A stretch of DNA of 39,628 bases from IMG/VR virus record IMGVR_UViG_2554235126_000004; one strand, written 5' to 3'. This document shows, in pieces, positions 1-39,628 of the stretch. The notes beneath the pieces are model-generated. The model had not been told where the DNA came from. It made no database searches and was given only the letters and a program-made list of their open reading frames with translations. The DNA is from a virus (lineage: Duplodnaviria > Heunggongvirae > Uroviricota > Caudoviricetes). The number at the start of each line of letters is the position of its first letter. Position 1 is the first letter of the stretch. The translations under genes were made by a program, and so were the position numbers.

Positions 1-465
1 TCACTTTGATTCAATTTTGAAACTTTTTTTAACCACTAAAATCATGCAGCTAATCACTTCTGCAATGAGGTTAAGAGATAGCACGATAGCAAAAAGTTCT
101 AAAGCAGTAAATAGCTTGCCTTTAGAAGGGATAAATTCGTGCTGAGGATAATTTACTAGTGGTATGTCATAATTACGTAAATAGGGAAGGAAGATTGTTA
201 CTGCCAGACACATGACCAGTAATTTCAAATCTAATTCTAAACTATCTAAATAGTCCGTAAAGTCTGTGCTTTTCTCGCCCTTATTAATGACAGCCAAAAT
301 TCCGAAGATAACGGAGATACCTGCGGCAATACCTCCAAGTATTGAACCTATTACTCCAGCAGAAGCCTGCTCAAGTAAGGTATAAATGGTTTTATCAGTC
401 GATGCTAATGCTAAGCACAAAAAGAAGGTAGCTATAGCTTTAATCCAGACAGTTAGATTTTGCAT
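1..465 (-). CDS. small integral membrane protein (about 4 predicted TM helices), cargo gene
   Basis: 154-aa ORF with four long hydrophobic segments; overlaps upstream ORF by 26 bp (operon); AT-rich; stop codon at window positions 1-3. Confidence 0.6.
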   Translation of the reverse strand: MQNLTVWIKAIATFFLCLALASTDKTIYTLLEQASAGVIGSILGGIAAGISVIFGILAVINKGEKSTDFTDYLDSLELDLKLLVMCLAVTIFLPYLRNYDIPLVNYPQHEFIPSKGKLFTALELFAIVLSLNLIAEVISCMILVVKKSFKIESK

Positions 466-1336
466 TTTTGAACGTATACCTGTTTTGATGTAATGCTATG
501 ATCTCTTTAATATCATTTGCTGAGTAGCCATCAAGTTCAATTTCTGATATCTCACCTTCGATCAGCACGATTTTGGCTGTCTGATTACTGGATACCGTAG
601 TAGATTTTGACTTGAGTGTCTTACGTCCTTTAATCAACCATGACCCGCCACCATCTTTGACCCAGTCAACAAGAGTCTCAGCCCAATGAGAACCTTTGAG
701 TTTCAAATTGCCATCTTTGTTTTCAAAAATAGTGGTCACAGTATTTGCATTGGTATCTTTTTCAAGCTTCCGTAAATCATTGGTTAACGCTTGCTTACTG
801 CTTCCGAAGATATTCGGAGTAATCAGCGTAAAGCTGACTTTGTCGATAAATTGAAGCCTATGGTATTCTGACCAAAAATCTTCCATTTCAAGACAAGGCT
901 CTATAAATATTCTAAGTCCTAACTGAGCCAAATAGTCGTTATTGGCTAGATCTTCGAATGCTTTAGCAACTTGTTGCGCATCCTTGAAAACAGCGGTTTT
1001 CCTCTCAACCAGTAACACCTGCTCTACTTTGTCCCAAATCCATACGATAGGTGGATAGTTGTCTACATCGTACTCTCGAAAGTCTTTATCATGTCCTTTA
1101 ATCTTTTGCAGCTTTGATATGACTCCAGCCATAACACCATCAGTAGGTTTTATGCTCAATTTCAGGGTGTAACTAGTTTTCTTATGAACGGAAGGTGTTG
1201 ATGACGTCATGTGTAAATTTTTTGCAGCGACAACCATAGCATTTTCAAAATGAGAGATATCTTTCTGAACAGCTCCTTTCGAAAAGAGGTCTGGATCGCG
1301 CGGTCTCATTAACACACGTAAGGCATACAACTGCAT
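440..1336 (-). CDS. hypothetical soluble protein, family not recognised; first gene of two-gene cargo cassette
   Basis: 298-aa ORF on int strand downstream of int; AT-rich relative to backbone; segment YDVDNYPPIVWIWDKVEQVLLVERK could be a PD-(D/E)xK-like motif (speculative). Confidence 0.6.
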   Translation of the reverse strand: MQLYALRVLMRPRDPDLFSKGAVQKDISHFENAMVVAAKNLHMTSSTPSVHKKTSYTLKLSIKPTDGVMAGVISKLQKIKGHDKDFREYDVDNYPPIVWIWDKVEQVLLVERKTAVFKDAQQVAKAFEDLANNDYLAQLGLRIFIEPCLEMEDFWSEYHRLQFIDKVSFTLITPNIFGSSKQALTNDLRKLEKDTNANTVTTIFENKDGNLKLKGSHWAETLVDWVKDGGGSWLIKGRKTLKSKSTTVSSNQTAKIVLIEGEISEIELDGYSANDIKEIIALHQNRYTFKNAKSNCLD

Positions 1337-1451
1337 AAGAAAACTCCTGTAAACTATTTGGTTTCATTATTCCATAAAACCAAGCACTTTCAAGAGCTTA
1401 ATTTTCTTTAAATTCTGTATGCATATACAGTATCATTCAATTTTGTAAAAT

Positions 1452-2579
1452 TCAAACCTTGATTTTTGCCCATTCCTTACCACGATCATCATGGTATTTA
1501 GCTGTCTGGTTAGGCGATTTATGTCCCAGAAGTTTTTGGGTGTCGACGCCCTGAGCTTCGTAAAGTCGCTCAGATAAAGATCTTTGTTCATGGAATGTGG
1601 CGGGCGAACCTTCACCCCAGTCAATGCCTGCTAAATCCCTCGCTTTACTGAAATTCATCGTCAATGTATTGGCTTTTACTTGCGCGCCACGTTCAGCCTG
1701 TGAAGTAGTACGAAAAAAATGTACAAGGTATGGGCTGACTGCATAGTCACGGCAGCGGGCTACTACATCGCGTAAACTCCAGTTAATTGCATTGAGGCGA
1801 AGGGAAAGCGGGATGGCGATTTTGCTCCCGGTTTTTTCTTGGATGACGTGAAGATGATCATCCCAAATATCGCTAAATTTCATACGTGAGATATCACCTA
1901 ACCGTTGGCCGGTAACCAGTGCTAACAGCATGGCATTCCCCATATAACGATGGCGTGCATCTGCGATATCAAAGATTTTTTGCCATTCTTCAAGACTTAA
2001 CCGTTGTCGGGTAATTTTTCTTCTGGGTTGTTTGGTTGCCAGTGCTGGATTATAGCCCGGAGGGACTTCCCCATAGTGTTGTGCCTCCTTGAATACATCA
2101 ATTAGAACGGAGCGGACTACTTGCGCCATCCTCGGTTGCCCGGCAGTGATATACTCGTCAAGTAATTGTGCTATATCCCTTACATCAACTGATGAAATTA
2201 ATTTCATTCCTGCTCGTTCCCTGAGCAAGGATACTGGTTTGGCTTTCTGTTTATAGGTGTTTAGCTTTATATCGCCACTTTCCAGTCTGTCATCCTGGAT
2301 TGCTTGATAGCGATCTAACCAGGTTGACGTTGTGATTGCTTTTCCTTTGCTGGTTGCGATCCTGTCACTGATAGCCAGAATCTGCCGGGTTCTTTGCTCA
2401 GCCAGGCGTGAATTTGCCTCAGTGGCAATAGCAATGGCTTCAGCTTCGTTTGTGCCTAAAGAATGAAACTTCCCGGTCACAGGATGTTTATATCGCCAAT
2501 AGACTTTATTTACTTTTCTACTATAAAGCGGATACAAGTTCGGGACTGAAACATTATTTTTACGTGGTCTGGCTGCCAT
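1452..2579 (-). CDS. int: tyrosine recombinase, phage integrase
   Basis: 375-aa ORF with integrase-like N-terminus (MAARPRKN...) and C-terminal catalytic-domain pattern; adjacent overlapping excisionase. Confidence 0.9.
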   Translation of the reverse strand: MAARPRKNNVSVPNLYPLYSRKVNKVYWRYKHPVTGKFHSLGTNEAEAIAIATEANSRLAEQRTRQILAISDRIATSKGKAITTSTWLDRYQAIQDDRLESGDIKLNTYKQKAKPVSLLRERAGMKLISSVDVRDIAQLLDEYITAGQPRMAQVVRSVLIDVFKEAQHYGEVPPGYNPALATKQPRRKITRQRLSLEEWQKIFDIADARHRYMGNAMLLALVTGQRLGDISRMKFSDIWDDHLHVIQEKTGSKIAIPLSLRLNAINWSLRDVVARCRDYAVSPYLVHFFRTTSQAERGAQVKANTLTMNFSKARDLAGIDWGEGSPATFHEQRSLSERLYEAQGVDTQKLLGHKSPNQTAKYHDDRGKEWAKIKV

Positions 2580-2820
2580 TACTTAAAATCCTTTGTAGAA
2601 TAATAGAATCATTTTTCTTGATGACAGGAGTAACTAATTCCCCAACTAACTCTGCATCCTCACGCACTCGCCATAGTCGACCTTGTTTCATTGCCGGTGG
2701 ACAAAATAAATTCTGCTTAGCATAACGACGCAATGTGGACACGCTTGGAGGATTACTTCTGTATTTTTCCGCAGCCCATTCCTCAAGTGTCAGCATTTGA
2801 AGCATTTTTGATAACCTCAT
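2560..2820 (-). CDS. xis: excisionase (lambda Xis-like); true start probably ATG at 2805
   Basis: MLTLEEW...TLRRYAKQNLFCPPAMKQGRLWRV resembles lambda Xis; overlaps int start by 20 bp; GAGG precedes ATG at 2805. Confidence 0.7.
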   Translation of the reverse strand: MRLSKMLQMLTLEEWAAEKYRSNPPSVSTLRRYAKQNLFCPPAMKQGRLWRVREDAELVGELVTPVIKKNDSIILQRILSNGSQTT

Positions 2821-2848
2821 TTCTTTTGCTACAAAACTATTTCACTAG

Positions 2849-3397
2849 TTAATTTCGCTGTCTGGATTGTTTATGCATCTTATGCAGCTCTTTAAAGCGT
2901 TCCATAAACATCCCGTAGGCATGGCCCGGTGCCAGTGGAATCACGTTGAACATCTCTGTTGCCGGGATGCCTTCCAGTACAGGCCAGAAAGAGCCATCAT
3001 CAAGCCCGAGATCGCGGCGTTCGGTTGCCAGCATGATGAGATCGGCATATTTCACGGGCGTACTCATAACCGGGGGTAACCCGTATTTCTCACGGATTAC
3101 GGCGTCTATTTTTTCTTCCATCTGTTTATAGTCAGGAAGAAGGCGTTTCAGTGGAGCGGGGATGTCCTGGCAATACGCTTCTGTTGCATCATGCATTAAC
3201 GCTTCAAAAGCAAATTCCTGCGGTACCAGTTGGCTGCAAAGAACCGCATGTTGGGCGACGCTGTAGAAGTGTGAAAGATGTCCTGCAAAGCGACAGATAT
3301 TTGAAAGGGAAACCGCGATATCGTTAATAACGATGTCGTCTTTATTTATCCTGTCATAATAAAAATGCTTCCCAGAAAAAGTTTTAATAAATGACAT
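2849..3397 (-). CDS. HD-domain phosphohydrolase (YfdR-like 5'-deoxynucleotidase)
   Basis: Contains H..HD motif (LMHDATEAY); start placed at ATG 3397 preceded by GGAG with 6-nt spacer (ORF track extends to 3460). Confidence 0.7.
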   Translation of the reverse strand: MSFIKTFSGKHFYYDRINKDDIVINDIAVSLSNICRFAGHLSHFYSVAQHAVLCSQLVPQEFAFEALMHDATEAYCQDIPAPLKRLLPDYKQMEEKIDAVIREKYGLPPVMSTPVKYADLIMLATERRDLGLDDGSFWPVLEGIPATEMFNVIPLAPGHAYGMFMERFKELHKMHKQSRQRN

Positions 3398-3525
3398 TTT
3401 GTTCTCCACGTTATTTGCGCTGCACCGCACTGAATTCTGGTAAAAGGAAGCCCTCACCATCCGGAGATTATTGAGTTAATTACGTTTCCATAAATGCCCC
3501 CGCAGGGGCATTTGCAGTAATCAAA

Positions 3526-4350
3526 TCAGGCGGTGAAAGTACCAATAAAGGTTTCTACTTTGCTGTCTTTGAATTTCTCAACAAGCAGATCGCGAAATTC
3601 GTTAGCCATTTCTTCCTGCACCGCCTCCAGCTGAATAATGCGCAGAACAAGTACAGGACGATCGCCAGTGATAATGCTGAGGCGTAATTTAAAAGAACGT
3701 TCTTTCAGACCTTCAAACGGAACGCATTTAAATTCAAATGCCACTGGCATAATGTCTTTGGTCTTCGCTTCGACAGACTCCATCAGGGAGCGTTTGCCGC
3801 TGAAGTCATTATCTTCAAAATCAGCGGTCTGGTTTGCTTCAATCGTGATTTTACGGACAGCCGCAGCCGCTTTTGTTGCCTGGATAGCGTCACCATTAGC
3901 ATCAAAACCCACAAGGTAGTCGGCCCAGTCTTCAATCCATTCTGCCAGTGACTTCTGGGAGTTACGCTCGCTGTTAACAGACAACAGTGCAGAGAACGGT
4001 GCTGTCTTTTTCAGTTTGAGAGTGGCGGTGTTATCTGCGTGACCTGGTTCATCAATAGTACCCAGGTTAAGCACACTGACGGCACGCATATTATCAGCAT
4101 CGATAAAGCAGCGGGTGCCTTCATCTGCAAGATCTTTAGAATAACGGGTAAAGTCATCGATGCTGGCAGTGGAAAGCGCACCACGGAAACGGAAGCGATT
4201 TAAATTAAATTTTTCCAGATCATGAATGCGGAAATTCTCAGGCAATGCTACAGCATCGGCACCAATCTTACTGATAATTTCATTAACACCCTGAGCAGAA
4301 ATAATAGCATGGATTTGATTAATTGCGGTTGCGTCTAAGTTCTGAGACAT
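3526..4350 (-). CDS. YfdQ-like phage protein (DUF2303-type)
   Basis: 274-aa ORF, GAGGA RBS 7 nt upstream; resembles CPS-53 YfdQ family as recalled. Confidence 0.65.
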
Positions 4351-4415
4351 AATAAGTCCTCACTATATAAAGATATTCAGTGATGAGATAAATAATCAGT
4401 TAATTAAGAACGATA

Positions 4416-4778
4416 TTAATGACCTGCTGCGCGGAGTTTTCCGTCAGGTTCACCGGCAAGAGTCAGTAATTGTCCCTGGTCTTCCTGCAGAATAGTCAGG
4501 CGACCACCGCGATTGACATACATCGGCGTTTCGGTGGTGTCTTCTTCAGAAATTTTCCCGCGGTTAGTCGGGCGAACATATGAGAGTTTGTGTTTGATTT
4601 TCACTCGGTTCTCATCAAATGGTTCGATTTCCAGGTTGAGTGAGACCTTACCTTTGGTTTTCGTGTTCATCACACCGGAAGCGACTTCACTGAGAACTGC
4701 GCCGATTTTGGTTTCAAATACGCCGCCGTCCAGCTCCCCGATAAATGCCTGCACATCAGTACTGCGTTCGCTAGCCAT
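4416..4778 (-). CDS. YfdP-like small phage protein
   Basis: Start placed at ATG 4778 (MASERSTDV...) with GAGGAG RBS; upstream in-frame extension to 5096 is Arg/Cys-rich and non-protein-like. Confidence 0.55.
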   Translation of the reverse strand: MASERSTDVQAFIGELDGGVFETKIGAVLSEVASGVMNTKTKGKVSLNLEIEPFDENRVKIKHKLSYVRPTNRGKISEEDTTETPMYVNRGGRLTILQEDQGQLLTLAGEPDGKLRAAGH

Positions 4779-5180
4779 TTTGCTGCTCCTCATCATATCG
4801 ACCCTGCAAGGCCGATTAGTTTCTCCACAAAACAGAGAAGAACACCTGCGGTGGCAGCCGCCCGGATGGATTGAGTTATGAGCCCGTCGTCCGGTGATGC
4901 TCTTCTCTGTTTTGTAAAAAGGACGGTACCAGCCGGAAGCAAGGGTACAAGCTGGTACCGCCAAGACTACACACAGCATAAAGTTGTGGTGCCGGGTGCC
5001 TCCCGGTGCCTGGCGAAGGTTGCACACCAGGCGGGTGGGTATCCACAGAAGGTCGACTGTCAGCCTCAACCTTAACCCGCGTGCGCTGAGCAGCATTCAC
5101 CACAACGCTAAGGATTCTCTCTGGTTGAAAATACTTAGCTGTTATGTGCCTGCTTTTAGCCACATCAGGCGAGGTGGACC
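4779..5180. other. GC-rich structured non-coding region with nested inverted repeats (candidate structured RNA)
   Basis: About 400 bp without plausible ORF; 15-bp perfect inverted repeat ACAAAACAGAGAAGA / TCTTCTCTGTTTTGT (about 4828-4916) enclosing further GC-rich stems; 9-bp stem GGTACCAGC/GCTGGTACC at 4925-4959. Confidence 0.3.
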
Positions 5181-5232
5181 TGGTTATTCCCCAACAACAA
5201 GGATTCGGTTAATCTGGTTATCCCCAACAACG
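5181..5232 (+). repeat. direct repeat CTGGTTAT(T)CCCCAACAAC x2 immediately upstream of the 144-aa gene
   Basis: Copies at 5181-5200 and 5214-5232, second ends 15 bp before ATG 5247; possible regulator binding sites. Confidence 0.4.
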
Positions 5233-5246
5233 CAAAAGGAAAAGAA

Positions 5247-5681
5247 ATGTCCGGTAATATCTACACGTTGTACAAATCCCACTGTGAAAATGTTGGAAAG
5301 TATCGGGGCATTGAAATCAGTGGGGTAGTGTCATCAGTCGAAATAAGCAAAGTGGAATCAAGGGCAACATTACTTACTCTTCTGGATCTTGTCTTACATG
5401 AGCACCGGAAGAAATTCGGCACTCCCTATAATCAGTTGAATGGGAAAAAGGCTCTGGTTCACCTTATTCTGATGAAGCATCACTGGATGCCAAAACAGAT
5501 TAATGAGATGAAATTTGATGAACTTCTTCTTTCAATTCAGGATGAACTCACACTTGATAAAATAAGCGTAACCGCCCAGAAATTTTTAGATTATCGAGAC
5601 TGGAGATCACAAATTCATCACTTTGATGATTTTGACGAAAATGAATGGGATCCTAATTTGTCTGCACAATATCTAAAGTAA
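5247..5681 (+). CDS. hypothetical protein (AT-rich cargo gene, opposite strand to early-left operon)
   Basis: 144-aa ORF with AAAGGAAAAG upstream of ATG; AT-rich codon usage unlike flanking genes; 3' end overlaps convergent 68-aa gene by 29 bp. Confidence 0.5.
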   Translation: MSGNIYTLYKSHCENVGKYRGIEISGVVSSVEISKVESRATLLTLLDLVLHEHRKKFGTPYNQLNGKKALVHLILMKHHWMPKQINEMKFDELLLSIQDELTLDKISVTAQKFLDYRDWRSQIHHFDDFDENEWDPNLSAQYLK

Positions 5682-5859
5682 CATCCTGTGATAAAACCGT
5701 GATTTCCTGATCCAGTTTTTTTAAGGAGTCTATTGTTTCCTGTCGATAAGACAGCACTTCACGAAGCTGGTTTATAGCTGCCAGCTTCTTTGCCATCCAC
5801 TCGTAAATTTCCTCATTTGTGTATCCGGGCGCGACGATTTTGGGTTCTGTTTTGTGCAT
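5653..5859 (-). CDS. hypothetical small protein, first gene downstream of pL-like promoter
   Basis: Start placed at ATG 5859 (MHKTEPK...) with GAGGAGG RBS 7 nt upstream; 68 aa. Confidence 0.5.
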   Translation of the reverse strand: MHKTEPKIVAPGYTNEEIYEWMAKKLAAINQLREVLSYRQETIDSLKKLDQEITVLSQDVTLDIVQTN

Positions 5860-5901
5860 TTCACACCTCCTCAAGTTATCAGTTACTTGTTGATGGGGAC
5901 C

Positions 5902-5937
5902 AGATTGTTAAAGAGCTAAGCGTCCTGTAGGGCGCTT
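5902..5937 (-). promoter_or_regulatory. rrn-type boxA-like element (GCTCTTTAACAAT) with adjacent hairpin in the pL leader
   Basis: Minus-strand sequence AAGCGCCCTACAGGACGCTT (hairpin) followed by GCTCTTTAACAAT, matching the rrn/nut boxA consensus as recalled; on plus strand the same hairpin plus T-run could act as terminator for the 144-aa gene. Confidence 0.35.
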
Positions 5938-6026
5938 TTTTGTTGCTAACGAATCATCCTGGACTTCATATGCCCCAGGCGGCTACTTCGTGGGCGTCCT
6001 GCCTGTTTGTTGTTTCTCTTAGGTAC

Positions 6027-6054
6027 ATTATGTATCTCAAGGGTACATTGTCAA
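6027..6054 (-). promoter_or_regulatory. pL-like early-left promoter (TTGACA-N16-CATAAT) overlapping operator half-sites
   Basis: Read on minus strand: TTGACA at 6054-6049, 16-nt spacer, CATAAT at 6032-6027; GGTACAT/TGTAT operator-like repeats overlap. Confidence 0.5.
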
Positions 6055-6056
6055 GT

Positions 6057-6080
6057 ATAAAAAAACCTGCCGAAGCAGGT
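6057..6080 (-). terminator. rho-independent terminator downstream of cI
   Basis: Minus strand: stem ACCTGC/GCAGGT with 4-nt loop followed by U7 run, 14 nt after cI stop. Confidence 0.55.
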
Positions 6081-6093
6081 TCATAAACATTGA

Positions 6094-6768
6094 TTAGGCT
6101 TTGATTTTGTATCTTCTTGGTTTTCCTGAGAAAATCACAGTTCCAATTATAGAGCAATTACCGTTGATCTTAATGTAAGGCTCAGGCCAGTTTGGGTTTA
6201 ACGCTTTGAGATAACGCTGTGTCCCATCTTCTATCAACCTTTTGAAGGTGGTTTCACCTGTATCGTGCATCAATGCAATAACGTCGTCACCGTGGCAGGC
6301 AGGTACTTCAGGATCGACAAAAATCATGTCTCCCGGGCGGTACTCATCAATCATTGAATCACCTATCACCCGCAAGATATAAGTCATTTCCCCACAGGGT
6401 ACAGGGCAGGGATACGTTTCTGCTGTGCTCAAATCAACCTCAGAATATCCAACTTCTTTCCATGCTCCGGCCTGTACCCATGATATGACAGGGACTAATG
6501 TGATTTGTTTATTAGTGATTGAAACATCAGGTTTTTTTGTGATGTTCGTTGTCTGGTGTTCTTGATCGAGCCATCCGACAGGCAGGTCGAAACATTTTTC
6601 GATGTGTCGTGCCATGTTGTCACCGATATTTTTAGTAGCACCATCTCCCATAAACCTGCTGGTCTGGGTTGGCTCGCGATCAATCATAGTGGCAAAGGAA
6701 GAATTCCCGCCAACACCATCTCTCAGTTTTCTGGCGTTAGACCGCCGGATGTCATGGATTGTTTTCAT
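6094..6768 (-). CDS. CI-type prophage repressor (HTH plus S24 LexA-like peptidase domain)
   Basis: 224 aa; N-terminal HTH, C-terminal GDSM...K autocleavage-type motif; divergent from cro with operators between. Confidence 0.9.
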   Translation of the reverse strand: MKTIHDIRRSNARKLRDGVGGNSSFATMIDREPTQTSRFMGDGATKNIGDNMARHIEKCFDLPVGWLDQEHQTTNITKKPDVSITNKQITLVPVISWVQAGAWKEVGYSEVDLSTAETYPCPVPCGEMTYILRVIGDSMIDEYRPGDMIFVDPEVPACHGDDVIALMHDTGETTFKRLIEDGTQRYLKALNPNWPEPYIKINGNCSIIGTVIFSGKPRRYKIKA

Positions 6769-6783
6769 AACGAAATTAAAACC

Positions 6784-6853
6784 CTTGTACCGTTAAGGTA
6801 CAAGTATCTTGAAGGTTCATTTCAATCATGTAATATGTACACCGGAGGTACAT
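6784..6853. promoter_or_regulatory. immunity operator region (OR-like) between cI and cro
   Basis: Perfect 21-bp palindrome CTTGTACCGTTAAGGTACAAG (6784-6804) and ATGTAC-N7-GTACAT (6835-6853); same GTAC half-site recurs at the pL side (6020-6050). Confidence 0.6.
6809..6836 (+). promoter_or_regulatory. pR-like promoter for cro (TTGAAG-N16-TAATAT)
   Basis: -35 at 6809-6814, -10 at 6831-6836, 22 bp upstream of cro ATG; overlaps operator. Confidence 0.5.
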
Positions 6854-6858
6854 ATTGT

Positions 6859-7059
6859 ATGAAAGCGTATTGGGACTCTTTAACCAAAGAACAGCAGGGC
6901 GAGTTGGCCGGAAAAGTTGGCTCAACACCTGGCTACTTACGGCTGGTTTTCAATGGCTATAAAAAAGCCAGTTTTGTGCTGGCTAAAAAACTTGAGCAAT
7001 GCACGTCAGGTGCAATTACGAAATCTGACTTAAGACCGGATATCTATCCGAAAGATTAG
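6859..7059 (+). CDS. Cro-like small HTH regulator
   Basis: 66-aa ORF divergent from cI; GGAGG RBS; ORF track entry 6556..7059 is an upstream extension overlapping cI on the opposite strand. Confidence 0.75.
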   Translation: MKAYWDSLTKEQQGELAGKVGSTPGYLRLVFNGYKKASFVLAKKLEQCTSGAITKSDLRPDIYPKD

Positions 7060-7090
7060 CAGAACACTTTCAATTTTTAACCACAGAACG

Positions 7091-7660
7091 ATGAGGCTAA
7101 TCGTGGGTAAGCATCACTGGAAAGTAGAAAAACAGCCTGAGTGGTACGTGAAAGCTGTCAGAAAAACTATCGCGGCGTTGCCGGGTGGTTACGCTGAAGC
7201 GGCTGACTGGCTCGATGTAACAGAAAACGCTTTATTCAACCGCCTTCGTGCAGATGGCGATCAGATTTTCCCGCTGGGATGGGCAATGGTTTTACAGCGT
7301 GCTGGTGGCACTCACTTCATTGCTGATGCTGTGGCGCAGTCTGCAAATGGCGTCTTTGTGTCTCTTCCTGACGTCGAGGATGTGGACAACGCCGATATTA
7401 ACCAGCGTCTGCTGGAAGTCATTGAACAGATCGGCAGTTATTCAAAACAGATTCGTTCAGCAATCGAAGACGGTGTAGTGGAACCGCATGAGAAGACAGC
7501 AATTAACGACGAGCTGTATCTCTCAATTTCGAAGCTGCAGGAGCATGCAGCACTTGTCTACAAAATTTTTTGCATTTCAGAAAGTAATGACGCCCGCGAG
7601 TGTGCAGCTCCGGGCGTCGTGGCGTCGATTGCTTCTGGTTGTGGAGAAACTAACGCATGA
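7091..7660 (+). CDS. CII-like / YdaT-like regulatory protein (start may be GTG at 7103)
   Basis: Position immediately after cro as in Rac ydaS-ydaT; GAGG precedes GTG 7103. Confidence 0.45.
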
Positions 7661-7995
7661 ACAGTTTAACAACACACTACCGTCGCTCGCAACTGATTGC
7701 GCTTCCTGTACCGGGTGGAAAAGCGAAGGTGGAATATTGCTATGCAGTGAATGTACCAGGTGACAGGGAAATTGTAACCCACAGCTTTGCAGAGTGGGCT
7801 GTGGGTGATTTCAACCGGCAGAAGGAGACAGTCCTTTGCGACAAGTTAACCGCTGGTTCAAAGATCACTACGGAGTGCCCGTCAGAGTCATTCGTTGGGA
7901 GCCGGAAACACAACGGGTTATCTACCTCCGCGAAGGTTATGAGCATGAATGCTTCAGTCCGCTCGAACAGTTTCGTCGTAAATTCAGGGAAATAG
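7657..7995 (+). CDS. hypothetical protein (uncertain; see alternative small ORF 7836..8015)
   Basis: ATGA overlap with upstream stop suggests coupling, but product is not very protein-like. Confidence 0.3.
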
Positions 7996-8004
7996 AGGTC
8001 GGTT

Positions 8005-8946
8005 ATGAGCACTAAATTAACCGGTTATGTATGGGATGGTTGCGCTGCATCAGGCATGAAGTTATCCAGCGTGGCAATTATGGCCCGCCTGGCTGATTTC
8101 AGTAATGACGAAGGTGTGTGCTGGCCATCAATTGAAACCATTGCCCGTCAAATTGGCGCGGGGATGAGTACCGTCAGAACGGCTATCGCACGGCTGGAAG
8201 CAGAAGGCTGGTTAACGCGTAAGGCGCGTCGCCAGGGTAACCGCAATGCGTCGAATGTTTATCAGCTTAACGTTGCGAAGCTTCAGGCAGCGGCATTTTC
8301 TCAACTGTCAGATTCTGACCCGTCAAAATCTGACGCATCAAAATCTGACCCGTCAAAATTTGATGCGTCGAAATCTGGCAAAAAAGCGGGTTTTCACCCG
8401 TCAGAATCTGGCGGGGATCCGTCAGTAAAATCAAAACATGATCCGTCAGATAAAAAACCTTCTCGTCCGGACGCTTCGCAACCGGACACGCAGACGGATG
8501 AACAGGATTTTTTAACTCGCCATCCTGATGCGGTTGTATTCAGCCCTAAAAAGCGCCAGTGGGGGACGAAGGATGATTTGACCTGCGCACAGTGGCTCTG
8601 GAAAAAAATCATCGCCCTGTACGAGCAGGCTGCCGAATGTGACGGCGAGGTGGTTCGTCCCAAAGAACCGAACTGGACAGCCTGGGCAAACGAAATTCGC
8701 CTGATGTGTGTACAGGATGGGCGTACTCACAAACAAATCTGCGAGATGTACAGCCGCGTCAGCCGCGATCCGTTCTGGTGCCGTAACGTGCTCAGCCCGT
8801 CGAAGCTGCGGGAAAAATGGGATGAGCTTTCCCTGCGCTTATCGCCGTCCGTCAGCACGTACACCGAAAAACGCGAGGACCCGTACTTCAAAGCCAGTTA
8901 CGACAACGTGGACTACAGCCAGATCCCGACAGGATTCAGAGGGTGA
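8005..8946 (+). CDS. replication initiation protein (O-like; N-terminal winged-helix domain, repeat-rich linker, C-terminal domain)
   Basis: 313 aa; N-terminus resembles phage replication-protein HTH domains; central SDPSKSDASKSDPSKFDASKS repeat encoded by iteron-like DNA repeats. Confidence 0.75.
   Translation: MSTKLTGYVWDGCAASGMKLSSVAIMARLADFSNDEGVCWPSIETIARQIGAGMSTVRTAIARLEAEGWLTRKARRQGNRNASNVYQLNVAKLQAAAFSQLSDSDPSKSDASKSDPSKFDASKSGKKAGFHPSESGGDPSVKSKHDPSDKKPSRPDASQPDTQTDEQDFLTRHPDAVVFSPKKRQWGTKDDLTCAQWLWKKIIALYEQAAECDGEVVRPKEPNWTAWANEIRLMCVQDGRTHKQICEMYSRVSRDPFWCRNVLSPSKLREKWDELSLRLSPSVSTYTEKREDPYFKASYDNVDYSQIPTGFRG
8310..8470 (+). repeat. iteron-like tandem repeats (TCTGACCCGTCAAAA-type, CCGTCA core) inside replication gene; candidate origin
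   Basis: At least four adjacent about 15-bp units at 8313-8372 plus further CCGTCAG copies to about 8450, followed by an A-rich stretch; analogous to ori-lambda within O. Confidence 0.55.
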
Positions 8947-8948
8947 TC

Positions 8949-9437
8949 ATGAGTCTGTTAAATGACGTTCAGAAATTCATTGAAGCCCATCCGGGGTGTA
9001 CTTCCGGAGACATTGCGGATGCTTTTGCAGGTTACTCACGGCAGCGCGTTCTGCAGTCTGCAAGCAAGTTACGTCAGAGTGGGCGTGTGGCTCACCGTTG
9101 TGAAGGAGATACACGCAGACATTTCCCGCGCCTGACTGAGAGAGCGCAGGAACCGGAACCACAACCAGTTCGAGAAACCAGACCTGTGCGCAATTTCTAT
9201 GTCGGCACTAACGATCCACGGGTGATTTTGTGCCTGACCCGCCAGGCTGAAGAACTGGAGTCCAGGGGCTTATACCGTCGTGCTGCAACCGTGTGGATGG
9301 CGGCATTCCGTGAAAGCCACTCCCAGCCAGAACGAAACAATTTTCTGGCGCGTCGTGAGCTGTGTTTACGGAAAAGCAGCAAGCGCGCTGTATCGAGTGA
9401 TGAGTGGTATCTGTCAGGGAATTACGTGGGGGCGTAA
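8949..9437 (+). CDS. putative regulator (PerC-like C-terminal region, recalled resemblance)
   Basis: 162 aa; AGAGGG RBS 5 nt upstream of ATG 8949; motif LESRGLYRRAATVW. Confidence 0.45.
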   Translation: MSLLNDVQKFIEAHPGCTSGDIADAFAGYSRQRVLQSASKLRQSGRVAHRCEGDTRRHFPRLTERAQEPEPQPVRETRPVRNFYVGTNDPRVILCLTRQAEELESRGLYRRAATVWMAAFRESHSQPERNNFLARRELCLRKSSKRAVSSDEWYLSGNYVGA

Positions 9438-9763
9438 TGACGACGTTAACTCAATGCCAGCAGCAGGTGCTGGATATGCTGATTTCTTATCAGAAAGAGC
9501 GTGGCTTTCCGCCAACCAATCAGGAGGTGGCAACCATGCTGGGATACCGTTCAGTGAATGCAGCGGTAGAGCATCTTCGCGCACTGGAGAAAAAAGGCGT
9601 CATCACGATAAAGCGTGGCGTGGCCCGGGGGATAACGCTTCATACCGCGGTGAAGGACGACGACAGCGAGGCGGTCGGGATTATCCGCGCACTGCTTGCC
9701 GGTGAGGAAAACGCAAGGCTGCGTGCAACCCACTGGTTACATGAGAGGGGCCTGAAAGTATGA
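9437..9763 (+). CDS. LexA N-terminal DNA-binding-domain protein (no peptidase domain)
   Basis: 108 aa; QQQVLDMLISYQKERGFPPTNQEVATMLGYRSVNAAVEHLRALEKKGVI closely parallels the LexA winged-helix domain; TAATG overlap with upstream gene. Confidence 0.7.
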   Translation: MTTLTQCQQQVLDMLISYQKERGFPPTNQEVATMLGYRSVNAAVEHLRALEKKGVITIKRGVARGITLHTAVKDDDSEAVGIIRALLAGEENARLRATHWLHERGLKV

Positions 9764-10149
9764 AGCTGATCCTGCCTTTTCCGCCCAGCGTGAACACGTA
9801 CTGGCGACACCCCAACAAAGGGGCGTTTGCTGGTAAGAGCCTGATAAGCGCGGCGGGGCGAAAATTCCAGAGCGCAGCGTGCGCAGCAATAGTTGAGCAG
9901 TTACGTCGTCTGCCGAAACCAACGTCGGCACCTGCTTCAGTGGAGATCGTGTTGTTTCCTCCGGATAACCGGATCCGCGATCTGGACAACTATAACAAGG
10001 CGCTGTTTGACGCCCTGACCCACGCGGGTGTGTGGGAAGACGACAGCCAAGTGAAAAGAATGTTGGTGGAGTGGGGACCGGTTATCCCGGAAGGGAAGGT
10101 CGAGATCACTATCAGTAAGTACGAGAAACCGGCGGGTGCAGCCGCCTGA
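9760..10149 (+). CDS. rusA: RusA Holliday-junction resolvase
   Basis: 129 aa; PPSVNTYWRH...RDLDNYNKALFDALT...W.DD.QV matches RusA family pattern. Confidence 0.9.
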   Translation: MKLILPFPPSVNTYWRHPNKGAFAGKSLISAAGRKFQSAACAAIVEQLRRLPKPTSAPASVEIVLFPPDNRIRDLDNYNKALFDALTHAGVWEDDSQVKRMLVEWGPVIPEGKVEITISKYEKPAGAAA

Positions 10150-10168
10150 TTAAGAGGAGAAAGGAAGT

Positions 10169-10966
10169 ATGAATAATCTGATGGTAATTGATGGTATTGA
10201 AGTTCGTCGTGATGCTTATGGGCGTTACAGCCTGAACGATCTGCACAGGGCTGCCGGTTCTCTGGATAAGCATAAGCCTGCATTCTGGCTCCGCAATGAG
10301 CAAACTGAACGTTTAATAAGCGAGTTACAGATTTGCAACTCAGTCAATATAGAGCCAGTTAACGTTATTCGTGGCGGAAATAACCAGGGGACGTATGTCT
10401 GCAAAGAACTGGTGTATGCCTATGCAATGTGGATCAGCCCGTCATTCCATCTGAAGGTGATCCGTACTTTCGATATGGTAACCAGCGCACCGGAAAAATT
10501 ATCCGGACAGGCTGCTGACAAGATGCAGGCTGGTGTGATTCTGCTGGACTTTATGCGCCGGGAATTAAACCTGTCTAACTCTTCAGTGCTTGGTGCCTGT
10601 CAGAAACTCCAGGAGGCTGTTGGCTTACCGAATCTGGCACCGCGCTATGCCATTGATGCTCCTGCTGACGCGCCTGATGGCTCAAGCCGCCCCACGCTGT
10701 CACTGAGTGCACTGCTGAAGCAGTATGGTATCCGCCTGACAGCTAATCAGGCATATCACCAGATGGTGACGCTGGGGATCGTCGAGCAGCGCGAACGATA
10801 CAGCCGTACCGCGATTAACAACATCAAAAAATTCTGGTCGCTGACAGCGAAAGGCTGCATGTTCGGCAAGAATATCACCAGTCCCGCAAATCCGCGCGAG
10901 ACGCAGCCGCATTTCTTCGAATCCCGATTCCCTGAGCTGTTAAAGCTGCTCGATACCGTTCATTGA
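10169..10966 (+). CDS. KilA-N domain antirepressor-like protein
   Basis: 265 aa; N-terminal KilA-N-like region followed by antirepressor-like C-terminal region; GAGGAGAAAGGAAG RBS. Confidence 0.75.
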   Translation: MNNLMVIDGIEVRRDAYGRYSLNDLHRAAGSLDKHKPAFWLRNEQTERLISELQICNSVNIEPVNVIRGGNNQGTYVCKELVYAYAMWISPSFHLKVIRTFDMVTSAPEKLSGQAADKMQAGVILLDFMRRELNLSNSSVLGACQKLQEAVGLPNLAPRYAIDAPADAPDGSSRPTLSLSALLKQYGIRLTANQAYHQMVTLGIVEQRERYSRTAINNIKKFWSLTAKGCMFGKNITSPANPRETQPHFFESRFPELLKLLDTVH

Positions 10967-10967
10967 G

Positions 10968-11963
10968 GTGACCGTGAGAGCACTACTGACTCCTGAAATT
11001 GCCCCGCGTATGGGGATCGTATTGTTCAGGCCAGGTTCAGAGCTGATGCCCCTGTTTATGCAGGGGCGTGTCCTGCTGGAGCCTGAGCCGGAATGTTATT
11101 CATCTTTCGCCAGTGGTGCCGTTCCGGCGGCATCACAACCGCTGGTGGATGATCCTGCCGTTCGGGCCGTGTTCCGCAATGAGGCAGTGATCCGTCGTGC
11201 TGGTGGCGTGGAATGTCTTGAAAGCTGGTTACTTCGTGAAAAGGGCTGTCAGTGGCCTCATTCCGACTGGCACAGCGAGAACATTACCACAATGCGACAC
11301 GCTCCGGGCGCAATCCGTCTGTGCTGGCACTGTGATAACCAGCTGCGCGATCAGTTCACGGAACGGCTGGAATCAATGGCAACGGATAACTGTGCCCGCT
11401 GGGTGTTGTCTGTTGTGCGTCGGGATCTCGGTTTTGATTATAGTCACGTTGTGACAATGCCGGAACTGTGCTGGTGGCTGATTCGTAATGACCTGGCGGA
11501 TGCCTTACCGGAAAGTGCAGCCCGTAAGGCACTGAGATTACCGAAGCCTGTTGTGCCGTCTGTCACCCGGGAAAGTGACCTTGTGCCTTCGGTTCCTGCC
11601 ACCAGCATCATCCAGGATAAGGCGAAAAAGATGCTGGCGCTGAAAGTGGATCCGGAGTCGCCGGAGTCTTTTATGTTACGCCCAAAACGTCGCCGCTGGG
11701 TTAATGAAAAGTACACGCGCTGGGTTAAGACGCAGCCGTGCGCATGTTGTGGAAAACCTGCTGATGATCCCCACCACCTGATAGGCCACGGTCAGGGGGG
11801 AATGGGTACAAAAGCGCATGACCTCTTTGTGTTGCCTTTGTGCAGAAAGCATCACGACGAGCTGCATGCGGATACCGTGGCATTTGAAGAGAAGTATGGC
11901 TCCCAGCTGGAGCTGATATTTCGTTTTATCGATCGTGCGCTGGAAATAGGCGTGCTGGCCTGA
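10968..11963 (+). CDS. DUF968-like protein with C-terminal Cys/His HNH-like motif
   Basis: 331 aa; C-terminus CACCGKPADDPHHL...HDLFVLPLCRKHHDELH; start codon uncertain (GTG at 10968 or 10974). Confidence 0.55.
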   Translation: MTVRALLTPEIAPRMGIVLFRPGSELMPLFMQGRVLLEPEPECYSSFASGAVPAASQPLVDDPAVRAVFRNEAVIRRAGGVECLESWLLREKGCQWPHSDWHSENITTMRHAPGAIRLCWHCDNQLRDQFTERLESMATDNCARWVLSVVRRDLGFDYSHVVTMPELCWWLIRNDLADALPESAARKALRLPKPVVPSVTRESDLVPSVPATSIIQDKAKKMLALKVDPESPESFMLRPKRRRWVNEKYTRWVKTQPCACCGKPADDPHHLIGHGQGGMGTKAHDLFVLPLCRKHHDELHADTVAFEEKYGSQLELIFRFIDRALEIGVLA

Positions 11964-11980
11964 TTTTGTGGAGAAATTTG

Positions 11981-12346
11981 ATGCGTGATATTCAGATCAT
12001 CCTTGAACGTTGGGGGGCATGGGCAGCTAGTGATAGCTCAGGAGTGGACTATTCGCCTATAGCTGCTGGGTTTAAGGGACTTCTTCCCTATACCAGTAAG
12101 GCACGCCAAGCTTGTTCAGATAATGATGCGCTAATTATTGAAAGTTGCTTGGAGCAACTAAAAAAAAGAAAACCTTATGAGCATTCTTTACTGGTTGCGC
12201 ATTATTTGTACGGGTTTTCAAAGCGGAAGATTGCCAAAATACAAGGAAAGGATGAGAAATTAATCCGTATAGAAATATTGTTAGCAGAGGGATTCATTGA
12301 TGGTTGCCTTTCTACTCTCGATATTCATTTAGATATGGAGTTATAA
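11981..12346 (+). CDS. late-gene antiterminator Q (QuuD / phage 82-type family)
   Basis: Start placed at ATG 11981 (MRDIQIILERWGAWAA...) with GGAG RBS; strong pattern match to the Phage_antitermQ family as recalled. Confidence 0.8.
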   Translation: MRDIQIILERWGAWAASDSSGVDYSPIAAGFKGLLPYTSKARQACSDNDALIIESCLEQLKKRKPYEHSLLVAHYLYGFSKRKIAKIQGKDEKLIRIEILLAEGFIDGCLSTLDIHLDMEL

Positions 12347-12356
12347 TAAAAAATAA

Positions 12357-12381
12357 CCCCGTAAACTTTATGTTTACGGGG
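12357..12381 (-). terminator. rho-independent terminator of the TIR-like gene (also downstream of Q)
   Basis: 10-bp perfect stem CCCCGTAAAC/GTTTACGGGG with 5-nt loop; on minus strand followed by UUAUUUUUUA. Confidence 0.6.
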
Positions 12382-12386
12382 GAAGG

Positions 12387-13202
12387 TTATTTCTTTTTTT
12401 TATTACTTTCAGATAATCGTTGGTTTAATGTGTATTTTATTTGGTTCCTAATCATTTTTTCAGGAATGTCATATTTGTCTAAGAATGATATTATTTCATC
12501 CTCGTCAAGCAATCCATTCTTTATAATTTCATCTATCTGTTTTTGTAGATACCAAACATCCTTCTGTTCTACAGGAGTTAAATTCATATGGCTATTTATG
12601 GAGTTGATAGTAGCATCACGTTCAAGAACTCTAATCCTTTGATTTAATGAACGAGTGTTTTGTAATATTTCAGATAAAAGATCTTGTTCAGTACGTGGTT
12701 TTACTTCTTCAGTTGGAGGGTATTGATCTAAAGCTCGTTTAAAATTGTTTTCAAATTGCTCCCAGTATGTATTAAAAACTTGCTTTAGAATACGGTCATC
12801 TAAAGATTTATCGACAAGACAATTGTTTATTGTCCTTACTAATTCCCAAACACTCTCTTTATTTGGCGTTGTGTGATTGAATTGAGCAAGTGGATCTTTT
12901 AAATCTTCTGGTTTTAAGTCAATCAAGAATGTACAAACTTTATTTGTTGAAAGTCCTTTTGCTAGTGCTCCTGTTTCAAACAAAATCCATGGTTTATTTT
13001 TATTTTCTTGTGTCAAACATACAATGCCGACAGATACATCTTTTAATTTATCATTAATTTCAGAGAACCATATAGCGCCACGATCAATATCTCTGGTTGA
13101 AATCCATGGCTGCGAAGCTTGGATAACACACTTCAGCCAGTCGCTAATAAGTTCTGCAACAGCTTGACTTCTTTGCCCAGACCAACTTATGAACACTTTC
13201 AT
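12387..13202 (-). CDS. TIR-like domain protein with uncharacterised helical C-terminal domain (candidate anti-phage defence effector)
   Basis: Start placed at ATG 13202 (MKVFISWSG...) with GGAG RBS; N-terminal pattern KVFISWS ... GIVCLTQEN ... PWILFETG (Trp/Glu motif) typical of bacterial TIR / TIR-like domains; AT-rich; opposite strand to flanking late genes. Confidence 0.6.
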   Translation of the reverse strand: MKVFISWSGQRSQAVAELISDWLKCVIQASQPWISTRDIDRGAIWFSEINDKLKDVSVGIVCLTQENKNKPWILFETGALAKGLSTNKVCTFLIDLKPEDLKDPLAQFNHTTPNKESVWELVRTINNCLVDKSLDDRILKQVFNTYWEQFENNFKRALDQYPPTEEVKPRTEQDLLSEILQNTRSLNQRIRVLERDATINSINSHMNLTPVEQKDVWYLQKQIDEIIKNGLLDEDEIISFLDKYDIPEKMIRNQIKYTLNQRLSESNKKKK

Positions 13203-13325
13203 TATGTACTCCATGTAATCACTCAAAAGGAACTGAAATTTACATTAAAAATTAAATAAAATCACTCACGCGGTCCGCAGAAACCATTGTAATCTGTTAT
13301 GAGTGGTTACTTCGCCACACAACTT

Positions 13326-13357
13326 AAACCCGCCGTCGAGCGGGTTTTGTCGTTTCT
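13326..13357 (+). terminator. rho-independent terminator in late-operon leader (tR'-like), downstream of presumed late promoter
   Basis: Stem AAACCCGC/GCGGGTTT with 6-nt loop followed by TGTCGTTTC; lies between Q region and holin as in lambdoid pR'-tR' arrangement. Confidence 0.5.
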
Positions 13358-13499
13358 GGGCCTAGGGATTAATTGCTTCTGCCCTATCCCGCAGTTATCC
13401 ATTGGCTCGGCTTCTTTTACGTTTCCGCTTCTGATTTGCGGTTCGTGGTACACCCTCAATTTGCACCTCCTTTATCGGCGAGGTGAGAGATAACTACAA

Positions 13500-13826
13500 A
13501 TGCCTCATAACCCAAATACCTGGCTGGAGTTGTTCCAGAGCTGGTGGCGTGGAGACACACCACTGGGCGCAGTAATTATGTCGATCGTTATGGCTGGCTT
13601 GCGCATTGCCTATTTTGGCGGTGGTGGTGGCTGGAAGCGAAAAACGCTCGAGATTTTTCTCTGTGGCGCTCTGACACTGACTTTTGCATCCGCTCTTGAG
13701 TATGTCGGATGGCCTAAATCTCTTTCTGTTGCCATTGGTGGCGGCGTTGGGCTGATCGGGGTCGATGCTATTCGTGGTGCGGCAATGAGAGTAATCGGTA
13801 ACAAGTTTGGTAGCTCGAAGGAGTAA
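13500..13826 (+). CDS. holin
   Basis: 108 aa with hydrophobic helices and charged C-terminus, immediately upstream of endolysin. Confidence 0.75.
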   Translation: MPHNPNTWLELFQSWWRGDTPLGAVIMSIVMAGLRIAYFGGGGGWKRKTLEIFLCGALTLTFASALEYVGWPKSLSVAIGGGVGLIGVDAIRGAAMRVIGNKFGSSKE

Positions 13827-13829
13827 TTT

Positions 13830-14306
13830 ATGCAGGAACTAAATCCTCAGCGTAAAGCTTTCCTTGATATGGTGGCCTGGTCAGAAGGAACGGATAACGG
13901 GCGACAACCGACACGTAACCACGGTTATGACGTTATTGTTGGCGGCGAACTGTTTACTGATTACTCCGATCACCCTCGCAAACTTGTCACGCTAAACCCC
14001 AAACTCAAATCAACAGCAGCCGGACGTTACCAGCTTCTTTCCCGTTGGTGGGATGCTTACCGTAAGCAACTTGGACTGAAAGACTTCTCTCCGAAAAGCC
14101 AGGATGCTGTTGCGCTGCAGCAGATTAAGGAGCGTGGCGCTTTACCGATGATTGATCGCGGTGATATTCGTCAGGCAATCGACCGTTGCAGCAATATCTG
14201 GGCGTCGTTACCTGGTGCAGGTTATGGTCAGTATGAACATAAAATAGGCGACCTGATTGCCCGATTTAAAGAGGCTGGTGGGGAAGTAAATGAAGCTGAG
14301 ATATAA
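13830..14306 (+). CDS. endolysin, lambda R-type lytic transglycosylase
   Basis: 158 aa; near-identical over long stretches to lambda R as recalled (QRKAFLDM.AWSEGTDNGRQ.TRNHGYDVIVGGELFTDYSDHPRKLV...). Confidence 0.9.
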   Translation: MQELNPQRKAFLDMVAWSEGTDNGRQPTRNHGYDVIVGGELFTDYSDHPRKLVTLNPKLKSTAAGRYQLLSRWWDAYRKQLGLKDFSPKSQDAVALQQIKERGALPMIDRGDIRQAIDRCSNIWASLPGAGYGQYEHKIGDLIARFKEAGGEVNEAEI

Positions 14307-14682
14307 GCTGGTTATTGTTGCCTTCTTTGTTACCGTCATTGATTCCTTCATCTGGTCTACCGGGCATTACTACAGCAAATATCAGCACGAAAAGGAGCGT
14401 GCTGATGAGGCTGTACGAAATGCTGAATCAGCAACTGCCATTACCCGTAACGTTCTGCAATCACTGCAAATCATCAATACAGTTATAGAGGCTAACCAGC
14501 ATGCAAAACAGCAGATCGTACTGGAGTCACAGAGAACCCAGGAAGATATCAAAGTGGCTGTTGCGGATGATGATTGTGCTTCACGTCATGTGCCTGCTGC
14601 CGCTGCTGACCGGTTGCGGAAGTACGCGAACAGTTTACGTACCGATTCCGGCGGTACCGTTGCCAGCAAGCCTGACTACTGA
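14290..14682 (+). CDS. Rz-like i-spanin
   Basis: 130 aa with N-terminal TM segment, follows endolysin with overlap. Confidence 0.7.
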   Translation: MKLRYKLVIVAFFVTVIDSFIWSTGHYYSKYQHEKERADEAVRNAESATAITRNVLQSLQIINTVIEANQHAKQQIVLESQRTQEDIKVAVADDDCASRHVPAAAADRLRKYANSLRTDSGGTVASKPDY

Positions 14683-14839
14683 AACTCCCCAGCCAGTCAT
14701 TCCCGAGCCGCTGACCTATGGGGCCAGTCTGGATCTGAATGTGAGCCTGCTTTCGGCGTTGGGACAATGCAATATTGACAAAGCGGGGATTCGAAATATC
14801 GAGATGCGCCGTAACGCTTTGCTGGCAGCAGGCAAATAG
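14567..14839 (+). CDS. Rz1-like o-spanin lipoprotein (+1 frame, overlapping Rz)
   Basis: Start at MMIVLHVMCLLPLLTGC with lipobox LTGC; begins inside Rz and extends past it; Pro-rich. Confidence 0.65.
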   Translation: MMIVLHVMCLLPLLTGCGSTRTVYVPIPAVPLPASLTTETPQPVIPEPLTYGASLDLNVSLLSALGQCNIDKAGIRNIEMRRNALLAAGK

Positions 14840-14865
14840 TCCGGACAAAGAACAGGAATATATTT

Positions 14866-15216
14866 ATGCCCCCCCGAACTCCAAAAGCCTGCCGCGTTCG
14901 CGGCTGCCGTAATACCACGACAGACCCGTCAGGCTACTGCGAAAGCCACAAAAGCGAAGGCTGGAAGCAATACAAGTCAGGACAATCCCGTCATCAGCGC
15001 GGTTATGGTTCTAAGTGGGATGTTATCCGCGCGCGTGTCCTGAAGCGTGACAAAGGTCTGTGTCAGTTATGTCTGCGTGCTGGTGTGGTACGTGAGGCGA
15101 AGACCGTTGACCACATCATCCCTAAAGCGCGTGGCGGCACTGATGCCGACAGTAATCTACAGAGCCTGTGTTGGCCGTGTCATAAGGCGAAGACGGCCCG
15201 TGAATGGCTGAAGTAA
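14866..15216 (+). CDS. HNH endonuclease (terminase-associated)
   Basis: 116 aa; Cys pairs and DHIIP...N...LC..CH motif; immediately upstream of small terminase as in HK97-like phages. Confidence 0.85.
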   Translation: MPPRTPKACRVRGCRNTTTDPSGYCESHKSEGWKQYKSGQSRHQRGYGSKWDVIRARVLKRDKGLCQLCLRAGVVREAKTVDHIIPKARGGTDADSNLQSLCWPCHKAKTAREWLK

Positions 15217-15242
15217 GAACCAGCTCCCACTGCCAGAGGGGA

Positions 15243-15300
15243 GGGGCGGGTCAAATCCCTGTGACCTGACGTCTTCCGGACTGCCCGCCCCATCGTTTTT
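15243..15300 (+). other. GC-rich hairpin plus T-run between HNH and terS (terminator and/or cos-site region)
   Basis: GGGGCGGG ... CCCGCCCC inverted repeat with 33-nt loop followed by TCGTTTTTTT. Confidence 0.35.
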
Positions 15301-15332
15301 TTATACCCGCGAAAAATGAAATTTAACCAGGA

Positions 15333-15836
15333 GTGCCGCATATGGCTGGAACGGCGGGGCGTTCCGGGCGTCGCCCCAAGCCAACGGCGCGCAAGGCGCT
15401 GGCCGGAAACCCCGGCAAGCGAGCCCTGAACAAAGATGAACCCGTTTTTACGCCCATCAAAGGTGTTGAGCCACCGGAGTGGTTCGCTGAAGAAGAGCTC
15501 CCTCTCGCCACGATCATGTGGCAACTGACAACCAAAGAACTCTGCGGTCAGGGCCTGCTGTGCGTGACTGACCTCGCAGTGCTTGAGCGGTGGTGCGTAG
15601 CCTATGAGTTCTGGCGACGTGCTGTGAAAAATATTGCCAGACAGGGCAACACCATCACCGGTGCAATGGGCGGCATGGTCAAAAATCCGGAGCTGACCGC
15701 CAAAAAAGAACAGGAGTCCGAGATGAGCAGTACGGGGGCAATGCTCGGACTCGACCCCAGCAGCCGCCAGCGTCTGATTGGCCTGGCGGGGCAGAAGAAA
15801 GCCACTAACCCGTTTCTGAAAATTATCGAATCATGA
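15333..15836 (+). CDS. terminase small subunit (P27 / HK97 gp1-like)
   Basis: 167 aa, position upstream of large terminase, overlapping stop/start. Confidence 0.8.
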
Positions 15837-17566
15837 GCCGGAAATCTTACCCCAACGTAAATGCTGCAAATCAGTATGCCCGGGATGTCGTGCGCGGAAA
15901 GATTGTTGCCTGCCAGTTTGTGATTCAGGCCTGCCAGCGCCATCTTGATGACCTGATGGCGGAAAAAAGTAAGTCGTTTCGTTACCGCTTCGACAAGGAC
16001 CTGGCTGAACGGGCCGCCAAATTTATTCAGCTGTTGCCGCACACCAAGGGTGAGTGGGCATTTAAACGGATGCCCATCACGCTGGAGCCGTGGCAGCTAT
16101 TTGTGATCTGCTGTGCGTTTGGCTGGGTCAATAAAGGCACCCGGTTGCGCCGCTTCCGGGAGGTGTATACCGAAATTCCCCGTAAGAACGGCAAATCGGC
16201 AATCTCTGCCGGTGTTGCCCTGTATTGTTTTGCCTGTGATAACGAGTTCGGCGCGGAAGTGTATTCCGGTGCCACGACGGAGAAACAGGCATGGGAAGTC
16301 TTTCGTCCGGCACGACTGATGTGTAAACGCACACCCATGCTGACGGAAGCGTTCGGGATTGAGGTTAACGCCTCAAACATGAACCGTCCGGAGGATGGTG
16401 CGCGGTTTGAACCGTTGATCGGTAACCCCGGTGATGGTTCATCACCCCACTGTGCCGTGGTGGATGAATATCACGAGCACGCCACAGATGCGCTTTACAC
16501 CACGATGCTTACCGGGATGGGGGCGCGACGCCAGCCACTGATGTGGGCCATTACCACCGCCGGGTACAACATTGAGGGGCCGTGCTACGACAAACGGCGG
16601 GAAGTCATCGAGATGCTCAACGGCTCGGTGCCCAACGATGAACTGTTCGGGATCATCTATACCGTTGACGAAGGCGACGACTGGACCGACCCGCAGGTAC
16701 TTGAAAAAGCTAACCCGAATATCGGTGTGTCGGTTTATCGCGATTTTTTGTTAAGCCAGCAGCAACGTGCGAAAAATAACGCCCGTCTGGCAAACGTCTT
16801 TAAAACAAAACACCTCAATATCTGGGTGTCGGCGCGTTCGGCGTATTTCAACCTGGTGAGCTGGCAGAGCTGCGAGGATAAATCACTGACTCTTGAGCAG
16901 TTCGAGGGGCAGCCGTGCATTCTGGCCTTTGACCTGGCGCGTAAGCTGGATATGAACAGCATGGCGCGACTTTATACCCGCGAGATTGACGGTAAAACGC
17001 ATTACTACAGTGTGGCCCCGCGTTTCTGGGTACCGTATGACACGGTGTATAGCGTCGAGAAAAATGAAGATCGCCGGACAGCCGAACGCTTTCAGAAATG
17101 GGTGGAAATGGGCGTCCTGACCGTTACCGATGGTGCAGAGGTGGATTATCGCTACATCCTCGAAGAGGCCAAAGCGGCGAACAAAATCAGCCCGGTCAGC
17201 GAGTCACCCATCGACCCCTTCGGGGCGACCGGGTTGTCACATGACCTTGCTGATGAAGACCTGAACCCCGTCACCATCATTCAGAACTACACCAACATGT
17301 CCGACCCGATGAAAGAGCTGGAAGCGGCAATTGAATCGGGGCGCTTTCATCATGATGGCAATCCCATCATGACCTGGTGTATCGGCAACGTGGTCGGCAA
17401 AACCATTCCGGGTAACGATGATGTGGTGAAGCCCGTCAAAGAGCAGGCGGAAAACAAAATCGATGGTGCAGTTGCGCTGATTATGGCGGTTGGCAGAGCC
17501 ATGCTGTACGAGAAAGAAGACACGCTGTCTGACCACATTGAGTCCTATGGGATCCGCTCGCTTTAA
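15833..17566 (+). CDS. terminase large subunit
   Basis: 577 aa with ATPase and nuclease-domain patterns of HK97-family TerL. Confidence 0.95.
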
Positions 17567-17577
17567 CTGAGGTAATT

Positions 17578-17760
17578 ATGATCATGCTGATTCTCGCGCC
17601 TCTGGTGGGCGTGCTGGGGGCGCTTTTGCTGGCTTATGGTGCCTGGCTGATTTATCCCCCGGCGGGGTTTGTTGTTGCCGGGGCGTTGTGCCTGTTCTGG
17701 TCGTGGCTGGTGGCGCGATATCTCGACCGTACACAGTCGTCTGTCGGCGGAGGTAAATAG
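17578..17760 (+). CDS. small membrane protein
   Basis: 60 aa, two hydrophobic helices, GAGG RBS; between terL and portal. Confidence 0.45.
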
Positions 17761-19001
17761 TGTTCTTTTCGGGATTATTTCAACGAAAAAGTGACGCACC
17801 GGTGACCACGCCAGCAGAGCTGGCGGATGCTATCGGGTTGTCCTACGACACCTATACCGGAAAGCAGATCAGCAGCCAGAGGGCCATGCGACTGACGGCG
17901 GTTTTTTCCTGTGTCAGGGTGCTGGCGGAGTCGGTCGGGATGTTGCCCTGCAACCTGTATCACCTGAACGGCAGCCTGAAGCAGAGAGCCACCGGCGAAC
18001 GTCTGCATAAGCTGATCTCCACGCATCCCAATGGCTATATGACGCCGCAGGAGTTCTGGGAGCTGGTGGTCACCTGTCTGTGCCTGCGGGGAAACTTTTA
18101 CGCCTACAAAGTGAAAGCATTTGGCGAAGTGGCTGAACTGCTGCCCGTCGATCCCGGCTGTGTGGTACCGAAGCTTAACAGTAGCTGGGAGCCGGTCTAT
18201 CAGGTCACATTCCCGGATGGCTCCACGGATGTACTGAGCCAGGAGGATATCTGGCATGTGCGCACGCTGACGCTGGACGGACTGGTGGGGCTGAATCCCA
18301 TCGCCTATGCCCGCGAGGCAATATCGCTGGCGGCAGCGACCGAAGAGCACGGGGCCAGACTGTTCAGCAATGGCGCGGTGACGTCGGGTGTGTTGCGTAC
18401 AGAGCAGACGTTGTCAGATCAGGCTTATGAGCGCCTGAAGAAAGATTTTGAGGAGCGTCACACCGGGCTTGGCAATGCTCACCGCCCGATGATCCTTGAG
18501 ATGGGGCTGGACTGGAAGTCGATGGCGCTGAACGCCGAGGACAGCCAGTTCCTGGAAACCCGCAAGTTTCAGCTTGAAGAAATCTGTCGTCTGTTCCGGG
18601 TGCCGTTGCACATGGTGCAGAACACCGATCGCGCCACCTTCAACAATATCGAAGAGCTGGGGCTGGGATTTATCAACTATTCACTGGTGCCGTATCTGAC
18701 CCGCATCGAACAGCGGATCAACACCGGACTGGTACGAAAAAGTAAGCAGGGCGTTTATTACGCCAAATTTAACGCCGGGGCGTTACTGCGCGGGGATATG
18801 AAGTCCCGTTTTGAAGCCTACGCCACCGGGATCAACTGGGGAATTTACTCTCCCAATGACTGCCGCGACCTGGAAGATATGAATCCGCGTCCCGGTGGTG
18901 ATGTCTATCTCACACCGATGAACATGACCACGAAACCCTCCGATGGCAGTAAAGCCGGTAAGCAGAAGGATAACGCCAATGCAGACGAAACAACGTCTTG
19001 A
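17760..19001 (+). CDS. portal protein (HK97 family)
   Basis: 413 aa, typical position and portal-family sequence pattern. Confidence 0.9.
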   Translation: MFFSGLFQRKSDAPVTTPAELADAIGLSYDTYTGKQISSQRAMRLTAVFSCVRVLAESVGMLPCNLYHLNGSLKQRATGERLHKLISTHPNGYMTPQEFWELVVTCLCLRGNFYAYKVKAFGEVAELLPVDPGCVVPKLNSSWEPVYQVTFPDGSTDVLSQEDIWHVRTLTLDGLVGLNPIAYAREAISLAAATEEHGARLFSNGAVTSGVLRTEQTLSDQAYERLKKDFEERHTGLGNAHRPMILEMGLDWKSMALNAEDSQFLETRKFQLEEICRLFRVPLHMVQNTDRATFNNIEELGLGFINYSLVPYLTRIEQRINTGLVRKSKQGVYYAKFNAGALLRGDMKSRFEAYATGINWGIYSPNDCRDLEDMNPRPGGDVYLTPMNMTTKPSDGSKAGKQKDNANADETTS

Positions 19002-19629
19002 TGTACCGCTGAGTCTGAAATCTGTCAGTGACTCCGGGGAGTTTGAAGGGTATGGCTCCGTCTTTGGTGTAAAGGACAGCCACGATGATGTGGTGATGTC
19101 CGGGGCATTTGCTGCTTCCCTGCGGGCGTGGAGTGACAGAAAAGCGTTACCTGCGCTGCTCTGGCAGCACCGCATGGATGAGCCCATCGGTGTTTACACC
19201 GAAATGAAGGAAGACGATGTCGGGCTTTACGTCAGGGGGCGGTTGCTCATTGATGATGATCCCCTGGCAAAACGCGCACATGCACACATGAAGGCCGGTT
19301 CGTTAACCGGCCTTTCTATTGGGTACGTCCTGAAGGACTGGGAATACGACCGGACGAAAGAAGCCTTTCTGCTGAAAGAAATCGACCTCTGGGAAGTCAG
19401 TCTGGTGACGTTCCCGTCTAACGACGAGGCACGGATCAGCGACGTCAAGAACGCGCTGGCCCGCGGGGAAATCCCCGAACAGAAAAAAATCGAAAGAGTC
19501 CTGCGTGATGTCGGACTCTCCCGTACCCAGGCCAAAGCATTCATGGCCGGGGGCTATAGCGCACTGTCCCTGCGCGACGCTGAGGATGTGAGCTCTGCAC
19601 TGAATGCACTGAAAAATCTGAACTTCTAA
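18979..19629 (+). CDS. prohead maturation protease (HK97 / S78 family)
   Basis: Start placed at ATG 18979 with AAGGA RBS; sequence resembles HK97 prohead protease. Confidence 0.85.
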   Translation: MQTKQRLDVPLSLKSVSDSGEFEGYGSVFGVKDSHDDVVMSGAFAASLRAWSDRKALPALLWQHRMDEPIGVYTEMKEDDVGLYVRGRLLIDDDPLAKRAHAHMKAGSLTGLSIGYVLKDWEYDRTKEAFLLKEIDLWEVSLVTFPSNDEARISDVKNALARGEIPEQKKIERVLRDVGLSRTQAKAFMAGGYSALSLRDAEDVSSALNALKNLNF

Positions 19630-19643
19630 TCAGGAGAAATACG

Positions 19644-20060
19644 ATGGCGGTAGATATTAAAGATGTCGAACAGGTCGCGCAGGAGCTGCAGCAGAAGTTT
19701 GACGACTTCAAAGCAAAGAACGACAAGCGCGTGGATGCGATTGAGCAGGAAAAAGGCAAACTTGCCGGGCAGGTGGAAACCCTGAACGGGAAACTCAGCG
19801 AGCTGGAAAACCTCAAAAGCGATCTTGAAAAAGAGCTGCTTGAGCTGAAACGTCCGGCAGGTGGTGCGCAAAATAAACTGGCCACCGAGCATAAAGAAGC
19901 GTTTGTGGGCTTCCTGCGTAAAGGCCGTGAAGATGGTCTGCGCGATCTGGAGCGTAAGGCATTGCAGGTGGGCACCGATGAAGACGGTGGCTATGCCGTG
20001 CCGGAAGCGCTGGATCGCAACATTCTCACCCTGCTGAAAGATGAAGTGGTGATGCGCTAG
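19644..20060 (+). CDS. major capsid protein, N-terminal scaffold (delta-like) domain; ends at in-frame TAG
   Basis: 138-aa coiled-coil-rich product; TAG at 20058-20060 is in the same frame as the downstream capsid ORF. Confidence 0.7.
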   Translation: MAVDIKDVEQVAQELQQKFDDFKAKNDKRVDAIEQEKGKLAGQVETLNGKLSELENLKSDLEKELLELKRPAGGAQNKLATEHKEAFVGFLRKGREDGLRDLERKALQVGTDEDGGYAVPEALDRNILTLLKDEVVMR

Positions 20061-20069
20061 GAAGCCACG

Positions 20070-20849
20070 GTGATCACCGTTGGCGGTTCCGACTACAAAA
20101 AACTGGTGAATCTGGGCGGCACGGCTTCCGGATGGGTGGGGGAAACGGATACGCGATCCCAGACTGCCACCTCCAAACTGGAGCTGATTGAACCTCTCAT
20201 GGGGGAAATCTACGGCAACCCGCAGGCCACCCAGAAAATGCTGGACGATGCCTTCTTCAACGTGGAGGCCTGGATCAACAGCGAGCTGGCAACCGAATTT
20301 GCCGAACAGGAAGAAATTGCCTTTACCTCAGGCGATGGCACCAAGAAGCCGAAAGGGTTCCTGGCGTATGAATCCACTGATGAAACCGATAAGGTCCGGG
20401 CGTTCGGCAAACTTCAGCATATTGTATCCGGCGAAGCGACTGCGGTGACCGCAGACGCCATTATCAAACTTATTTACACACTGCGTAAGGCACACCGCAC
20501 CGGTGCGAAGTTCATGATGAACAACAACAGCCTGTTTGCCATCCGTCTGCTGAAAGACAGCGAGGGTAACTATCTGTGGCGTCCGGGGCTGGAGCTGGGG
20601 CAGCCGTCCTCTCTGGCGGGTTACGGTATCGCTGAAAACGAACAGATGCCGGATATCGCCGCTGATGCGAAAGCCATTGCATTTGGTAACTTCAAACGGG
20701 GTTACACCATCGTTGACCGTATCGGCACCCGCATTCTGCGTGACCCGTACACCAATAAACCGTTTGTCGGTTTTTATACCACCAAACGCACCGGCGGCAT
20801 GCTGGTCGATTCGCAGGCCATCAAACTGCTGAAGATTGCAGTGGCGTAA
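20070..20849 (+). CDS. major capsid protein, HK97-fold body (GTG start; in frame with upstream ORF across TAG)
   Basis: 259 aa; same frame as 19644..20060 separated by TAG-GAA-GCC-ACG; AGGAAG lies 5 nt upstream of GTG 20070. Confidence 0.75.
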   Translation: MITVGGSDYKKLVNLGGTASGWVGETDTRSQTATSKLELIEPLMGEIYGNPQATQKMLDDAFFNVEAWINSELATEFAEQEEIAFTSGDGTKKPKGFLAYESTDETDKVRAFGKLQHIVSGEATAVTADAIIKLIYTLRKAHRTGAKFMMNNNSLFAIRLLKDSEGNYLWRPGLELGQPSSLAGYGIAENEQMPDIAADAKAIAFGNFKRGYTIVDRIGTRILRDPYTNKPFVGFYTTKRTGGMLVDSQAIKLLKIAVA

Positions 20850-20856
20850 TCACTCA

Positions 20857-20880
20857 GGGGCGCGGAACCGCGCCCCTGTT
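20857..20880 (+). terminator. GC-rich hairpin after capsid gene (possible attenuator/terminator)
   Basis: Stem GGGCGCG/CGCGCCC followed by TGTTCTG; weak T-run. Confidence 0.35.
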
Positions 20881-20897
20881 CTGACGGGTGAAGAATC

Positions 20898-21098
20898 ATG
20901 ATCCTGAAACAAGATCTGAAATGGTCACCGGACGGTATGCGTGTTGAGGTCATTCGGGCCGGTGAGTATGACGACGGGGCGCTTCCTGCCCAGGTGCAGG
21001 AGATTGCACTTCAGGCCGGGTTAGCAGAGCGCGGAACCAGTGCAAAAAGCAGTAAAGCGACAAAAGAGAAAAAAGCCACGACCAGTAAAGAGGGCTGA
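20898..21098 (+). CDS. hypothetical small head-region protein
   Basis: 66-aa ORF between capsid and connector genes; Lys/Ser-rich tail. Confidence 0.45.
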   Translation: MILKQDLKWSPDGMRVEVIRAGEYDDGALPAQVQEIALQAGLAERGTSAKSSKATKEKKATTSKEG

Positions 21099-21100
21099 GT

Positions 21101-21424
21101 ATGCTTCTGACAATGGAAGAGATTAAAGCCCAACTCCGGCTGGATGAGGATTTCGATGCTGATGACCGCCATCTGCAACTGCTGGCCTGTGCGGCGCAAA
21201 AGCGGACGGAAACGTATCTGAACCGGAAGCTCTATGCACCGGATGAAACCATTCCGGACAGCGATCCGGACGGGCTGCACCTGCCGGATGATATTCGTCT
21301 GGGGATGCTGATGCTTATCAGCCATTTTTACGAAAACCGCTCGTCGGTTACGGAAGTGGAGAAACTCGACATGCCGCAGAGTTTTGGCTGGCTTGTCGGC
21401 CCGTACAGGTACTTTCCGCAATGA
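21101..21424 (+). CDS. head-tail connector protein (gp6-like)
   Basis: 107 aa, conserved position and pattern. Confidence 0.7.
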   Translation: MLLTMEEIKAQLRLDEDFDADDRHLQLLACAAQKRTETYLNRKLYAPDETIPDSDPDGLHLPDDIRLGMLMLISHFYENRSSVTEVEKLDMPQSFGWLVGPYRYFPQ

Positions 21425-21831
21425 AAATTCGTCAGGCGCAGACCAGCGCAACCTACATTCTGCCGGACCCCGGTGAACTGAATAAACGCGTCCTGATCCG
21501 CCAGCGGGTGGATATGCCCGCGGATAACTTTGGCGTGGAGCCTCAATACCCGGTTACGTTCCGGACATGGGCGAAGGTTGTCCAGACCAGTGCCACCACC
21601 TGGCAGGAAACCGCGCAGACCGGAGATGCCATCACTCATTACATCACCATTCGTTACCGCCGGGGGATCACCGCTGATTATGAGGTGGTCTGCGGTGACA
21701 GTGTGTACCGGGTGAAACGTCAGCGCGATCTGAATGGGGCGCGGCGTTTTCTGCTGCTGGAGTGTACGGAGCTGGGCGAATGTAGGCAGAGTCACGGAGG
21801 CAACAATGGCGACTTCCTTTTTGCACGTTGA
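21421..21831 (+). CDS. head-tail adaptor / head closure protein
   Basis: 136 aa, overlapping start with upstream stop. Confidence 0.65.
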   Translation: MKIRQAQTSATYILPDPGELNKRVLIRQRVDMPADNFGVEPQYPVTFRTWAKVVQTSATTWQETAQTGDAITHYITIRYRRGITADYEVVCGDSVYRVKRQRDLNGARRFLLLECTELGECRQSHGGNNGDFLFAR

Positions 21832-22312
21832 TTTTCAGCAGCCCGCGGAGATGCGCTTTAACCGCGCCCGTGTCCGGCGGGCTTTTGTCACGATTGGTCA
21901 GCGTCATATGCGTGATGCCCGTCGGCTGGTGATGCGCCGTGCGCGGTCGGCACCGGGTGAAAACCCCGGTTATCAGACCGGACGCCTGGCTCGTTCGATT
22001 GGTTACATGGTACCCAGAGCCAGTAAACATCGCCCTGGTTTTATGGCACGTATAGCCCCTAACCAGCGTAATGGAGAGGGAAACCGCCGTATCACCGGTG
22101 ATTTTTATCCAGCTTTTTTGTTCTATGGCGTGAGGCGAGGGGCAAAGCGTCGTCGCAGCCATCATCGTGGTGCATCCGGTGGCAGCGGCTGGCGACTGGC
22201 TCCACGTAATAACTTCATGGTGGAAACGCTTGAAAAGAACCGCAGTTGGACACGCTATTTTCTGGCGCGGGAATTGCGTAAATCACTGAAGCCGGAGCGA
22301 CGACACAGATGA
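21806..22312 (+). CDS. HK97 gp10-family protein
   Basis: Start placed at ATG 21806 (MATSFLHVDF) with GGAGG RBS. Confidence 0.65.
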   Translation: MATSFLHVDFQQPAEMRFNRARVRRAFVTIGQRHMRDARRLVMRRARSAPGENPGYQTGRLARSIGYMVPRASKHRPGFMARIAPNQRNGEGNRRITGDFYPAFLFYGVRRGAKRRRSHHRGASGGSGWRLAPRNNFMVETLEKNRSWTRYFLARELRKSLKPERRHR

Positions 22313-22869
22313 AACTGACGCCTGTTATTGCTGCACTGCGTGCCCGCTGTCCGTATTTTGAAAACCGGGTTGCAGGCGCGGCCCAGTTCAAAAATCTGCC
22401 GGAGGTCGGAAAGCTGAAACTCCCGGCGGCATATGTTGTACCGGGTGATGATTCTCCGGGAGAAAACAAAAGCCAGACCGACTACTGGCAGGAGCTGAAA
22501 GAGGGTTTCTCCGTGGTTGTCATACTGAGTAACGGGCGTGATGAGCGCGGTCAGTTTGCCTCGTATGATGTGGTGGACGATGTCCGGCAGATGCTCTTTA
22601 AGGCTCTGCTGGGCTGGAACCCGGAGGCGTGCGGTAACCCGATTACCTATGACGGTGGCACGCTGCTGGATCTGAATCGTCATGAGCTGATTTATCAGTT
22701 CGATTTTTCGGTCATCAGCGAGCTGACTGAAGACGATACCCGCCAGCAGGATGATCTGAACAGTCTGGATGAACTGCAAACGCTGGCGATTGATGTTGAT
22801 TATCTCGAGCCCGGTAACGGGCCTGACGGCGATATCGAACATCACACCGAAATAACCCTTCCTTCCTGA
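22309..22869 (+). CDS. tail completion / structural protein (unknown family)
   Basis: 186-aa ORF in structural operon with start/stop overlap. Confidence 0.55.
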   Translation: MKLTPVIAALRARCPYFENRVAGAAQFKNLPEVGKLKLPAAYVVPGDDSPGENKSQTDYWQELKEGFSVVVILSNGRDERGQFASYDVVDDVRQMLFKALLGWNPEACGNPITYDGGTLLDLNRHELIYQFDFSVISELTEDDTRQQDDLNSLDELQTLAIDVDYLEPGNGPDGDIEHHTEITLPS

Positions 22870-22877
22870 GGATCCTC

Positions 22878-23048
22878 ATGTTTGTCAAACCTGTTAAAGG
22901 GCGGTCAGTTCCTGATCCTGCCCGCGGCGACCTTTTGCCCGCCGAAGGGCGAAATGTTGACGAGAACAACTACTGGCTGCGCCGTGAAGCAGCGGGTGAT
23001 ATCCGGCGCGTGAATAAAAAGGTGAATACCGATGACGATAAGCTTTAA
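22878..23048 (+). CDS. small protein (DUF2635-like) preceding tail sheath
   Basis: 56-aa ORF not in supplied track (below length cutoff); GAGGA RBS 7 nt upstream; overlaps sheath start. Confidence 0.45.
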   Translation: MFVKPVKGRSVPDPARGDLLPAEGRNVDENNYWLRREAAGDIRRVNKKVNTDDDKL

Positions 23049-24528
23049 CACCATTCCGTCGAATACGCTGGTTCCGTTGTTTTATGCGGAAATGGATAAC
23101 CAGGCGGCGAATACTGCACAGGACAGCGGAGCATCGCTGCTGATTGGTCATGCCAATAACGGTGCAGAGATTGTTGCCAACAGTCTGGTACTGATGCCGT
23201 CGGCAGACTATGCACGCCAGATTTGTGGTGCGGGAAGTCAGCTGGCGCGTATGGTCGAGGCTTATCGCCAGACTGACCCGTTTGGCGAGCTGTATGTGAT
23301 TGCCGTTCCTGAATCCACAGGCGCGGCGGCAACGGTTACGCTGACGGTGACCGGGGCGGCAACCGAAACCGGCACGGTGAATGTGTATGTGGGACGTACC
23401 CGCGTGCAGGCACCGGTGACTAACGGCGATAACGTCACGATGATTGCCAGCAGTATCCAGGATGCCATCAATGCCGTTCCGACCCTGCCGTTTACGGCTT
23501 CATCTTCGGCAGGCGTGGTCACACTGACCGCGCGTCATAAGGGGCTTTGCGGGAATGAAATTCCTGTCAGCCTCAATTACTACGGCTTTGGTGGGAGCGA
23601 AGTGCTGCCAGCGGGCGTACAGATTGCCGTGGCGACGGGTACCGCCGGAACGGGTGCTCCGGTTCTCACCGGCGCGGTGGCTGCAATGGCGGATGAGCCG
23701 TTTGATTATATCGGCCTGCCGTTCAACGACACGGCCTCCGTTAACACGCTGGTGACCGAGATGAACGATACCAGCGGTCGCTGGAGCTATGCGCGTCAGC
23801 TGTATGGTCATGTGTATACGGCAAAGATCGGCACGCTGTCAGAACTGGTGACCGCAGGTGACCAGTTTAACCAGCAGCACATTACCCTGGCGGGGTACGA
23901 AAAAGACACCCAGACGCCTGCCGACGAGCTGGCGGCAAGCCGTACCGCCCGCGCAGCGGTGTTTATCCGCAACGATCCGGCACGTCCCACGCAGACCGGT
24001 GAGCTGGTGGGTATGCTGCCTGCGCCGAAGGGGAAACGGTTCACGATGACCGAACAACAGACCCTGCTGTCTCATGGCGTGGCAACGGCGTATGTCGAAA
24101 GCGGGGTACTGCGCATTCAGCGTGATGTCACCACGTACAGGAAAAACGCTTACGGGGTTGCGGATAACAGCTACCTCGACAGCGAGACGCTGCATACCAG
24201 TGCGTATGTACTGCGCAAACTGAAATCCGTCATTACCAGTAAGTACGGGCGTCACAAGCTTGCCAGCGACGGTACCCGCTTTGGTCCCGGTCAGGCGATT
24301 GTCACCCCGGCGGTGATCAAAGGGGAACTGTTGGCAACCTACCGTCAGCTTGAGCGTGCGGGGATCGTGGAAAACTACGAACTGTTTAAGCAGTACCTGG
24401 TTGTGGAGCGTGATGCCAGCGATCCGAACCGCCTGAACACGCTGTTCCCGCCTGACTATGTTAACCAGCTGCGTGTCTTTGCCGTGGTTAATCAGTTCCG
24501 TCTTCAGTATTCAGAGGAGTCTGCATAA
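23032..24528 (+). CDS. contractile tail sheath protein (Mu gpL-like)
   Basis: 498 aa, Ala/Thr/Gly-rich sheath-like sequence, followed by tube gene. Confidence 0.85.
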   Translation: MTISFNTIPSNTLVPLFYAEMDNQAANTAQDSGASLLIGHANNGAEIVANSLVLMPSADYARQICGAGSQLARMVEAYRQTDPFGELYVIAVPESTGAAATVTLTVTGAATETGTVNVYVGRTRVQAPVTNGDNVTMIASSIQDAINAVPTLPFTASSSAGVVTLTARHKGLCGNEIPVSLNYYGFGGSEVLPAGVQIAVATGTAGTGAPVLTGAVAAMADEPFDYIGLPFNDTASVNTLVTEMNDTSGRWSYARQLYGHVYTAKIGTLSELVTAGDQFNQQHITLAGYEKDTQTPADELAASRTARAAVFIRNDPARPTQTGELVGMLPAPKGKRFTMTEQQTLLSHGVATAYVESGVLRIQRDVTTYRKNAYGVADNSYLDSETLHTSAYVLRKLKSVITSKYGRHKLASDGTRFGPGQAIVTPAVIKGELLATYRQLERAGIVENYELFKQYLVVERDASDPNRLNTLFPPDYVNQLRVFAVVNQFRLQYSEESA

Positions 24529-24884
24529 TGGCCCGTATCGGGGGAACCTGTTATTTCAAAATTGACGGTCAGCAGCTATCGCTGACCGGCGGCATTGAGG
24601 TGCCCATGAACAAAACGGTTAACGATGACATCATCGGCCTGGACGGTTCAGTGGACCGCAAGGAAACTCACCGTGCGCCTTATGTCAAAGGGACCTTCAA
24701 GGTGCCGAAGAATTTTCCGGTAAGCAAAATCACCTCGTCTGATGAGATGACCATCACTGCCGAGCTGGCGAACGGTCAGGTCTATGTACTGTCGTCTGCC
24801 TGGCTGCACGGCGAAGCGAACCATAATGCCGAAGAAGGCACGGTTGATCTTGAGTTCCACGGTGAAGAAGGGGATTACCAGTAA
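24528..24884 (+). CDS. tail tube protein (Mu gpM-like)
   Basis: 118 aa, position between sheath and chaperone genes. Confidence 0.8.
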   Translation: MARIGGTCYFKIDGQQLSLTGGIEVPMNKTVNDDIIGLDGSVDRKETHRAPYVKGTFKVPKNFPVSKITSSDEMTITAELANGQVYVLSSAWLHGEANHNAEEGTVDLEFHGEEGDYQ

Positions 24885-25153
24885 TGAAAGAGCTTGAGTT
24901 AAAGAAACCGATTACTGCTCATGGCGAGACACTCTCCGTACTGGAGTTTGATGAACCCACCGGGAAGGATGTCCGCGAGCTGGGGTATCCCTACCAGATG
25001 AATCAGGATGAGTCAGTCAGACTTCTGGCGCATGTGGTGTCGAAATACATTGTGCGGCTGGCGAAAGTGCCGCAAAGCTCTGTCGACCAGATGTCTCCGG
25101 CAGACCTGAATGCAGCGGCGTGGCTTGTGGCTGGTTTTTTCCTCCAGGCTTGA
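24884..25153 (+). CDS. tail assembly chaperone (short form)
   Basis: 89 aa; contains slippery heptamer T TTT TTC at 25135-25141 near its 3' end. Confidence 0.7.
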   Translation: MKELELKKPITAHGETLSVLEFDEPTGKDVRELGYPYQMNQDESVRLLAHVVSKYIVRLAKVPQSSVDQMSPADLNAAAWLVAGFFLQA

Positions 25154-25308
25154 CGGCTGAATACCTCACTGATCGCTTCTTTGACTGCGCCAGCTACTGG
25201 CGCATTAATCCTTTCGAATTGCTGAATATGCCGATCAGTGAAATTCCCTTGCTGGTCAGTCAGGCAAACAGGATAGAGCAGGAGAAACGCACACATGGCG
25301 GAATTTGA
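25120..25308 (+). CDS. tail assembly chaperone -1 frameshift extension (long form = 24884..25141 fused to 25141..25308)
   Basis: -1 frame ORF overlaps the slippery site and continues to just inside the tape measure gene. Confidence 0.55.
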   Translation: MACGWFFPPGLTAEYLTDRFFDCASYWRINPFELLNMPISEIPLLVSQANRIEQEKRTHGGI

Positions 25309-27127
25309 GCTTAAGGCGTTGATCACCGGTGTCGACAGGCTTTCTCCCGCGCTGTCGAAAATGCAAAAGAAAATCCGGGGATTTAAACGCCAGGCGGAAG
25401 AAGCGTCACAGGGTGGGCTGGCGCTTGGTGGCGGACTGGCTGCGGGTCTGACGCTTTCCCTGAAATCTTATGCCGATCAGGAAAACGCCGCCACCGGGCT
25501 GAAAGTTGCCATGATGGATGCGAACGGTGAGGTCGGAAAGCGCTTTCAGGACATCAATAAACTGGCTATTGGTCTGGGTAACCAGCTACCCGGTACAACG
25601 GCTGATTTCCAGAACATGATGCAGATGCTGGTGCGTCAGGGGATCCCGGCAGAAAACATTCTTGGTGGTGTGGGTAAAGCGACAGCTTATCTTGCGGTAC
25701 AACTGAAAAAAACACCGGAAGCGGCTGCTGAGTTTGCTGCAAAGATGCAGGATGCTACCGGAACGGCGTCAGAAGACATGATGGGGCTGTTCGACACTAT
25801 CCAGAAGGCGTTTTATCTGGGCGTTGATGATACCAACATGTTGTCCTTCTTCACTAAAACCAGTTCTGTTCTGAAAATGGTGAATAAGGACGGTCTTCAG
25901 GCTGCACAGAGCCTTGCCCCTATCAGCGTCATGATGGATCAGATGGGGATGAACGGGGAGTCGGCAGGTAATGCCCTGCGAAAAGTTATCCAGTCCGGAT
26001 TAAGCGTTAAGAAAATCAGGGACGTCAATAAAGTCATGGCCCGCCAGAAACTCGGAGTGCAGCTCGATTTTACTGACGGCAAAGGGAGTTTTGGCGGTCT
26101 TGATAACATGTTTAAGCAACTGGCAAAGCTGCGAAAACTGACCGACGTTAAGCGAACAGGTGTACTTAAGGCAATATTTGGTGATGATGCCGAAACCCTT
26201 CAGGTGGTCAATGCTCTGATCGATAAAGGAAAGGATGGTTACGATCAGATCCAGCAGAAGATGAATAAACAGGCTAGCCTGAATAAACGTGTTCAGGCCC
26301 AGCTTGGTACGCTGTCCAACCTGTGGGAGGCAATGACGGGGACCGCAACTAACGGCCTTGCGGCTATTGGCGGCGCATTTTCTGGTGACGCCAAAAATAT
26401 CACGCAATGGCTGGGGGAGTTAGGGGAAAAATTCACGAAGTTTGCGGATGAAAATCCCCGGGTTATTCGCAGCGTCGTCGGGCTTGCTGCCGGTCTTGCG
26501 ATTCTGAAACTGGGATTGATGGGCGTGGGCAGTGCCATCAGTATTGTCAGCAGGATTATGTCGATGACGCCGATTGGCATGATTGCGACGGCGATTGCTC
26601 TGGCTGCGGGATTAATTATCACTAACTGGGATGTTGTCGGACCTTATTTTAAGAAGCTCTGGGAAACCATTGGTCCTTATTTTGAGGCTGGCTGGGAACT
26701 TCTGAAGAAAGTTTTTGCCTGGTCGCCGCTGGGAATGGTGATCAATAACTGGGGACCGGTTGTTAAGTGGTTTCAGGATATGTGGGACAAGCTGAAGCCA
26801 ATTATTGAGTGGTTTACCGACAGTTCCGGTGACACGGTCGATGCCATTAACTCGGCGCAGTGGGGCGCGGGTGCTTATGATGCTTATGGGACGGGAATAC
26901 CGCCACGGGGATACACTCCTTATCCGGAGGTGGATCCGGCTCAGGCAAACAACGCCTCCGGTGCCACAGGCCCGAATCCCTTCATGATTAATAAAGCTAC
27001 CGCGCCAAAAGTTGATGGTGAGATCAAGGTATCATTTATAAATATGCCATCAGGTATGCGGGTTACGGAAACACGCTCCAGTGGCATTGATATAAATCAC
27101 GATGTTGGCTATACCCGATTTTGGTAG
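25295..27127 (+). CDS. tail tape measure protein
   Basis: 610 aa, Ala/Gly-rich helical repeats plus C-terminal hydrophobic region. Confidence 0.9.
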   Translation: MAEFELKALITGVDRLSPALSKMQKKIRGFKRQAEEASQGGLALGGGLAAGLTLSLKSYADQENAATGLKVAMMDANGEVGKRFQDINKLAIGLGNQLPGTTADFQNMMQMLVRQGIPAENILGGVGKATAYLAVQLKKTPEAAAEFAAKMQDATGTASEDMMGLFDTIQKAFYLGVDDTNMLSFFTKTSSVLKMVNKDGLQAAQSLAPISVMMDQMGMNGESAGNALRKVIQSGLSVKKIRDVNKVMARQKLGVQLDFTDGKGSFGGLDNMFKQLAKLRKLTDVKRTGVLKAIFGDDAETLQVVNALIDKGKDGYDQIQQKMNKQASLNKRVQAQLGTLSNLWEAMTGTATNGLAAIGGAFSGDAKNITQWLGELGEKFTKFADENPRVIRSVVGLAAGLAILKLGLMGVGSAISIVSRIMSMTPIGMIATAIALAAGLIITNWDVVGPYFKKLWETIGPYFEAGWELLKKVFAWSPLGMVINNWGPVVKWFQDMWDKLKPIIEWFTDSSGDTVDAINSAQWGAGAYDAYGTGIPPRGYTPYPEVDPAQANNASGATGPNPFMINKATAPKVDGEIKVSFINMPSGMRVTETRSSGIDINHDVGYTRFW

Positions 27128-27155
27128 CCAGGATTCCCCTCACAGGTATTGCTGG

Positions 27156-27183
27156 TTGTAAGTCATAAATAGAGTGATAGAAT
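27156..27183 (+). promoter_or_regulatory. candidate sigma70 promoter of the moron gene (TTGTAA-N16-TAGAAT)
   Basis: -35 at 27156-27161, -10 at 27178-27183, about 35 bp upstream of ATG 27219. Confidence 0.35.
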
Positions 27184-27218
27184 TAATGCACATTTAGAAA
27201 AATGTTAATAGGCGAAAA

Positions 27219-27749
27219 ATGAAAGGCTATATCACAGCAAGTGTAATTCTTGGAGCAGCGGCTATTTTTTCATCTCTCATAATCTCTGGCAACATCTCCT
27301 TTAAAGATGAACATATTATTCAGTTATCTGGAGGAGCCATAAAACTTGGTGATGTTTATAAAGAAAATAAATTGATAAGTGCAAAGATTATTTTTCCAGA
27401 TAATCAGGGTGAACAGATTCTTGTTGTCGACGGCAATCCTGAAAACTTTAAGGAGGATTTTCAGGAGAAATTAAATAAAGTAATAAAAACTTTAAATGCG
27501 TCAAAGAAAAAAGATGAAGAGAAAGTTAGCCTGGATAATTTAAGTGTTGTTGAAGAGTCTAAACTAGAGCTCATTTCTGCGGTGCGTTACTCTGCTCAGT
27601 ATGTTCCTATGTTTACTCTGACGCTGGACAAAAAAGAAATTACCATGCCTAAAAATACGGTAATATTTCCATTTGCCAGCGATGAAACAGCTAAGTATTT
27701 AAATGAACAACAGCAAAAGTATAAAGATTCGTTGTTTCTGACTCGCTAA
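27219..27749 (+). CDS. moron: signal-anchored / secreted hypothetical protein
   Basis: 176 aa, N-terminal hydrophobic segment ITASVILGAAAIFSSLIISG, Lys/Glu-rich; markedly AT-rich; own promoter-like sequence and strong terminator. Confidence 0.6.
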   Translation: MKGYITASVILGAAAIFSSLIISGNISFKDEHIIQLSGGAIKLGDVYKENKLISAKIIFPDNQGEQILVVDGNPENFKEDFQEKLNKVIKTLNASKKKDEEKVSLDNLSVVEESKLELISAVRYSAQYVPMFTLTLDKKEITMPKNTVIFPFASDETAKYLNEQQQKYKDSLFLTR

Positions 27750-27767
27750 TTAATAAAATTCATTACA

Positions 27768-27798
27768 AGGCCACCTTCTAATAGGTGGCTTTTTTTTC
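27768..27798 (+). terminator. rho-independent terminator of moron gene
   Basis: Stem GCCACCT/AGGTGGC with 6-nt loop followed by T8. Confidence 0.7.
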
Positions 27799-27807
27799 GG
27801 AGTGTAT

Positions 27808-29136
27808 ATGACGTGGAAAGACAGGCTTCAGGATGCGTCATTTCGAGGTGTGCCGTTTAAGGTTGAAGAAGAAAGTGCGGGAACCGGCCGTCGTGTGGAA
27901 ACACACGAATATCCGAACCGCGACAAACCCTATACCGAAGATCTGGGAAAAGTCACTTTCCGCCCGTCCATCACAGCTTATGTGGTGGGAGATGACTGCT
28001 TTGACCAGCGCGATCGCCTGATTGAAGCGCTGAATAAACCCGGTCCCGGCACGCTTGTCCACCCGACATATGGTGAGCTGAAAGTCTGTGTTGACGGGGA
28101 AGTTCGGGTCAGCACATCGAAAAGTGAAGGGCGTATTGTCCGCTTTGACCTGAAGTTTGTCGAAGCGGGAGAACTCTCTTACCCCACATCAGGTGCGGCG
28201 ACGGCGCAGACGCTGATGTCATCCTGTTCTGCACTGGATGACTGCATCAGTGACAGTTTCAGTGGTTTCAGTATCGATGGCGTGGCAGATTTTGTGCAGA
28301 ACGACGTCGTCGGTAATGCCGGCACAATGCTTGGGTATATTTCTGATGCGATGAAAGTGGTGGATTCTGCCGTATCGGATGCCGCCAGGCTGTTGCAGGG
28401 GGATATCTCGGTACTTCTGCCGCCGCCATCGTCAGGCAAAAATTTCGTTGAGCAGGTGCAGAAAATGTGGCGTACCGGGAAACGCCTTTATGGTAACGCC
28501 AGCGACCTGGTCACCATGATCAAAACGCTTTCCGGTGTCAGCCTCGGCAGCGATCTGCAACCGCGCGGCGTCTGGAAAACGGACAGTAAAACCACCGCCA
28601 CGGCGACGCAGCAGCGTAACGTGGTTGCCAGCACCCTTCGTACGACCGCAATCAGCGAAGCGGCGTATGCCGTCACCCGATTGCCTGCGCCAACAACTTC
28701 CGCGGTGATGCAGAATGCCGCAGTGGGGCAGGCAACAACAGCTGCGCAGAGCACCGGCTGGCCTTCCGTCACGCATCCGGCACTGAACAATGCACCGGCG
28801 GTGAAAAACACGGTTGATCTGCCGACGTGGGAAGAACTGACTGACATTCGCGACACACTGAATACGGCAATTGATAAGGAGTTGTCCCGTACAACCAGTG
28901 ATGCGCTGTTTCTGGCGCTGCGCCGGGTGAAAGCAGATCTGAATGCGGATATCAACACGCGCCTTGAACAGTCTGCACGGATCATTCAGCGCACGCCGGA
29001 TGAGGTTTTACCCGCGCTGGTGCTGGCGGCGACCTGGTTTGATAACGCGGCGCGTGACGCGGACATTATCCGGCGTAATGCCATTACGCATCCCGGCTTT
29101 GTGCCGGTGATCCCTCTGAAGGTGCCAGTACAATGA
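27808..29136 (+). CDS. DNA circulation protein (Mu gpN-like)
   Basis: Start placed at ATG 27808 with GGAG RBS; N-terminus resembles Mu N family. Confidence 0.8.
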   Translation: MTWKDRLQDASFRGVPFKVEEESAGTGRRVETHEYPNRDKPYTEDLGKVTFRPSITAYVVGDDCFDQRDRLIEALNKPGPGTLVHPTYGELKVCVDGEVRVSTSKSEGRIVRFDLKFVEAGELSYPTSGAATAQTLMSSCSALDDCISDSFSGFSIDGVADFVQNDVVGNAGTMLGYISDAMKVVDSAVSDAARLLQGDISVLLPPPSSGKNFVEQVQKMWRTGKRLYGNASDLVTMIKTLSGVSLGSDLQPRGVWKTDSKTTATATQQRNVVASTLRTTAISEAAYAVTRLPAPTTSAVMQNAAVGQATTAAQSTGWPSVTHPALNNAPAVKNTVDLPTWEELTDIRDTLNTAIDKELSRTTSDALFLALRRVKADLNADINTRLEQSARIIQRTPDEVLPALVLAATWFDNAARDADIIRRNAITHPGFVPVIPLKVPVQ

Positions 29137-30212
29137 ACGATAACGTCACGCTACGGGTAAATGGCCGGGAGTGGAATGGCTGGACATCGGTGCGCATCGG
29201 TGCCGGTGTTGAACGACTGGCGCGGGATTTCAGTGTGGAGATCACCCGCCAGTGGCCGGGAGATGAGGGTATCACCACGCTTCAGCCGCGCATTAAAAAC
29301 GGTTCAAAAGTGGAGGTGCTGATTGGTGATGAGCTGGTGATCACCGGCTGGGTGGAGGCGACGCCCGTTCGTTACGATGCCCGTTCGGTCAGCACCGGTA
29401 TTGCCGGACGCAGTCTGACCGCTGACCTGATTGACTGTGCAGCCGAACCGACACAGTTTAACGGACGATCGCTGGTACAGATTGCGCAGGCGCTTGCTGC
29501 GCCTTTCGGCATTGAGGTGGTGAACAGCGGTGCGCCGTCGGGTGTTATTCCTGATGTCCAGCCTGATCACGGTGAAACGGTGATTGAGGTAATCAACAAA
29601 ATACTCGGTCAGCAGCAGGCGCTGGCTTATGACGACCCGCACGGCAGGCTGGTGATTGGCGGTATTGGCTCAACGCGGGCACATACCGCGCTGGTACTTG
29701 GGGAAAACATCCTTTCCTGTGATACGGAGAAGAGTATCCGGGAGCGGTTTTCAGTTTACCAGGTGGCGGGGCAGCGTGCCGGAAACGACGATGATTTCGG
29801 TGAGGCCACCACCACCGCGCTGCGGGCCCGCACAGAGGACGCATTTATTGCCCGTTACCGTCCGATGTATATCAGGCAGACAGGGCAGGCCACGGGGGCA
29901 GGCTGTATTGCCCGTGCTGACTTTGAAGCCCGGCAACGGGCGGCGCGGACGGATGAAACCACCTATGTGGTGCAGGGCTGGCGACAGGGTAACGGTACGC
30001 TGTGGCAGCCCAACCAGCGGGTGATTGTCTTCGATCCGGTCTGTGGTTTCGACAATACCGAACTGCTTGTCTCGGAAGTCACGTTTACTCAGGACCAGAA
30101 TGGCACCCTGACGGAAATCCGTGTCGGCCCACCTGATGCTTATCTGCCTGAACCCGAAGCCCCCGGCGCGCGGAAAAAGAAAAAAGCCAGAGTACAGGAG
30201 GACCCGTTCTGA
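29133..30212 (+). CDS. baseplate hub / tail protein (Mu gpP-like)
   Basis: 359 aa, position and pattern. Confidence 0.75.
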   Translation: MNDNVTLRVNGREWNGWTSVRIGAGVERLARDFSVEITRQWPGDEGITTLQPRIKNGSKVEVLIGDELVITGWVEATPVRYDARSVSTGIAGRSLTADLIDCAAEPTQFNGRSLVQIAQALAAPFGIEVVNSGAPSGVIPDVQPDHGETVIEVINKILGQQQALAYDDPHGRLVIGGIGSTRAHTALVLGENILSCDTEKSIRERFSVYQVAGQRAGNDDDFGEATTTALRARTEDAFIARYRPMYIRQTGQATGAGCIARADFEARQRAARTDETTYVVQGWRQGNGTLWQPNQRVIVFDPVCGFDNTELLVSEVTFTQDQNGTLTEIRVGPPDAYLPEPEAPGARKKKKARVQEDPF

Positions 30213-30760
30213 TGAAGGCGATTGAAACCATACAGCGACAACTCCTCGGCCTGATTGGGCGGGCGGTGGTGAAAAGCATCAGTGCCGCCACGAAATGTCA
30301 GACCGTGGATGTGTCCCTGATTGCCGGTGAACCCAAAGCCGGGGTTGAACATCTTGAACCCTACGGTTTTACCGCAAGGGCAAACAGCGGTGCGGAAGCG
30401 GTGGTGTTGTTTCCGGATGGCGACCGTTCTCATGCGGTGGTTGTTACGGTGTCGGACCGGCGCTACCGCCTGAAAGGGCTGCAGACGGGTGAGGTGGCTG
30501 TCTATGACGATCAGGGGCAGTCCGTGACGCTGACCCGGGAGGGGATCGTGGTGGACGGTGCAGGTAAAACGATCACGTTTCGCAATTCACCTAAAGCACG
30601 TTTTGAAATGGACCTTGAAGTGACCGGACAGGTGAAAGACCTGTGCGACTCCGGCGGCACCACCATGTCAGCGATGCGGCTTGCCTATAACGGGCATCGT
30701 CACAGAGAGAACGGTCAGGGCAGTAACACCGACAAACCTGATAAAGCGATGGAGGCATGA
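30212..30760 (+). CDS. baseplate spike / assembly protein V (Mu gp45-like)
   Basis: 182 aa, OB-fold-type N-terminus pattern. Confidence 0.75.
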   Translation: MKAIETIQRQLLGLIGRAVVKSISAATKCQTVDVSLIAGEPKAGVEHLEPYGFTARANSGAEAVVLFPDGDRSHAVVVTVSDRRYRLKGLQTGEVAVYDDQGQSVTLTREGIVVDGAGKTITFRNSPKARFEMDLEVTGQVKDLCDSGGTTMSAMRLAYNGHRHRENGQGSNTDKPDKAMEA

Positions 30761-31185
30761 TGGAACTGTGGCTGACGGTGAACGGTAAACGCACCTGCGC
30801 CAGCGCACCGCTGGATCCGCTGACCCGCGCCGTGGTGATTTCCCTGTTTACCTGGCGGCGGGCGGAGCCTGATGACAATGCCGACGTCCCGATGGGATGG
30901 TGGGGGGATACCTGGCCTGCGGTACAGAATGACCGTTACGGCTCCCGACTGTGGCTGCTTCAGCGCAGCAAACTGACCAATCAGCTGGTGCAGACGGTAA
31001 GGGGGTATATCCGCGAATGCCTGCAATGGATGATTGATGACGGCGTGGTGTCCCGTATTGATCTGGATATCCGCCGCACCGGGATTAATGAACTGGGTAA
31101 CAGTATCACTCTCTGGCGTCGTGACGGACCGGTAATGATTTCTTTTGATGATCTGTGGAGTGCGATAACGCATGGCGGACAGTGA
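30757..31185 (+). CDS. baseplate protein, GP46 family
   Basis: 142 aa, conserved position. Confidence 0.75.
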   Translation: MMELWLTVNGKRTCASAPLDPLTRAVVISLFTWRRAEPDDNADVPMGWWGDTWPAVQNDRYGSRLWLLQRSKLTNQLVQTVRGYIRECLQWMIDDGVVSRIDLDIRRTGINELGNSITLWRRDGPVMISFDDLWSAITHGGQ

Positions 31186-32230
31186 ATTTCAGCGCCCGAC
31201 GCTGGCAGAAAATATCAGTATGCTCCGTAACGATTTATTCGCCAGGCTGGACGTCAGCGACACGCTCCGGCGCATGGATGAAGACGTGCGGGCAAAGGTG
31301 TATGCGGCGGCGCTGCATACGGTTTACGGGTACATCGATTATCTGGCAATGAACATGCTGCCTGACCTGTGCGATGAGTCCTGGCTGGCGCGACATGCTG
31401 CGATGAAACGGTGTCCGCGCAAGGGGGCCACGGCTGCCAGCGGGTATATGCGCTGGGAAGGTGTCAGCGATGGCCTGAAGGTGACCGCCGGAAGTGTTAT
31501 TCAGCGCGATGACCTGGTTCAGTACACGGCAACTGCCGATGCAACCAGCACCGGTGGTGTCCTGCGCGTGCCGATCGCCTGCTCAAGTGCAGGCGCGGTC
31601 GGTAACGCTGACGACGGTACGTCATTAATCCTGGTCACGCCGGTTAATGGTCTGCCGTCTTCCGGCGAGGCAGATACCCTGACAGGTGGATTTGATATTG
31701 AAGAGCTGGAAACGTGGCGCGCCCGCGTCATTGAGCGGTATTACTGGACGCCTCAGGGCGGGGCTGACGGGGACTATGTCGTCTGGGCTAAAGAAGTGCC
31801 CGGCATTACCCGCGCATGGACATACCGACACTGGATGGGAACGGGGACTGTCGGTGTGATGATAGCCAGCAGTGACCTGATTAACCCCATTCCGGAAGAA
31901 TCAACGGAAACGGCGGCAAGACAACATATCGGGCCACTGGCCCCGGTGGCAGGCTCTGATTTGTATGTATTCAGGCCGGTGGCACATACGGTGGATTTTC
32001 ATATCCGCGTGACGCCGGACACACCAGAAATACGGGCTGCCATTACCGCGGAGTTGCGTTCGTTCCTGCTGCGTGATGGTTATCCGCAGGGAGAACTGAA
32101 GGTATCGCGTATCAGTGAGGCGATTTCCGGTGCGAACGGGGAATACAGCCATCAGTTGCTTGCACCGGTGGACAATATCTCCATTGCGAAAAACGAACTG
32201 GCGGTACTGGGGACGATTTCATGGACGTGA
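31172..32230 (+). CDS. baseplate J-like protein (Mu gp47-like)
   Basis: 352 aa. Confidence 0.8.
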
Positions 32231-32805
32231 CAAACGATGATTACATCCGCCTGTTATCGGCACTGTTGCCGCCCGGTCCGGCGTGGTCAGCCAGCGATCC
32301 GGCGATTGCCGGTGCGGCACCTTCATTAACCCGTGTTCATCAGCGTGCGGATGCCCTGATGCGGGAGCTGGATCCGCGCACCACCACTGAACTGATAAAC
32401 CGCTGGGAGCGTCTGTGCGGTCTGCCGGATGAATGTATTCCGGCGGGAACGCAGACCCTTCGCCAGCGTCAGCAACGGCTGGATGCGAAGGTTAACCTGG
32501 TGGGCGGCATCAACGAGGATTTTTATCTTGCACAGCTTGCTGCCCTGGGCAGACCAGATGCCAACATCACGCGATACGACAAAAGCACGTTCACCTGCTC
32601 ATCGGCCTGTACTGACGCGGTGAATGCGCCGGAATGGCGGTATTACTGGCAGGTCAACATGCCAGCTGCCACCAACACCACTTGGATGACATGTGGCGAT
32701 CCCTGTGCTTCCGCACTGCGTATCTGGGGCGACACCGTTGTTGAGTGTGTGCTTAACAAACTCTGCCCGTCGCATACCTACGTAATTTTTAAATATCCGG
32801 AGTAA
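32221..32805 (+). CDS. tail protein YmfQ / Mu gp48-like (DUF2313)
   Basis: 194 aa; resembles e14 YmfQ as recalled. Confidence 0.75.
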
Positions 32806-32808
32806 TCC

Positions 32809-33558
32809 ATGCATCGTATAGACACGAAAACCGCGCAGAAGGATAAGTTCGGCGCGGGTAAGAACGGTTTTACCCGTGGTAACCCCCAGACCGGCACACC
32901 TGCCACCGATCTGGATGATGACTACTTTGACATGTTGCAGGAGGAGCTTTGCAGCGTGGTGGAGGCATCCGGTGCCAGCCTGGAGAAGGGGCGGCACGAC
33001 CAGTTGCTTACCGCGCTTCGTGCGCTGCTGTTAAGCCGCAAGAATCCGTTTGGCGATATCAAATCGGATGGCACGGTGAAAACGGCTCTCGAAAACCTTG
33101 GTTTGGGAGAAGGTTCTGCATTACCTGTTGGGGTGCCTGTTCCGTGGCCTTCAGCCACTCCGCCAACAGGCTGGCTGAAATGCAACGGTGCGCCTTTTTC
33201 TGCCGAAGAGTATCCGGAACTGGCAAAAGTTTACCTGACAAATAAATTGCCTGATTTACGCGGTGAGTTTATTCGTGGCTGGGATGACAGAAGAGGAATA
33301 GATACTAGCCGTAGCTTGCTTTCATCACAGGGCGATGCCATTCGAAATATAATTGGTGCATTAGTGGATGTCAGGTTCAATACCTATCCTTCTGATTCTG
33401 GCGTTTTTACAACCAGCGTCATCGGAGATGCTTCATCGGATTCAATTAAAGGTGGTTATGCAAAGCGAGTAACATTCGATGCTTCCAGAGTTGTTCCAAC
33501 TGCAAACGAAAACCGACCTCGTAACATTGCCTTTAATTATATCGTGAGGGCTGCCTGA
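32809..33558 (+). CDS. tail fibre protein (constant N-terminal part plus currently expressed variable C-terminal part with tail-collar-like domain)
   Basis: 249 aa; crossover site at 33086-33111 lies inside the gene at codons ...ENLGLGEG; C-terminal region shows composition change. Confidence 0.8.
33086..33111 (+). other. Gin/Pin/Hin-type inversion crossover site (left)
   Basis: CTCTCGAAAACCTTGGTTTGGGAGAA fits the recalled hix/gix pattern ...AAACC-NN-GGTTT...; inverted copy at 34931-34956 shares 14 identical bp. Confidence 0.65.
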
Positions 33559-34166
33559 TGAATAAAGTTGTCTTAAATAACGAACTCATTGCCATAAAAG
33601 CTGGAGACATAACCGTTTATAATTATAATGGTGAAACGCGGGAATATATTTCCACATCAACAGAATATCTTGCCATTGGTGTAGGCATTCCGGCATGTTC
33701 CTGTTTAGATGCTCCAGACTCATACAAAACTGGTTATGCAATTTGCCGTTCTGAAGATTTTAACTCATGGGTATATGTGCCAGACCATCGTGGTGAAATT
33801 GTCTATAGCACTGAAACAGGAGAATCAAAAGAAATCACAGCTCCGGGTGATTACCCTGATAATACAACCACTATCGCCCCGTTAACGCCATACGATAAAT
33901 GGGATGGTGAGAAATGGGTGACGGATACCGTGGCACAGCATAGCGCCGCAGTAGATGCAGCAGAAGCACAGCGCCAGTCGCTGATTGATACTGCAATGGC
34001 CTCCATCAGTCTGATTCAACTGAAATTACAGGCCGGACGGAATCTGACGCAGTCAGAAACCAGCCGACTTAACACGGTGCTGGATTACATTGACGCGGTA
34101 ACGGCAACAGATACCAGCACCGCGCCGGATGTCATCTGGCCTGAACTGCCGGAGACTGCGCAATAA
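33558..34166 (+). CDS. tail fibre assembly protein (Tfa)
   Basis: 202 aa; C-terminal region ...LDYIDAVTATDTSTAPDVIWPELP matches conserved Tfa C-terminus. Confidence 0.85.
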   Translation: MNKVVLNNELIAIKAGDITVYNYNGETREYISTSTEYLAIGVGIPACSCLDAPDSYKTGYAICRSEDFNSWVYVPDHRGEIVYSTETGESKEITAPGDYPDNTTTIAPLTPYDKWDGEKWVTDTVAQHSAAVDAAEAQRQSLIDTAMASISLIQLKLQAGRNLTQSETSRLNTVLDYIDAVTATDTSTAPDVIWPELPETAQ

Positions 34167-34335
34167 ACTCACCATCAATATATAAATCCCCCTGCTGTGT
34201 GTCAGCAGGGCATTCTTTCCATATTAATGATGGATGGAATCTTCCTTCAGGATTAATTTCCGTTATCTCTTCTACTTTATTTTCTTCAATTCTTGCCCAC
34301 ATATGAACCTCACCAGTAAATATAAACTGCGCCAT
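34132..34335 (-). CDS. short alternative tail fibre assembly-like ORF (Tfa', expressed only after inversion; possibly truncated)
   Basis: 67-aa ORF starting at ATG 34335, directly after S'v stop, inside invertible segment; ORF track entry 34132..34560 is an upstream extension. Confidence 0.35.
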   Translation of the reverse strand: MAQFIFTGEVHMWARIEENKVEEITEINPEGRFHPSLIWKECPADTQQGDLYIDGEFIAQSPAVQAR

Positions 34336-34984
34336 CTGCTCCGGCACCCGACTGACCCGTTGATGAATTAGGACATAATCCAGCACCGCCACCTCCAGGC
34401 CCAACTGCTGATACCGCTTTTCCGTTAGCTGTATCTCTGAATGAACCTGCTCCTCCGGGGCCACCACCAGAACCACCATTACCAGCTCCCGATGCGGCAG
34501 ACGCAATGGAACCTGGAGAACCTGGCCCAAGCGATGTATTAATTGTTCCCCCAACACCAACTGCGCCTAACCCTCCGGAAGGCTGGCCTCCGCTATAGCC
34601 TCCGGAAGCTGACATGTAAGTCCCGAAACTGCTCGAGCCACCATTTTTACCGTTTACAGAAATACCAGACACAGGCGCACCACCGGCACCAACCGTAATC
34701 GAAACACTGTTAATACCAGTTAAATCTACCAGTCCCTCAGCAACTCCGCCCCCACCACCTCCTCCGCCACATGTAACGGCTGAAGCGGTTATTGAACCTA
34801 TCCCTCCTGACGCACCGCCACCAATAACTTTGACGTAACATTTTCTTCCTTTGCGCAACTCTTCAGGAACAGTCCAGCTTGTTACTCCAGCCGTTGTGAA
34901 GGCAACTAGATTTCTGAACCCAAATGAGCCTTCTCCCAAACCAACGTTTATGAAAATGCAGAAATAACGAGCAAATGGCATCAT
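34310..34984 (-). CDS. alternative tail fibre variable C-terminal segment (S'v, Gly-rich); silent in current orientation
   Basis: Gly-rich ORF on minus strand whose 5' end runs through crossover site (codons GLGEG identical to constant part); no own start expected. Confidence 0.6.
   Translation of the reverse strand: MMPFARYFCIFINVGLGEGSFGFRNLVAFTTAGVTSWTVPEELRKGRKCYVKVIGGGASGGIGSITASAVTCGGGGGGGGVAEGLVDLTGINSVSITVGAGGAPVSGISVNGKNGGSSSFGTYMSASGGYSGGQPSGGLGAVGVGGTINTSLGPGSPGSIASAASGAGNGGSGGGPGGAGSFRDTANGKAVSAVGPGGGGAGLCPNSSTGQSGAGADGAVYIYW
34931..34956 (-). other. Gin/Pin/Hin-type inversion crossover site (right)
   Basis: TTCTCCCAAACCAACGTTTATGAAAA; inverted orientation relative to 33086-33111. 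Confidence 0.65.
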
Positions 34985-35011
34985 TCCTGCTTTTACTTGG
35001 GGGGATTTAAC

Positions 35012-35203
35012 ATGCTTATTAGCTATGTACGCGTATCAATAAATGACCAGAACACAGATCTACAACGTAATGCGTTGAACTGTGCAGGATGCGAGCTGAT
35101 TTTTGAAGACAAGATAAGCGGTACAAAGTCCGAGAGCCTAGGGCTGACAGTGCTGTTCTTGATGCAAATTAAAGGATTTAATAGTGAGTTGCGGCCTTAC
35201 TAA
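35012..35203 (+). pseudogene. serine invertase (Pin/Gin family) 5' fragment, truncated after about 45 conserved codons
   Basis: MLISYVRVSINDQNTDLQRNALNCAGCELIFEDKISGTKSE matches invertase N-terminus including catalytic Ser region, then diverges and stops; full invertases are about 190 aa. Confidence 0.75.
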
Positions 35204-35214
35204 TGTAAGGCCGC
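35191..35214. other. perfect 10-bp palindromic hairpin at junction between invertase fragment and restriction-gene island
   Basis: GCGGCCTTAC-TAAT-GTAAGGCCGC; lies between the two convergent genes; no strong U-run on either strand. Confidence 0.3.
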
Positions 35215-35236
35215 TATAATCATTTTATTAATTGCA

Positions 35237-37126
35237 TTAATCGTATTTTGGCCATACTTTCAATGCAATTTCCCCCAACTTTTTACCTCGCTCCAGTATT
35301 TCACTCTCATCCCATTTATCCTTAAGTATAAGTGGTATGTTCAGTCGTAGATTGGTGTGGACGATGAGAGCATCACGTTTTTTCAGAAATACAGCATTCT
35401 GAACGGAACGGTTTACGCTAAGGTTAAGCAAAGTTAGATTTCCCAACGTAGCTATCGCTTGTTGCCGTTTCCTTACCAGTAGCTGTTCAGGGGTAAGATC
35501 GGTTCCAGACAGAACAATTTGGTTCATTACCGTAGCATCTGAATTTGTCACCATATGACCATTTTCGAGAGGCCAACAGGAATACCAACTTTGAGGCATA
35601 AGATGATCGATATCGAGATTAGAAAGATTTGGAACATCAGGCTTTTCTGTCTTCACTTGGCGACAAAGTTCTCTTTCAAGTTCCGTTAACATTGAGCGCA
35701 TTTTCGGTGCGTCGAGCCTGCCAGGATAAAGTGGAGCATTGATGCAAGCGTTGAGAAATTCTGAGTCCCCAGGCCAACGTGAGGCTTCGCCATTTAAGCT
35801 ATTGAGGATATTACGTAACTCAACACTGGAAATTTCCGTTTTAGACAAGTGTCGCAATACATTCATAAATACATTGTTGTAATTCTTTGGCGTCAGGCCA
35901 CATACGGATCTTCGTACTACGTAGGAGACAAGATCATTATACATGGCTGCTTTCTCATCATCGGCGATGTTAGCTATCGAAATGAACAAAGCAAGCGGAT
36001 AGAGTGTCGTCACATCATAGGCTGCGATGCGATGTCCAAAGTGTGAGATGGGGGTTGTGCCAAAACCACCAACCAATTCTTTATATTGTGATGCATATTG
36101 TTTGAGGCGCTTTACTTGCAGATCTGCTCGTTGTGAAGGCAAGTCCTTACTTACATAATCACGATACTCATTGTAAAGGCGAGACAGATCAATTTCACGC
36201 TGCCTTTCTGATTGCAATGTCGCATGTACAAGCCACTCCATGCGTGGTTTATTAATACGTCCACGGCGTTGCTTTTCCGACCAGTATTTATCTTCAAAGA
36301 TCTTCCACTCATTTTCATATAATTCAATAGCATTAATATTTTCATGCTCAGCGCACATAAAGATATAGTTGCGAATAAGATCCGTTGCATGAAGTTCCGC
36401 TCCTCGCCCATTTAATGTTTCAAAAATTATTTGGGCATCATCTTCAGCTTCGAGAAATATGCTTACCAGTTTCAGATCCGTCAAGACAGCCTCAATTAGT
36501 GCTACAGCATTTTCTTGTGGTGAGTGGTTTTCTATTTTAATCCATTTTATAAAGGCTTCAGTAAAAAACCATAATGCCTCTAGTGACGGCGGGTGGTTGA
36601 AATGTTTACGTAACGTACCATGTTGCGTGAAGCTATCAGAAAATACATTACGGAGATCGTCAATATTATCAACATTAAGACTTTGAATAAAATGAGTTTG
36701 ATCTCGAAAAGTTGGCCACAGTTTGAAGCATTCTACCTTTTTATTTCTCATCGTTGCTTCGTTTGTATTTTTCAAGCAAGTCAATACTAACCCTTCCAGT
36801 TCAGAAAGGCCTGTAGCACGCAATGATAATCGAATGGATGCCAGAATATATTGAAGAGTGGTTAAACGTTGCTGGCCGTCAATAATATGTATGGTATCTA
36901 CACCTAACAAGCTGTTTTTGAGTTGAGGTTCCAGCACCACCGCGCCGAGGAAATGAGGGGTTGGTTTTGTTCCCGAAAGTCGGCTCTGTGCTTTTTCGAA
37001 GATATCCTCCAGCAAAGCTGACCATTGGTTTCGTTGCGTCCATACGTAGGCACGTTGATAGAATGGAACACGATATTGTCGTTGATTTTGGAAAATTTGC
37101 TGGATGGTTAGCGTTTCGGATTTCAT
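35237..37126 (-). CDS. GmrSD-family type IV restriction endonuclease-like protein (DUF262 N-terminal, DUF1524 His-Me finger C-terminal)
   Basis: 629 aa; N-terminal FYQRAYVW and IIDGQQRLTTL (DGQQR) motifs; C-terminal ...DIDHLMPQSW...GNLTLLNLSVNRS; AT-rich. Confidence 0.8.
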   Translation of the reverse strand: MKSETLTIQQIFQNQRQYRVPFYQRAYVWTQRNQWSALLEDIFEKAQSRLSGTKPTPHFLGAVVLEPQLKNSLLGVDTIHIIDGQQRLTTLQYILASIRLSLRATGLSELEGLVLTCLKNTNEATMRNKKVECFKLWPTFRDQTHFIQSLNVDNIDDLRNVFSDSFTQHGTLRKHFNHPPSLEALWFFTEAFIKWIKIENHSPQENAVALIEAVLTDLKLVSIFLEAEDDAQIIFETLNGRGAELHATDLIRNYIFMCAEHENINAIELYENEWKIFEDKYWSEKQRRGRINKPRMEWLVHATLQSERQREIDLSRLYNEYRDYVSKDLPSQRADLQVKRLKQYASQYKELVGGFGTTPISHFGHRIAAYDVTTLYPLALFISIANIADDEKAAMYNDLVSYVVRRSVCGLTPKNYNNVFMNVLRHLSKTEISSVELRNILNSLNGEASRWPGDSEFLNACINAPLYPGRLDAPKMRSMLTELERELCRQVKTEKPDVPNLSNLDIDHLMPQSWYSCWPLENGHMVTNSDATVMNQIVLSGTDLTPEQLLVRKRQQAIATLGNLTLLNLSVNRSVQNAVFLKKRDALIVHTNLRLNIPLILKDKWDESEILERGKKLGEIALKVWPKYD

Positions 37127-37936
37127 TGTTTACCTATAAATAACATTAAGTGACATTCCACAAGAGTAAGAAATTCATCTGAGTCAGAACAATCATTTTT
37201 ATGTAGTTATGATACAGTGTATTTGTTACTGGTGAAGTAAAAATAAGAAACCCCGCTTTTGAATGCTGACGCGCTACGGTTTCATTGGATATTTTTTGTC
37301 TCTCCTCCATCCCGTTGGTGTTCTGTTTAGAATGATAACTTGCTGTTTTTATTGATATTAGTTTATTGCGCCGCCCAATCATGGTTGGTGGGTTGGTGGG
37401 AGTTAAATCCACATTGGTATGAATAACATAGAATATGAATTAGTGTTTCAGAATTGCTTCAGCCATCACTTTTTAATACGTTCAATTTGAATGTTTATTT
37501 CCGAAACAATTTTTTCAGGTTTCAGTCCCTCGTTAGATTGCACAAAATCTCTAATTTGCATCATTCGATGTGCACAAATTTATAATTCGCTATAAACACT
37601 TAGCTCGTCAGATTCATTTTGAGATTGTTCACCTATTTAAAATTCTACATAAGTATGTGGCGGATTGTGATAAACACGAGAAATCGGGGTTGGCCACCAT
37701 TCCTCACCGGTCACTACGTCCGCATCGAATAGTACAGTTTTGTCAATTTCCATTAATTTCTGGATAAGAACAGAAGTTTTCAAGCGAACCTCCATTTGGC
37801 CATAAAGTGGTTATCAAAACGCTACGTAAACTATACAAAATCAGCGAGTTATGGTGAAGGTAAAAAAACAAGTTTAGATGTTCGTTAAGCATAAAATTGT
37901 TTTAATTCAATTGGATATAATAATTTTCTAAATCTA

Positions 37937-38101
37937 ATGTTACGCCATATGGGCTGGACTGAAGCCGCAGACTTGATTGTTAAAGGTATGGAAGGCGCAA
38001 TCAATGCGAAGACCGTAACCTATGATTTCGAACGTCTGATGGAAGGTGCTAAACTGCTGAAATGCAGCGAGTTTGGTGATGCGATCATCAAGAACATGTA
38101 A
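37937..38101 (+). pseudogene. icdC: icd (isocitrate dehydrogenase) 3'-terminal fragment at prophage/chromosome junction
   Basis: Translation [54 protein letters not shown] matches the Icd C-terminus as recalled; no upstream icd coding sequence. Confidence 0.8.
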
Positions 38102-38124
38102 TTACTACATGTGTTAAATATTGT

Positions 38125-38156
38125 AACGGGCGTATAACACGCCCGTTGTTTTATTT
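38125..38156 (+). terminator. rho-independent terminator following icd fragment
   Basis: Stem AACGGGCG/CGCCCGTT, 7-nt loop, followed by GTTTTATTT. Confidence 0.75.
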
Positions 38157-38203
38157 ATGTGGATATTATTAATATCATGTCGAGAATATTTATATGAAGG
38201 CCA

Positions 38204-38527
38204 TTACTTGAGTCCATATGGGCATATTTTTATAATACAACTATTATGTAAACATTTATTTGTTATTTCGCTTTCTCCTGGAGGACACTCTTGACTGCTT
38301 TTGAGTAAACTCCATAAATTCTTGTTGAATGGTGCAATGTTATAAATAGTAATAGGATATTCTTTATCCTCAAGGATAATACCAGGCTTAACCGGTGTAA
38401 ATATACTTCCAGGAGGAAGAAATATAGTAGATTGATACCAGATGATCATTTTCATATCACCCCATATGGCTGAAAAAGATATGCCGCATGTAGGTTGAAT
38501 TACCGTGTCAATTACTACCCACTTCAT
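38204..38527 (-). CDS. iraM: anti-adaptor protein IraM
   Basis: 107 aa; [23 protein letters not shown]...[16 protein letters not shown] closely matches E. coli IraM as recalled. Confidence 0.85.
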
Positions 38528-38985
38528 TTGTTATGTCTTATCCCACGGTATTTAATATAGTTCATTTGGATGTTCATTTCTTTATTTTGCATATGAGTAT
38601 ATTACCCTTCAAAAAAATAAATTAATTAAAACGATTGCTTATATAAAACAAAATTTAAAGCAAGTAATCTCAATAGAGATTAAACAAAATGAGATTTAGT
38701 GAAAACATTAAATCATTCACTTCGTTTTAGATTTGTTTAGTTAAAATGTTATACATTCAAATGACTGAACATCCTGTAATTAAAACATAGCCTTTATGCT
38801 ACTTTGCGCTAATTTGCTAAACATTATGATTGGCCTTTTTATATAACGATAATGATGAATATAAGCATGACATGAGAATAAGGTTTCAATTTTTGAGTTA
38901 TATAGGAATGATTTAACCTGTTCCTGGCTAAAATACATATAACCGGATGATGACTAAACCAAAACACATGTGCGTTAAGTATTGA

Positions 38986-39016
38986 AACGGACGTATGGCA
39001 CGCCCGTTGTTTTTAT
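38986..39016 (+). repeat. second, diverged copy of the icd-terminator element (direct repeat flanking iraM)
   Basis: ACATGTGCGTTAAGTATTGAAACGGACGTATGGCACGCCCGTTGTTTTT is about 80 percent identical to 38108-38156. Confidence 0.5.
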
Positions 39017-39223
39017 AAATATGTTAACCGTTATAAAATAACGTATAGAAAGTCAAGTAATCACATTTCAAATATCAATTTGATAGTATTGATCTGGTGA
39101 TTATTTATGGGTGGCAATAAAAAGATAGTATTACTCATCCATATGAATAGTCTCTGCACTTTTATTTCCATTATGCTAATGCCTTACTGAATTATGAAGT
39201 ATTTTTTAAGCATCCAACTTTAG

Positions 39224-39628
39224 CTAGATTAATGGTTTATTATTTTCTACATCTTCAATATATAAAAGCGTATTATCAATGGCGTAGTAACTGCGTTTGT
39301 TATGATTAACATCAGTAACCCACCGGAAAACGCCCGCGTCTGCCAGTGTTGAACAGTATTCCCGAAATGTTGATTTTCCGCAAATATGAAGCAATGCGGC
39401 CTCTTTTATTTTAGCAGGGTTCTTGGTCGTACTAACTTTTAACAGGTTCCTGGTTCCTCTTAATAACAAAACCGTGTCATCGTGAGTAATAATTCTGATG
39501 TTATCCGTAGCCAGATAATAAATGTAATGTGCAATACGGTGATGTTTTAATTCTGAATAAAACCAGGAGAAGTTTTGCTCTTTTCTCACTTGCTCAAACA
39601 TCTTTTGAAAAACAACAACCTGATCCAT
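39224..39628 (-). CDS. ycgX: YcgX-like (DUF1398-type) protein; start codon at window edge
   Basis: 134-aa ORF beginning MDQVV at the last bases of the window; position after iraM matches K-12 gene order as recalled. Confidence 0.55.
   Translation of the reverse strand: MDQVVVFQKMFEQVRKEQNFSWFYSELKHHRIAHYIYYLATDNIRIITHDDTVLLLRGTRNLLKVSTTKNPAKIKEAALLHICGKSTFREYCSTLADAGVFRWVTDVNHNKRSYYAIDNTLLYIEDVENNKPLI

Follow-up and report, generated by a model that had tools for sequence, protein, structure and literature searches.

STnc100 (Rfam RF02076) and the PasD sRNAs are the closest described relatives of the RNA analysed here. STnc100 copies are expressed in EDL933, where STnc100_4 was verified by Northern blot (PMC5331693), and PasD1/2 are Hfq-dependent with RIL-seq partners (PMC8550237). 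A third relative, sRNA-17 of E. coli K1 RS218/UTI89, was mapped as a 193-nt RNA by RACE at both its 5′ and 3′ ends and by Northern blot; its authors reported ArcA control and an own promoter and found no Rfam homologue (PMC7719688). In the sRNA-17 deletion, yfdP reads go up ~96-fold (PMC7719688), a rise that could be due to the resistance cassette. The literature on expression and Hfq covers these relatives (PMC5331693, PMC8550237, PMC12711010, PMC7719688), and Hfq-linked action in trans has been shown for PasD1/2 (PMC8550237) and claimed for sRNA-17 (PMC7719688).

Three further systems bear on the locus. The put RNA of HK022 is a cis-encoded structured RNA in the early operons of a lambdoid phage without an obvious N protein (PMC9378689). 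DicF ends at an intrinsic terminator and is freed from a polycistronic transcript by RNases III and E (bioRxiv 10.1101/2023.04.14.536235). The transcriptome papers examined for RNase III cleavage maps of the dicF-dicB spacer mention DicF only briefly. In lambda tI/sib, the sequence past the terminator completes a long double-stranded RNase III substrate in read-through RNA only, so that terminated and read-through RNAs have different fates; the sib element, located downstream of int, governs how the int mRNA decays.

Layout and strand of the locus

The window is the whole stretch of DNA that was analysed, 39,628 nucleotides of an SfIV/SfV-like prophage (IMGVR_UViG_2554235126_000004). The original prediction singled out positions 4779-5246 as a GC-rich non-coding region holding a candidate structured RNA, for which it gave no strand. 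The structured RNA is real and belongs to a known kind; the GC-rich gap is neither junk nor a dead gene, and its RNA, of the STnc100/PasD/sRNA-17 kind, is a diverged representative of an RNA family already described. The three checks named in the original prediction and run here, an Rfam/Infernal scan, covariation and fold prediction, all speak for it, and the degraded coding gene that would have refuted it is not borne out by the homologues. The left 400 bp (5177-4779) probably make up a non-coding RNA locus of several modules that is read from the minus strand, along the direction of the early-left (pL) operon. Its features and those of its neighbours are as follows.

4416 to 4778, minus strand: yfdP coding sequence, the gene next downstream of the RNA locus (annotation and phrog_204 match)
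4779 to 4821, minus strand: yfdP 5′ UTR, with a small hairpin at ~4817-4798 (seen in the fold) and the RBS GAGGAG at 4791-4786 (read directly)
4822 to 4920, minus strand: long Y-shaped hairpin, with a 25-bp basal stem (RNAalifold) and apical hairpins at 4893-4861 and 4859-4846
4916 to 4962, minus strand: intrinsic terminator, made of a stem-loop of 13 bp (4962-4922; perfect over the 10 bp at its core) and a U-tract at 4920-4916
4963 to 4982, minus strand: single-stranded linker UUUAUGCUGUGUGUAGUCUU, a candidate seed (unpaired in the fold; conserved)
4983 to 5106, minus strand: STnc100-type RNA core, ~124 nt, multi-helix (Rfam, covariation, fold, pseudoknot test)
5106-5098 paired with 4991-4983, minus strand: P1 closing helix (minimum-energy fold)
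5095-5082, minus strand: hairpin A (minimum-energy fold)
5073-5067, minus strand: pseudoknot 5′ strand AAGGUUG, pairing with the hairpin C loop
5066-5033, minus strand: variable middle with small hairpins
5032-5008, minus strand: hairpin C (stem in the minimum-energy fold), whose loop CAACCUU (5022-5016) pairs with 5073-5067
5006-4992, minus strand: hairpin D, CCGGG-AGGCA-CCCGG (minimum-energy fold)
5107 to 5177, minus strand: conserved leader upstream of the core, common to SfV, SfII and SKA5 (homology block limits)
5180-5198 and 5214-5231, no strand assigned: two direct repeats, CTGGTTAT(T)CCCCAACAAC, candidate regulator-binding sites
5247 to 5681, plus strand: ECs1072-family phage-associated gene (annotation; phrog_5286 match, E 1.5e-90), in an orientation opposed to the pL operon

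The raised GC content is borne out (0.52-0.57 in 4779-5246 versus 0.38-0.49 in the flanks). The start of yfdP is at 4778 and not at 4779. Folding energy is strand-specific and favours the minus strand, with z = -5.0 for the whole 467 nt against z = -2.0 for the plus strand. Homologues occupy the same place in ST64B, 118970_sal3, phiES15 and SfV and are always co-oriented with the pL operon. Among 5426 complete E. coli genomes, 2860 match a 601-bp query, part of which is yfdP itself, and 1028 hold at least 80% of it. K-12 CPS-53 was set aside as a reference for the yfdP upstream region, since only the last ~25 nt before the ATG are common. The GAGGAG RBS stands 7 nt from the yfdP ATG (4778-4776), and ARAGORN found no tRNA or tmRNA gene in the window.

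Upstream of the core, the best promoter site is the weak CTAAAA-17-AAGTAT (6/12 matches), and none there is convincing; expression in the lysogen is therefore uncertain and may require pL. The motif GCTAAGT (5139-5133) is also present just upstream of the mapped sRNA-17 5′ end in the mEp460 comparison.

The right 110 bp (5137-5246), a module separate from the RNA, are the control region that lies upstream of the divergent ECs1072-family gene. The direct repeats that the original prediction placed at the end of the structured region do lie there (CTGGTTATTCCCCAACAAC at 5180-5198, CTGGTTATCCCCAACAAC at 5214-5231), but they are probably part of this ECs1072-family upstream region and not of the RNA. 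They sit 15-67 bp upstream of the plus-strand gene, inside a block missing from SfV, and the 18-mer is found nowhere else in the window even when 3 mismatches are allowed (0.02 chance matches expected).

Fold and covariation of the STnc100-type core

An Rfam scan with permissive settings returned a full-length minus-strand match to STnc100 (model positions 1-206) at 41.9 bits, below the curated gathering score of 47; at the gathering threshold there was no Rfam match in the whole window. The E-value is 1.6e-7 for a 1-kb search and 6.4e-6 when the whole window is searched. Other copies from early-left operons also fall under the cut-off (phiES15 40.6, sal3 37.5, ST64B 35.1 and Qin 34.4 bits), while STnc100 copies of the late region score 57-138 bits. 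The window has every core helix of STnc100 (the closing one and those of hairpins A, C and D) as well as its conserved motifs, UGGUGAAU and CACCGGGAGGCACCCGGCACCA, and it shares the setting in a lambdoid prophage with an intrinsic terminator (4962-4916) after the core.

A covariance model was built here from 26 diverse phage copies. Model R1 gives the window core 83.7 bits, with the window sequence itself in the R1 seed. The whole family comprises 133 matches, 92 of them distinct, in which 92.3% of cells are paired, as compared to 78.5% in shuffled controls and at most 49% when the partners are slid. Double-sided changes occur in 14 of 24 pairs, and the seven pairs of hairpin C all covary. Covariation is also strong in the early-left subgroup alone (Escherichia, Shigella, Salmonella, Cronobacter, Enterobacter, Pantoea and Mixta), where 26 distinct sequences give 95.3% paired cells versus at most 46% slid. 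Hairpin D, otherwise invariant, has compensatory changes within this subgroup.

The minimum-energy fold of the core recovers P1, A, C and D. Taken alone, the core is not thermodynamically exceptional (folding z ~ -2 on both strands). Two private changes of the window allele weaken pairs, one at 4874 and the other a G-to-U change at 5092 in hairpin A.

Support for the pseudoknot between the AAGGUUG strand and the hairpin C loop comes from a test that needs no alignment: 81% of 62 cognate strand/loop combinations (~40 sequence types) form six or more contiguous pairs, compared with 14% for shuffled loops and 20% for non-cognate loops. The pseudoknot is absent from the Rfam consensus line and from the comparative paper used here. 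In the window, its 5′ strand can also pair locally with 5056-5049 (8 bp), and the minimum-energy fold chooses this local pairing. Together, these analyses show that the ~124-nt core adopts the STnc100/PasD fold, which comprises three conserved hairpins, the helix that closes the core and a pseudoknot from loop to junction.

The window copy shares with STnc100/PasD the core fold, the invariant 21-mer ACCGGGAGGCACCCGGCACCA, the location in a lambdoid prophage and the terminator after the core. It differs in hairpin A, which is of the UGCG/CGCA type as compared to CCCC/GGGG, and in its place in the early-left operon, whereas STnc100/PasD copies lie between Q and the lysis genes or downstream of stx2B. 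Unlike them, it has no promoter at P1 and adds a conserved UGCUGUGU linker and, after the terminator, a long hairpin.

Linker, terminator and long hairpin

Downstream of the core, the two stems of the original prediction fall into distinct elements. Its second stem, claimed at 9 bp, is a perfect 10 bp (CGGTACCAGC/GCTGGTACCG, 4924-4933 and 4951-4960) and forms the core of the intrinsic terminator, a segment that folds with z = -4.4 on the minus strand versus -3.0 on the plus strand. Its 15-bp perfect inverted repeat is present (ACAAAACAGAGAAGA at 4827-4841, TCTTCTCTGTTTTGT at 4901-4915), and the bulged extension proposed for it holds as well, with 25-nt arms that are 84% complementary and an RNAalifold stem of 25 bp (4920-4822). 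This is the basal stem of the long hairpin, whose first five pairs take up the terminator U-tract (U4920-A4822 onward).

The long hairpin folds with z = -5.75 on the minus strand versus -3.4 on the plus strand. It has 5-6 G-U pairs, which are A-C mismatches on the opposite strand, and four pairs with compensatory changes. The same U-tract-absorbing architecture recurs with unrelated arm sequence in L092 and L071, and in L108, L114, L119 and L122 the long hairpin precedes different genes. By analogy with lambda tI/sib, we regard it as a candidate RNase III site in read-through transcripts. The analogy is partial: the lambda hairpin extends its terminator hairpin, whereas the window hairpin adjoins it, and the window element lies upstream of yfdP, where RNase III cleavage is proposed on the strength of the lambda case.

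The 3′ module of the locus is shared with sRNA-17. With mEp460 standing in for RS218, the sRNA-17 alignment rows match positions 2910-2718 of mEp460 (L134), spanning from the base that opens P1 to the U-tract of the terminator found in the window; this terminator hairpin is the mapped sRNA-17 3′ end in mEp460-type prophages. The two RNAs share their locus, which in both cases lies upstream of yfdP in an SfV/mEp460-like prophage, and they have P1 strands, terminator and long hairpin in common. Window positions 4700-4964 are 96-97% identical to mEp460 and its relatives. The homology ends at 4964, and there is no identity over the whole 193-nt sRNA-17. The core interior has diverged, with mEp460 reaching only 21.1 bits with model R1 and carrying a hairpin D of the form CCGG-AGAUCAGCA-CCGG, and the mEp460/sRNA-17 linker, CAGCCACUGCUU, differs from that of the window. 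ArcA control and an own promoter are features reported for sRNA-17 and not established for the window copy. The linker motif UUGCUGUGU, which reads AUGCUGUGU in the window, is found again in relatives of the Salmonella, Cronobacter, Citrobacter and Pantoea type.

The linker and first bases of the terminator stem weakly resemble DicF (UUGGCGGUA-CAG; UUGGCGGUACCAG in the window against UUGGCGGUAUCAG in DicF). This likeness is no more than suggestive, because the Rfam DicF model (RF00039) gives only 19.4 bits with E 0.19 at 4921-4975 on the minus strand. Membership of the linker/terminator module in DicF is ruled out by that score, which lies under the cut-off of 48 bits; a true DicF scores 76.7 bits. 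No target emerged for the window RNA: naive duplex energies of the linker and terminator with the ftsZ leader did not exceed those of shuffles, in a test that carries no information, since DicF itself was unremarkable in it. The dicBF operon of Qin is, like the window locus, part of the early-left operon of a lambdoid prophage, and in K-12 Qin an STnc100-like core is directly flanked by dicF and dicB (59.3 bits, E 3e-13). Module order differs, with DicF then core in Qin and core then DicF-like module in the window. Four items treated separately in the cited literature are united by these comparisons: Rfam STnc100, the PasD sRNAs, sRNA-17 of meningitis-causing E. coli and the undescribed K-12 dicF-dicB element. 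Added here are the pseudoknot and the terminator-plus-long-hairpin architecture, both directly testable.

Proposed function and competing readings

In the model that we favour, transcripts ending at the terminator would give an sRNA of ~190-215 nt. The structured 5′ domain would lend this sRNA stability, and the free linker and U-tail would allow action in trans, probably with Hfq, as was shown for PasD1/2 and has been claimed for sRNA-17. The terminator would double as a barrier between pL and yfdP-yfdQ-yfdR-xis-int. Read-through transcripts would form the long double-stranded hairpin, which RNase III probably cuts, parting the sRNA from the yfdP mRNA; lambda tI/sib and the RNase III/E processing of DicF serve as working analogies. 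For the window RNA, we infer RNase III cleavage, Hfq binding and trans action from such analogies. The model as a whole, in which an STnc100-type core, linker, terminator and U-tract-absorbing hairpin release an sRNA and have the read-through hairpin processed, seems to us a likely account of the locus. If the terminator/hairpin pair works as proposed, one transcript yields an sRNA and also gates excision and early genes.

A purely cis-acting leader is an unlikely alternative that still merits weighing. Here the core would be a sensor or factor site (for RNA polymerase or an antiterminator) that sets terminator read-through much as a riboswitch, put or nut site does, and the released RNA would be a by-product. 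The aptamer-like appearance of the core suits this reading, with its closing P1, multi-helix junction, pseudoknot and invariant unpaired bases, as does the alternative local partner of the pseudoknot strand in the window. Of 109 distinct contexts in the family, 66 (61%) show the core followed by a strict terminator, which begins 14-31 nt downstream in 56 of the 66, and copies lie directly ahead of toxic or lytic genes, namely kil in phiES15, dicB in Qin and holin in many phages. Yet linkers and terminators vary among copies, and candidate antiterminator pairings between core and terminator, sought by eye only, exist but differ from copy to copy with none obviously conserved. No ligand or protein partner is known for the core, and the relatives accumulate as discrete Hfq-bound RNAs. 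Many copies are self-contained, in tandem arrays with a promoter starting at P1, so sRNA genes fit them better than a cis leader does.

Identity with put itself was considered and rejected on three grounds: the core has no HK022 similarity, a different architecture and the wrong position. HK022 put is ~70 nt, has two stem-loops and is promoter-proximal, whereas the window core is ~124 nt, pseudoknotted, immediately followed by a terminator and ~920 nt from the pL-like promoter. A separate conserved 65-nt element right after pL is a better put-like candidate than the core.

Rather doubtful, in our estimate, is the notion that the core, beyond stabilising the 5′ end of an sRNA, is a module dedicated to binding a partner, be it a small molecule, RNA polymerase, an antiterminator or a nuclease of the host, and that lambdoid phages set it before a terminator where dangerous gene blocks begin (kil, dicB, holin and, in the window, yfdP-xis-int). 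If true, it would define an unrecognised class of phage cis-regulatory RNA that would join STnc100, PasD, sRNA-17 and the K-12 dicF-dicB spacer.

The palindromes and repeats could also be DNA-level elements, serving as protein-binding or recombination sites at mosaic module boundaries. Homology blocks between phages do stop at 4964, ~4815, 5177 and 5231, adjoining the structured modules, and the direct repeats at 5180-5231 resemble binding sites. For the RNA locus, we consider this very improbable: the G-U pairs give strand-asymmetric helices, a pseudoknot and multi-helix covariation are meaningless in double-stranded DNA, and the homologous locus has a mapped transcript (sRNA-17). For the direct repeats alone, a DNA-level reading may hold.

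That the segment is a decayed protein-coding gene is scarcely credible, despite a PGAP “frameshifted hypothetical protein” at 4793-5103 on the minus strand, SfIV gp34 (a 226-aa extended YfdP) and gp35 annotated as ORFs, two ORFs matching phrog_33599 and phrog_3651 of unknown function, and long open stretches in all three minus-strand frames, which are expected of GC-rich, stop-poor sequence. The earlier view that there is no plausible ORF here was too strict, as ORFs of 49-114 aa exist on both strands, but none is conserved as a frame and Pfam matches none of them. In a set of 85 distinct homologues, the stretch that precedes hairpin D takes 26 lengths, spread evenly over the mod 3 classes (32/25/28 in classes 0/1/2), and each frame is open in at most 47 of the 85. 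Close relatives differ by 1-nt indels (window versus ST64B; L108 inside the hairpin), and the window-ST64B differences in the hairpin do not cluster at third codon positions; what the substitutions preserve is base pairing. Public records have hypothetical proteins, a frameshifted pseudogene or a blank where the RNA locus sits, and this annotation is corrected here.

Core of the minus-strand RNA

The window is a lambdoid E. coli prophage of the SfIV/SfV type, and across the 601 bp that surround the finding it shares 98-100% identity with many E. coli chromosomes and with phages such as SfIV and Kati. The neighbouring features are:

4416-4778, minus strand: yfdP, left neighbour
5247-5681, plus strand: ECs1072-family gene, right neighbour
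5653-5874, minus strand: gene for a 73-aa protein, first after pL (phrog_1744, function unknown, no Pfam match)
6054-6027, minus strand: strong pL-like promoter, TTGACA-16-CATAAT, to the right
6094-6768, minus strand: cI-like repressor, to the right

Given the repressor and the minus-strand promoter, leftward early transcription runs through the region along the minus strand before reaching yfdP, yfdQ, yfdR, xis and int. The original prediction described 4779-5246 as a GC-rich candidate structured RNA. The GC content is indeed raised (0.52-0.57, vs 0.38-0.49 in the flanks), and the predicted repeats are present: the 15-bp perfect inverted repeat (4827-4841 / 4901-4915), the direct repeats (5180-5198 and 5214-5231), and the second stem, which proves to be a perfect 10 bp (4924-4933 / 4951-4960). 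A permissive Rfam scan matched STnc100 (RF02076) over the full model length at 4913-5136 on the minus strand (41.9 bits, E 1.6e-7), below the curated cut-off of 47 bits; STnc100 was the sole match in the permissive scan of the whole window (E 6.4e-6). The structured-RNA interpretation holds. The element belongs to a known prophage sRNA family, of which it is a divergent member left unannotated; it is the counterpart of sRNA-17 and not a new kind of system. Its parts are:

5106-4983, minus strand: core, with helices P1, A, C and D
5073-5067 with 5022-5016, minus strand: pseudoknot pair AAGGUUG/CAACCUU
4982-4963, minus strand: unpaired linker UUUAUGCUGUGUGUAGUCUU, directly after P1
4962-4922, minus strand: 13-bp terminator hairpin (z = -4.4), with a U-tract at 4920-4916

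A viral-contig scan for the invariant 21-mer ACCGGGAGGCACCCGGCACCA returned 120 loci, and reading their cores revealed a common architecture of P1, hairpin A, a single strand, a variable middle, hairpin C and hairpin D. The closing helix P1 pairs (G)UGGUG with CACCA(C), extended by outer pairs that covary, and the invariant hairpin D (CCGGG-AGGCA-CCCGG) is stacked directly on the P1 3' strand. All four helices are reproduced by the minimum-energy fold of the window core. Fold prediction over 467 nt gave z = -5.0 for the minus strand vs -2.0 for the plus strand, and the minus strand is fixed as the RNA strand because G-U pairs are frequent. Window-type hairpin A was found by genome scan in 24 further loci of Escherichia, Shigella, Enterobacter, Pantoea and Mixta. 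Two changes are private to the window allele as compared with SfIV and most relatives, G to U at 5092 in hairpin A and C to U at 4874 in an apical hairpin of the long stem; each weakens a predicted pair or turns it G-U.

A covariance model built from 26 diverse cores (R1) found 133 copies in 100 loci. Standard pairs occupy 92.3% of cells in its alignment, vs 78.5% in column shuffles and at most 49% with slid partners; because the alignment was fitted to the model, the figures lean towards structure, with the margin over slid controls still large. Changes on both sides are seen in 14 of 24 pairs, and hairpin C covaries in all seven of its pairs. The early-left-type subgroup alone (26 distinct sequences) has 95.3% of cells paired vs at most 46% when slid, including compensatory changes in hairpin D (G-C to U-A five times, C-G to U-A twice).

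The single strand that follows hairpin A complements the hairpin C loop, and both change together across copies: phiES15 has AAGGCUGG/UCAGCCUU, and further pairs are AGACUGACAAA/UUUGUCAGUCU, CCAGUC/GACUGG, AUCAGCA/UGCUGAU and CUGGUG/CACCGG. In an alignment-free test, at least six contiguous pairs formed in 81% of 62 distinct cognate combinations vs 14% with shuffled and 20% with non-cognate loops. Neither the Rfam consensus line nor one comparative study of the family includes this pseudoknot. In the window core, the minimum-energy fold instead pairs the pseudoknot strand locally with 5056-5049; within 5073-5049 the 5' strand AAGGUUGA can form 8 bp with UCGACCUU. Two mutually exclusive predicted structures are thus possible in the window copy. 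Only the pseudoknot covaries across the family, and ST64B and phiES15 keep the local pairing only in part. Collectively, these comparisons demonstrate the fold and the pseudoknot of the core.

Terminator, long hairpin and coding potential

The linker motif UUGCUGUGU, which reads AUGCUGUGU in the window, is also found in the copies of ST64B, phiES15, phiNP and the Pantoea type. Directly 3' of the terminator lies the long inverted repeat of the original prediction. RNAalifold on 11 variants resolves it as a 25-bp stem, whose first five pairs are made with the terminator U-tract, with two apical hairpins, 5-6 G-U pairs and 4 compensatory pairs; folding is again stronger on the minus strand (z = -5.75 vs -3.4). 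The same terminator-plus-hairpin block precedes unrelated genes in four compared loci (L108, L114, L119, L122), and two others (L092, L071) repeat the design of a terminator followed by a long U-tract-absorbing hairpin with unrelated arm sequences. On both grounds the long hairpin is part of the RNA locus rather than of yfdP.

Annotators have read the region as protein-coding. SfIV gp34 is an extended YfdP of 226 aa, gp35 is another call within the region, and PGAP places a frameshifted pseudogene at 4793-5103. The claim of no plausible ORF thus stands only in part: ORFs of 49-114 aa occur on both strands, some of them annotated, and coding signal is absent. Two ORFs match PHROG families of unknown function, both of which most likely gather calls that annotators made on this very sequence; no ORF of the region has a Pfam match. 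Among 85 distinct homologues, the distance between the start of P1 and hairpin D takes 26 values spread over classes 0, 1 and 2 mod 3 (32, 25 and 28), and any single frame is open in at most 47. Single-base indels separate close relatives, and the long hairpins of the window and ST64B differ without third-codon-position bias. We therefore reject a protein-coding gene, and with no frame conserved among the homologues a degraded one finds no support either. These data establish the terminator and the hairpin that absorbs its U-tract, show that position and strand are conserved, and reveal no coding signal.

Family members and proposed action

Relatives of the element are expressed. PasD has been related to STnc100 by Zhu, Shabalina and Storz (bioRxiv 10.64898/2026.05.13.724894), and PasD1/2 are Northern-verified and Hfq-dependent, with RIL-seq partners (PMC8550237). 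EDL933 expresses STnc100 copies, one of them Northern-verified (PMC5331693), and a copy downstream of stx2B is overlapped by an Hfq-bound RNA (PMC12711010). RACE and Northern blotting put sRNA-17 of E. coli K1, from an mEp460-like prophage, at 193 nt; yfdP reads rose ~96-fold when it was deleted, and the authors found no Rfam homologue (PMC7719688). The published alignment matches mEp460 (L134) from GUUGUGGUGAAUGCGC... to ...GGUACCGCUCUUUU, 2910 to 2718, exactly 193 nt, so that the RNA begins at the first P1 base and extends to the U-tract of a window-type terminator. The terminator is the same as the window's, whereas the core interior is a diverged version (21 bits with R1).

In K-12 Qin, R1 detects a copy between dicF and dicB (L131:1956-2082; NC_000913.3, ~1649455-1649581; 59.3 bits, E 3e-13), which scores 34.4 bits with Rfam, below cut-off; the MG1655 record has no ncRNA feature at this core. 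Its hairpin D is CCUGG-AGGCA-CCAGG, and it is closed by a P1 extended to ~21 bp, beginning 8 nt after the DicF U-tract. The Qin operon, from whose polycistronic transcript DicF is freed with RNase III and RNase E (bioRxiv 10.1101/2023.04.14.536235), gives a precedent for sRNA processing from early-left operons.

Copies that exceed the Rfam cut-off, at 57-138 bits, are found in the interval from the Q antiterminator gene to the lysis genes, often in tandem arrays. Arrays of 3-4 cores, most units with a terminator, occur in L068:4380-5461 and in L023, L031 and L014; the four L068 copies lie between Q and the holin gene, with an isrI-like RNA embedded. Phages with late-region copies appear to have another Q type (that of L068 matched phrog_753 only); the window's Q (11966-12346) is of lambda type (PF06530, E 1.3e-48), and the permissive whole-window Rfam scan found no STnc100-like RNA in its late region. 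Q type and presence of the RNA may be associated. A strict terminator lies within 130 nt of the core in 66 of 109 distinct contexts, starting 14-31 nt after it in 56. Sigma-70 promoters with at least 9/12 matches occur in 25 of the 109, the -10 element ending ~4 nt before P1 in 22; copies with a promoter so placed are self-contained sRNA genes. The early-left copies (window, SfV, ST64B, sal3, phiES15) all fall below the Rfam cut-off, and none has a P1-placed promoter. The only clue to a promoter of its own is a GCTAAGT motif common to the window copy and the stretch just upstream of the sRNA-17 start. In ST64B (L003:21-97), an isrK-family RNA (64.3 bits, above cut-off) lies in the right operon near early-right genes, on the strand opposite to the STnc100-like element.

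We propose that termination at 4916-4920 would yield an sRNA of ~190-215 nt, which, once released with a free linker and U-tail, would act in trans. The terminator may also restrict transcription into yfdP-xis-int, and read-through transcripts would form the 25-bp helix and then be cut by RNase III. Three points may be new, and are testable: the pseudoknot, the terminator-plus-long-hairpin design that recurs, and the connection with the K-12 dicF-dicB spacer.

Right-hand part and pL leader

The stretch 5137-5246 is outside the RNA homology block. Homology with SfV, SfII and SKA5 extends only to 5177, beyond which SfV carries a different gene and an annotated terminator. The direct repeats, unique in the window, lie 15-67 bp upstream of the ECs1072-family gene and are most likely regulatory sites of this inserted gene or of a divergent promoter pair. 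The 73-aa protein gene converges on the ECs1072-family gene, overlapping it by 29 bp at its own 3' end, and holds the position where N usually lies in lambdoid phages.

Right behind the pL-like promoter, phages of Escherichia, Salmonella, Klebsiella, Citrobacter, Pantoea, Yersinia and Pectobacterium share a conserved ~65-nt element, AACAGGCAGGACGCCCACGAAGUAGCCGCCUGGGGCAUAUGAAGUCCAGGAUGAUUCG (6014-5946, minus strand, in the window). Its folding energy is unremarkable (z = -0.3), and it showed no similarity to HK022; it is a candidate promoter-proximal, put-like antitermination RNA. At 5937-5901 (minus strand), in the pL leader before the first early gene, a hairpin AAGCGCCCUACAGGACGCUU precedes GCUCUUUAACAAU, a match to the ribosomal-operon boxA consensus; at the sequence level, this combination suggests Nus-factor-dependent antitermination in a phage without an obvious N protein.

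What the first reader, a model, noticed from the sequence alone, without database searches (positions are those of the whole stretch)
5181..5859. Convergent, overlapping 144-aa and 68-aa genes next to the early-left promoter; the 144-aa gene looks acquired
The 144-aa gene is on the opposite strand to the pL-driven operon, is AT-rich, is preceded by two direct repeats, and its 3' end overlaps the 68-aa gene by 29 bp. Convergent overlap implies mutual antisense transcription, typical of toxin-antitoxin-like or exclusion modules. Neither protein matches a family I recognise.
Basis: partly seen in the sequence, partly recalled or inferred. Interest (0 to 1): 0.5.

Follow-up and report, generated by a model that had tools for sequence, protein, structure and literature searches.

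The report
Conserved convergent prophage gene pair
Two small overlapping genes on opposite strands next to this phage's left early promoter are a conserved, mobile gene pair of unknown function, always inserted in the same orientation inside the lytic operons of many enterobacterial prophages; it is a good candidate for a new lysogen-expressed accessory module.

Summary
The window is about 99% identical to Shigella phage SfIV. ORF A (144 aa, 5247-5681, +) and ORF B (68 aa, 5653-5859, -) converge and overlap by 29 bp, just downstream of a CI-operator-flanked pL promoter (6054-6027). Both belong to named but uncharacterised families. A is an 'ECs1072 family phage-associated protein' (NCBIfam NF033230, phrog_5286). 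B belongs to the YdfC family of the Qin dicB operon. A has a confident all-alpha model (pLDDT 94) with no significant PDB or BFVD match and no Pfam or PADLOC hit.

The main result is that the pair is conserved at 29-38% protein identity for A. It is always convergent with overlapping 3' ends, at three kinds of site: after pL, between Q and holin, and between cII and O. B always runs with the lytic operon and A against it. In 120 viral contigs that share the left boundary element, A came with B in 46 loci. The three exceptions were two truncated contigs and one truncated gene. Published RNA-seq of ST64B lysogens shows the A homologue transcribed from its own promoter.

Here the pair fills a cassette slot bounded by inverted repeats, which holds other genes in sister phages. 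I read it as a functionally coupled, lysogen-expressed accessory pair controlled by convergent transcription. Toxin-antitoxin or exclusion activity is untested.

The parts
5247..5681 (+). Gene A: 144-aa ECs1072-family protein (NCBIfam NF033230; phrog_5286). All-alpha, soluble, pI 6.4.
   Evidence: ORF. NF033230 scores 157.8 bits against a cutoff of 70. phrog_5286 at 1.5e-90. 76 representative clusters, all about 145-155 aa. AF2 pLDDT 94.1. 16 nt differences but only 2 aa changes among 4 relatives.
5653..5859 (-). Gene B: 68-aa YdfC-family protein (phrog_1744). Conserved N-terminal motif EP.I.A.G.T.EE.Y.WM..K followed by a coiled-coil-like helix. It is the first gene downstream of pL.
   Evidence: ORF. 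38% identity to YdfC, E 9e-17. The profile search retrieves 'protein YdfC' at E 1e-24 to 1e-26. phrog_1744 at 4.8e-34.
5653..5681 (.). 29-bp overlap of the 3' ends of A and B.
   Evidence: Coordinates. Overlaps of 32 to about 95 bp occur in homologous pairs.
5180..5199 (+). Distal copy of the direct repeat CTGGTTAT(T)CCCCAACAAC.
   Evidence: Present in PhiR29_1 and in the E. coli prophages L007-L009.
5211..5232 (+). Proximal direct repeat, which is also the left arm of the cassette-bounding inverted repeat (AATCTGGTTATCCCCAACAA). The junction with PhiR29_1 lies at 5231/5232.
   Evidence: The motif lies upstream of + strand genes in at least 120 viral contigs.
5887..5906 (+). Right arm of the inverted repeat (TTGTTGATGGGGACCAGATT). 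The junction with PhiR29_1 lies at 5899/5900.
   Evidence: I2, 75% complementary. An RNA duplex with the left arm is predicted at -26 kcal/mol, reached by 0.2% of shuffles.
5918..5945 (+). Intrinsic terminator on the A strand (8-bp GC-rich stem plus a T run). It would end the A transcript after it has crossed all of B in antisense.
   Evidence: It is shared with PhiR29_1 and absent from SfV.
6011..6054 (-). pL promoter (6054->6027) with two operator-like repeats (6011-6029, 6031-6049).
5178..5947 (.). The whole unit that is absent from SfV: repeats, A/B cassette, right arm and terminator.
   Evidence: Homology with SfV ends at 5177 and resumes at 5948. GC is 40.4%.

Best explanation
A (ECs1072 family) and B (YdfC family) form a conserved, mobile two-gene accessory cassette of temperate enterobacterial phages. 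The cassette is always inserted inside a lytic operon with the same polarity: B is read in the direction of the lytic promoter, and A lies on the opposite strand with its 3' end overlapping that of B.

In this phage the cassette fills an inverted-repeat-bounded slot between the CI-controlled pL promoter and the rest of the early-left operon.

Proposed mechanism. A is transcribed on its own in the lysogen; this has been shown only for the ST64B homologue. Its transcript runs antisense across all of B to the terminator at 5918-5945. When pL fires, RNA polymerase reads B and continues antisense through A. Convergent transcription therefore sets the A:B ratio, with A favoured in the repressed prophage and B favoured during lytic growth. 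I infer that the two proteins act on each other or on one common target as an antagonistic pair. The more likely polarity is that A is the lysogen-phase partner holding B in check, because A almost never occurs without B while B often occurs alone.

Shown: both are real genes; their family membership; the conserved pairing, polarity and overlap; cassette mobility; the terminator; the pL context.
Inferred: A's promoter in this phage, mutual transcriptional interference, protein-protein antagonism, and any phenotype such as exclusion or host modulation.
For: - Pairs with A at 29-38% identity to the window protein and a homologous B partner, convergent and overlapping, occur next to cI/pL in L010, L012, L015, L016 and L018/19.
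- The same pair occurs between Q and holin in ST64B, Klebsiella phage KPP5665-2 and L013/14. It probably also occurs between cII and O in Sakai Sp4, the prophage that names the family.
- The B partners are homologous to one another: an HMM of the immunity-site Bs hits the Q-holin Bs at E 7.5e-7 to 2e-3, against noise of 0.2 or worse.
- The A and B identity matrices correlate (Mantel r 0.70, p about 0.002).
- In 120 viral contigs carrying the left boundary motif, 46 have both A and B, 3 have A only (2 truncated contigs and 1 truncated gene), and 3-4 have B only. Orientation is A +/B - in all 45 of 45 pairs scored by tblastn.
[quoted passage not shown] STMMW_20131 (sb50, the B homologue) shows TPM 23-258. 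The flanking holin and Q-like gene are at 33 and 7.3 or lower (PMC7067206).
- Each A has a terminator on its own strand, lying in or beyond B.
- A is present in 422 of 5426 complete E. coli genomes, next to three different repressor alleles.
Against: - No functional data exist for either family, and there is no similarity to any toxin, antitoxin, defence or regulatory protein.
- No sigma-70-like promoter for A was found in this window.
- YdfC-family genes are far more common than A. They occur alone in Qin/PPompW phages and next to unrelated + strand genes without overlap (L053, L086).
- A occurs without B in L011.
- In ST64B both genes are transcribed in lysogens, whereas here B sits behind a repressed pL. 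The simple 'A in lysogeny, B in lysis' switch therefore cannot hold at every site.
- The Mantel signal is driven largely by two clades, so it shows co-inheritance rather than interaction.
- Strand-specificity of the published TPM values was assumed, not checked.
Confidence: 0.45

Rival explanations
1. The association is positional only. B is an ordinary promoter-proximal early gene (YdfC). A is an independent moron that tends to land or persist just downstream of it on the opposite strand. The two products have unrelated functions, and the overlap merely reflects tight packing.
For: - YdfC occurs widely without A.
- The same slot holds unrelated + strand genes in sister phages: the 171-aa phrog_1244 gene in PhiR29_1, and the 81-aa/98-aa pair in SfV.
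- L053 and L086 have a YdfC next to a different + strand membrane-protein gene.
- L011 has A alone.
Against: - The pair recurs at three different operon positions, including Q-holin and cII-O, where a resident YdfC is not otherwise expected.
- In this window B lies inside the inverted-repeat-bounded cassette together with A, while in L086 the resident YdfC lies outside the slot.
- In the 120 motif-carrying contigs A comes with B in 46 loci, and the only 3 exceptions are 2 truncated contigs and 1 truncated gene.
- The two genes show congruent divergence.
Confidence: 0.27
2. A strict toxin-antitoxin or abortive-infection module. One protein is toxic to the host and the other neutralises it, and infection by another phage releases the toxin, giving exclusion.
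For: - Two small, tightly linked, overlapping genes with asymmetric dependence.
- Location at classical exclusion and moron sites next to the immunity region and downstream of Q.
- Both genes are transcribed in ST64B lysogens.
Against: - No hit to any PADLOC model or TA Pfam family.
- The genes are convergent rather than co-transcribed.
- In this phage B is behind a repressor-controlled promoter, so both partners would not be co-expressed in the lysogen.
- One degraded prophage keeps an intact A with a stop codon in B (E17*, L008). B therefore cannot be an essential antidote to A, although A as the antidote to B remains possible.
Confidence: 0.15
3. The RNA is the active part. Transcription of A serves mainly as a long antisense RNA or roadblock that damps pL-operon (or late-operon) expression in lysogens, like oop against cII or STnc6030 in BTP1. 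The A protein would then be secondary.
For: - The fixed antisense polarity relative to lytic operons.
- The A transcript would cover B and, in L010, run into pL itself.
- Sakai ECs1072 sits exactly at the oop position.
- There is precedent for an antisense exclusion RNA in PMC7067206.
Against: - A is strongly conserved as a protein: 76 clusters of constant length, invariant Trp134 and near-invariant Arg54, Gly66 and His72, and a confident fold.
- Its substitutions are overwhelmingly synonymous.
Confidence: 0.1
4. One of the two ORFs is not a real gene.
For: The 68-aa ORF is unannotated in the SfIV GenBank record, and the ST64B A homologue is unannotated in the ST64B record.
Against: - Both have homologues at 29-40% identity in unrelated DNA backgrounds.
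- Both have strong ribosome-binding sites.
- PGAP annotates both in E. coli genomes.
- Both match PHROG families.
Confidence: 0.03

Closest known systems
YdfC of the Qin prophage dicBF operon (ydfA-ydfB-ydfC-dicF-dicB-ydfD)
   Same: B is a sequence homologue: 38% identity, with profile E values of 1e-24 to 1e-26. Like YdfC it is a promoter-proximal gene of the repressor-controlled leftward operon, and it is followed by an sRNA-like untranslated region. PMC5069750 describes ydfA, ydfB and ydfC as small proteins of unknown function.
   Different: Here B is the first gene after pL, is overlapped by a convergent gene, and lies inside a swappable cassette. K-12 and PPompW YdfC have no ECs1072-type partner.
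ECs1072 family (NCBIfam NF033230) / STMMW_20121 of prophage ST64B
   Same: A is a member by HMM score. Owen et al. 2020 flagged the ST64B member as a lysogen-expressed, independently transcribed, antisense 'moron-like' locus.
   Different: No function is known for any member. To my knowledge the obligate-looking pairing with a YdfC-like gene and the fixed polarity were not described: the paper treats STMMW_20121 alone.
Morons (autonomous promoter-gene-terminator units in lambdoid phages)
   Same: Presence/absence polymorphism between near-identical phages, lower GC, its own terminator, expression in lysogens (ST64B homologue), and location at classical moron sites.
   Different: This is a two-gene convergent unit in which one gene belongs to the lytic transcript. 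No recognisable sigma-70 promoter was found here. The cassette is bounded by inverted repeats.
Lysogen-expressed exclusion systems next to the immunity region (lambda RexAB, P22 SieB/Esc/sas, BTP1 BstA with self-immunity)
   Same: The genomic neighbourhood (between the repressor/pL and the early-left genes). The logic of a lysogen-expressed factor plus a phage-encoded means of escaping it. The involvement of antisense transcription, as in sieB/sas.
   Different: No sequence or fold similarity, and no exclusion phenotype has been tested. This comparison rests on my own knowledge of those systems, not on a tool result.
Lambda oop RNA / cII
   Same: A convergent transcript overlaps the 3' end of a lytic-operon gene. 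In Sakai Sp4 the A gene occupies the cII-O gap, where oop lies in lambda.
   Different: oop is a 77-nt non-coding RNA, whereas A is a conserved 144-aa protein gene.

Membership tests
ECs1072 family phage-associated protein (NCBIfam NF033230) | HMM score above the curated cutoff, over the full length | tested here: met
   157.8 bits against a cutoff of 70; residues 4-144 match profile positions 2-142 of 142. The Sakai ECs1072 protein itself matches the family profile built here at E 7e-13.
YdfC family | Sequence homology to E. coli YdfC | tested here: met
   BLASTP gives 38% identity over 66 aa, E 9e-17. The profile search returns many 'protein YdfC' entries at E 1e-24 to 1e-26.
YdfC family | Promoter-proximal position in the repressor-controlled leftward (dicB/pL-type) operon | tested here: met
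   B starts about 170 nt downstream of the pL -10 element, with no other gene between them.
Moron | Presence/absence between otherwise near-identical phage genomes | tested here: met
   SfV and PhiR29_1 share both flanks at 98-99.5% identity but carry different inserts.
Moron | Own terminator | tested here: met
   + strand stem-loop with T run at 5918-5945.
Moron | Own promoter, active in the lysogen | tested here: inconclusive
   The scan found no + strand sigma-70 consensus in 4300-7100. The ST64B homologue has its own mapped promoter and is expressed in lysogens (PMC7067206).
Moron | Atypical base composition | tested here: met
   38.2% GC against 49.2% for the window, the 11.6th percentile.
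Toxin-antitoxin system | Homology of either partner to a known toxin or antitoxin family | tested here: not met
Toxin-antitoxin system | Co-transcribed bicistronic operon (type II), or a small antisense RNA against a toxin mRNA (type I) | tested here: not met
   These are two convergent protein-coding genes. Each transcript would be antisense to the other, but both encode conserved proteins.
Toxin-antitoxin system | One product toxic, the other neutralising | not testable with these tools
   This needs expression and rescue assays.
Known anti-phage defence systems (PADLOC-DB v2) | HMM match to a component of a described or candidate system | tested here: not met
   0 families at E of 1 or lower for A, B and both left neighbours.
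STnc100/PasD sRNA family (neighbouring feature, 4913-5136, - strand) | Covariance-model score at or above Rfam's gathering threshold | tested here: inconclusive
   41.9 bits against a gathering score of 47; E 4.5e-7; full-length match to model positions 1-206.
Invertible DNA segment (Hin/Gin-type) | Both orientations of the segment between the inverted repeats found in a population | tested here: not met
   All 45 of 45 A/B cassettes downstream of the left motif are in the same orientation.

The most novel reading that the evidence does not exclude
A and B are a new two-component prophage system. It would consist of a lysogen-expressed protein with a previously unseen all-alpha fold and a small YdfC-type partner that antagonise each other, with their ratio flipped by convergent transcription whenever the host lytic operon fires. 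This would give phage exclusion with built-in self-immunity, or protect the lysogen from a lytic-phase effector. It would also assign a first function to the long-orphan K-12 gene family YdfC. In addition, the inverted-repeat-bounded slot would be a dedicated cassette-exchange or RNA-processing platform for such genes.
Probability: 0.3. Interest if true: 0.75.

Novelty: new variant of a known kind. Interest (0 to 1): 0.58.

Why it matters
The pair is common. It is present in about 8% of complete E. coli genomes, including ST131. It also occurs in Shigella serotype-converting phages and Klebsiella prophages. It is carried by ST64B, which PMC7067206 reports in both Salmonella Typhimurium strains it studied. 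The prophage that names the family is in O157:H7 Sakai. Yet neither protein has a known function or a recognisable fold.

The fixed polarity inside lytic operons, together with the conserved 3' overlap, gives a concrete and testable regulatory model. It also gives a rational entry point to YdfC, an uncharacterised K-12 prophage protein. If the pair turns out to be an exclusion or self-immunity module, it would add a new protein family and a new regulatory layout to prophage-encoded defence. If not, it is still a clean example of how accessory cassettes are wired into phage operons.

Tried and rejected
- Pfam, NCBIfam and PADLOC scans gave no informative hit for A or B beyond the orphan family names.
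- The afdb50 library was unavailable.
- tblastn of Sakai ECs1072 against the phage collection found nothing.
- A promoter for A could not be found. The scan found none. By eye I considered weak extended -10-like TGnTAT..T motifs seen upstream in L010, L012, L013 and SfV, and sigma-54, sigma-32 and sigma-E consensus sequences. None fits the window convincingly.
- The invertible-segment idea for the inverted repeats was rejected, because orientation is invariant.
- A resemblance to integron attC core sites (YYYYAAC/GTTRRRR) was considered. The arms are 500-650 bp apart rather than forming a compact attC, so it was not pursued.
- Covariation between the arms could not be tested, because the search pattern fixed the left arm. 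The inner part of the right arm varies without compensation.
- The weak minus-strand terminator-like site inside A (5578->5563) was noted but not relied on.

Full report
WHAT THE WINDOW IS. The region matches Shigella phage SfIV at 99.4% over 861 bases, and matches several E. coli phages at 98.7%. The local gene order, written right to left on the minus strand, is as follows:
- cI (6094-6768, Peptidase_S24 repressor);
- the cI terminator (6082-6063);
- pL;
- the region of the finding;
- a 460-nt untranslated stretch;
- yfdP (4416-4778), yfdQ (DUF2303), yfdR and onward to xis/int.

CHECK OF THE OBSERVATION. Both ORFs exist as described: A at 5247-5681 on the + strand (144 aa) and B at 5653-5859 on the - strand (68 aa). 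They overlap by 29 bp. Both have good ribosome-binding sites, read.

The promoter scan finds TTGACA-16-CATAAT (11/12) on the minus strand at 6054-6027. It is embedded in two 19-nt repeats (D2). Their GGTACA half-sites recur in the cI/cro intergenic region. This identifies it as the repressor-controlled pL.

The direct repeats are real: 5180-5199 and 5214-5232, with a one-base indel between them.

A is 38.2% GC against a window mean of 49.2%. That is the 11.6th percentile, so it is moderately rather than extremely AT-rich.

A + strand intrinsic terminator lies at 5918-5945, between B's start codon and pL. An A transcript that ends there would be antisense to the whole of B and to B's ribosome-binding site.

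BOTH ARE REAL GENES IN NAMED BUT UNCHARACTERISED FAMILIES.

A scores 157.8 bits (cutoff 70) on NCBIfam NF033230, 'ECs1072 family phage-associated protein', and 1.5e-90 on phrog_5286. A profile search of 1.84 billion representative proteins finds only 76 clusters. All are about 145-155 aa and none has a fused domain. Trp134 is invariant, and Leu50, Arg54, Leu64, Gly66, Ala69 and His72 are nearly so.

B is 38% identical to YdfC (E 9e-17). A profile of six B-type proteins retrieves many entries named 'protein YdfC' at E 1e-24 to 1e-26. YdfC is one of the promoter-proximal small proteins of unknown function in the Qin dicBF operon (PMC5069750).

Among four close relatives, A shows 16 nucleotide differences but only 2 amino-acid changes. 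B shows 5-7 nucleotide differences with 2 amino-acid changes, plus a premature stop in one visibly degraded prophage. PGAP annotates both genes in E. coli genomes, and A is present in 422 of 5426 complete genomes.

STRUCTURE. With a 48-sequence alignment, AlphaFold2 gives an all-alpha model of A with pLDDT 94.1 and pTM 0.88.
- Foldseek against BFVD gives nothing with E of 0.001 or lower.
- Profile searches against PDB sequences, Pfam and PADLOC are empty.
- A is soluble, with pI 6.4 and no membrane segment.
- HEPN-like hits seen with an earlier, weaker model did not survive.

Fold and sequence therefore say nothing about function.

THE CASSETTE AND ITS SLOT. SfV shares the flanks up to 5177 and from 5948. 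PhiR29_1 shares them up to 5231 and from 5900. Between these points SfV carries an 81-aa + strand gene that converges on and overlaps the 98-aa orf33, and PhiR29_1 carries a 171-aa + strand gene.

The proximal direct repeat is the left arm (5211-5230) of an inverted repeat. Its right arm (5887-5906) lies exactly at the other junction. The same arms flank the PhiR29_1 gene (26 nt, 85% complementary) and a 166-aa gene in L012.

Scanning viral contigs for ATCTGGWTATCCCCAAC returned at least 120 loci. Wherever an ORF of at least 60 aa could be called after the motif (90 of the 120 loci), it was on the + strand and started 13-51 nt after the motif. In most loci an inverted copy (...GGATATCCAGATT) follows directly after the cassette, at a distance that scales with cassette length.

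Cassette types in these loci:
- the A/B pair, in 46 loci;
- a 'VIAEL...' family of 147-175 aa, in about 37 loci;
- several others.

The arms could pair in either transcript, with predicted energies of -26 and -30 kcal/mol, which at most 0.2% of shuffles reach. Orientation never varies (45/45), so I found no evidence for DNA inversion. I cannot tell whether the arms act as recombination boundaries, as an RNA stem (for example an RNase III site that excises the antisense cassette from the pL transcript), or as a protein-binding site.

THE KEY RESULT: THE PAIR IS CONSERVED, WITH FIXED POLARITY, AT THREE KINDS OF SITE.

Site 1, next to the repressor and pL. Distant A homologues (29-38% identity) sit next to a repressor or pL in L010, L012, L015, L016 and L018/19. 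Each is convergent with, and overlapped by 32 to about 95 bp by, a small gene carrying the YdfC motif.

Site 2, between Q and holin. Three further homologues lie between the Q antiterminator and the holin: ST64B, Klebsiella phage KPP5665-2, and L013/14. They are again convergent with, and overlapped by, a YdfC-like gene that runs with the late operon. This partner is sb50 in ST64B, GP45 in KPP5665-2, and an uncalled ORF in L013.

Site 3, between cII and O. In O157:H7 Sakai, ECs1072 itself (now ECs_5703) lies between the cII-like gene and the replication gene, antisense to the pR operon. A + strand ORF carrying GGLSDVELAEWLIHK runs into it. The HMM support for that partner is weak (E 0.0035).

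Further support:
- An HMM of the immunity-site B proteins detects the Q-holin B proteins at E 7.5e-7, 1e-4 and 2e-3, against background of 0.2 or worse. PHROG links them through L013.
- The identity matrices of A and B over nine pairs correlate (Mantel r 0.70, p about 0.002). This shows co-inheritance.
- In the 120 motif-bearing contigs, 46 have both genes. Three have A only (two cut by a contig end, one a truncated A). Three or four have B only.
- The B-only loci show a Qin-type YdfC lying outside the slot and not overlapping the neighbouring + strand membrane-protein gene. In this window, by contrast, B lies inside the slot with A.
- A also occurs alone in L011.

EXPRESSION EVIDENCE FROM THE LITERATURE. 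Owen et al. 2020 (PMC7067206) singled out STMMW_20121 of prophage ST64B as transcribed in almost all conditions. [quoted passage not shown]

Their Table S5 places it at 2090066-2090500. That is 435 nt, starting 162 nt from the holin, which matches the position and length of the unannotated ST64B A homologue in L004 (2845-3279). Its TPM is 61-269 in 16 of 17 conditions. STMMW_20131 (2090430-2090789, which is sb50, the B homologue, with a 71-nt overlap) has TPM 23-258. The holin is at 33 or lower and the Q-like gene at 7.3 or lower.

This fits the signals I predicted in ST64B: a pR'-like promoter just upstream of B, a minus-strand terminator beyond A, and a + strand terminator for A inside the B ORF. 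That + strand terminator is conserved in the Klebsiella phage.

Separately, ECs1072 gave a measurable microarray signal in uninduced Sakai (PMC2241611).

Caveat: I assumed that the published TPM values are strand-specific.

HOW IT MOST LIKELY WORKS. What is shown is a mobile two-gene unit. B is placed to be read by a lytic promoter. A is on the other strand with its own terminator in or beyond B. In at least one prophage, A is expressed in lysogens.

What I infer is the following. Convergent transcription sets the A:B ratio, and the proteins are functionally coupled. Because A almost never occurs without B, while B often occurs alone, A looks like the dependent partner. For example, A could be a lysogen-phase antagonist of a lytic-phase YdfC-type effector.

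The opposite polarity, with B relieving an A-imposed block when the phage itself goes lytic, is not excluded. It fits less well with the degraded prophage that keeps A while carrying a stop codon in B.

The simple switch cannot be universal. In ST64B both genes are transcribed in lysogens, whereas here B sits behind a repressed pL.

RIVALS. The rival explanations are purely positional association, a strict toxin-antitoxin or abortive-infection module, an RNA-only role for A transcription, and an ORF artefact. They are weighed in the dedicated fields. The artefact reading is effectively excluded.

COMPARISON WITH WHAT IS KNOWN, AND NOVELTY. Both families are catalogued, and the ST64B A homologue was already flagged as a candidate accessory gene. 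I believe the following points are new:
- the near-obligate pairing of A with a YdfC-type gene;
- the conserved convergent overlap;
- the fixed polarity inside three different lytic operons;
- the inverted-repeat-bounded slot.

The layout resembles morons, immunity-region exclusion genes with self-immunity, and oop/cII-type convergent control. It is not a demonstrated member of any functional class. I rate it a new variant of a known kind, with moderate-to-good interest (0.58).

Noticed in passing
window 5211-5230 and 5887-5906; L002 3112-3137/3666-3691; L012 5741-5755/6285-6299; L020-L139: A cassette 'slot' bounded by inverted repeats (AATCTGGWTATCCCCAAC ... GGATATCCAGATT) holds different + strand genes in at least 120 viral contigs. 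Orientation is always the same, and a shared + strand terminator lies just outside the right arm. Its role is unexplained: recombination boundary, long-range RNA stem, or binding site.
   Followed up: partly
window 4913-5136 (-): Full-length but sub-threshold match to the prophage sRNA family STnc100 (41.9 bits, gathering score 47, E 4.5e-7), plus a weak DicF-like hit at 4921-4975. It lies in the pL transcript between the cassette and yfdP, in the position that dicF holds after ydfC in Qin. STnc100 is reported to be related to the PasD sRNAs (bioRxiv 10.64898/2026.05.13.724894).
   Followed up: partly
window 4827-4851 / 4891-4915: A 25-nt inverted repeat (84% complementary, 39-nt loop) forms a long hairpin in the GC-rich (54%) untranslated region just upstream of yfdP. 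It is conserved in SfV and PhiR29_1.
   Followed up: no
window 4416-5096 (-) and 4984-5328 (+); L001: The SfIV GenBank record annotates a 226-aa gp34 and a 114-aa gp35 across the untranslated region, and omits the 68-aa gene. The real yfdP is the 120-aa ORF 4416-4778 (as annotated by PGAP and in PhiR29_1). The 114-aa ORF overlaps the start of gene A and looks spurious.
   Followed up: partly
L004 2845-3279 (+) (ST64B, NC_004313): The 144-aa ECs1072-family gene is not annotated in the ST64B phage record. sb50 on the other strand is annotated as 119 aa, but the conserved protein probably starts at MQDGKQQ, giving 85 aa.
   Followed up: partly
L003 3117-3362 (+) and 3280-3576 (-) (SfV): At the same site SfV carries a different convergent, overlapping pair: an unannotated 81-aa gene (phrog_3311) and the 98-aa orf33 (phrog_3195), with an 83-bp overlap. 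The convergent-pair layout may therefore be a general property of this hotspot.
   Followed up: no
L013 5642-5693: Three perfect tandem copies of ATCAGTCGTTTTCTGATA (17-nt period, each copy partly palindromic) lie immediately upstream of the YdfC-like gene in a Q-holin-site pair.
   Followed up: no
L008 3379-4269 (+) (E. coli G1/2): A 296-aa BRCT-domain protein gene sits between the A/B cassette and the repressor in one prophage. In that prophage B carries a stop codon, and yfdQ and yfdR are frameshifted.
   Followed up: no
L015 2-169 (-): A phage-borne CsrA homologue lies directly next to an A/B pair. The 5' leader of A in the window has two GGA motifs, one of them in the Shine-Dalgarno sequence. 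This is a speculative link and was not examined.
   Followed up: no
window 6173-6146 (-): A promoter-like site (TTAAGA-16-TATAAT, 10/12) lies inside the 3' end of cI, upstream of the cI terminator. It could give low-level leftward transcription in lysogens.
   Followed up: no

Follow-up and report, generated by a model that had tools for sequence, protein, structure and literature searches.

A stand-alone TIR-domain gene in a cargo slot of a lambdoid Escherichia coli prophage, a candidate anti-phage NADase

TIR proteins are central to bacterial, plant and animal immunity. How such a protein senses infection when it has neither a large sensor domain nor a partner is, to our knowledge, poorly understood, and the locus described here raises this question in a compact form: what might a single TIR gene do between the antiterminator and lysis genes of a prophage? 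The window, by which we mean the whole stretch of 39,628 nucleotides that was analysed, is a lambdoid E. coli prophage. Its integrase gene and early region are followed by RusA, KilA-N, DUF968 and Q genes, and then by holin, lysozyme, Rz, HNH, terminase, head and tail genes. Several elements are already known: prophage-borne TIR proteins that act in defence, abortive systems made up of one TIR gene, a homologue of the present TIR module that has been validated, the TIR annotation of the protein and the PHROG that contains it. Within the literature searched, which covers the field incompletely, we found neither a description of the stand-alone form, of its frozen core joined to a hypervariable tail, of its wide distribution or of the Q/late-promoter cargo slot, nor any experiment on the TIR protein or its single-gene relatives.

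Foreign DNA between Q and the late promoter

The initial annotation had described an AT-rich moron with a strong terminator of its own, lying on the strand opposite to Q between that gene and the late-promoter region and encoding a protein of 271 aa. Each of these points withstood closer analysis. In its longest form the open reading frame (ORF) spans 12387-13226 on the minus strand (279 aa, TTG start), while the ATG at 13202 yields the 271-aa product beginning MKVFISWS, whose bounds are identical to those of the RefSeq CDS WP_000862379.1, a 'TIR domain-containing protein'. It is the sole ORF between Q and holin. The coordinates of the gene, its signals and the neighbouring landmarks are collected in Table 1.

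Table 1. Features of the TIR locus and its surroundings (positions in the window)
Feature	Position	Strand	Remarks
Integrase gene	1452-2579	-	First in the prophage gene order
Antiterminator Q gene	11966-12346	+	PF06530 (Phage_antitermQ), E = 1.3e-48; RefSeq start 11978, 'antiterminator Q family protein'; left edge of cargo slot
Intrinsic terminator of TIR gene	12347-12381	-	Stem-loop 12357-12381 plus T-tract
TIR-protein CDS	12387-13202	-	271 aa; stop codon 12387-12389, ATG 13200-13202
C-terminal tail	12390-12617	-	Residues 196-271, hypervariable; small three-helix bundle predicted at 213-270
Helical extension	12618-12812	-	Residues 131-195, conserved; two long helices
TIR domain	12813-13202	-	Residues 1-130; strands betaA-betaE, helices alphaA-alphaE
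Predicted catalytic Glu76 codon	12975-12977	-	Trp72 four residues earlier
Shine-Dalgarno GGAG	13209-13212	-	6 nt before the ATG; read from the sequence
Late-promoter/terminator-like segment	13254-13348	+	Conserved, 95 nt; right edge of cargo slot
Terminator-like hairpin	13326-13347	+	End of the 95-nt conserved segment
Holin gene	13500		3' of the hairpin; followed by lysozyme and Rz

The gene is foreign in composition, the GC content being about 31% (0.305-0.35 across positions 12200-13200) against 0.50-0.58 in both flanks. Similarity to phages that share this type of Q ends at about position 12341 and returns only at the conserved 95-nt segment, so the insert extends from about 12347 to 13253. 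It is slightly shorter than in the initial annotation, which placed its right end at 13300. The conserved segment is 84-93% identical to its counterpart in phages cdtI and PhiR40_1, where it comes after different cargo genes, and from its position we infer that it is pR'/tR'. In these two phages the equivalent interval between Q and the late promoter is filled by unrelated reverse-strand genes, and the interval is therefore a variable cargo slot. The TIR gene is foreign DNA within this slot, and its composition, its own terminator and the variable occupancy of the site in related phages make it a lysogenic-conversion cargo gene, or moron. Its ORF is intact, while the capsid gene of the same prophage has an in-frame stop.

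Q and TIR converge, and the 40 nt that separate their stop codons hold the terminator of the TIR gene. Read on the minus strand from 12381 to 12357, it forms a stem of 10 bp (6 GC pairs) closed by a loop of 5 nt, and TTATTTTTT comes next. The structure has a folding energy of -16.6 kcal/mol (z = -3.8), a value that none of 200 shuffled sequences attains. In phage mEp390 the corresponding site carries the annotation of a bidirectional terminator. We found no convincing sigma-70 promoter for the TIR gene on the minus strand ahead of its ATG, where just 51 nt lie between the start codon and the conserved late-promoter segment.

Akin to this insert, other lambdoid morons near the late promoter (stx and the cargo of cdtI and PhiR40_1) have foreign composition, lie in the interval from Q to the lysis genes and vary in occupancy. 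The stx moron lies downstream of Q and pR' and is under Q-dependent late transcription. The TIR insert, in contrast, is situated upstream of the late-promoter segment and is convergent to Q; it is therefore, unlike stx, without Q-dependent late transcription.

A TIR domain joined to a helical extension and a hypervariable tail

The N-terminal part of the protein matches the Pfam family TIR_2 (PF13676) over residues 3-97, with 31.1 bits against a gathering cut-off of 28 (E = 3.7e-7). The three motifs quoted in the initial annotation are present, KVFISWS at residues 2-8, GIVCLTQEN at 59-67 and PWILFETG at 71-78. In an alignment of 126 family representatives (37-70% identity) the residues W7, S12, G42, N67, W72, E76, G78, P104 and N126 are invariant, and the most conserved block, residues 71-80 (PWILFETGAL), contains the Trp and Glu that had been singled out as a catalytic-type pair. 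The W72-x3-E76 spacing is that of the NADase TIR motif, and the motif aligns with the SSWCLDE catalytic stretch of a plant TIR. Other collections were less informative: a sequence search of the PDB returned one weak match, to a plant TIR (E = 0.7), no NCBIfam model matched the protein, and PHROG 13899, which matches end to end (E = 3e-100), has no assigned function.

An AlphaFold model built from the 126 representatives (pLDDT 92.1, pTM 0.73) predicts the flavodoxin-like alpha/beta fold of TIR domains. An earlier model from 35 close homologues was dropped, its pLDDT being 65.7 overall and below 50 in the catalytic loop. When the accepted model was compared with the PDB by Foldseek, the top matches were NADase TIRs, namely SPARTA TIR-APAZ (E = 8e-7), plant TIRs, the SpbK filament, SARM1 and AbTir; no full-length structural relative was found in BFVD, where the best TM-score was 0.32. 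Together, the profile, alignment and model provide good support for a true TIR protein with an intact W-x3-E NAD-glycohydrolase motif. We give very little credence to a non-TIR enzyme of flavodoxin fold, such as a nucleoside 2-deoxyribosyltransferase-like protein or another hydrolase acting on nucleotides and not on NAD+. This reading is opposed by sequence profiles that hit TIR families alone, by a catalytic Glu that aligns with that of a plant TIR at the NADase spacing, and by best structural matches that are all NADase TIRs.

Beyond residue 130 the model is all-helical and no Pfam family matches, in agreement with the earlier description of an unrecognised helical C-terminus. The two long helices of the extension, at residues 136-160 and 172-205, are modelled at pLDDT 90-98. 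The second of them, DILSEILNNTRSLSHRIRDLE, has a heptad-like spacing of hydrophobic residues and may be a coiled coil.

Conservation falls steeply along the protein. The mean pairwise identity over residues 1-125 is 88% among close relatives and 55% among the representatives; it drops to 68% and 31% over residues 126-195 and to 27% and 11% over residues 196-271. Synonymous sites are saturated among the E. coli, Klebsiella, mEp390, Vibrio and Shewanella genes (pS 0.7-0.9), which makes a dN/dS comparison of tail and core unusable. Non-synonymous divergence can be read directly, with this saturation in mind: pN is 0.02-0.16 in the core (residues 1-125) and 0.31-0.59 in the tail, a rate of change roughly ten times faster. 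Saturated synonymous sites combined with high core identity indicate strong, long-term purifying selection on the core and not recent transfer. That the whole TIR surface is so strongly constrained would suit an enzyme that has to form several defined TIR-TIR interfaces, and the pN pattern as a whole fits a constrained enzyme or assembly core joined to what may be a fast-diverging specificity module.

The variability of the tail makes it a candidate sensor or specificity module. Alternatively, the tail might be a linker under little constraint or serve oligomerisation. A profile built from the tail and iterated reached only the closest 10 of the 126 tails. We also considered a shared tail motif, G-x-S-x2-E-I, and set it aside: it occurs in 19 of 126 tails compared with 6.6 +/- 2.4 in shuffles, a weak excess for a motif defined post hoc.

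Homology to the phage AC1 system and spread of the family

A tblastn search of the phage collection returned matches in two phages only, the isolated lambdoid phage mEp390 and the P2-like phage AC1. In mEp390 the relative is gene 047 (59% identical), which keeps the order Q, TIR on the minus strand, holin. The AC1 copy shows 38% identity over residues 1-179 in this search, and BLASTP likewise gives 38% over residues 1-180 (E = 2e-42). The same relationship emerges from PADLOC, in which our protein matches the profile PDLC03016, 'TIR-TM', with 193.6 bits (E = 1.7e-57) over profile positions 1-248 of 293. On that profile the AC1 TIR scores 393 bits, and its neighbours match PDLC02977 ('1TM-TIR') and PDLC02978 ('2TM-TIR'); 'TIR-TM' is therefore the TIR of the AC1 system, which we take to be the one that DefenseFinder names Rst_2TM_1TM_TIR. 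A literal reading of the label, as a TIR with a C-terminal membrane helix, is ruled out, as none of 150 family representatives has a transmembrane segment or a hydrophobic C-terminus; signal peptides were likewise not seen.

The three-gene AC1 locus, which encodes the TIR and two transmembrane proteins, protects against lambda, LF82_P8 and P2, and its TIR has been proposed to signal to the membrane proteins rather than to kill (Rousset et al. 2022, PMC9122126). The two loci encode TIR proteins that are homologous over their N-terminal 180 residues, a stretch that takes in the TIR domain plus the first of the conserved helices, and each is carried by a prophage as cargo of a variable hotspot. 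They differ in the C-terminal 90-135 residues, which are unrelated, in the hotspot itself (that of a P2-like phage for AC1, the lambdoid Q/late-promoter slot here) and in the two upstream membrane-protein genes, which belong to AC1 only. By tblastn, the AC1 1TM partner is absent from the window, from the E. coli, Klebsiella, Vibrio and Shewanella loci and from 80 further loci (best E ~9), as is the 2TM partner, whose best match in the same loci is 22 residues long (E = 0.43). TIR homology without the membrane partners thus makes this protein a homologue of one component, and the locus is not a member of the AC1 system.

The family to which it belongs is large. A word-indexed search returned 2084 relatives, and an exhaustive search of 50%-identity representatives returned 11260 at E <= 1e-3 and 3365 at E <= 1e-30, with nearly all of the representative matches limited in alignment to residues 1 to ~195. 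In a collection of one genome per species, at least 559 loci encode a relative, distributed over Proteobacteria, Bacteroidota, Bacillota, Planctomycetota, Verrucomicrobiota, Acidobacteriota and one Methanoperedens archaeon. The E. coli allele itself is rare, occurring in 25 of 5426 complete genomes in copies that are all >= 99% identical. Klebsiella prophages keep the gene at the same position between Q and holin, their lysis and head modules being different. Most members reside in non-phage settings, including integron cassettes, chromosomal islands and the gap between nrdA and nrdB. The superintegron on chromosome 2 of V. cholerae holds two identical single-gene cassettes, each flanked by VCR/attC repeats 1117 nt apart, and three Haemophilus genomes carry the TIR gene between nrdA and nrdB.

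Across 74 loci the TIR gene has no conserved neighbour. The 133 immediate neighbours represent 121 different Pfam families, none of which occurs more than four times; those that recur are TIR_2 (4), ThsB-like TIRs (3), ribonucleotide reductase domains (3, from the Haemophilus loci), SLATT 2TM effectors, AAA_21, PIN and integrases. From such diverse neighbours and from the single-gene cassettes it follows that the gene travels, and presumably works, alone, in surroundings that are often of mobile or defence type. The window agrees: a PADLOC scan of its 48 ORFs detected no ThsA, STING, SAVED, NLR or other plausible partner, as the initial annotation had reported. That annotation had also suggested a standalone or novel-effector TIR. 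Its stand-alone character holds, but the protein has a precedent: it is a homologue of the validated AC1 TIR and belongs to a large family whose members mostly occur as single genes. We therefore regard it as a known kind of defence TIR in stand-alone form.

Proposed function and competing readings

We propose, with a moderate degree of confidence, that the TIR protein is a stand-alone anti-phage NADase acting by abortive infection, with the tail as its putative sensor; in this proposal the activity on NAD+, the existence of a phage trigger and the abortive course of infection are predictions. The protein would be made in the lysogen and stay inactive. Upon superinfection, the hypervariable tail of some 75 residues would bind a component of the incoming phage, probably a multimeric one, and the helical, possibly coiled-coil extension together with the TIR surfaces would drive TIR clustering. 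Clustering may then open the active site, in which Glu76 would cleave NAD+ to ADP-ribose or cyclic ADPR and nicotinamide, and the resulting depletion of NAD+ would abort the infection before progeny are released. A point against a stand-alone NADase comes from the AC1 TIR, the sole relative to have been validated, which operates together with two membrane proteins.

SpbK, encoded by a single gene on the element ICEBs1 of Bacillus subtilis, provides the best precedent. This TIR NADase acts by abortive infection; binding of its non-TIR domain to the dodecameric phage portal clusters the TIR domains and thereby activates the enzyme (PMC12847820). Its trigger is the portal protein YonE. Both are single TIR genes on a mobile element without a conserved partner. 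Homology to SpbK is undetectable in sequence, and identity in the structural alignment is 17%. The TIR domain is C-terminal in SpbK and N-terminal here, so that the working mode would be similar with the domain order reversed. SPARTA TIR-APAZ, TIR-SAVED, TIR-STING and PycTIR, the best Foldseek matches to the TIR domain, are effectors that become active by oligomerising and then deplete NAD+. Each has a defined domain for binding a ligand or Argonaute and relies on a partner enzyme, whereas the present protein has a short hypervariable tail and no partner.

The main rival to direct killing, which we judge to be unlikely, is that the protein generates a signal, converting NAD+ to a cyclic or modified ADPR messenger that would activate an effector encoded elsewhere, be it chromosomally in the host or by a different mobile element, in the manner of Thoeris or AC1. 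Sequence cannot distinguish TIR chemistry, the closest validated relative is the very TIR proposed to signal to 2TM and 1TM partners, and a few related loci adjoin SLATT 2TM effectors or ThsB-like TIRs. Against signalling stand the 74 loci without a conserved neighbour, the existence of single-gene integron cassettes and a window without an effector-like gene; furthermore, for a lone cargo gene that moves among Enterobacteria, Vibrio, Shewanella and Haemophilus, encounters with a matching receptor would be rare. With Thoeris ThsB the protein shares a bacterial TIR domain, the catalytic Glu and an association with defence. ThsB profiles, however, do not match it significantly (Pfam ThsB_TIR, E = 0.062, on the wrong region; PADLOC ThsB, E = 0.018), and, in contrast to Thoeris, no ThsA effector (SIR2, SLOG or Macro) lies nearby.

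A benefit to the phage itself is a good deal less probable than signalling. The protein would in that case destroy or mimic host TIR signals, poison host TIR assemblies or remodel NAD metabolism during lytic growth. It is indeed phage-borne, including in the viable phage mEp390, and its site beside the late operon could permit expression by read-through. Its gene, however, lies on the strand opposite to that operon and has its own terminator, it has been kept in a prophage whose capsid gene is broken, the family is found mostly outside phages, and the nearest characterised homologue is a defence gene. A host-directed virulence factor of the Tcp class (TcpC- or BtpA-like), interfering with Toll-like receptor signalling in animals, is highly improbable given a family spread through environmental bacteria of many phyla and an archaeon, the lack of any visible signal peptide or transmembrane segment, an invariant catalytic Glu and carriage by so few of the complete E. 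coli genomes.

Returning to the stand-alone NADase, we offer more tentatively a specific form of it, a minimal and self-sufficient TIR immune receptor in which an ultra-conserved 195-residue core, the TIR plus a coiled coil, would supply the NADase and the hypervariable tail of about 75 residues would recognise phage proteins directly. If this is correct, the family would rank among the most widespread single-gene TIR defence families. We expect current defence finders to miss it, on the assumption that their calls require the 2TM and 1TM partners. In any event the family is a very small natural system for testing: a single gene encodes a catalytic core that is frozen and a short tail that can be swapped, and copies occur in integron cassettes, in the isolated phage mEp390 and in an E. 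coli prophage that is tractable. Should the tail set phage specificity, tail swaps could map the rules of recognition directly, and thousands of orphan TIR genes, which we expect to be unannotated as defence genes, could gain a role.

The Q/late-promoter interval of this lambdoid group is of interest as a cargo slot in its own right. The alternative cargo genes of cdtI and PhiR40_1 have no matches among the PADLOC profiles, and their only Pfam match is to DUF6731; orf53 and orf54 of cdtI and the 148-aa protein of PhiR40_1 may be further defence candidates.

Genomic settings of the TIR homologues

Relatives of the prophage TIR protein occupy different genomic contexts (see table). The Vibrio cholerae copies are each carried as a single-gene cassette flanked by VCR/attC repeats, 1117 nt apart. 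Across the three Haemophilus loci, the homologue begins 15-17 nt past nrdA, with nrdB directly 3'; given this spacing, the shared strand and the adjoining nrdB, an essential operon, that of ribonucleotide reductase, seems to have taken in a gene of defence type. The family also crosses the boundary between bacteria and archaea, the Candidatus Methanoperedens homologue being 46% identical to residues 1-167 of the prophage protein.

Genes for SLATT/DUF4231 2TM effectors adjoin the homologue in four loci (L012, L013, L031 and L056), ThsB-like TIR proteins are found near it in L031, L038 and L056, and an additional canonical TIR_2 protein lies near it in L012. Such neighbourhoods are reminiscent of the P2-like phage AC1, where a TIR gene is likewise arranged with TM genes in a validated 2TM+1TM+TIR defence system.

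Coordinates of the features discussed, in the window or in related loci (L-numbers, own coordinates)
Feature	Location	Coordinates	Strand	Remarks
203-aa ORF	Window, early left region	2849-3460	-	Weak YfbR-like 5'-deoxynucleotidase (HD domain) match
Promoter-like site CTGAAA-18-TAAAAT, 9/12	Window	13233-13262	+	Overlaps TIR gene 5' leader
Major capsid gene, interrupted	Window	19644-20849	+	In-frame stop, codon 139 (20058-20060)
GmrSD-family type IV (modification-dependent) restriction enzyme, 629 aa	Window	35237-37126	-	PADLOC and Pfam
TIR homologue, two identical copies	L003 (V. cholerae CP053803.1)	7828-9104, 9929-11206		Chromosome-2 superintegron
TIR homologue between nrdA and nrdB	L023, L025, L060 (Haemophilus spp.)	~3640-7940	Same as nrdA and nrdB
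TIR homologue, longer, ~459 aa (crude ORF call)	L090 (Candidatus Methanoperedens sp.)	6001-7380
148-aa protein	L008 (phage PhiR40_1)	3032-3478	Reverse	Slot after Q
orf53 (147 aa) and orf54 (313 aa, DUF6731)	L009 (phage cdtI)	2968-4356	Reverse	Slot after Q

The slot between Q and the presumed late promoter

The TIR gene starts only 51 nt from the conserved late-promoter segment (13254-13348, + strand), and because of this proximity the TIR and late transcription units may interfere with one another. The tabulated promoter-like site is the sole one near the presumed late promoter. Cargo of other phages in this slot, namely cdtI orf53 and orf54 and the PhiR40_1 148-aa protein, found no match in PADLOC and may represent uncharacterised defence candidates.

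Other features of the prophage

The YfbR-like match of the early ORF (E = 1.9e-5, 24.9 bits) narrowly misses the gathering score of 25.9. The GmrSD-family protein matches PADLOC mREase_IV at 1523 bits and both Pfam GmrSD_N and GmrSD_C; its gene lies beyond the tail-fibre genes and thus constitutes a second defence cargo gene near the prophage right end. Given the capsid stop, the prophage is probably defective, and RefSeq flags the same capsid pseudogene in NZ_CP145630. The TIR gene is intact despite this stop.

Follow-up and report, generated by a model that had tools for sequence, protein, structure and literature searches.

An amber codon in the HK97-type major capsid gene of an SfIV- and ST64B-like Escherichia coli prophage

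When an in-frame amber codon falls in the head module of a temperate phage, does it mark a capsid gene that has been broken or the boundary between two genes that were always separate? The question arises in a 39,628-nucleotide stretch of viral DNA (IMG/VR record IMGVR_UViG_2554235126_000004; “the window” hereafter means this whole stretch), in which a 138-codon open reading frame (ORF) starting at ATG 19644 ends at TAG 20058-20060 and a 259-codon ORF starting at GTG 20070 ends at TAA 20847-20849. The two are in the same frame ((20070-19644) mod 3 = 0), the sole spacer between them is TAG-GAA-GCC-ACG, and the hexamer AGGAAG (20059-20064) lies 5 nt 5' of GTG 20070. An earlier reading of the letters alone (the original prediction) had described the shared frame, the spacer and the AGGAAG motif, all of which the window sequence bears out. 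That reading proposed that a gene in which delta domain and capsid are normally fused had suffered a nonsense mutation; it noted that the combined length, about 400 residues, fits fused delta-domain capsid proteins. The length agrees: with TAG read as a sense codon, the product has 401 residues, equal to the SfIV, ST64B and E. coli homologues and within a family of homologues of 401-407 codons. We conclude that the interval is one broken gene, not two. The two ORFs share a frame because the lesion is a point mutation within one gene, and chance is not at issue. Taken as a whole, the best explanation is very probably a capsid gene inactivated by a nonsense codon, through a C>T change of single origin, in a decaying prophage.

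The window corresponds, in reverse complement, to positions 2,821,074-2,860,701 of NZ_CP023386.1 (E. coli strain 1190); over its 39,628 bases the two differ at 3 positions. The element is an SfI/SfII/SfIV/ST64B-like temperate myovirus prophage at the E. coli icd (e14) site, and in strain 1190 it is flanked by intE/xisE, an icd' fragment and the full icd gene. Between these ends, a lambdoid-style early region is followed by lysis genes, an HNH endonuclease, the small and large terminase subunits and the portal; further downstream come the S78 prohead protease, the capsid gene, the connectors and the genes for a contractile tail, its baseplate and its fibres. Across the head and tail modules, identity to vB_EcoM-689R6, SfI, SfII and SfIV is 96-97%, and apart from codon 139 of the capsid gene these modules are intact, as are the tail, baseplate and lysis genes. 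There is no ORF between the protease gene and the capsid gene, and no separate scaffold gene. The features on which the argument turns are collected in Table 1.

Table 1. Features of the head module and right junction, with window coordinates and the evidence for each
Feature	Position	Strand	Evidence
Large terminase subunit, intact	15833..17566	+	PGAP of near-identical record
Portal protein, intact	17760..19001	+	PF04860 E=4.4e-108, PGAP
HK97-family prohead serine protease (Peptidase_S78), intact	18979..19629	+	PF04586 E=1.4e-31, PGAP
Gene for the major capsid protein (HK97 fold, scaffolding domain fused at the N-terminus), 401 codons, pseudogene	19644..20849	+	PGAP, homologues, PF05065, 6TB9
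Predicted scaffolding (delta) domain, residues 1-105, boundary inferred	19644..19958	+	weak coiled-coil matches, likeness to HK97 site
First ~33 residues of the predicted mature capsid protein (106-138), N-arm region, attached to scaffold fragment	19959..20057	+	PF05065 start, LLKDEVVMRQEAT, RcGTA
Amber codon TAG, formerly CAG (Gln139)	20058..20060	+	nucleotide and protein alignments, IMG/VR
AGGAAG-N5-GTG, Shine-Dalgarno-like motif plus Val143 codon	20059..20072	+	alignment with intact genes
3' ORF, capsid residues 143-401, without scaffold domain or N-arm	20070..20849	+	PF05065 E=6.8e-71
Right prophage junction, with a partial copy of icd (3' end of the isocitrate dehydrogenase gene), resembling e14-type integration	37934-38101		PGAP

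Alignment with intact relatives identifies the codon that the stop replaced. At the nucleotide level, codon 139 reads CAG in SfIV and in the E. coli copies FDAARGOS_1287, H22 and CT29, all three of which share 98.7-99.5% identity with the window. Only the window and strain 1190 read TAG there, and the surrounding 50 nt do not otherwise differ in this alignment. At the protein level, in a comparison extending down to 77% nucleotide identity, ST64B, phiP27 and a Klebsiella phage all keep Gln139. This residue lies inside the block LLKDEVVMRQEAT, which is invariant across the relatives, including the Klebsiella phage with 77% nucleotide identity, and the “RQ” at the mutated position is also present in the capsid protein of the Rhodobacter capsulatus gene transfer agent (RcGTA; 6TB9). 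Among the 95 IMG/VR loci with a full-length gene, 94 carry CAG and have no internal stop, and one carries TAG. Since the four close copies, the three phages and 94 of 95 IMG/VR loci all read CAG, the lesion, as judged from these alignments, is one C>T transition at 20058 that turned codon 139 from CAG (Gln) into TAG (amber). Annotation gives this interval as one capsid gene of 401-407 codons in SfIV, ST64B, phiP27, the Klebsiella phage and E. coli genomes; 25 phage records and some 1,086 E. coli genomes contain intact one-piece homologues of 401-407 residues. Comparison with intact genes was the check that the original prediction had suggested; it places Gln (CAG) at the position of the TAG and finds uninterrupted CAG genes in all intact relatives examined, in keeping with the proposed nonsense mutation.

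The same comparisons bear on the alternative that the original prediction had left standing, namely that the 138-residue ORF is a scaffold gene and the ORF from GTG 20070 a capsid gene with its own Shine-Dalgarno sequence, the two being naturally separate. Many phages do encode a free-standing scaffold (PMC10275583), and AGGAAG is suitably placed 5 nt before the GTG. However, close homologues are not consistently split here (94 of the 95 IMG/VR loci have CAG): no intact relative examined has a stop, and the interrupted allele is limited to 13 of 5,426 complete E. coli genomes. Nor is the start an evolved one, since uninterrupted genes contain the same AGGAAG...GTG string; within them AGGAAGCCACGGTG is invariant and the GTG is simply the codon for Val143. 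Domain boundaries tell the same story, as both the PF05065 match and the RcGTA alignment run across the stop and the 3' ORF lacks the first 34 positions of the profile. On conservation and domain boundaries we therefore reject two natural genes, a reading to which we assign next to no probability. Because the AGGAAG-N5-GTG arrangement is identical in all aligned intact genes, it was neither created by the mutation nor selected after it; it is incidental, a possible but unselected re-initiation site.

A second alternative is that the true base is C, the gene is intact and the TAG is a sequencing or assembly error. Single-base mistakes do occur in assemblies, but this one is a substitution in non-repetitive sequence rather than a homopolymer indel, and the same TAG is found in 13 independently sequenced genomes from different laboratories, hosts and countries as well as in one metagenome contig. 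The agreement of these 13 assemblies and the contig leads us to reject an error, which is almost certainly not the explanation. The count of 13 comes from exact matches to a 61-mer spanning the TAG among 5,426 complete E. coli genomes, of which 1,098 contain the capsid gene; 940 further records match the TAG 61-mer with one mismatch. The lone IMG/VR contig with TAG matches the window at 100% identity across 11.6 kb.

Where in the capsid protein does the stop fall? We ran a Pfam scan on the two ORFs and on the intact SfIV protein (PF05065 cut-off, 24.2 bits). In the SfIV protein, PF05065 (Phage_capsid) covers residues 115-398 and profile positions 1-280 with 268 bits, and the 3' ORF alone scores 239 bits (E=6.8e-71) over profile positions 35-280 only. 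Residues 1-114 precede the capsid domain, and within them residues 6-85 have weak matches to coiled-coil families. The closest solved structure is that of the RcGTA capsid, 6TB9 (E=7.4e-75 over residues 31-400). The HK97 gp5 entries 1OHG and 3E8K give weak matches (phmmer E about 0.005-0.007) over residues 194-313 only.

In HK97 gp5, a 103-residue scaffolding domain is cut off at K103/S104 and is followed by a flexible N-arm (PMC10275583). Because “ERK|ALQVGTDEDGGY” of the window resembles that site, we predict that the prohead protease would cut the intact protein at K105/A106. The RcGTA capsid has the HK97 fold, and the N-termini of its mature subunits are residues 99-106 (PMC7296036), which correspond to about residues 104-111 or 116-123 of the window protein, depending on whether the numbering is that of the 398-residue product or of the 386-residue deposited chain; the region of the predicted cut also aligns with the stretch where ordered residues begin in the mature RcGTA capsid. 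Residues 106-138 align with residues 89-121 of the RcGTA chain. The stop sits about 24-25 residues past the start of PF05065 and ~33 past the predicted K105/A106 cut, and by every measure used the amber codon would lie 16-35 residues into the mature capsid protein, in the N-arm region.

This placement amends the original prediction in two respects. The stop had been put at the junction between the scaffold domain and the capsid body, which does not hold, given that the capsid domain starts at residue 115, before the stop. Likewise, the 138-residue coiled-coil ORF does contain the scaffold domain, as proposed, but is not scaffold only, since the capsid domain begins within it at that same residue. 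Descent places the gene in the PF05065 HK97-fold family with a fused scaffold; its reading frame is interrupted by TAG at codon 139, and it is now a pseudogene.

With translation terminated at the amber codon, the product would be 138 residues long and comprise the whole scaffolding domain plus the ~33 first residues of the mature capsid. The HK97-fold body (143-401) would not be made, or would be made only by inefficient restart at the incidental GTG, and such a restart product would be a body with neither scaffold nor N-arm. In HK97, the N-arm joins the scaffold domain to the rest of the capsid protein, and capsid protein made without the scaffold domain is reported to aggregate (PMC10275583). 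A literature search for rescue of the HK97 delta domain by complementation in trans gave no relevant result. We expect no productive head assembly, and hence a prophage that is defective for virion production. It would still be maintained, competent for repression and able to express its cargo, and would probably induce, lyse the cell and assemble tails. Two considerations count against a complete loss of function: restart at GTG 20070 behind AGGAAG is plausible, and basal readthrough of UAG could yield traces of the full-length protein.

The latter raises a further alternative, in which the amber codon is functional: a host suppressor tRNA, leaky termination or programmed readthrough would keep the prophage viable, or conditionally so. 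In E. coli there is low basal readthrough of UAG, and a supE-type suppressor or near-cognate misreading can place Gln at UAG. With an ancestral Gln at this codon, insertion of Gln would give back the wild-type protein, and the remaining head and tail modules are intact. Nevertheless, several lines of evidence speak against such rescue. No tRNA genes were found in the window. In strain 1190, one of the 13 hosts, all four tRNA-Gln genes are wild type (glnV and glnX with anticodon CUG, glnU and glnW with UUG). A supE-type tRNA-Gln (CUA) is present in 155 of 5,426 genomes, and among the 60 matches listed all or nearly all are K-12 laboratory derivatives. A programmed stop would be conserved among relatives, and in the aligned relatives and the IMG/VR loci this TAG is not; the flanks of the stop are identical to those of the intact genes. 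Finally, basal near-cognate readthrough would presumably supply a small fraction of the subunits needed per head: a particle requires hundreds of them, and readthrough in the per-mille range should be insufficient for normal yields. We regard a functional amber codon as highly improbable. The dependence on a suppressor that the original prediction had raised is also unlikely, given the lack of a tRNA gene in the window and the wild-type tRNA-Gln genes of strain 1190; this assessment covers tRNA-Gln in one host, that is, suppressors of the supE/supB types in 1 of the 13 carriers, which tempers the case for outright inactivation.

Nonsense inactivation thus being the preferred reading, we turn to the origin of the allele. 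A 24.9-kb late region is common to the 13 TAG carriers and is 100.0% identical to the window, and in the three carrier records that we opened (strains 1190, AST240 and SW4848) the icd fragment adjoins this region. An essentially identical prophage in all carriers indicates one mutational event. The simplest account is that the TAG allele arose once and was then passed on vertically in one E. coli lineage, the mode of inheritance being our reading of these identities. The carriers were isolated from dog, chicken, lake water and humans, and the three opened records come from the UK, the USA and Japan. In all three, PGAP annotates the interval as one CDS, “phage major capsid protein”, flagged as pseudo with an “internal stop”. 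Given that the rest of the head and tail modules is intact, the lesion is recent, and one base change would reverse it. Nonsense-inactivated structural genes are commonplace in prophages, and this one is an instance of ordinary prophage decay, already flagged in RefSeq. Within this lineage the element is gaining additional lesions.

These can be seen in the element and within the set of TAG carriers. In the early region, a hypothetical gene at 4793-5103 (-) is frameshifted according to PGAP in the strain 1190 record, and the invertase beside the invertible tail-fibre segment is truncated. In AST240, an IS256-like element, IS1414, breaks the tail fibre assembly gene at window positions 34022-34029 (L009 21232-22546), with an 8-bp overlap consistent with target duplication. 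Matches are lengthened in the same way in AST20 and in two O166:H15 JNE strains, and the insertion is further decay in a sub-lineage of Japanese AST/O166:H15 genomes.

Two genes of the prophage resemble known defence genes. Next to attR lies a gene (35237-37126, -) for a 629-residue DUF262 protein, identified by PADLOC (mREase_IV, 1523 bits) and Pfam (GmrSD_N and GmrSD_C) as a full-length type IV methyl-directed restriction enzyme of the GmrSD type. A second gene, for a TIR-domain protein (12387-13202, -), occupies a moron position, in antisense orientation between holin and Q antiterminator; its product matches the PADLOC candidate defence family TIR-TM (E=1.7e-57) and Pfam TIR_2.

Cargo of this kind invites the idea that loss of the capsid was itself favoured by selection, since it would lock in a prophage with defence genes, perhaps together with tailocin-like tail-only particles, without the risk of productive spread. 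Consistent with such domestication, the GmrSD-type enzyme and the TIR-TM protein are both on board, the window has intact genes for tail, baseplate and lysis, and the allele has persisted into isolates from all four kinds of source and at least three countries. However, the capsid-null allele is carried by a single lineage, and relatives with an intact capsid gene hold the same cargo (the DUF262 gene is in all top matches). The IS1414 insertion has cost a sub-lineage its tail-fibre assembly gene, contrary to selection for tails, and neutral hitch-hiking with a successful clone would account for the data no less well. Selected inactivation is accordingly a highly unlikely account of the allele. 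We would give similarly little weight to two more speculative variants: that the capsid-null state is useful, by fixing the GmrSD/TIR-TM prophage in the host and allowing headless tails resembling R-type tailocins to be released on SOS induction, or that basal misreading of UAG as Gln, together with single-step reversion, makes the element a dormant phage that could be resuscitated.

Nonsense inactivation, our preferred reading, can be set against several known systems. The closest are the Shigella phages SfIV, SfI and SfII and the Escherichia phages phi467 and vB_EcoM-689R6, whose major head genes are 96.4-97.1% identical to the window over 1,206 nt, followed by the Salmonella phage ST64B (Sb6), whose capsid gene is 91% identical over the same 1,206 nt. 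All of them share with the window the 401 codons and the order terminase-portal-S78 protease-capsid-connector-sheath; their genes are uninterrupted, with CAG at codon 139, whereas the window has TAG.

ST64B also offers a parallel in its fate. In Salmonella Typhimurium, it is non-infectious through one frameshift in tail assembly, which has been inherited across strains (PMC7067206). The window prophage resembles it in belonging to the same prophage family, in being otherwise complete and in having a single small lesion, affecting a structural gene, that is passed down a bacterial lineage. The outcomes differ, in that the ST64B lesion leads to tail-defective particles whereas the capsid nonsense codon of the window would be expected to leave tails without heads.

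Among the more distant systems, HK97 gp5 (PMC10275583) likewise combines a helical scaffold domain, an N-arm and an HK97-fold body in one polypeptide. As in HK97, an S78-type prohead protease is encoded next to the capsid gene, there is no separate scaffold gene, and a K|A/S-x-G-x-D motif is found at the predicted cut; unlike HK97, the window phage has a contractile tail and a broken capsid gene, and the similarity in sequence is distant only. The RcGTA capsid protein Rcc01687 (6TB9/6TBA) is alike in its HK97 fold and in keeping the “RQ”, and is itself N-terminally processed. RcGTA differs in its T=3-derived oblate head, its non-contractile tail and its functional capsid gene.

For annotation, we suggest that the interval be scored as one inactivated capsid gene and that the prophage, though complete-looking, be treated as probably defective. 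It illustrates cleanly, from nature, that a single transition can be enough to disable a prophage that is otherwise intact and carries defence genes, and that the element then travels vertically with its clone and gathers more lesions. The TAG allele could also serve to mark the lineage. With Gln as the ancestral residue, the element is a convenient natural amber mutant, with predicted rescue by supE or by a one-base reversion, that may be of use in studies of head assembly.

Several other features of the element and its surroundings are worth recording. At the right junction, iraM and ycgX lie beyond the partial icd copy. At the other end, two overlapping ORFs of 154 and 298 residues (window 1-1336, -) had no Pfam or PADLOC match; they lie between intE and a second integrase remnant with the intact icd (L006 42890-45138, outside the window). 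Together, the second integrase remnant and these ORFs suggest leftovers of another element in tandem at the icd site.

Within the tail-fibre region, a 1.86-kb segment (33093-34949) is bounded by 24-bp inverted repeats (AAACCTTGGTTTGGGAGAAGGTTC and its complement) that are 92% complementary, and it looks like an invertible host-range switch of the Pin/Gin type. The segment is in the opposite orientation in SW4848 and, as judged by an identical two-piece match pattern, in most other TAG carriers. The adjacent invertase (35012-35155) is a 144-nt remnant, annotated by PGAP as a recombinase family protein missing its C-terminus. As near-identical genomes differ in the orientation of the segment, inversion must have occurred in trans, through another invertase, or before the truncation.

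Follow-up and report, generated by a model that had tools for sequence, protein, structure and literature searches.

What is a lone AT-rich gene doing in the middle of a tightly packed phage tail operon? The question is raised by a 39,628-nucleotide stretch of DNA (hereafter the window) from a virus of the Caudoviricetes (IMG/VR record IMGVR_UViG_2554235126_000004), in which an open reading frame of 176 codons stands between the tail tape-measure gene and the DNA-circulation gene. A sequence-only reading had taken the block for a self-contained moron made up of a promoter, the gene of a signal-anchored protein and a terminator, and had pointed out that envelope-located moron products in tail regions are often superinfection-exclusion or host-interaction factors. 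Here, we report a computational analysis of this cassette, of the slot that it occupies, and of what its product may do.

The element that carries the cassette is an SfV-type prophage, with lambdoid head genes and a Mu-type contractile tail, located at icd in Escherichia coli. Over 32,529 compared bases, a single one separates the window from a prophage of E. coli strain 1190. The latter has inserted at icd, known as the e14 site, and combines lambdoid regulation and a Q-family antiterminator with a lambda-type holin, an HK97-type head and a contractile tail of the Mu type. Its lysis cassette (holin, endolysin and the Rz1-like LysC) lies elsewhere, away from the slot. At the DNA level, the tail module of the window is 96–97% identical to those of SfV, SfI and SfII, which are serotype-converting phages of Shigella, and to those of the Escherichia phages SKA5 and vB_EcoM-689R6. 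The capsid gene of the window prophage contains a nonsense codon.

The slot is sharply delimited on both sides. On its left lies the tail tape-measure gene (positions 25295–27127, plus strand; Pfam PhageMin_Tail, E 5.7e-27) and on its right the Mu gpN-like DNA-circulation gene (27808–29136, plus strand; Pfam DNA_circ_N, E 3.6e-34). When six slot variants are aligned, homology is lost directly after the tape-measure stop codon and comes back at CGGAGTnTATATGACGTGG, a sequence shared by the window, SKA5 and SfII that comprises the ribosome-binding site (RBS) and the start of the DNA-circulation gene. The stop codon forms the left boundary of the slot, the RBS (GGAG, 27799–27802) forms the right one, and the whole block between them (27128–27797, plus strand) is the swappable cassette. 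The gene of the 176-amino-acid protein (27219–27749, plus strand) is the only open reading frame of at least 50 amino acids on either strand of 27128–27800, and no reading frame longer than 37 amino acids is embedded in it. It has the orientation of the late tail operon in which it lies and is separated from its neighbors by 91 and 58 nt. Neighboring tail genes overlap or abut, both in the sheath/tube/chaperone group and in the series DNA-circulation gene, gpP (gp44), gp45, gp46 and gp47, and the cassette does interrupt a tightly overlapping operon, as had been read from the letters. The GC content of the gene is 0.343 compared to 0.549 in the 3-kb flanks. In a sliding analysis, values of 0.34–0.37 are confined to 27000–27800, and windows clear of the block range from 0.48 to 0.61. 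A GC contrast to the surroundings is also seen in the copies from Leclercia, Lelliottia and Mangrovibacter. The initial description of an AT-rich gene between tape-measure and DNA-circulation genes is borne out, with both flanks now identified by Pfam.

The transcription signals ascribed to the cassette differ in how well they hold up. A Rho-independent terminator (27767–27797, plus strand) consists of a stem-loop at 27767–27792 and a T8 tract at 27790–27797. The stem GCCACCT/AGGTGGC (27770–27776/27783–27789) has 7 pairs, extendable to 10, around the loop TCTAAT, and folds with −16.7 kcal/mol (z = −3.9), a stability reached by 0 of 200 shuffled sequences. The “textbook” terminator of the earlier description is thus confirmed. 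A sub-threshold match to Rfam Phe_leader was discarded, as it reflects this same terminator. The proposed promoter is a consensus match. The motif TTGTAA-N16-TAGAAT is present at 27156–27183 (plus strand), agrees with the sigma70 consensus at 9 of 12 positions, and has a TG one base 5´ of the −10 hexamer (extended −10). However, a scan of 7 kb returned four sites of such quality versus 4.8 ± 2.2 in shuffled sequence, such that, taken by itself, the motif does not exceed chance and is no more than a candidate. A promoter-like site is found at the analogous position in a Lelliottia relic described below, and no equivalent was found upstream of the homologue in Leclercia L003 or in the SKA5 slot. 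Because the candidate is at chance level and was not recovered in Leclercia, expression might be late only, by read-through. We consider the chances of expression in the lysogen to be evenly balanced. For translation, the sequence offers a weak Shine-Dalgarno-like AGGCG (27210–27214, plus strand), 4–6 nt before the ATG, and the invariance of M1 in the family alignment speaks for this start codon.

Occupancy of the slot is highly variable. In SfII, SfV and SfI, the same two genes are separated by approximately 60 bp with a terminator only (annotated as such in SfII), and SKA5 carries an unrelated gene with a GC content of 0.31, a classical signal peptide and its own terminator. The flanking proteins of all four are 97–99% identical to those of the window. 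Among complete E. coli genomes, the junction occurs in 1096 of 5426 (about one fifth), 170 of which have the present cargo; the cassette searched by itself was found in 179 E. coli genomes. The cargos were surveyed in an evenly spaced sample of 60 out of 1104 matching E. coli records. About half of the sampled slots were empty and ten held the present gene. At least six cargo types were encountered, with an export or membrane signal in five of the six. Besides the 176-amino-acid protein, these are the SKA5-type secreted protein with its signal peptide, a TM-anchored OB-fold protein (tRNA_anti-like, PF12869; opposite strand), a 225-amino-acid lipoprotein with the lipobox LLGGC, a 145-amino-acid protein with two TM segments (opposite strand), and a bPH_1 PH-domain protein beside IS1. 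Two slot cargos that were run through PADLOC gave no match. Each slot variant has its own terminator, and the terminator sequence differs between variants. Insertion sequences have visited the region, with IS5 found within the cassette gene in one strain and an IS200-type transposase just 3´ of the cassette terminator.

No direct or inverted repeats that would point to site-specific insertion were found flanking the slot, and the simplest mechanism would be exchange of cargo by homologous recombination in the conserved flanks. Variable cargo hotspots are a known feature of temperate phages, e.g., the defense hotspots of P2 and P4 and the bor/lom region of lambda. The present slot resembles these in being a fixed site with conserved flanks that is either empty or filled with alternative, unrelated, AT-rich single-gene cargos. 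It differs in that its cargos are overwhelmingly small envelope proteins rather than recognized cytoplasmic defense systems.

The protein encoded by the cassette has a simple predicted layout. It contains 21 Lys, 14 Glu and 10 Asp, in keeping with the Lys/Glu-rich body noted at the outset, and no Cys, which means that it is not a lipoprotein. A hydrophobic helix at residues 3–23 (27225–27287, plus strand) follows a positively charged N-terminus. It is indicated by hydropathy (Kyte-Doolittle maximum over 19 residues of 2.1 at residues 5–23), by a helix at residues 3–22 in an AlphaFold2 model, and by conservation in the family, and agrees with the anchor or signal sequence that had been proposed. 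The helix could conceivably be a Sec signal peptide, with possible cleavage within IIS-G after the near-invariant S23, or an uncleaved N-in/C-out anchor; in both cases, the remaining domain should be periplasmic. Taken together, we regard export and this topology as very probable. The predicted periplasmic domain comprises residues 31–173 (27309–27737, plus strand), i.e., approximately 145 residues with a beta-hairpin and two beta-beta-alpha units. Modeling with 15 close homologues gave a pLDDT of 63, and the confident model used here was obtained from a 47-sequence alignment (pLDDT 89.5, pTM 0.74). Following the helix and a flexible, low-confidence linker, it has the hairpin at residues 33–42 and the beta-beta-alpha units at 46–93 and 114–171, which build a sandwich of a sheet and helices. 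The domain is marked by the motifs G39-x3-L43-G44-x2-Y47-x-E49 and Y124...L134. G39, L43, G44 and Y124 are invariant in the 47 sequences, Y47, E49, N93 and L134 are conserved in at least 90%, and Pro130 and Phe132 are conserved among closer homologues only.

Searches for relatives place the protein in a small family. It matches PHROG 5485 over its full length (residues 1–176 to profile positions 1–176, E 1.7e-107); as this PHROG carries no annotation, membership says nothing on function. HMMER was run exhaustively over 1.84 billion cluster representatives and returned 63 clusters only. Nearly all full-length members have 166–203 amino acids and the same order of charged N-terminus, hydrophobic stretch of about 20 residues, and domain. 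Searches of Pfam, NCBIfam, PADLOC and PDB sequences, with the single protein and with the 47-member alignment, gave no meaningful match, and fold searches of the model against the PDB gave none. The only significant structural neighbor found is A0A2H4P829, a predicted lipoprotein from Pseudomonas phage ventosus (TM-score 0.56/0.66, Foldseek E 5e-6). It is the product of gene CNR37_00111, has the lipobox LLTGC, and shows a weak profile match to both family motifs. Like the cassette protein, it is a predicted exported phage protein; it differs in having a lipobox in place of the TM/signal helix, in its length of 144 amino acids and in sharing only 14% sequence identity. The genes around CNR37_00111 are small and mostly lack annotation, and the lytic phage, of 97 kb, has no annotated lysogeny genes. 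The homology and structure searches suggested by the sequence-only reading have thus yielded a family and one distant structural neighbor, none of them characterized. In the literature, nothing specific turned up on the RefSeq accession or on the slot.

The family travels with the slot and also beyond it. In IMG/VR, 76 of 80 loci have the order tape measure, cargo, DNA-circulation gene; three of the remaining four are cut at a contig end on one side, and in the fourth an IS separates the cargo from the DNA-circulation gene. Prophages of the Leclercia type have copies of 53–58% identity in the same slot, even when identity of the tape measure falls to 35%, and a Mangrovibacter prophage has a 38% identical copy in the same slot beside a tape measure of 22% identity. 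In Lelliottia amnigena, the gene lies directly downstream of icd, behind a 31-codon remnant of the C-terminal end of the tape measure, and has kept its terminator. This copy is a relic of a decayed prophage from which the cargo was retained. Lone chromosomal copies are found among housekeeping-type genes in Cedecea, Kosakonia and Enterobacter. In marine Pseudomonas/Halopseudomonas, members of 23–28% identity are cargo of small integrative islands that carry genes for serine recombinases or resolvases, a tyrosine integrase, a DUF5906 primase-like protein or an Mrr nuclease. The homologues have neither a paralogue nor a constant partner gene beside them. The family is under purifying selection, with a dN/dS of 0.078 between two Leclercia-type copies and pN/pS of 0.12/0.74 between the Lelliottia relic and a prophage copy.

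In its patchy presence, deviant composition and own terminator, the block agrees with a moron in the sense of Juhala and Hendrix, with a promoter that is a candidate. The moron reading gains strong support from the empty slots of SfII, SfV and SfI and from the unrelated cargos of SKA5 and other prophages, and we consider the cassette status of the element secure. The function of its product is a matter of probabilities. The explanation that we favor is the following. The cassette would be exchanged horizontally, in a slot that is prone to recombination, and its single product would be sent across or into the inner membrane by the N-terminal hydrophobic helix, such that the alpha/beta domain resides in the periplasm. 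Q-modified polymerase of lambdoid phages reads through terminators, and for this reason the terminator of the cassette should not break the late operon; late tail transcription would pass it by means of the Q-type antiterminator of the prophage. In the lysogen, the periplasmic domain would hinder an incoming phage after adsorption, while its tail tip or tape measure is on its way through the periplasm and the inner membrane. Taken as a whole, from moron to exported product to superinfection exclusion, we hold this account to be possible, at a little under even odds. The final step, exclusion, is the best-supported hypothesis for the function of the 176-amino-acid protein and is put forward tentatively, based on the envelope location, a life as cargo of mobile elements, the envelope bias of the slot cargos, and a positional analogy to gp15 of phage HK97.

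Several phage proteins are known to act in exclusion at the envelope, including SieA of P22, Imm and Sp of T4, Sim of P1, Cor of phi80 and N15, Llp of T5, lactococcal Sie2009 and Ltp of TP-J34. The cassette protein would resemble them as a small exported phage protein that follows a logic of interference with adsorption or DNA entry, as known in general and from PMC3594210. It differs from them in genomic position, and no match came up in sequence searches, in PADLOC or in fold searches of the PDB. Sequence and profile searches gave no homology to the known exclusion families (gp15/YebO, SieA, Imm, Sp, Sim, Cor and Llp). More broadly, blastn with the cassette and tblastn with the protein (E ≤ 1) found no match in 50,697 phage genome records, a set that was not checked for the presence of genomes encoding the named exclusion proteins, and neither this search nor PADLOC revealed a sequence relation to any known exclusion or defense protein.

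The closest parallel is one of position. HK97 gp15, a YebO-related inner-membrane superinfection-exclusion protein (Cumby et al., 2012, as summarized in PMC3594210), is the product of the founding moron, adjacent to the tape-measure gene. The same summary describes gp15 as inserting into the inner membrane and preventing the entry of genomes, with a specificity that maps to the tail (PMC3594210). As far as that account goes, the two elements have in common that they are single-gene cassettes of deviant composition in a tail operon directly beside the tape measure, that an N-terminal hydrophobic segment (in our case a predicted one) leads to the inner membrane, and that homologues occur outside prophages. 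Within the same limits, they differ in several respects. There is no sequence similarity, and gp15 is small, whereas the 176-amino-acid protein has a predicted periplasmic alpha/beta domain of about 145 residues. The gene of gp15 is upstream of the tape measure of a siphovirus, whereas the cassette gene is downstream of the tape measure of a contractile, Mu-type tail. Finally, an exclusion phenotype was demonstrated for gp15, whereas the cassette protein is known from its sequence and a model. In some genomes with the present cargo (H57 and H64), the junction is present twice, which means that a second prophage with the same junction resides in the same cell. This gives no sign of self-type exclusion, and such genomes provide no order of acquisition. 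Also speaking against exclusion are the chance-level promoter candidate, the missing similarity to known exclusion proteins, the disruption of the gene by IS5 in one strain, and the nonsense codon in the capsid gene of the window prophage.

Other readings have to be weighed against exclusion. Lambda Bor and Lom are models for conversion factors that alter the envelope of the lysogen, and the cassette protein could be a factor of this type, unrelated to other phages and acting on stress tolerance, adhesion, resistance to serum or colicins, or signaling. Roles of moron products in host fitness are documented (PMC3594210). The AT-rich composition, the terminator and the variable slot fit a benefit to the host equally well; the gene has outlived the decay of the prophage next to icd in Lelliottia, stands alone on the chromosomes of Cedecea, Kosakonia and Enterobacter, and is under strong purifying selection. 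On the other hand, searches of Pfam, NCBIfam and PDB revealed no similarity to known virulence or fitness factors, and in enterics the gene is almost exclusively found in the one tail-module slot seen in 76 of the 80 IMG/VR loci. A function related to injection is easiest to rationalize from this position beside the tape measure, and we consider a host-fitness role slightly less likely than exclusion. A different thought is that the protein is a dispensable accessory of the lytic cycle, made solely by late Q-dependent read-through and acting in the periplasm while virions are assembled or released, or when the next cell is infected. Conceivable examples are conditioning of the envelope or keeping progeny phages from adsorbing again to lysing cells or injecting into them. 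That the gene is inside the late operon in the same orientation, that the promoter candidate is unproven and not conserved, and that divergence roughly tracks the tail module, from the Leclercia-type (53–56%) to the Mangrovibacter copy (38% identity), would all agree with such a role. However, SfV, SfI and SfII do without the gene, relatives reside on non-phage islands and at chromosomal loci, and the Lelliottia relic has no late operon upstream and yet has kept a promoter-like site and the terminator. These observations make a purely lytic accessory improbable.

It is highly improbable that the protein is a part of the tail, a tail-assembly factor or a spanin-like lysis protein, even though its gene sits in the tail operon and an N-terminal TM segment followed by a periplasmic domain of about 150 amino acids is superficially reminiscent of an i-spanin. 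The sequence-only reading had itself named homologues that are consistently structural tail components as evidence against a moron. What is found is the reverse: the gene is absent from phages whose tail proteins are 97–99% identical, and it occurs outside tails and outside phages. A tail component was rejected on the grounds that SfV, SfI, SfII, SKA5 and most E. coli prophages with the module lack the gene; this absence from phages with the same tail, together with the presence on non-phage elements, also argues against a role in tail assembly. An i-spanin was rejected based on the predicted fold, which is an alpha/beta sandwich and not a coiled coil, on the lack of an embedded or adjacent lipoprotein reading frame, and on the location of the lysis cassette elsewhere.

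Exclusion of incoming phages by an exported protein is the function that we tentatively favor. Morons in tail operons are familiar, and the element itself is an ordinary case of one. The analysis adds two points to this: the slot emerges as a hotspot for multiple cargos with an enrichment of envelope proteins, and the protein belongs to a small family without a match among solved structures. One bolder possibility, which we consider unlikely at present, is that the slot in SfV-type prophages with Mu-type tails is a dedicated hotspot for envelope-targeted anti-phage cargo, that the protein founds a family of blockers of injection that act in the periplasm and have a fold absent from the PDB, and that linkage to the tape measure keeps exclusion specificity and tail type together when genomes recombine into mosaics, for which HK97 gp15 gives a hint in siphoviruses. 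If exclusion holds true, a structurally unprecedented periplasmic family would join the short list of injection blockers, and the hotspot, with its six or more alternative cargos and present in approximately one fifth of complete E. coli genomes, would be a place to mine for exclusion factors, with a bearing on host range in phage therapy and on the ecology of prophages.

In other E. coli prophages, the slot between the tape-measure and DNA-circulation genes holds different cargo. On the plus strand, it is occupied by a gene for a secreted protein of 164 aa (L001, 3433-3927), for a 225-aa lipoprotein (L016, 819-1496), or for a bPH_1 protein adjoining an IS1 (L017, 1635-1937); on the minus strand, by genes for a TM-anchored OB-fold protein (PF12869; L014, 761-1207) and a two-TM protein of 145 aa (L028, 701-1138). 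All five alternative cargo genes have a low GC content. The Leclercia-type prophages reveal a second variable site in this tail module: between their DNA-circulation and gpP genes lie two additional genes, encoding 503-507 aa and 94 aa (L003, 8013-9808; L008, 8012-9819), neither of which has a match in Pfam. Elsewhere in the tail module of the window, a 62-codon ORF (25120-25308, plus strand) bridges the tail assembly chaperone and tape-measure genes, overlapping the former at its end and the latter at its start. It has the appearance of a programmed-frameshift extension of the usual G/GT-like kind.

Homologues of the cargo are also found outside tail modules. Downstream of icd in Lelliottia amnigena is a prophage relic (L007, 5652-6561) reduced to the last 31 codons of a tape-measure gene and an intact cargo gene, the latter with a promoter-like site and a terminator. 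A distant homologue of the cargo protein is encoded in an island of approximately 11 kb in a marine Pseudomonas MAG (L020, 2173-13541), together with a large serine recombinase, an Mrr-type nuclease, and a resolvase. The island has a fragment of an FKBP_C gene at each side and resembles an integrative element that has entered an FKBP gene.

The window prophage carries a second moron-like insertion, a gene for a TIR-domain protein (12387-13202, minus strand; coordinates transferred from the annotation of the strain 1190 prophage), which sits in opposite orientation between the genes for the Q antiterminator (11978-12346) and the holin and is likely a defence gene. Near the right prophage end, a gene for a DUF262 (GmrSD-like) protein (35237-37126, minus strand) adjoins a truncated recombinase gene; after it comes a duplicated fragment of icd (37934-38101), the mark of e14-type integration at icd. 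The major capsid gene (19644-20849, plus strand) carries an in-frame stop codon after approximately residue 138, and the annotation of the identical prophage in strain 1190 lists this gene as a pseudogene ("internal stop"). Judged from this lesion, the window prophage is probably defective, its cargo gene nonetheless being intact.

Follow-up and report, generated by a model that had tools for sequence, protein, structure and literature searches.

The DNA analysed here, a stretch of 39,628 bp referred to below as the window, reads as a full-length e14-like prophage of Escherichia coli integrated at icd. It differs by 3 SNPs from strain 1190, in which an e14-like prophage lies between icd and icdC. 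The gene order is that which places the P segment in e14, running from intE/xisE through ymfQ, the fibre gene, a remnant of the invertase gene (pin') and a cargo region to icdC; in strain 1190, icd lies at the opposite end. The prophage is defective, with an amber codon in its capsid gene. The region of interest is the invertible P segment of this e14-type prophage, a serine-invertase switch of the Gin/Hin/Pin class. The original prediction had outlined an invertible tail-fibre segment at this position but missed that it is the e14 P segment already described, both 26-bp sites being equal to K-12 pixL and pixR. The system is therefore known and not a new kind of element; it has been textbook material since the 1980s. 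The features of the segment and its immediate borders are listed below.

32809 to 33098, plus strand: constant N-terminal part of the fibre (Sc; StfP N-terminus), lying outside the segment and extending to the crossover centre; the ORF starts at 32809.
33086 to 33111, no strand: pixL crossover site, CTCTCGAAAACC-TT-GGTTTGGGAGAA, a natural inversion junction.
33099 to 33558, plus strand: variable fibre C-terminus 1 (tail-collar type, K-12 stfE-like), now fused in frame to Sc (PF07484 Collar; phrog_523 tail collar fiber).
33558 to 34166, plus strand: tail-fibre assembly gene of cassette 1 (TfaE-like, 202 aa; PF02413 Caudo_TAP, E 2.7e-32; phrog_105, E 2.6e-96).
34132 to 34305, minus strand: 57-aa ORF downstream of the Gly-rich cassette, with GAGG 5 nt upstream of its ATG.
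34190 to 34210, no strand: G+C-rich hairpin between the convergent cassettes, terminator-like on both strands, found by a hairpin scan and lying inside the 57-aa ORF.
34310 to 34943, minus strand: variable fibre C-terminus 2 (Gly-rich domain; PF21722 Gly_rich_2, E 2e-11), silent relative to Sc in the window orientation.
34931 to 34956, no strand: pixR crossover site, TTCTCCCAAACC-AA-CGTTTATGAAAA, a natural inversion junction.
34957 to 34984, minus strand: short leader outside the segment (MMPFARYFC...) that opens an ORF (34310 to 34984) into the pin-facing cassette; equivalent of the K-12 stfE start.

The two inverted 26-bp sites had been placed correctly by the original prediction. Compared with reverse-complemented pixR, pixL is equal at 21 of 26 positions, of which 14 are contiguous; the original prediction had given 14 identical bp. 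The inverted repeat reaches further inward and covers 24 nt at 92% identity (33093 to 33116 and 34926 to 34949), the top inverted repeat of the region. The core, AAACC-NN-G/CGTTT with AA/TT at the centre, aligned with Mu gixL and gixR in the manner of Din-type sites, and neither 26-mer differs from its counterpart, pixL or pixR, in e14 of MG1655 (K-12), so the proposed Gin/Hin/Pin crossover pattern was borne out. The 16-bp repeat TTGGTTTGGGAGAAGG is the one published for the P segment (PMC12529663). In the 39.6-kb window the core AAACCNNSGTTT was found only at pixL and pixR (expected count 0.22; three matches were reached in 2 of 100 shuffles). The site centres are 1,845 bp apart, in agreement with the ~1.85 kb noted earlier, and the GLGEG motif described there as shared across the site is encoded across both pixL and pixR.

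The stretch 32000 to 33113, which includes the Sc coding part, is 98.2% identical to K-12 ymfQ-stfP, and Sc remains with the left flank in both orientations. In the window orientation, ORF 32809-33558 encodes a 249-aa protein with a Phage Tail Collar domain (PF07484, E 5e-14). Positions 33093 to 33305 and 33508 to 34154 are 88–90% identical to K-12 stfE/tfaE over the aligned parts, while 33306 to 33507, about half of the collar cassette, gave no alignment to K-12 stfE/tfaE. In-silico inversion produced an in-frame 307-aa protein of Sc plus the Gly-rich end, which matched phrog_863 as one continuous stretch (E 2.8e-58). The fibre gene thus has two alternative in-frame C-termini, 249 aa with the collar and 307 aa with the Gly-rich end, as in Din systems; the pair foreseen in the original prediction, a collar (PF07484) with a full Tfa (PF02413) versus Gly_rich_2 (PF21722), is present. 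Cassette 1 carries the Caudo_TAP Tfa and cassette 2 only the 57-aa ORF. On the pin side, K-12 stfE starts MPFACYFFIFINVGLGEG, and the ORF joining the leader to the collar is annotated by PGAP in the inverted genomes. A sigma-70 promoter scan of 34100 to 35300 returned sites no more numerous than in shuffles.

The 57-aa ORF had been taken for a short Tfa'. This assignment was rejected, with no Caudo_TAP match in Pfam or PHROGs, no match there to any other family, and no family in a search of 5.8 billion proteins, which returned only 4 homologues. Appending the ORF to the Gly-rich protein did not lengthen the phrog_863 match. It may still be a small accessory gene, because one metagenome contig carries an 82%-identical 56-aa ORF after a fused 300-aa Gly_rich_2 fibre gene.

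To the right of pixR lie the remains of the invertase gene and the DNA that replaced the rest of it.

35012 to 35158, plus strand: pin' stub, the first ~45–49 codons of pinE, carrying the changes G4S and T10I; PF00239 residues 3–47 only.
35033 to 35096, no strand: putative Fis-dependent recombinational enhancer (pin nt 22–85), proposed from position and homology.
35148 to 37926, no strand: replacement cargo that removed pin nt ~137–555 and the mcrA region; K-12 homology ends at 35147 and returns at 37927, shortly before the right end of e14.
35191 to 35214: hairpin within the replacement cargo.
35237 to 37126, minus strand: GmrSD-type type IV restriction gene (DUF262) in the cargo (Pfam GmrSD_N and GmrSD_C; PADLOC mREase_IV full length, 1523 bits).
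37937 to 38101, plus strand: icdC, the displaced 3' end of icd that marks the right prophage end (attR); its translation is the Icd C-terminus, and it is so annotated in strain 1190 and K-12.

Truncation of the cognate invertase, recognised in the original prediction, was confirmed. In ORF 35012-35203 the match to the Resolvase N-terminal domain covers no more than its first ~47 residues; neither the remainder of the catalytic domain nor the HTH domain is left. Homology to K-12 pinE (118/123 nt identical) is lost at 35147–35158, leaving ~136–148 nt of the 555-nt gene, or ~45–49 of 184 codons. The stub is called a pseudogene by PGAP in identical genomes and was already flagged as such in public annotations. 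The intact serine recombinase with catalytic domain and C-terminal HTH that adjoins the segment in Din systems is absent here, and no other serine recombinase is annotated within the prophage. The earlier conclusion that any switching needs an invertase in trans accordingly stands.

The stub retains pin nt 1–136, including the stretch homologous to the hin/gin enhancer. G-N13-C 15-mers occur at pin nt 22–36 and 71–85, with centres 49 bp apart, and both are conserved in pinE and Mu gin; the proximal one begins ~90 bp from the pixR centre. This geometry agrees with the description of the hin enhancer, which is 65 bp long with a Fis site at each end and lies ~100 bp from hix (PMC3798978). A Fis enhancer may therefore persist in the first 85 nt of pin, which the stub preserves.

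Loss of the invertase had led to the proposal that the segment is likely phase-locked, and public genomes with the same truncation argue against it. When the window was inverted in silico at the site centres, the 2,700 bp compared matched strain SW4848 with 0 mismatches, and SW4848 carries the same pin' and the same DUF262 protein. Orientation was counted in 23 genomes at least 99% identical across pin'-DUF262, with A denoting the window orientation and B the inverted one. All share the truncated pin and the DUF262 gene; A was observed in 5/23 and B in 18/23, where an assembled orientation represents the majority state of a culture and not a rate. In all 18 B genomes the segment strand was opposite to the flank strand. 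Misassembly as the source of the two orientations was ruled out, since the repeats are only 24 bp and the junctions are exact reciprocal products. Both orientations were also found in a second pin'-DUF262 lineage with different cassettes (E4 versus LST200A).

An insertion element bears on the order of events. Three genomes carry IS1414 at one and the same position in tfa, flanked by an identical 8-bp target duplication (34022 to 34029); the tagged segment has orientation A in AST240 and orientation B in JNE070796 and AST20. Between AST240 and AST20, the prophages and their flanks differ at 5 positions in ~46 kb. A derived insertion shared by both orientations of near-identical prophages means that inversion went on after pin was lost. 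A change of orientation within a clonal lineage is thereby already indicated for AST240 versus AST20. The truncation junction was found in 301/5,426 complete E. coli genomes (~5%), which makes the truncation old relative to the inversions, and these genomes carry several different fibre segments. Actual inversion by exchange within the sites, as in a Din system, is thus documented by the exact inverted form in SW4848, by the 5 versus 18 genomes and by the IS1414 tag. The refutation tests set out in the original prediction speak for an active switch: the sites align with gix and equal pix, and both orientations were seen among genomes.

We therefore regard the segment as an orphan switch that is not frozen: invertases provided in trans still flip it, with exchange exactly at the pix centres (probability roughly 0.8). 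Sc continues across pixL into either of two C-terminal cassettes, the current state being Sc with the tail-collar end and the TfaE-like assembly protein and the other state the Gly-rich end with the 57-aa ORF. A cargo module with the GmrSD-type type IV restriction enzyme took the place of all DNA between pin codon ~46 and the prophage end, destroying the cognate invertase gene. The cis elements are all still there: pixL and pixR and, judging from homology, the Fis enhancer in the first 85 nt of pin. Flipping would be carried out by invertases of phages that are co-resident or incoming, for example PinQ/PinR-type enzymes or others of the Pin/Gin family. The anatomy, the match of the sites to K-12 pix and precise inversion later than the truncation are demonstrated, whereas the choice of enzyme, the role of the enhancer and the rate in this particular strain are inferred.

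A candidate enzyme is at hand in strain 1190, which encodes a PinQ identical to K-12 PinQ at 196/196 residues, with pinQ at a Qin-type site. A Rac-type prophage with pinR was ruled out in this strain, where ttcA-dbpA is uninterrupted. Inversion of the e14 P segment by the K-12 enzymes PinQ, PinR and PinE has been reported (Kirigo et al., NAR 2025, PMC12529663). In the AST240 and AST20 chromosomes of the IS1414 clade, megablast found no pinQ-like gene; a 'distant' search found two further candidate loci similar to the pinE+DUF262 query in both.

That the segment is a phase-locked relic, effectively frozen with the collar cassette on Sc and the alternative cassette dead cargo, appears unlikely. 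It is in keeping with a non-functional invertase of ~45–49/184 codons, with a prophage that is defective anyway, and with a K-12 pinE deletion mutant in which the P segment was reported locked in one orientation despite chromosomal pinQ and pinR (PMC12529663). The K-12 result indicates that inversion in trans may be rare or conditional, and the deletion would also have taken away the enhancer that the stub retains here. A frozen segment conflicts with the two orientations among truncation-sharing genomes, including an exact inverted twin, and inside the IS1414-marked subclade, and with the intact PinQ of the near-identical strain 1190.

Alternatively, the orientations could predate the truncation, the pin'-DUF262 module having spread by homologous recombination with no inversion after pin loss. 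Such spread is plausible in general, as 301 genomes with several different fibre segments have the junction in common, but the IS1414 marker, at one site with one duplication in both orientations of prophages differing at 5 of ~46,000 positions, and the 2.7-kb match of the window to its inverted twin with 0 mismatches would be left unexplained, and we consider this account very improbable. Least credible of all is inversion that needs no site-specific recombinase and proceeds through recombination between the 16–24 bp inverted repeats, either RecA-dependent or by short homology: the exchange point can be placed only within the 16-bp identical core, so the junctions alone are no proof of serine-recombinase chemistry, but a perfectly identical stretch of 16 bp falls short of the minimal substrate that RecA usually needs, the repeats are canonical crossover sites and not arbitrary ones, and enzymes with known action on exactly these sites are present in the same genomes.

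Beyond the orphan switch inverted in trans, a speculative extension is that the switch is maintained, with the stub persisting as an enhancer carrier and control passed to the invertases of other prophages (PinQ). Flipping in a capsid-defective prophage might then serve the host and not virion host range, for example through alternative surface-active fibre fragments. PinQ is reportedly induced by phage infection, and surface-active fibre fragments have been reported for K-12 StfE2. We consider this extension doubtful, though it should not be dismissed.

The analysis indicates that about 5% of complete E. coli genomes carry the e14 fibre switch without its own invertase, and the comparative data show continued flipping. 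This provides population-level support for cross-talk between prophage invertases and cautions that loss of the adjacent invertase gene is insufficient to call a segment "locked". The pin-attR interval acts as an exchangeable slot for defence genes, holding McrA, GIY-YIG or GmrSD-type enzymes. The orphan arrangement, in the same ~5% of genomes, adjoins such a swapped-in type IV restriction gene.

Among known systems, the closest is the K-12 e14 P segment with PinE (stfP-tfaP-tfaE-stfE-pinE). The two share the prophage family and the integration site icd/icdC, identical 26-bp pixL and pixR, a constant fibre N-terminus of 98% nt identity, one common cassette (collar-type stfE plus tfaE, 88–90% nt identity over the aligning parts) and the pin 5' region (118/123 nt). 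They differ in the second cassette, which is a Gly-rich end with the 57-aa ORF here and the StfP C-terminus with TfaP in K-12, in the cut of pinE after ~nt 136–148 with replacement of mcrA by a GmrSD-type enzyme, and in extent, the prophage being full length here (39 kb, Mu-like tail, HK97-like head) and a 15-kb remnant in K-12. The Mu G segment with Gin likewise has a constant Sc, a pair of alternative Sv-U cassettes that lie in inverted order, 26-bp sites whose core is AAACC-NN-GGTTT, and an invertase gene beside the right-hand site with the enhancer (putative here) in its 5' end; Mu gin and the pin stub are identical at 93/123 nt. Unlike Mu, the present segment has no functional invertase in cis, spans 1.85 kb versus 3 kb, and carries cassettes unrelated to Mu S/S'. 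Comparable switches are the P1 C segment with Cin and the Salmonella H segment with Hin, and Fin of Fels-2 acts on the Salmonella H segment. The action of PinQ and PinR on the e14 P segment (PMC12529663) is the nearest parallel to the proposed mechanism, in that an invertase encoded by one prophage acts on a segment that lies in a different one, at target repeats identical to those here; the PinQ of strain 1190 is identical as well. In K-12, however, the cassettes differ from those found here (StfE2) and the cognate PinE is still present, whereas here action in trans is obligatory.

The window differs from E. coli strain 1190 by 3 SNPs across all 39,628 bases, and its counterpart in that strain is a complete e14-type prophage inserted in icd. 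In strain 1190 the prophage carries intE/xisE, a lambdoid early region, an HK97-type head module and a Mu-type contractile tail with baseplate. The equivalent in K-12 e14 of the region under study is stfP-tfaP-tfaE-stfE-pinE. Relevant features, in window coordinates, are as follows.

19644-20849: major capsid gene with an in-frame amber codon at 20058-20060
32809-33558: fibre ORF, 249 aa, tail-fibre N-terminus and Phage Tail Collar domain
33086-33111: left crossover site
33558-34166: Caudo_TAP assembly protein (Tfa), 202 aa, directly after the fibre ORF
34190-34210: inter-cassette hairpin, inside a 57-aa ORF
34310-34984, minus strand (opposite to the fibre ORF): Gly-rich ORF, Gly_rich_2 domain
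34931-34956: right crossover site
35012-35203: truncated invertase ORF pin', 63 aa, whose match to the resolvase/invertase catalytic domain covers the initial ~47 residues and no more
35191-35214: hairpin within a 2.8-kb non-homologous interval
35237-37126, minus strand: DUF262 protein gene
37937-38101: icdC, the displaced icd 3' end

The open reading frames and their domain matches bear out the anatomy of the original prediction, namely a fibre ORF with Tfa, an opposed Gly-rich ORF and the two sites. The top inverted repeat of the region lies at 33093-33116 and 34926-34949 (24 nt, 92%), and the two predicted 26-mers, one of them reverse-complemented, agree at 21 of their 26 positions. Their core, AAACCNNSGTTT, is present in the 39.6-kb window at the two sites only (expected count 0.22; 3 matches were reached in 2 of 100 shuffles). 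Both 26-bp sites are identical to those of K-12 e14, their 16-bp repeat TTGGTTTGGGAGAAGG is known from the published P segment of 1,797 bp (PMC12529663), and they align with Mu gixL and gixR through the same AAACC-NN-GGTTT core with central AA/TT. Together these matches identify the sites, by sequence, as pix, beyond the merely Gin/Hin/Pin-like switch that had been proposed.

Truncation of the cognate invertase, also predicted, was confirmed. Alignment with pinE breaks off at 35147 when K-12 is the reference and at 35158 with strain ECCHD184, in which pinE is intact; K-12 homology returns only at 37927, a few bases short of the prophage end. The 2.8-kb interval encodes a 629-aa protein with GmrSD_N and GmrSD_C domains and an end-to-end match to the PADLOC type IV restriction model. 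The homology break and the GmrSD-type cargo indicate that a cargo exchange in the window lineage cut into pin, removing codons ~46-184 together with mcrA. The stretch from pin to the right attachment site (35148-37926) is a variable nuclease cargo slot, occupied by a GIY-YIG gene in ECCHD184 and by mcrA in phage vB_EcoM-689R6 and K-12. The same truncation junction occurs in 301 of 5,426 complete E. coli genomes.

From this truncation the segment had been predicted to be phase-locked, which proved wrong. An in-silico inversion of the window with breakpoints at the site centres (33098/34943) shows no difference from strain SW4848 over the 2,700 positions compared; SW4848 also has the same pin' pseudogene and DUF262 protein. 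The outer half-sites remain with their flanks and the exchange falls within the identical core, as would be expected of a reciprocal site-specific event. Of 23 genomes with a ≥99% match to the pin'-DUF262 junction, 5 share the window orientation; in the remaining 18 the segment and its flank lie on opposite strands. The strongest argument against locking is a nested marker. In AST240, which has the window orientation, and in the inverted AST20 and JNE070796, IS1414 interrupts tfa at an identical position with an identical target duplication of 8 bp (34022-34029), and the IS-bearing 3,180-bp segment aligns as a single reversed block. Over ~46 kb of prophage and chromosomal flanks, 5 positions distinguish AST240 from AST20, and the strains all carry the truncation together with the capsid amber codon. 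Inversion thus followed the IS insertion, in a lineage already without pin. Both orientations also occur in a second lineage that has the pin'-DUF262 junction and different cassettes (E4 vs LST200A). These comparisons argue that the segment is not locked, at least over the time span that sequenced isolates represent.

The IS1414 insertion (37553-38865 in locus L011, 37625-38937 in L012) was seen in four Japanese human isolates, the three above and JNE21-003, and is usable as a marker for dating inversions; AST240 additionally carries ISEc47 in its KilA-N gene. E4 and LST200A (loci L014 and L015) link the pin'-DUF262 module to a different invertible segment with identical pix 26-mers, gp53-like and collar-type cassettes, and tfa genes of 429 and 603 nt.

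Inversion would need two sites, an enhancer and an invertase, and both sites are intact. In the invertase genes hin, gin and cin the enhancer occupies part of the 5' coding sequence. In the Hin system it spans 65 bp, lies ~100 bp from the closest hix site and has two terminal Fis sites around an AT-rich centre containing ATTTA and TAATG (PMC3798978). The pin' stub has two G-N13-C 15-mers, at nt 22-36 (GTATCAATAAATGAC) and 71-85 (GTGCAGGATGCGAGC), with centres 49 bp apart and GATCTACAACGTAATG between them; the first begins 90 bp from the right pix centre, and conservation of the pair extends to pinE and gin. This putative enhancer (35033-35096) lies wholly within the retained 136-148 nt of pin.

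The invertase may be supplied in trans, for instance by PinQ. PinQ, PinR and PinE are each reported to invert the K-12 P segment, and a K-12 pinE deletion is reported locked (PMC12529663). Inversion in trans may therefore be rare or limited to certain conditions; in that mutant the enhancer was presumably deleted along with pinE. Strain 1190 carries pinQ in a Qin-type prophage at ydfJ, with a product identical to K-12 PinQ at 196/196 residues. There (locus L018, 21339-26000) intact pinQ adjoins stf/tfaQ, and since the pix-like core AAACC..SGTTT is absent from the surrounding 50 kb, PinQ appears to lack an invertible segment of its own at this locus. In the IS1414 clade there is no chromosomal pinQ at megablast level; a 'distant' search found two additional loci resembling the pinE+DUF262 query.

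In the window the collar cassette with Tfa is in the expressed orientation. After in-silico inversion the constant N-terminus and Gly-rich end fuse in frame (307 aa), and the fusion matches one PHROG fibre family continuously (profile positions 283-603, E 2.8e-58). A metagenome contig encodes a fused 300-aa Gly-rich fibre directly downstream of a gp48 homologue. Both observations argue that the Gly-rich form is a bona fide fibre. In inverted genomes (L002 5833-6141, L005 5541-6464, L012 36415-37338), PGAP splits the intact 307-aa protein into a truncated "stfP pseudogene" and a separate glycine-rich protein, an annotation artefact; in genomes with the window orientation the Gly-rich cassette is often unannotated or flagged partial. 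The 57-aa ORF 3' of this cassette, originally taken for a short Tfa, matched neither Tfa nor any other family in family and homologue searches. It has a plausible ribosome-binding site upstream and is conserved at 82% in the same metagenome contig. Outside the segment, a short leader at 34957-34984 (minus strand, MMPFARYFCIFINV...) begins a putative reading frame that continues into the pin-facing cassette, whichever of the two that is. It corresponds to the start of stfE in K-12, the start that yields the published StfE2 chimera.

Capsid codon 139 is changed from CAG to TAG relative to phage vB_EcoM-689R6, and the capsid pseudogene is likewise annotated in strains 1190, AST240 and AST20. The e14-like prophage, complete in other respects, probably cannot form heads, so the switch cannot currently alter the host range of its virions; any present-day function would, speculatively, have to serve the host. 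A lone TIR-domain protein gene (12387-13202, minus strand), opposite to and between the Q antiterminator and holin genes, has a moron-like position and is a possible defence gene.

Compared with K-12 e14, the collar cassette and Tfa show 88-90% nucleotide identity to stfE/tfaE over the aligning parts, with no alignment to these genes across 33306-33507, about half of the collar cassette. K-12 has the StfP C-terminus and TfaP as its second cassette, whereas the window has the Gly-rich fibre end. This switch is one more example of a system known for a long time; its second cassette differs and its cognate invertase has been lost.

Follow-up and report, generated by a model that had tools for sequence, protein, structure and literature searches.

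How did a restriction gene come to lie where the remainder of a tail-fibre invertase would be expected, and what became of the invertible switch beside it? We addressed these questions in a 39,628-nucleotide stretch of viral DNA (IMG/VR record IMGVR_UViG_2554235126_000004), referred to below as the window. The first-pass annotation of this locus had suggested that a GmrSD-like type IV restriction island replaced the 3′ part of the invertase gene. The following features were found in this region:

33093..34949, no strand: invertible tail-fibre (P/G-type) segment, recognised by its inverted repeats
35012..35203, plus strand: pin′, stump of a Pin/Gin-family serine invertase gene (PinE match, Pfam Resolvase, RefSeq)
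35191..35214, no strand: G+C-rich 10-bp hairpin (GCGGCCTTAC-TAAT-GTAAGGCCGC) between the convergent pin′ and gmrSD (folding)
35237..37126, minus strand: gmrSD, encoding a 629-aa single-chain type IV modification-dependent restriction endonuclease (Pfam, PADLOC, RefSeq WP_000834396.1)
37127..37353, minus strand: gmrSD upstream (promoter/5′) region, which moves with the gene in sister prophages (S3/UTI89 alignments)
37292..37412, minus strand: fossil attachment site of an ssrA-integrating sister phage (alignment)
37443..37795, minus strand: pseudogene whose intact form is a hypothetical gene of 113 codons (86% identity by tblastn, E = 2e-64)
37937..38101, plus strand: icd′, a 54-codon duplicate of the isocitrate dehydrogenase 3′ end at the right end (attR) of the prophage, followed by iraM (profile match and RefSeq context)

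The pin′ reading frame runs from the ATG at 35012 to the stop codon at 35201-35203 and comprises 63 codons; the ORF listing starts it at the upstream TTG at 34997. Codons 1-41 (to 35134) are identical to K-12 PinE at 39 of 41 positions, the differences being G4S and T10I, and share ~96% DNA identity with pinE. T10I affects the residue beside the catalytic serine and is a change found in this lineage only. Weak similarity to PinE extends up to residue 49 (window position 35158; tblastn), and the sequence from there to the stop codon is unrelated. This is in line with the first-pass annotation, in which the frame matched Pin/Gin for about 45 codons before diverging and stopping. The Pfam Resolvase profile matched pin′ only in its N-terminal part (profile positions 2-54 of 145), and RefSeq annotates the gene as a partial recombinase pseudogene. 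A full Pin/Gin/Hin/Cin invertase has a catalytic domain of ~140 aa and a C-terminal helix-turn-helix (about 184-190 aa in total), and the product of pin′ falls well short of this.

Downstream of pin′, and convergent both to it and to the late operon, the minus strand encodes the 629-aa protein that had been described as a DUF262/DUF1524 protein resembling GmrSD, BrxU and SspE. Pfam profile searches confirmed both domains in the product of 35237-37126, with GmrSD_N (DUF262, PF03235; 1.7e-33) at residues 8-256 and GmrSD_C (DUF1524, PF07510; 3.8e-19) at residues 451-619. The PADLOC model mREase_IV matched the protein over its full length (1523 bits, 1-629 of 629). The near-invariant DGQQR motif of the DUF262 (GmrSD_N, ParB/Srx-like) domain, as defined in PMC4619093, is located at residues 83-87 within IIDGQQRLTTL. 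The DUF1524 His-Me finger of this family is characterised by (D/E/H)HxxP and an Asn further downstream; D507, H508, N522, N528 and N535 are kept at their reference positions, and E271/E273/E278/K280 and all seven cysteines are present. A lack of catalytic motifs, which the first-pass annotation had named as a reason to abandon its assignment, was therefore not found.

We compared the protein with the EcoCT596GmrSD, Eco94GmrSD and UTI89GmrSD reference sequences from the supplement of PMC4437046. It is identical at 628 of 629 residues to EcoCT596GmrSD (L611 instead of Q), the prototype GmrS/GmrD of Bair & Black 2007 (as cited in PMC4437046 and PMC4619093), and also at 628/629 to Eco94GmrSD (R316 instead of H; He et al. 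2015, PMC4437046). At both positions, the window protein has the residue of the respective other enzyme, which is active. Both reference proteins likewise have 629 aa, DGQQR, ExEx4ExK, D507-H508-N522 and seven cysteines. Combining a DGQQR-bearing DUF262 domain, a DUF1524 His-Me finger and near-identity to characterised members of the family, the 629-aa ORF is, judged by its sequence, GmrSD itself, the founding enzyme, and the earlier label 'GmrSD-like' was an understatement. The RefSeq product name 'DUF262 domain-containing protein' can accordingly be upgraded to the prototype GmrSD. BrxU and SspE share the DUF262-DUF1524 architecture and the logic of a nucleotide-regulated nuclease, but they are distant in sequence (PADLOC SspE, 1e-10 to 1e-15, over the N-terminal ~100 aa) and sit in BREX or Ssp systems, whereas gmrSD stands alone in the prophage. 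NCBIfam, which contains no GmrSD model, gave no hit for GmrSD or for the pin′ stump, and a PDB sequence search with GmrSD revealed no close structure, only the distant DUF262 protein 9jfl (4.7e-07). A scan of genome contigs for gmrSD homologues returned two loci, one in Enterobacteriaceae bacterium B14 and one in a Nitrospira MAG.

According to PMC4437046 and PMC4619093 (citing Bair & Black 2007), the enzyme, its location in a prophage and its invertase and tail-fibre neighbours are essentially published already, and the comparative picture leaves the knowledge of the enzyme itself unchanged. For EcoCT596GmrSD and Eco94GmrSD, the literature consulted names neither icd as the location nor a truncated invertase, and it does not equate the slot with that of mcrA.

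To place the locus, the window was aligned with K-12. In e14 the gene order is ymfQ, stf/tfa invertible segment, pinE, mcrA, icdC and iraM, and in the window it is ymfQ, stf/tfa invertible segment, pin′, gmrSD, icd′ and iraM. The gmrSD slot is the mcrA slot of e14, as had been proposed. The window Int is 93.8% identical to e14 IntE at the amino acid level, the int-xis DNA is 86.6% identical and the icd′-iraM region is 92% identical to the K-12 icdC-iraM region. With e14-type int/xis and with icd′ followed by iraM, the element is an e14-type icd prophage, of which the window ends short of the left junction. Positions 2888-11127, on the other hand, are 97-98% identical to the UTI89 prophage. Like GmrSD, McrA is a type IV modification-dependent HNH nuclease encoded between the invertase gene and icd′. 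However, the two proteins are unrelated outside the HNH idea, McrA targets methylated cytosine, mcrA is co-directional with an intact pinE and the right arm of the locus is different. Two tblastn hits of mcrA in the window (15022-15213 and 11751-11936) were rejected as mcrA remnants and belong to unrelated HNH genes of the prophage.

The cargo of this slot varies. It is mcrA in K-12 e14; in related prophages it consists of PD-T4-3 after an intact pinE, of PD-T4-3 with an m5C MTase and a type II REase (a type II R-M system), or of gmrSD with a type ISP/IIG R-M system, and in UTI89 of gmrSD with PD-T4-3. These combinations support the earlier suggestion of an exchangeable defence site, that is, a hotspot for defence cargo. 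The UTI89 enzyme (UTI89GmrSD, UTI89_C2960) is also a 629-aa protein and is encoded in a prophage of the same phage family with the same pin′-gmrSD junction, but it differs from the window protein at 43 residues, concentrated in codons 1-210. Its prophage is integrated at ssrA, and the stretch from gmrSD to att holds additional cargo, namely PD-T4-3, two hypothetical genes and a pseudogene of DinI.

Between gmrSD and icd′ lies a spacer (37127-37936) of 810 bp with 34.4% GC and no intact conserved gene. Its length and AT-richness are as first described, but it is not plain non-coding DNA: it is a composite of gmrSD upstream DNA, a fossil ssrA attachment core, the broken 113-codon gene and the icd arm. 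Window positions 34930-37391 match S3 and positions 34930-37353 match UTI89, with identities in the gmrSD upstream region of 83% and 67%, respectively. In the fossil attachment site, ~90 nt of phage arm adjoin a degenerate version of the final ~27 nt of ssrA/tmRNA (37386-37412, minus strand). Positions 37292-37410 are 73% identical to UTI89 attL (L017, 519-636) and to the attR-like copy (L016, 13142-13254), with the core match reaching 37412, and in the 8GC copy 26 consecutive nucleotides agree exactly with the 3′ end of ssrA. ARAGORN detected no tRNA or tmRNA in the window or in L002, L003 and L004, and Rfam returned nothing relevant at E <= 1, so the ssrA-like element is a fragment seen by alignment alone. 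Strain 8GC has an unbroken version of the 113-codon gene in its icd prophage, and the product matched nothing in Pfam, PADLOC or PHROG; in the window, the gene is interrupted by two in-frame stops and a frameshift.

We next consider how the invertase was truncated. A sequencing or assembly error, the correction of which would restore a full Pin, could produce an abrupt loss of similarity such as that in pin′, but nothing else speaks for it. PinE residues 50-184 had no tblastn match in any frame of the 39.6-kb window, and RefSeq also labels pin′ as partial. The stretch is present in identical form in 54 complete E. coli genomes. The pin′-gmrSD junction is 100% identical in 14 complete genomes among the matches listed, and the same junction occurs in about 300 genomes, including the independently sequenced UTI89. 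An error is therefore practically out of the question, and the hidden intact invertase that could have overturned the first-pass annotation is absent. All near-full-length cassette hits (298/298) begin at query base 1-4. The junction recurs in sister prophages whether they are integrated at icd, at ssrA (as in UTI89) or at pao, and the pin′-gmrSD cassette is found in 306 of 5426 complete E. coli genomes (5.6%). The truncation is therefore one old scar, inherited by prophages of all three sites. We also rejected the idea that pin was hit repeatedly by independent insertions, since the junction is essentially the same across allele groups, with a few point differences in S3 and UTI89. The replacement of the invertase 3′ part thus stands, but not as a recent event at the present locus. 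When the phage collection was searched at the DNA level, no record contained gmrSD and only the 5′ end of pin matched; hence no ancestral phage with intact pin plus gmrSD was found. The frequency of the cassette in complete E. coli genomes also matters where resistance to T-even phages has to be predicted, as in phage therapy.

The scar could also have been left by an element capable of moving itself, such as an insertion sequence, an integrative island or a satellite, which contained gmrSD and inserted into pin by site-specific machinery of its own, with the ssrA-like core as its att site. Consistent with this, part of the 3′ end of ssrA is present 260 bp upstream of gmrSD, the B14 homologue (80% identical to GmrSD) lies 760 bp downstream of tRNA-Phe, and the GC content of gmrSD is low (40% vs 52% for the prophage core). 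However, neither an integrase or transposase nor a terminal repeat or target duplication was found in 35135-37936, and flanking repeats were at chance level. The region thus lacks the own recombinase and the terminal repeats or target duplication of an autonomous mobile element. There is a single ssrA-like core and no second one at the pin′ side, the core and its arm are explained as the own att of the ssrA-integrated UTI89 sister prophage, and in UTI89 gmrSD and ssrA are separated by 3.8 kb of other cargo. We consider insertion by such an element very unlikely.

Instead, we are highly confident that GmrSD is cargo at the tail-fibre end of an e14/SfII-like icd prophage, joined to pin′ by one old junction, that this prophage is a UTI89-type phage with a swapped icd module and that its switch is probably flipped from elsewhere. 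The observed identities, junctions, synteny and distribution underlie this explanation. That gmrSD is cargo is supported by its GC content relative to the prophage core, its orientation against the late operon and its place in the mcrA slot. As to the order of events, gmrSD would have arrived or been fixed through one old illegitimate recombination that deleted invertase codons ~50-184 and whatever lay downstream. The cassette of pin′, hairpin, gmrSD and upstream region (~35135-37353) would then have been inherited and exchanged among sister prophages of icd, ssrA and pao specificity. The window prophage would be a phage of the UTI89 type into which an icd int/att module like that of e14 was brought and which kept a fossil ssrA att core beside gmrSD; gmrSD itself would be lysogen-expressed cargo of an e14/SfII-like myovirus prophage in icd. 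The locus is a worked example of prophage ends as hotspots for defence cargo: its junction is constant, integration specificity takes three forms and the neighbouring genes (mcrA, PD-T4-3, R-M systems) can be exchanged.

What this cargo does can be judged from its characterised relatives. Eco94GmrSD and CT596GmrSD show ATP-stimulated cleavage of T4 and T4gt DNA, the D507A, H508A and N522A mutants of Eco94GmrSD are dead, and the reference GmrSD reduces the plating efficiency of T4 delta-ip1 to 10^-6 to 10^-7 (PMC4437046). [quoted passage not shown] When stimulated by NTP, Eco94GmrSD and CT596GmrSD cut glc-5hmC/5hmC DNA; they restrict T-even phages and are inhibited by T4 IPI*. From its near-identity to these two enzymes we infer the same properties for the window allele. 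Phage DNA with glucosyl-5-hydroxymethylcytosine or 5-hydroxymethylcytosine would be cut by the C-terminal His-Me (D507-H508-N522) nuclease, and a nucleotide bound to the N-terminal DUF262/ParB-like (DGQQR) domain would stimulate the reaction. T-even phages would be excluded if they inject no inhibitor such as T4 IPI*. That the lysogen expresses gmrSD is an assumption, because a consensus scan found no gmrSD promoter above chance, the promoter-like site at 37236-37209 being at chance level. Small sequence changes can matter, since UTI89GmrSD, which is 93% identical, is reported to be IPI*-insensitive and inactive in vitro, acts on a different range of phages and does not restrict T4 or T4 IPI- (PMC4437046). 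The gene might therefore be intact here but inert or shifted in specificity, because R316 and L611 occur together, because expression is low or because a partner is missing, and be a relic rather than a working defence. Besides the UTI89 enzyme and the promoter scan, the toxicity of over-expressed GmrSD (PMC4437046), which could select for silencing, points in this direction. On the other hand, about 298 genomes carry the ORF at full length and its exact sequence occurs on at least 1000 contigs. The protein is one residue away from each of two active enzymes, each variant residue occurs in an active one, and all mutationally defined catalytic residues are present. We therefore regard an inert gmrSD as unlikely.

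The tail-fibre segment next to pin′ is bounded by 24-nt inverted repeats (33093-33116 and 34926-34949; 92% complementary), which contain the K-12 e14 crossover sequence TTGGTTTGGGAGAAGG / CCTTCTCCCAAACCAA (e14 repeats from PMC12529663). The exact 33093-34949 segment is inverted at 99.9% identity and with identical flanks in the near-identical prophages L005 and L006, and both orientations yield an intact tail-fibre ORF. The same inversion signature was observed in sixteen further genomes. As in the Gin/Pin/Hin/Cin switches, two 24-nt inverted crossover sites, with a core identical to that of the e14 P segment, flank two alternative tail-fibre C-termini with their own assembly genes, and the right site adjoins the start of the invertase gene. 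In contrast to these switches, the invertase is a 49-residue stump without most of the catalytic domain and without the whole DNA-binding domain. Any inversion must be catalysed in trans. In K-12, the e14 segment is reported to be inverted in trans by PinQ, an invertase of the Qin prophage (PMC12529663). By analogy, invertases encoded elsewhere most likely flip the segment in the window. Against this, deletion of pinE in K-12 locks the e14 segment at native PinQ levels (PMC12529663), and a segment exchanged with a related phage by homologous recombination would look no different from an inverted one. The gain of cargo can thus cost a phage its own invertase while its switch keeps flipping.

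Having lost its own invertase, the switch has kept both crossover sites and probably the enhancer region. In hin, a 65-bp Fis enhancer is located ~100 bp from the recombination site (PMC3798978), which by analogy would place it within the first ~130 bp of the invertase gene. The 123-147 bp retained from the 5′ end of pin extend up to ~200 bp from the site centre and have room for a hin-like 65-bp enhancer. In the comparison with UTI89, the stump was better conserved than the third positions of all gmrSD codons (p = 0.004), but not better than those of the 210 C-terminal codons next to it (p = 1.0), as most of the divergence in gmrSD falls in the N-terminal third. It is conceivable, although we hold this only tentatively, that the pin stump and the crossover sites keep the cis part of the switch, including a Fis enhancer, while inversion is outsourced to the invertases of co-resident prophages. 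The same ~4-kb end would then pair a trans-driven tail-fibre or receptor-blocking switch, resembling what PinQ and e14 are reported to do against T2, with GmrSD restriction of T-even DNA, and the ssrA-core fossil would mark a junction where sister phages swap int/att modules and defence cassettes.

The hairpin at 35191-35214 has folding energies of -22.7 and -19.7 kcal/mol (z = -5.4 and -4.8). A consensus terminator scan did not flag it, and there is no clear U-tract on the gmrSD strand. The stop codon of pin′ is located in its loop, the hairpin is kept in the S3 and UTI89 copies, and it probably acts as a transcription stop.

The convergent gene beside the invertase stump encodes a protein that, by its sequence, is the founding GmrSD and not a GmrSD-like relative. 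The features of this end of the prophage are:

33093-34949: invertible segment, with 24-nt inverted repeats at its ends that contain the e14 crossover sequence (reference PMC12529663)
35012-35203, + strand: pin', the invertase stump; ATG at 35012, 63 codons, stop at 35201-35203 (upstream TTG start at 34997 in the ORF listing)
35237-37126, - strand: gmrSD, 629-aa ORF convergent to the stump; Pfam GmrSD_N (DUF262) and GmrSD_C (DUF1524)
37443-37795, - strand: pseudogene of a 113-codon gene, 86% identical to the intact copy in the icd prophage of strain 8GC, with two stops and one frameshift
37937-38101: duplicated 3' end of icd (icd'), 54 codons, followed by iraM

The first-pass annotation had described a DUF262/DUF1524 protein with a DGQQR motif and a His-Me finger; the HMM search matched both domains, and DGQQR lies at residues 83-87 and the DH...N His-Me motif at 507-522. 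The end-to-end match of PADLOC mREase_IV model PDLC03655 to the protein (1523 bits) indicated a REBASE-listed enzyme. Eco94GmrSD (629 aa, WP_000834395; characterised by He et al. 2015, PMC4437046), the resequenced single-chain EcoCT596GmrSD and UTI89GmrSD were rebuilt from Supplementary Fig. S1 of PMC4437046. The window protein differs from Eco94GmrSD at one residue (R316, H in Eco94), from CT596GmrSD at one (L611, Q in CT596) and from UTI89GmrSD at 43; R316 and L611 are each the state of the other active enzyme. The catalytic motifs are not lacking: D507, H508 and N522, mutationally essential in the reference enzymes, are kept, as are C517, N528 and N535 (partially dispensable), the ExEx4ExK block at 271-280 and all seven cysteines. 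The single-residue differences and the retained motifs together argue for the founding GmrSD. Its RefSeq entry is WP_000834396.1 ('DUF262 domain-containing protein'), no NCBIfam model matched it, and the exact sequence belongs to a 1185-member 90% cluster and lies on at least 1000 contigs.

From this near-identity we infer that the published mechanism would carry over to the window allele. Eco94GmrSD cleaves T4 (glc-5hmC) and T4gt (5hmC) DNA and hardly lambda DNA, requires Mg2+ or Mn2+, and is strongly stimulated by ATP, dATP and dTTP and not by gamma-S-ATP (PMC4437046). Cleavage falls between two modified cytosines, and the preferred substrate has these on opposite strands at a spacing of 17-23 bp; the D507A, H508A and N522A mutations abolished activity (PMC4437046). 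In vivo, T4 delta-ip1 was restricted 10^6 to 10^7-fold, whereas wild-type T4, which injects the inhibitor IPI* and is therefore weakly restricted, was reduced 15-20-fold; over-expression was toxic in recA cells (PMC4437046). The UTI89 enzyme, 93% identical, differs in phage range and showed no activity in vitro (PMC4437046), which is the main reason for residual doubt on any unassayed allele. Divergence between the CT596-type and UTI89-type alleles (window 35237-37126 versus 4329-6218 of L017, a UTI89 prophage end) is concentrated in codons 1-210, where third-position identity is 67-74%, compared to 93-98% elsewhere. This suggests that the N-terminal region is recombinant or diversifying, perhaps in connection with differing sensitivity to phage inhibitors.

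In the stump, 39 of the first 41 codons agree with K-12 PinE, the intact e14 invertase; the differences are G4S and T10I, the latter adjoining the catalytic serine. By tblastn the similarity reaches residue 49 (window 35158), in line with the roughly 45 codons of Pin/Gin likeness reported in the first pass. Only the first third of the Resolvase domain is present (Pfam), and PinE residues 50-184 were encoded in no frame of the whole window in a tblastn-type search. G4S and T10I occur in the window's lineage only, which fits a decaying pseudogene.

A sequencing error behind the stump is excluded, since the junction is shared across integration sites and hundreds of genomes. With few point changes, the same pin'-gmrSD junction is present in the sister prophage of strain S3 beside paoD and in the ssrA-integrated UTI89 prophage. 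Of 5426 complete E. coli genomes, 306 carry the cassette (35148-37353; identity at least 99% in 56, 95-99% in 30 and 90-95% in 219), and all near-full-length matches start at the junction itself (query base 1-4). A single ancestral event is the economical reading. The full icd-type arrangement occurs in 54-55 complete genomes. Among five E. coli genomes with the cassette (H18, H19, H21, H182 and H199), IS200C lies beside it or IS3 insertions lie inside, and in places gmrSD is split into separately annotated DUF262 and HNH genes. In Enterobacteriaceae bacterium B14 (L010 5168-7890), a tRNA-Phe gene is followed after 760 bp by a GmrSD homologue of 80% identity, which reads in the same direction as the tRNA gene and does not lie in a recognisable prophage tail module.

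The locus of strain 1190, 100% identical to the window, reads baseplate J, ymfQ, tail fibre, tfa, invertible part, partial recombinase, DUF262 protein, partial icd, iraM; that of K-12 e14 reads ymfQ, stfP, tfaP, tfaE, stfE', pinE, mcrA, icdC, iraM. When aligned with the pinE and mcrA loci, the window lost DNA similarity to e14 at 35147 and regained it only at 37927, with the flanks shared. The matching order and these breakpoints place gmrSD where e14 carries mcrA, as had been proposed. The window integrase is 93.8% identical to IntE, and cassette GC is 40% versus 52% in the prophage core.

Cargo beside the tail-fibre and invertase genes in related phages
K-12 e14: mcrA, after the pin gene
ECCHD184 and 90-9281 sister prophages: pinE intact (555 bp), followed by a LEM-3-like GIY-YIG gene convergent to it
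Strain 8GC, other icd prophage: PD-T4-3, m5C methyltransferase and type II endonuclease, between the tail-fibre assembly gene and icd'
Strain S3: gmrSD, then a type ISP/IIG R-M enzyme
UTI89: gmrSD, DinI pseudogene, LEM-3-like GIY-YIG (PD-T4-3-type) gene, two hypothetical genes, then ssrA
Phage vB_EcoM-606R2 (L009 3082-4246): another invertase stump, of 104 aa, directly adjoined by an unknown 281-aa gene in convergent orientation

The suspected exchangeable defence site was borne out, as mcrA, PD-T4-3, R-M enzymes and gmrSD occur among relatives, including the 8GC prophage compared at icd itself (its GIY-YIG gene matched PADLOC PD-T4-3 at 7.6e-140). The vB_EcoM-606R2 stump indicates that the invertase 3' end was lost to cargo more than once.

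The DNA between gmrSD and icd' (37127-37936) had been called about 800 bp of AT-rich non-coding sequence. Its size (810 bp) and low GC (34.4%) stand, and no intact conserved gene was found in it; it is not plain non-coding DNA, being a composite of gmrSD upstream DNA, an att fossil and the pseudogene. Positions 37127-37353(-37391) accompany gmrSD in S3 and UTI89, and 37292-37936 are common to the 8GC prophage at 88-90%, though the 8GC cargo differs. The intact 113-codon 8GC protein had no match in Pfam, PADLOC or PHROG. In the overlap (37292-37412, - strand) the last ~27 nt of ssrA are present in decayed form, followed by ~90 nt of adjoining sequence; in 8GC the fragment reads GTGGGTTCAACTCCCGCCAGCTCCACCAA, versus GCGGGTTCAACTCCCGCCAGCTCCACCAA in K-12 ssrA. 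ARAGORN and Rfam called nothing there, so the element is a fragment only. It matches both UTI89 prophage ends (L017 519-636, directly after ssrA, and L016 13142-13254), the window copy at 73% and the 8GC copy at 95% (to the ssrA-proximal end). The fragment and its ~90-nt phage arm (also at comparison locus L003, 5941-6118) lie upstream of gmrSD at a distance of 260 bp, in a prophage that sits at icd.

The ssrA fragment looks like the fossil of an int/att module swap. From 2888 to 11127 the window agrees with the UTI89 prophage at 97-98% identity, but the int/xis region is e14-type; with the ssrA core, this makes an ssrA-to-icd swap the simplest account, in which a UTI89-type phage would have traded its ssrA integration module for an icd module and kept the core beside gmrSD.

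The tail-fibre segment still occurs in both orientations. Strains S1-SRL-01-C and SW4848 share the window's flanks at 99.9-100% identity and have the same protein accessions there, and in both the segment is exactly inverted; the alternative fusion is an intact 312-aa glycine-rich tail fibre. The inverted copies (L005 1668-3524 and L006 1665-3521, 99.9% identity) have the same stump and intact fibres in both orientations. Among the listed genomes, 5 are of the window type and 18 have the flipped signature (2 verified). Because the stump is older than the split between the three allele groups, the inversions occurred without the prophage's own invertase. An invertase acting in trans is plausible: the Qin prophage's PinQ, when produced, inverts the e14 P segment, though pinE deletion locks it at native PinQ levels (PMC12529663). 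Alternatively, the segment may have been replaced by homologous recombination with a related phage. The stretch of pin that is kept (123-147 bp) could accommodate a hin-like enhancer; that of hin measures 65 bp and lies ~100 bp from a hix site (PMC3798978). A conservation test of the stump with a local neutral control gave no clear signal either way.

The gmrSD locus is an already known system, and the first-pass observation and interpretation were correct. The enzyme, substrate, catalytic residues and inhibitor are published, as is its place in a curable or SfII-like prophage immediately downstream of tail-fibre genes (PMC4437046); PMC4619093, citing Bair & Black 2007, gives phage tail-fibre-assembly and invertase ORFs as the nearest neighbours of the gene in CT596. 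Four points were not found stated in the accessible literature: the reduction of the invertase to a 49-residue stump with a single fixed junction, the homology of the slot to that of mcrA in e14 together with its interchangeable defence cargo, the fossil ssrA att core beside the gene, and the switch in both orientations. They are modest comparative-genomic additions.

A 224-aa glycine-rich ORF (34310-34984, - strand) starts outside the segment beside the pin' leader and reads into it. The arrangement is like K-12 stfE/StfE2, but the variable part is unrelated; for the inverted K-12 form (StfE2), a block of T2 adsorption is reported (PMC12529663). Two ORFs to the left of the integrase (1-465 and 440-1336, - strand) had no match in Pfam, PADLOC or PHROG. 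On this side K-12 e14 has ymfD, ymfE and Lit protease between attL and intE, and the window ends short of attL; by this comparison 1-1336 is a second variable cargo slot with uncharacterised genes. A 279-aa TIR-domain protein (12387-13226, - strand), antisense to the surrounding early/late genes, matched Pfam TIR_2 (4e-07), the PADLOC candidate 'TIR-TM' (1.9e-57) and phrog_13899, and may be a second defence cargo gene. At 38106-38175 Rfam gave a sub-threshold match to tpke11 (23.7 bits, against a gathering threshold of 43), at the place of the icd terminator hairpin (38123-38149).
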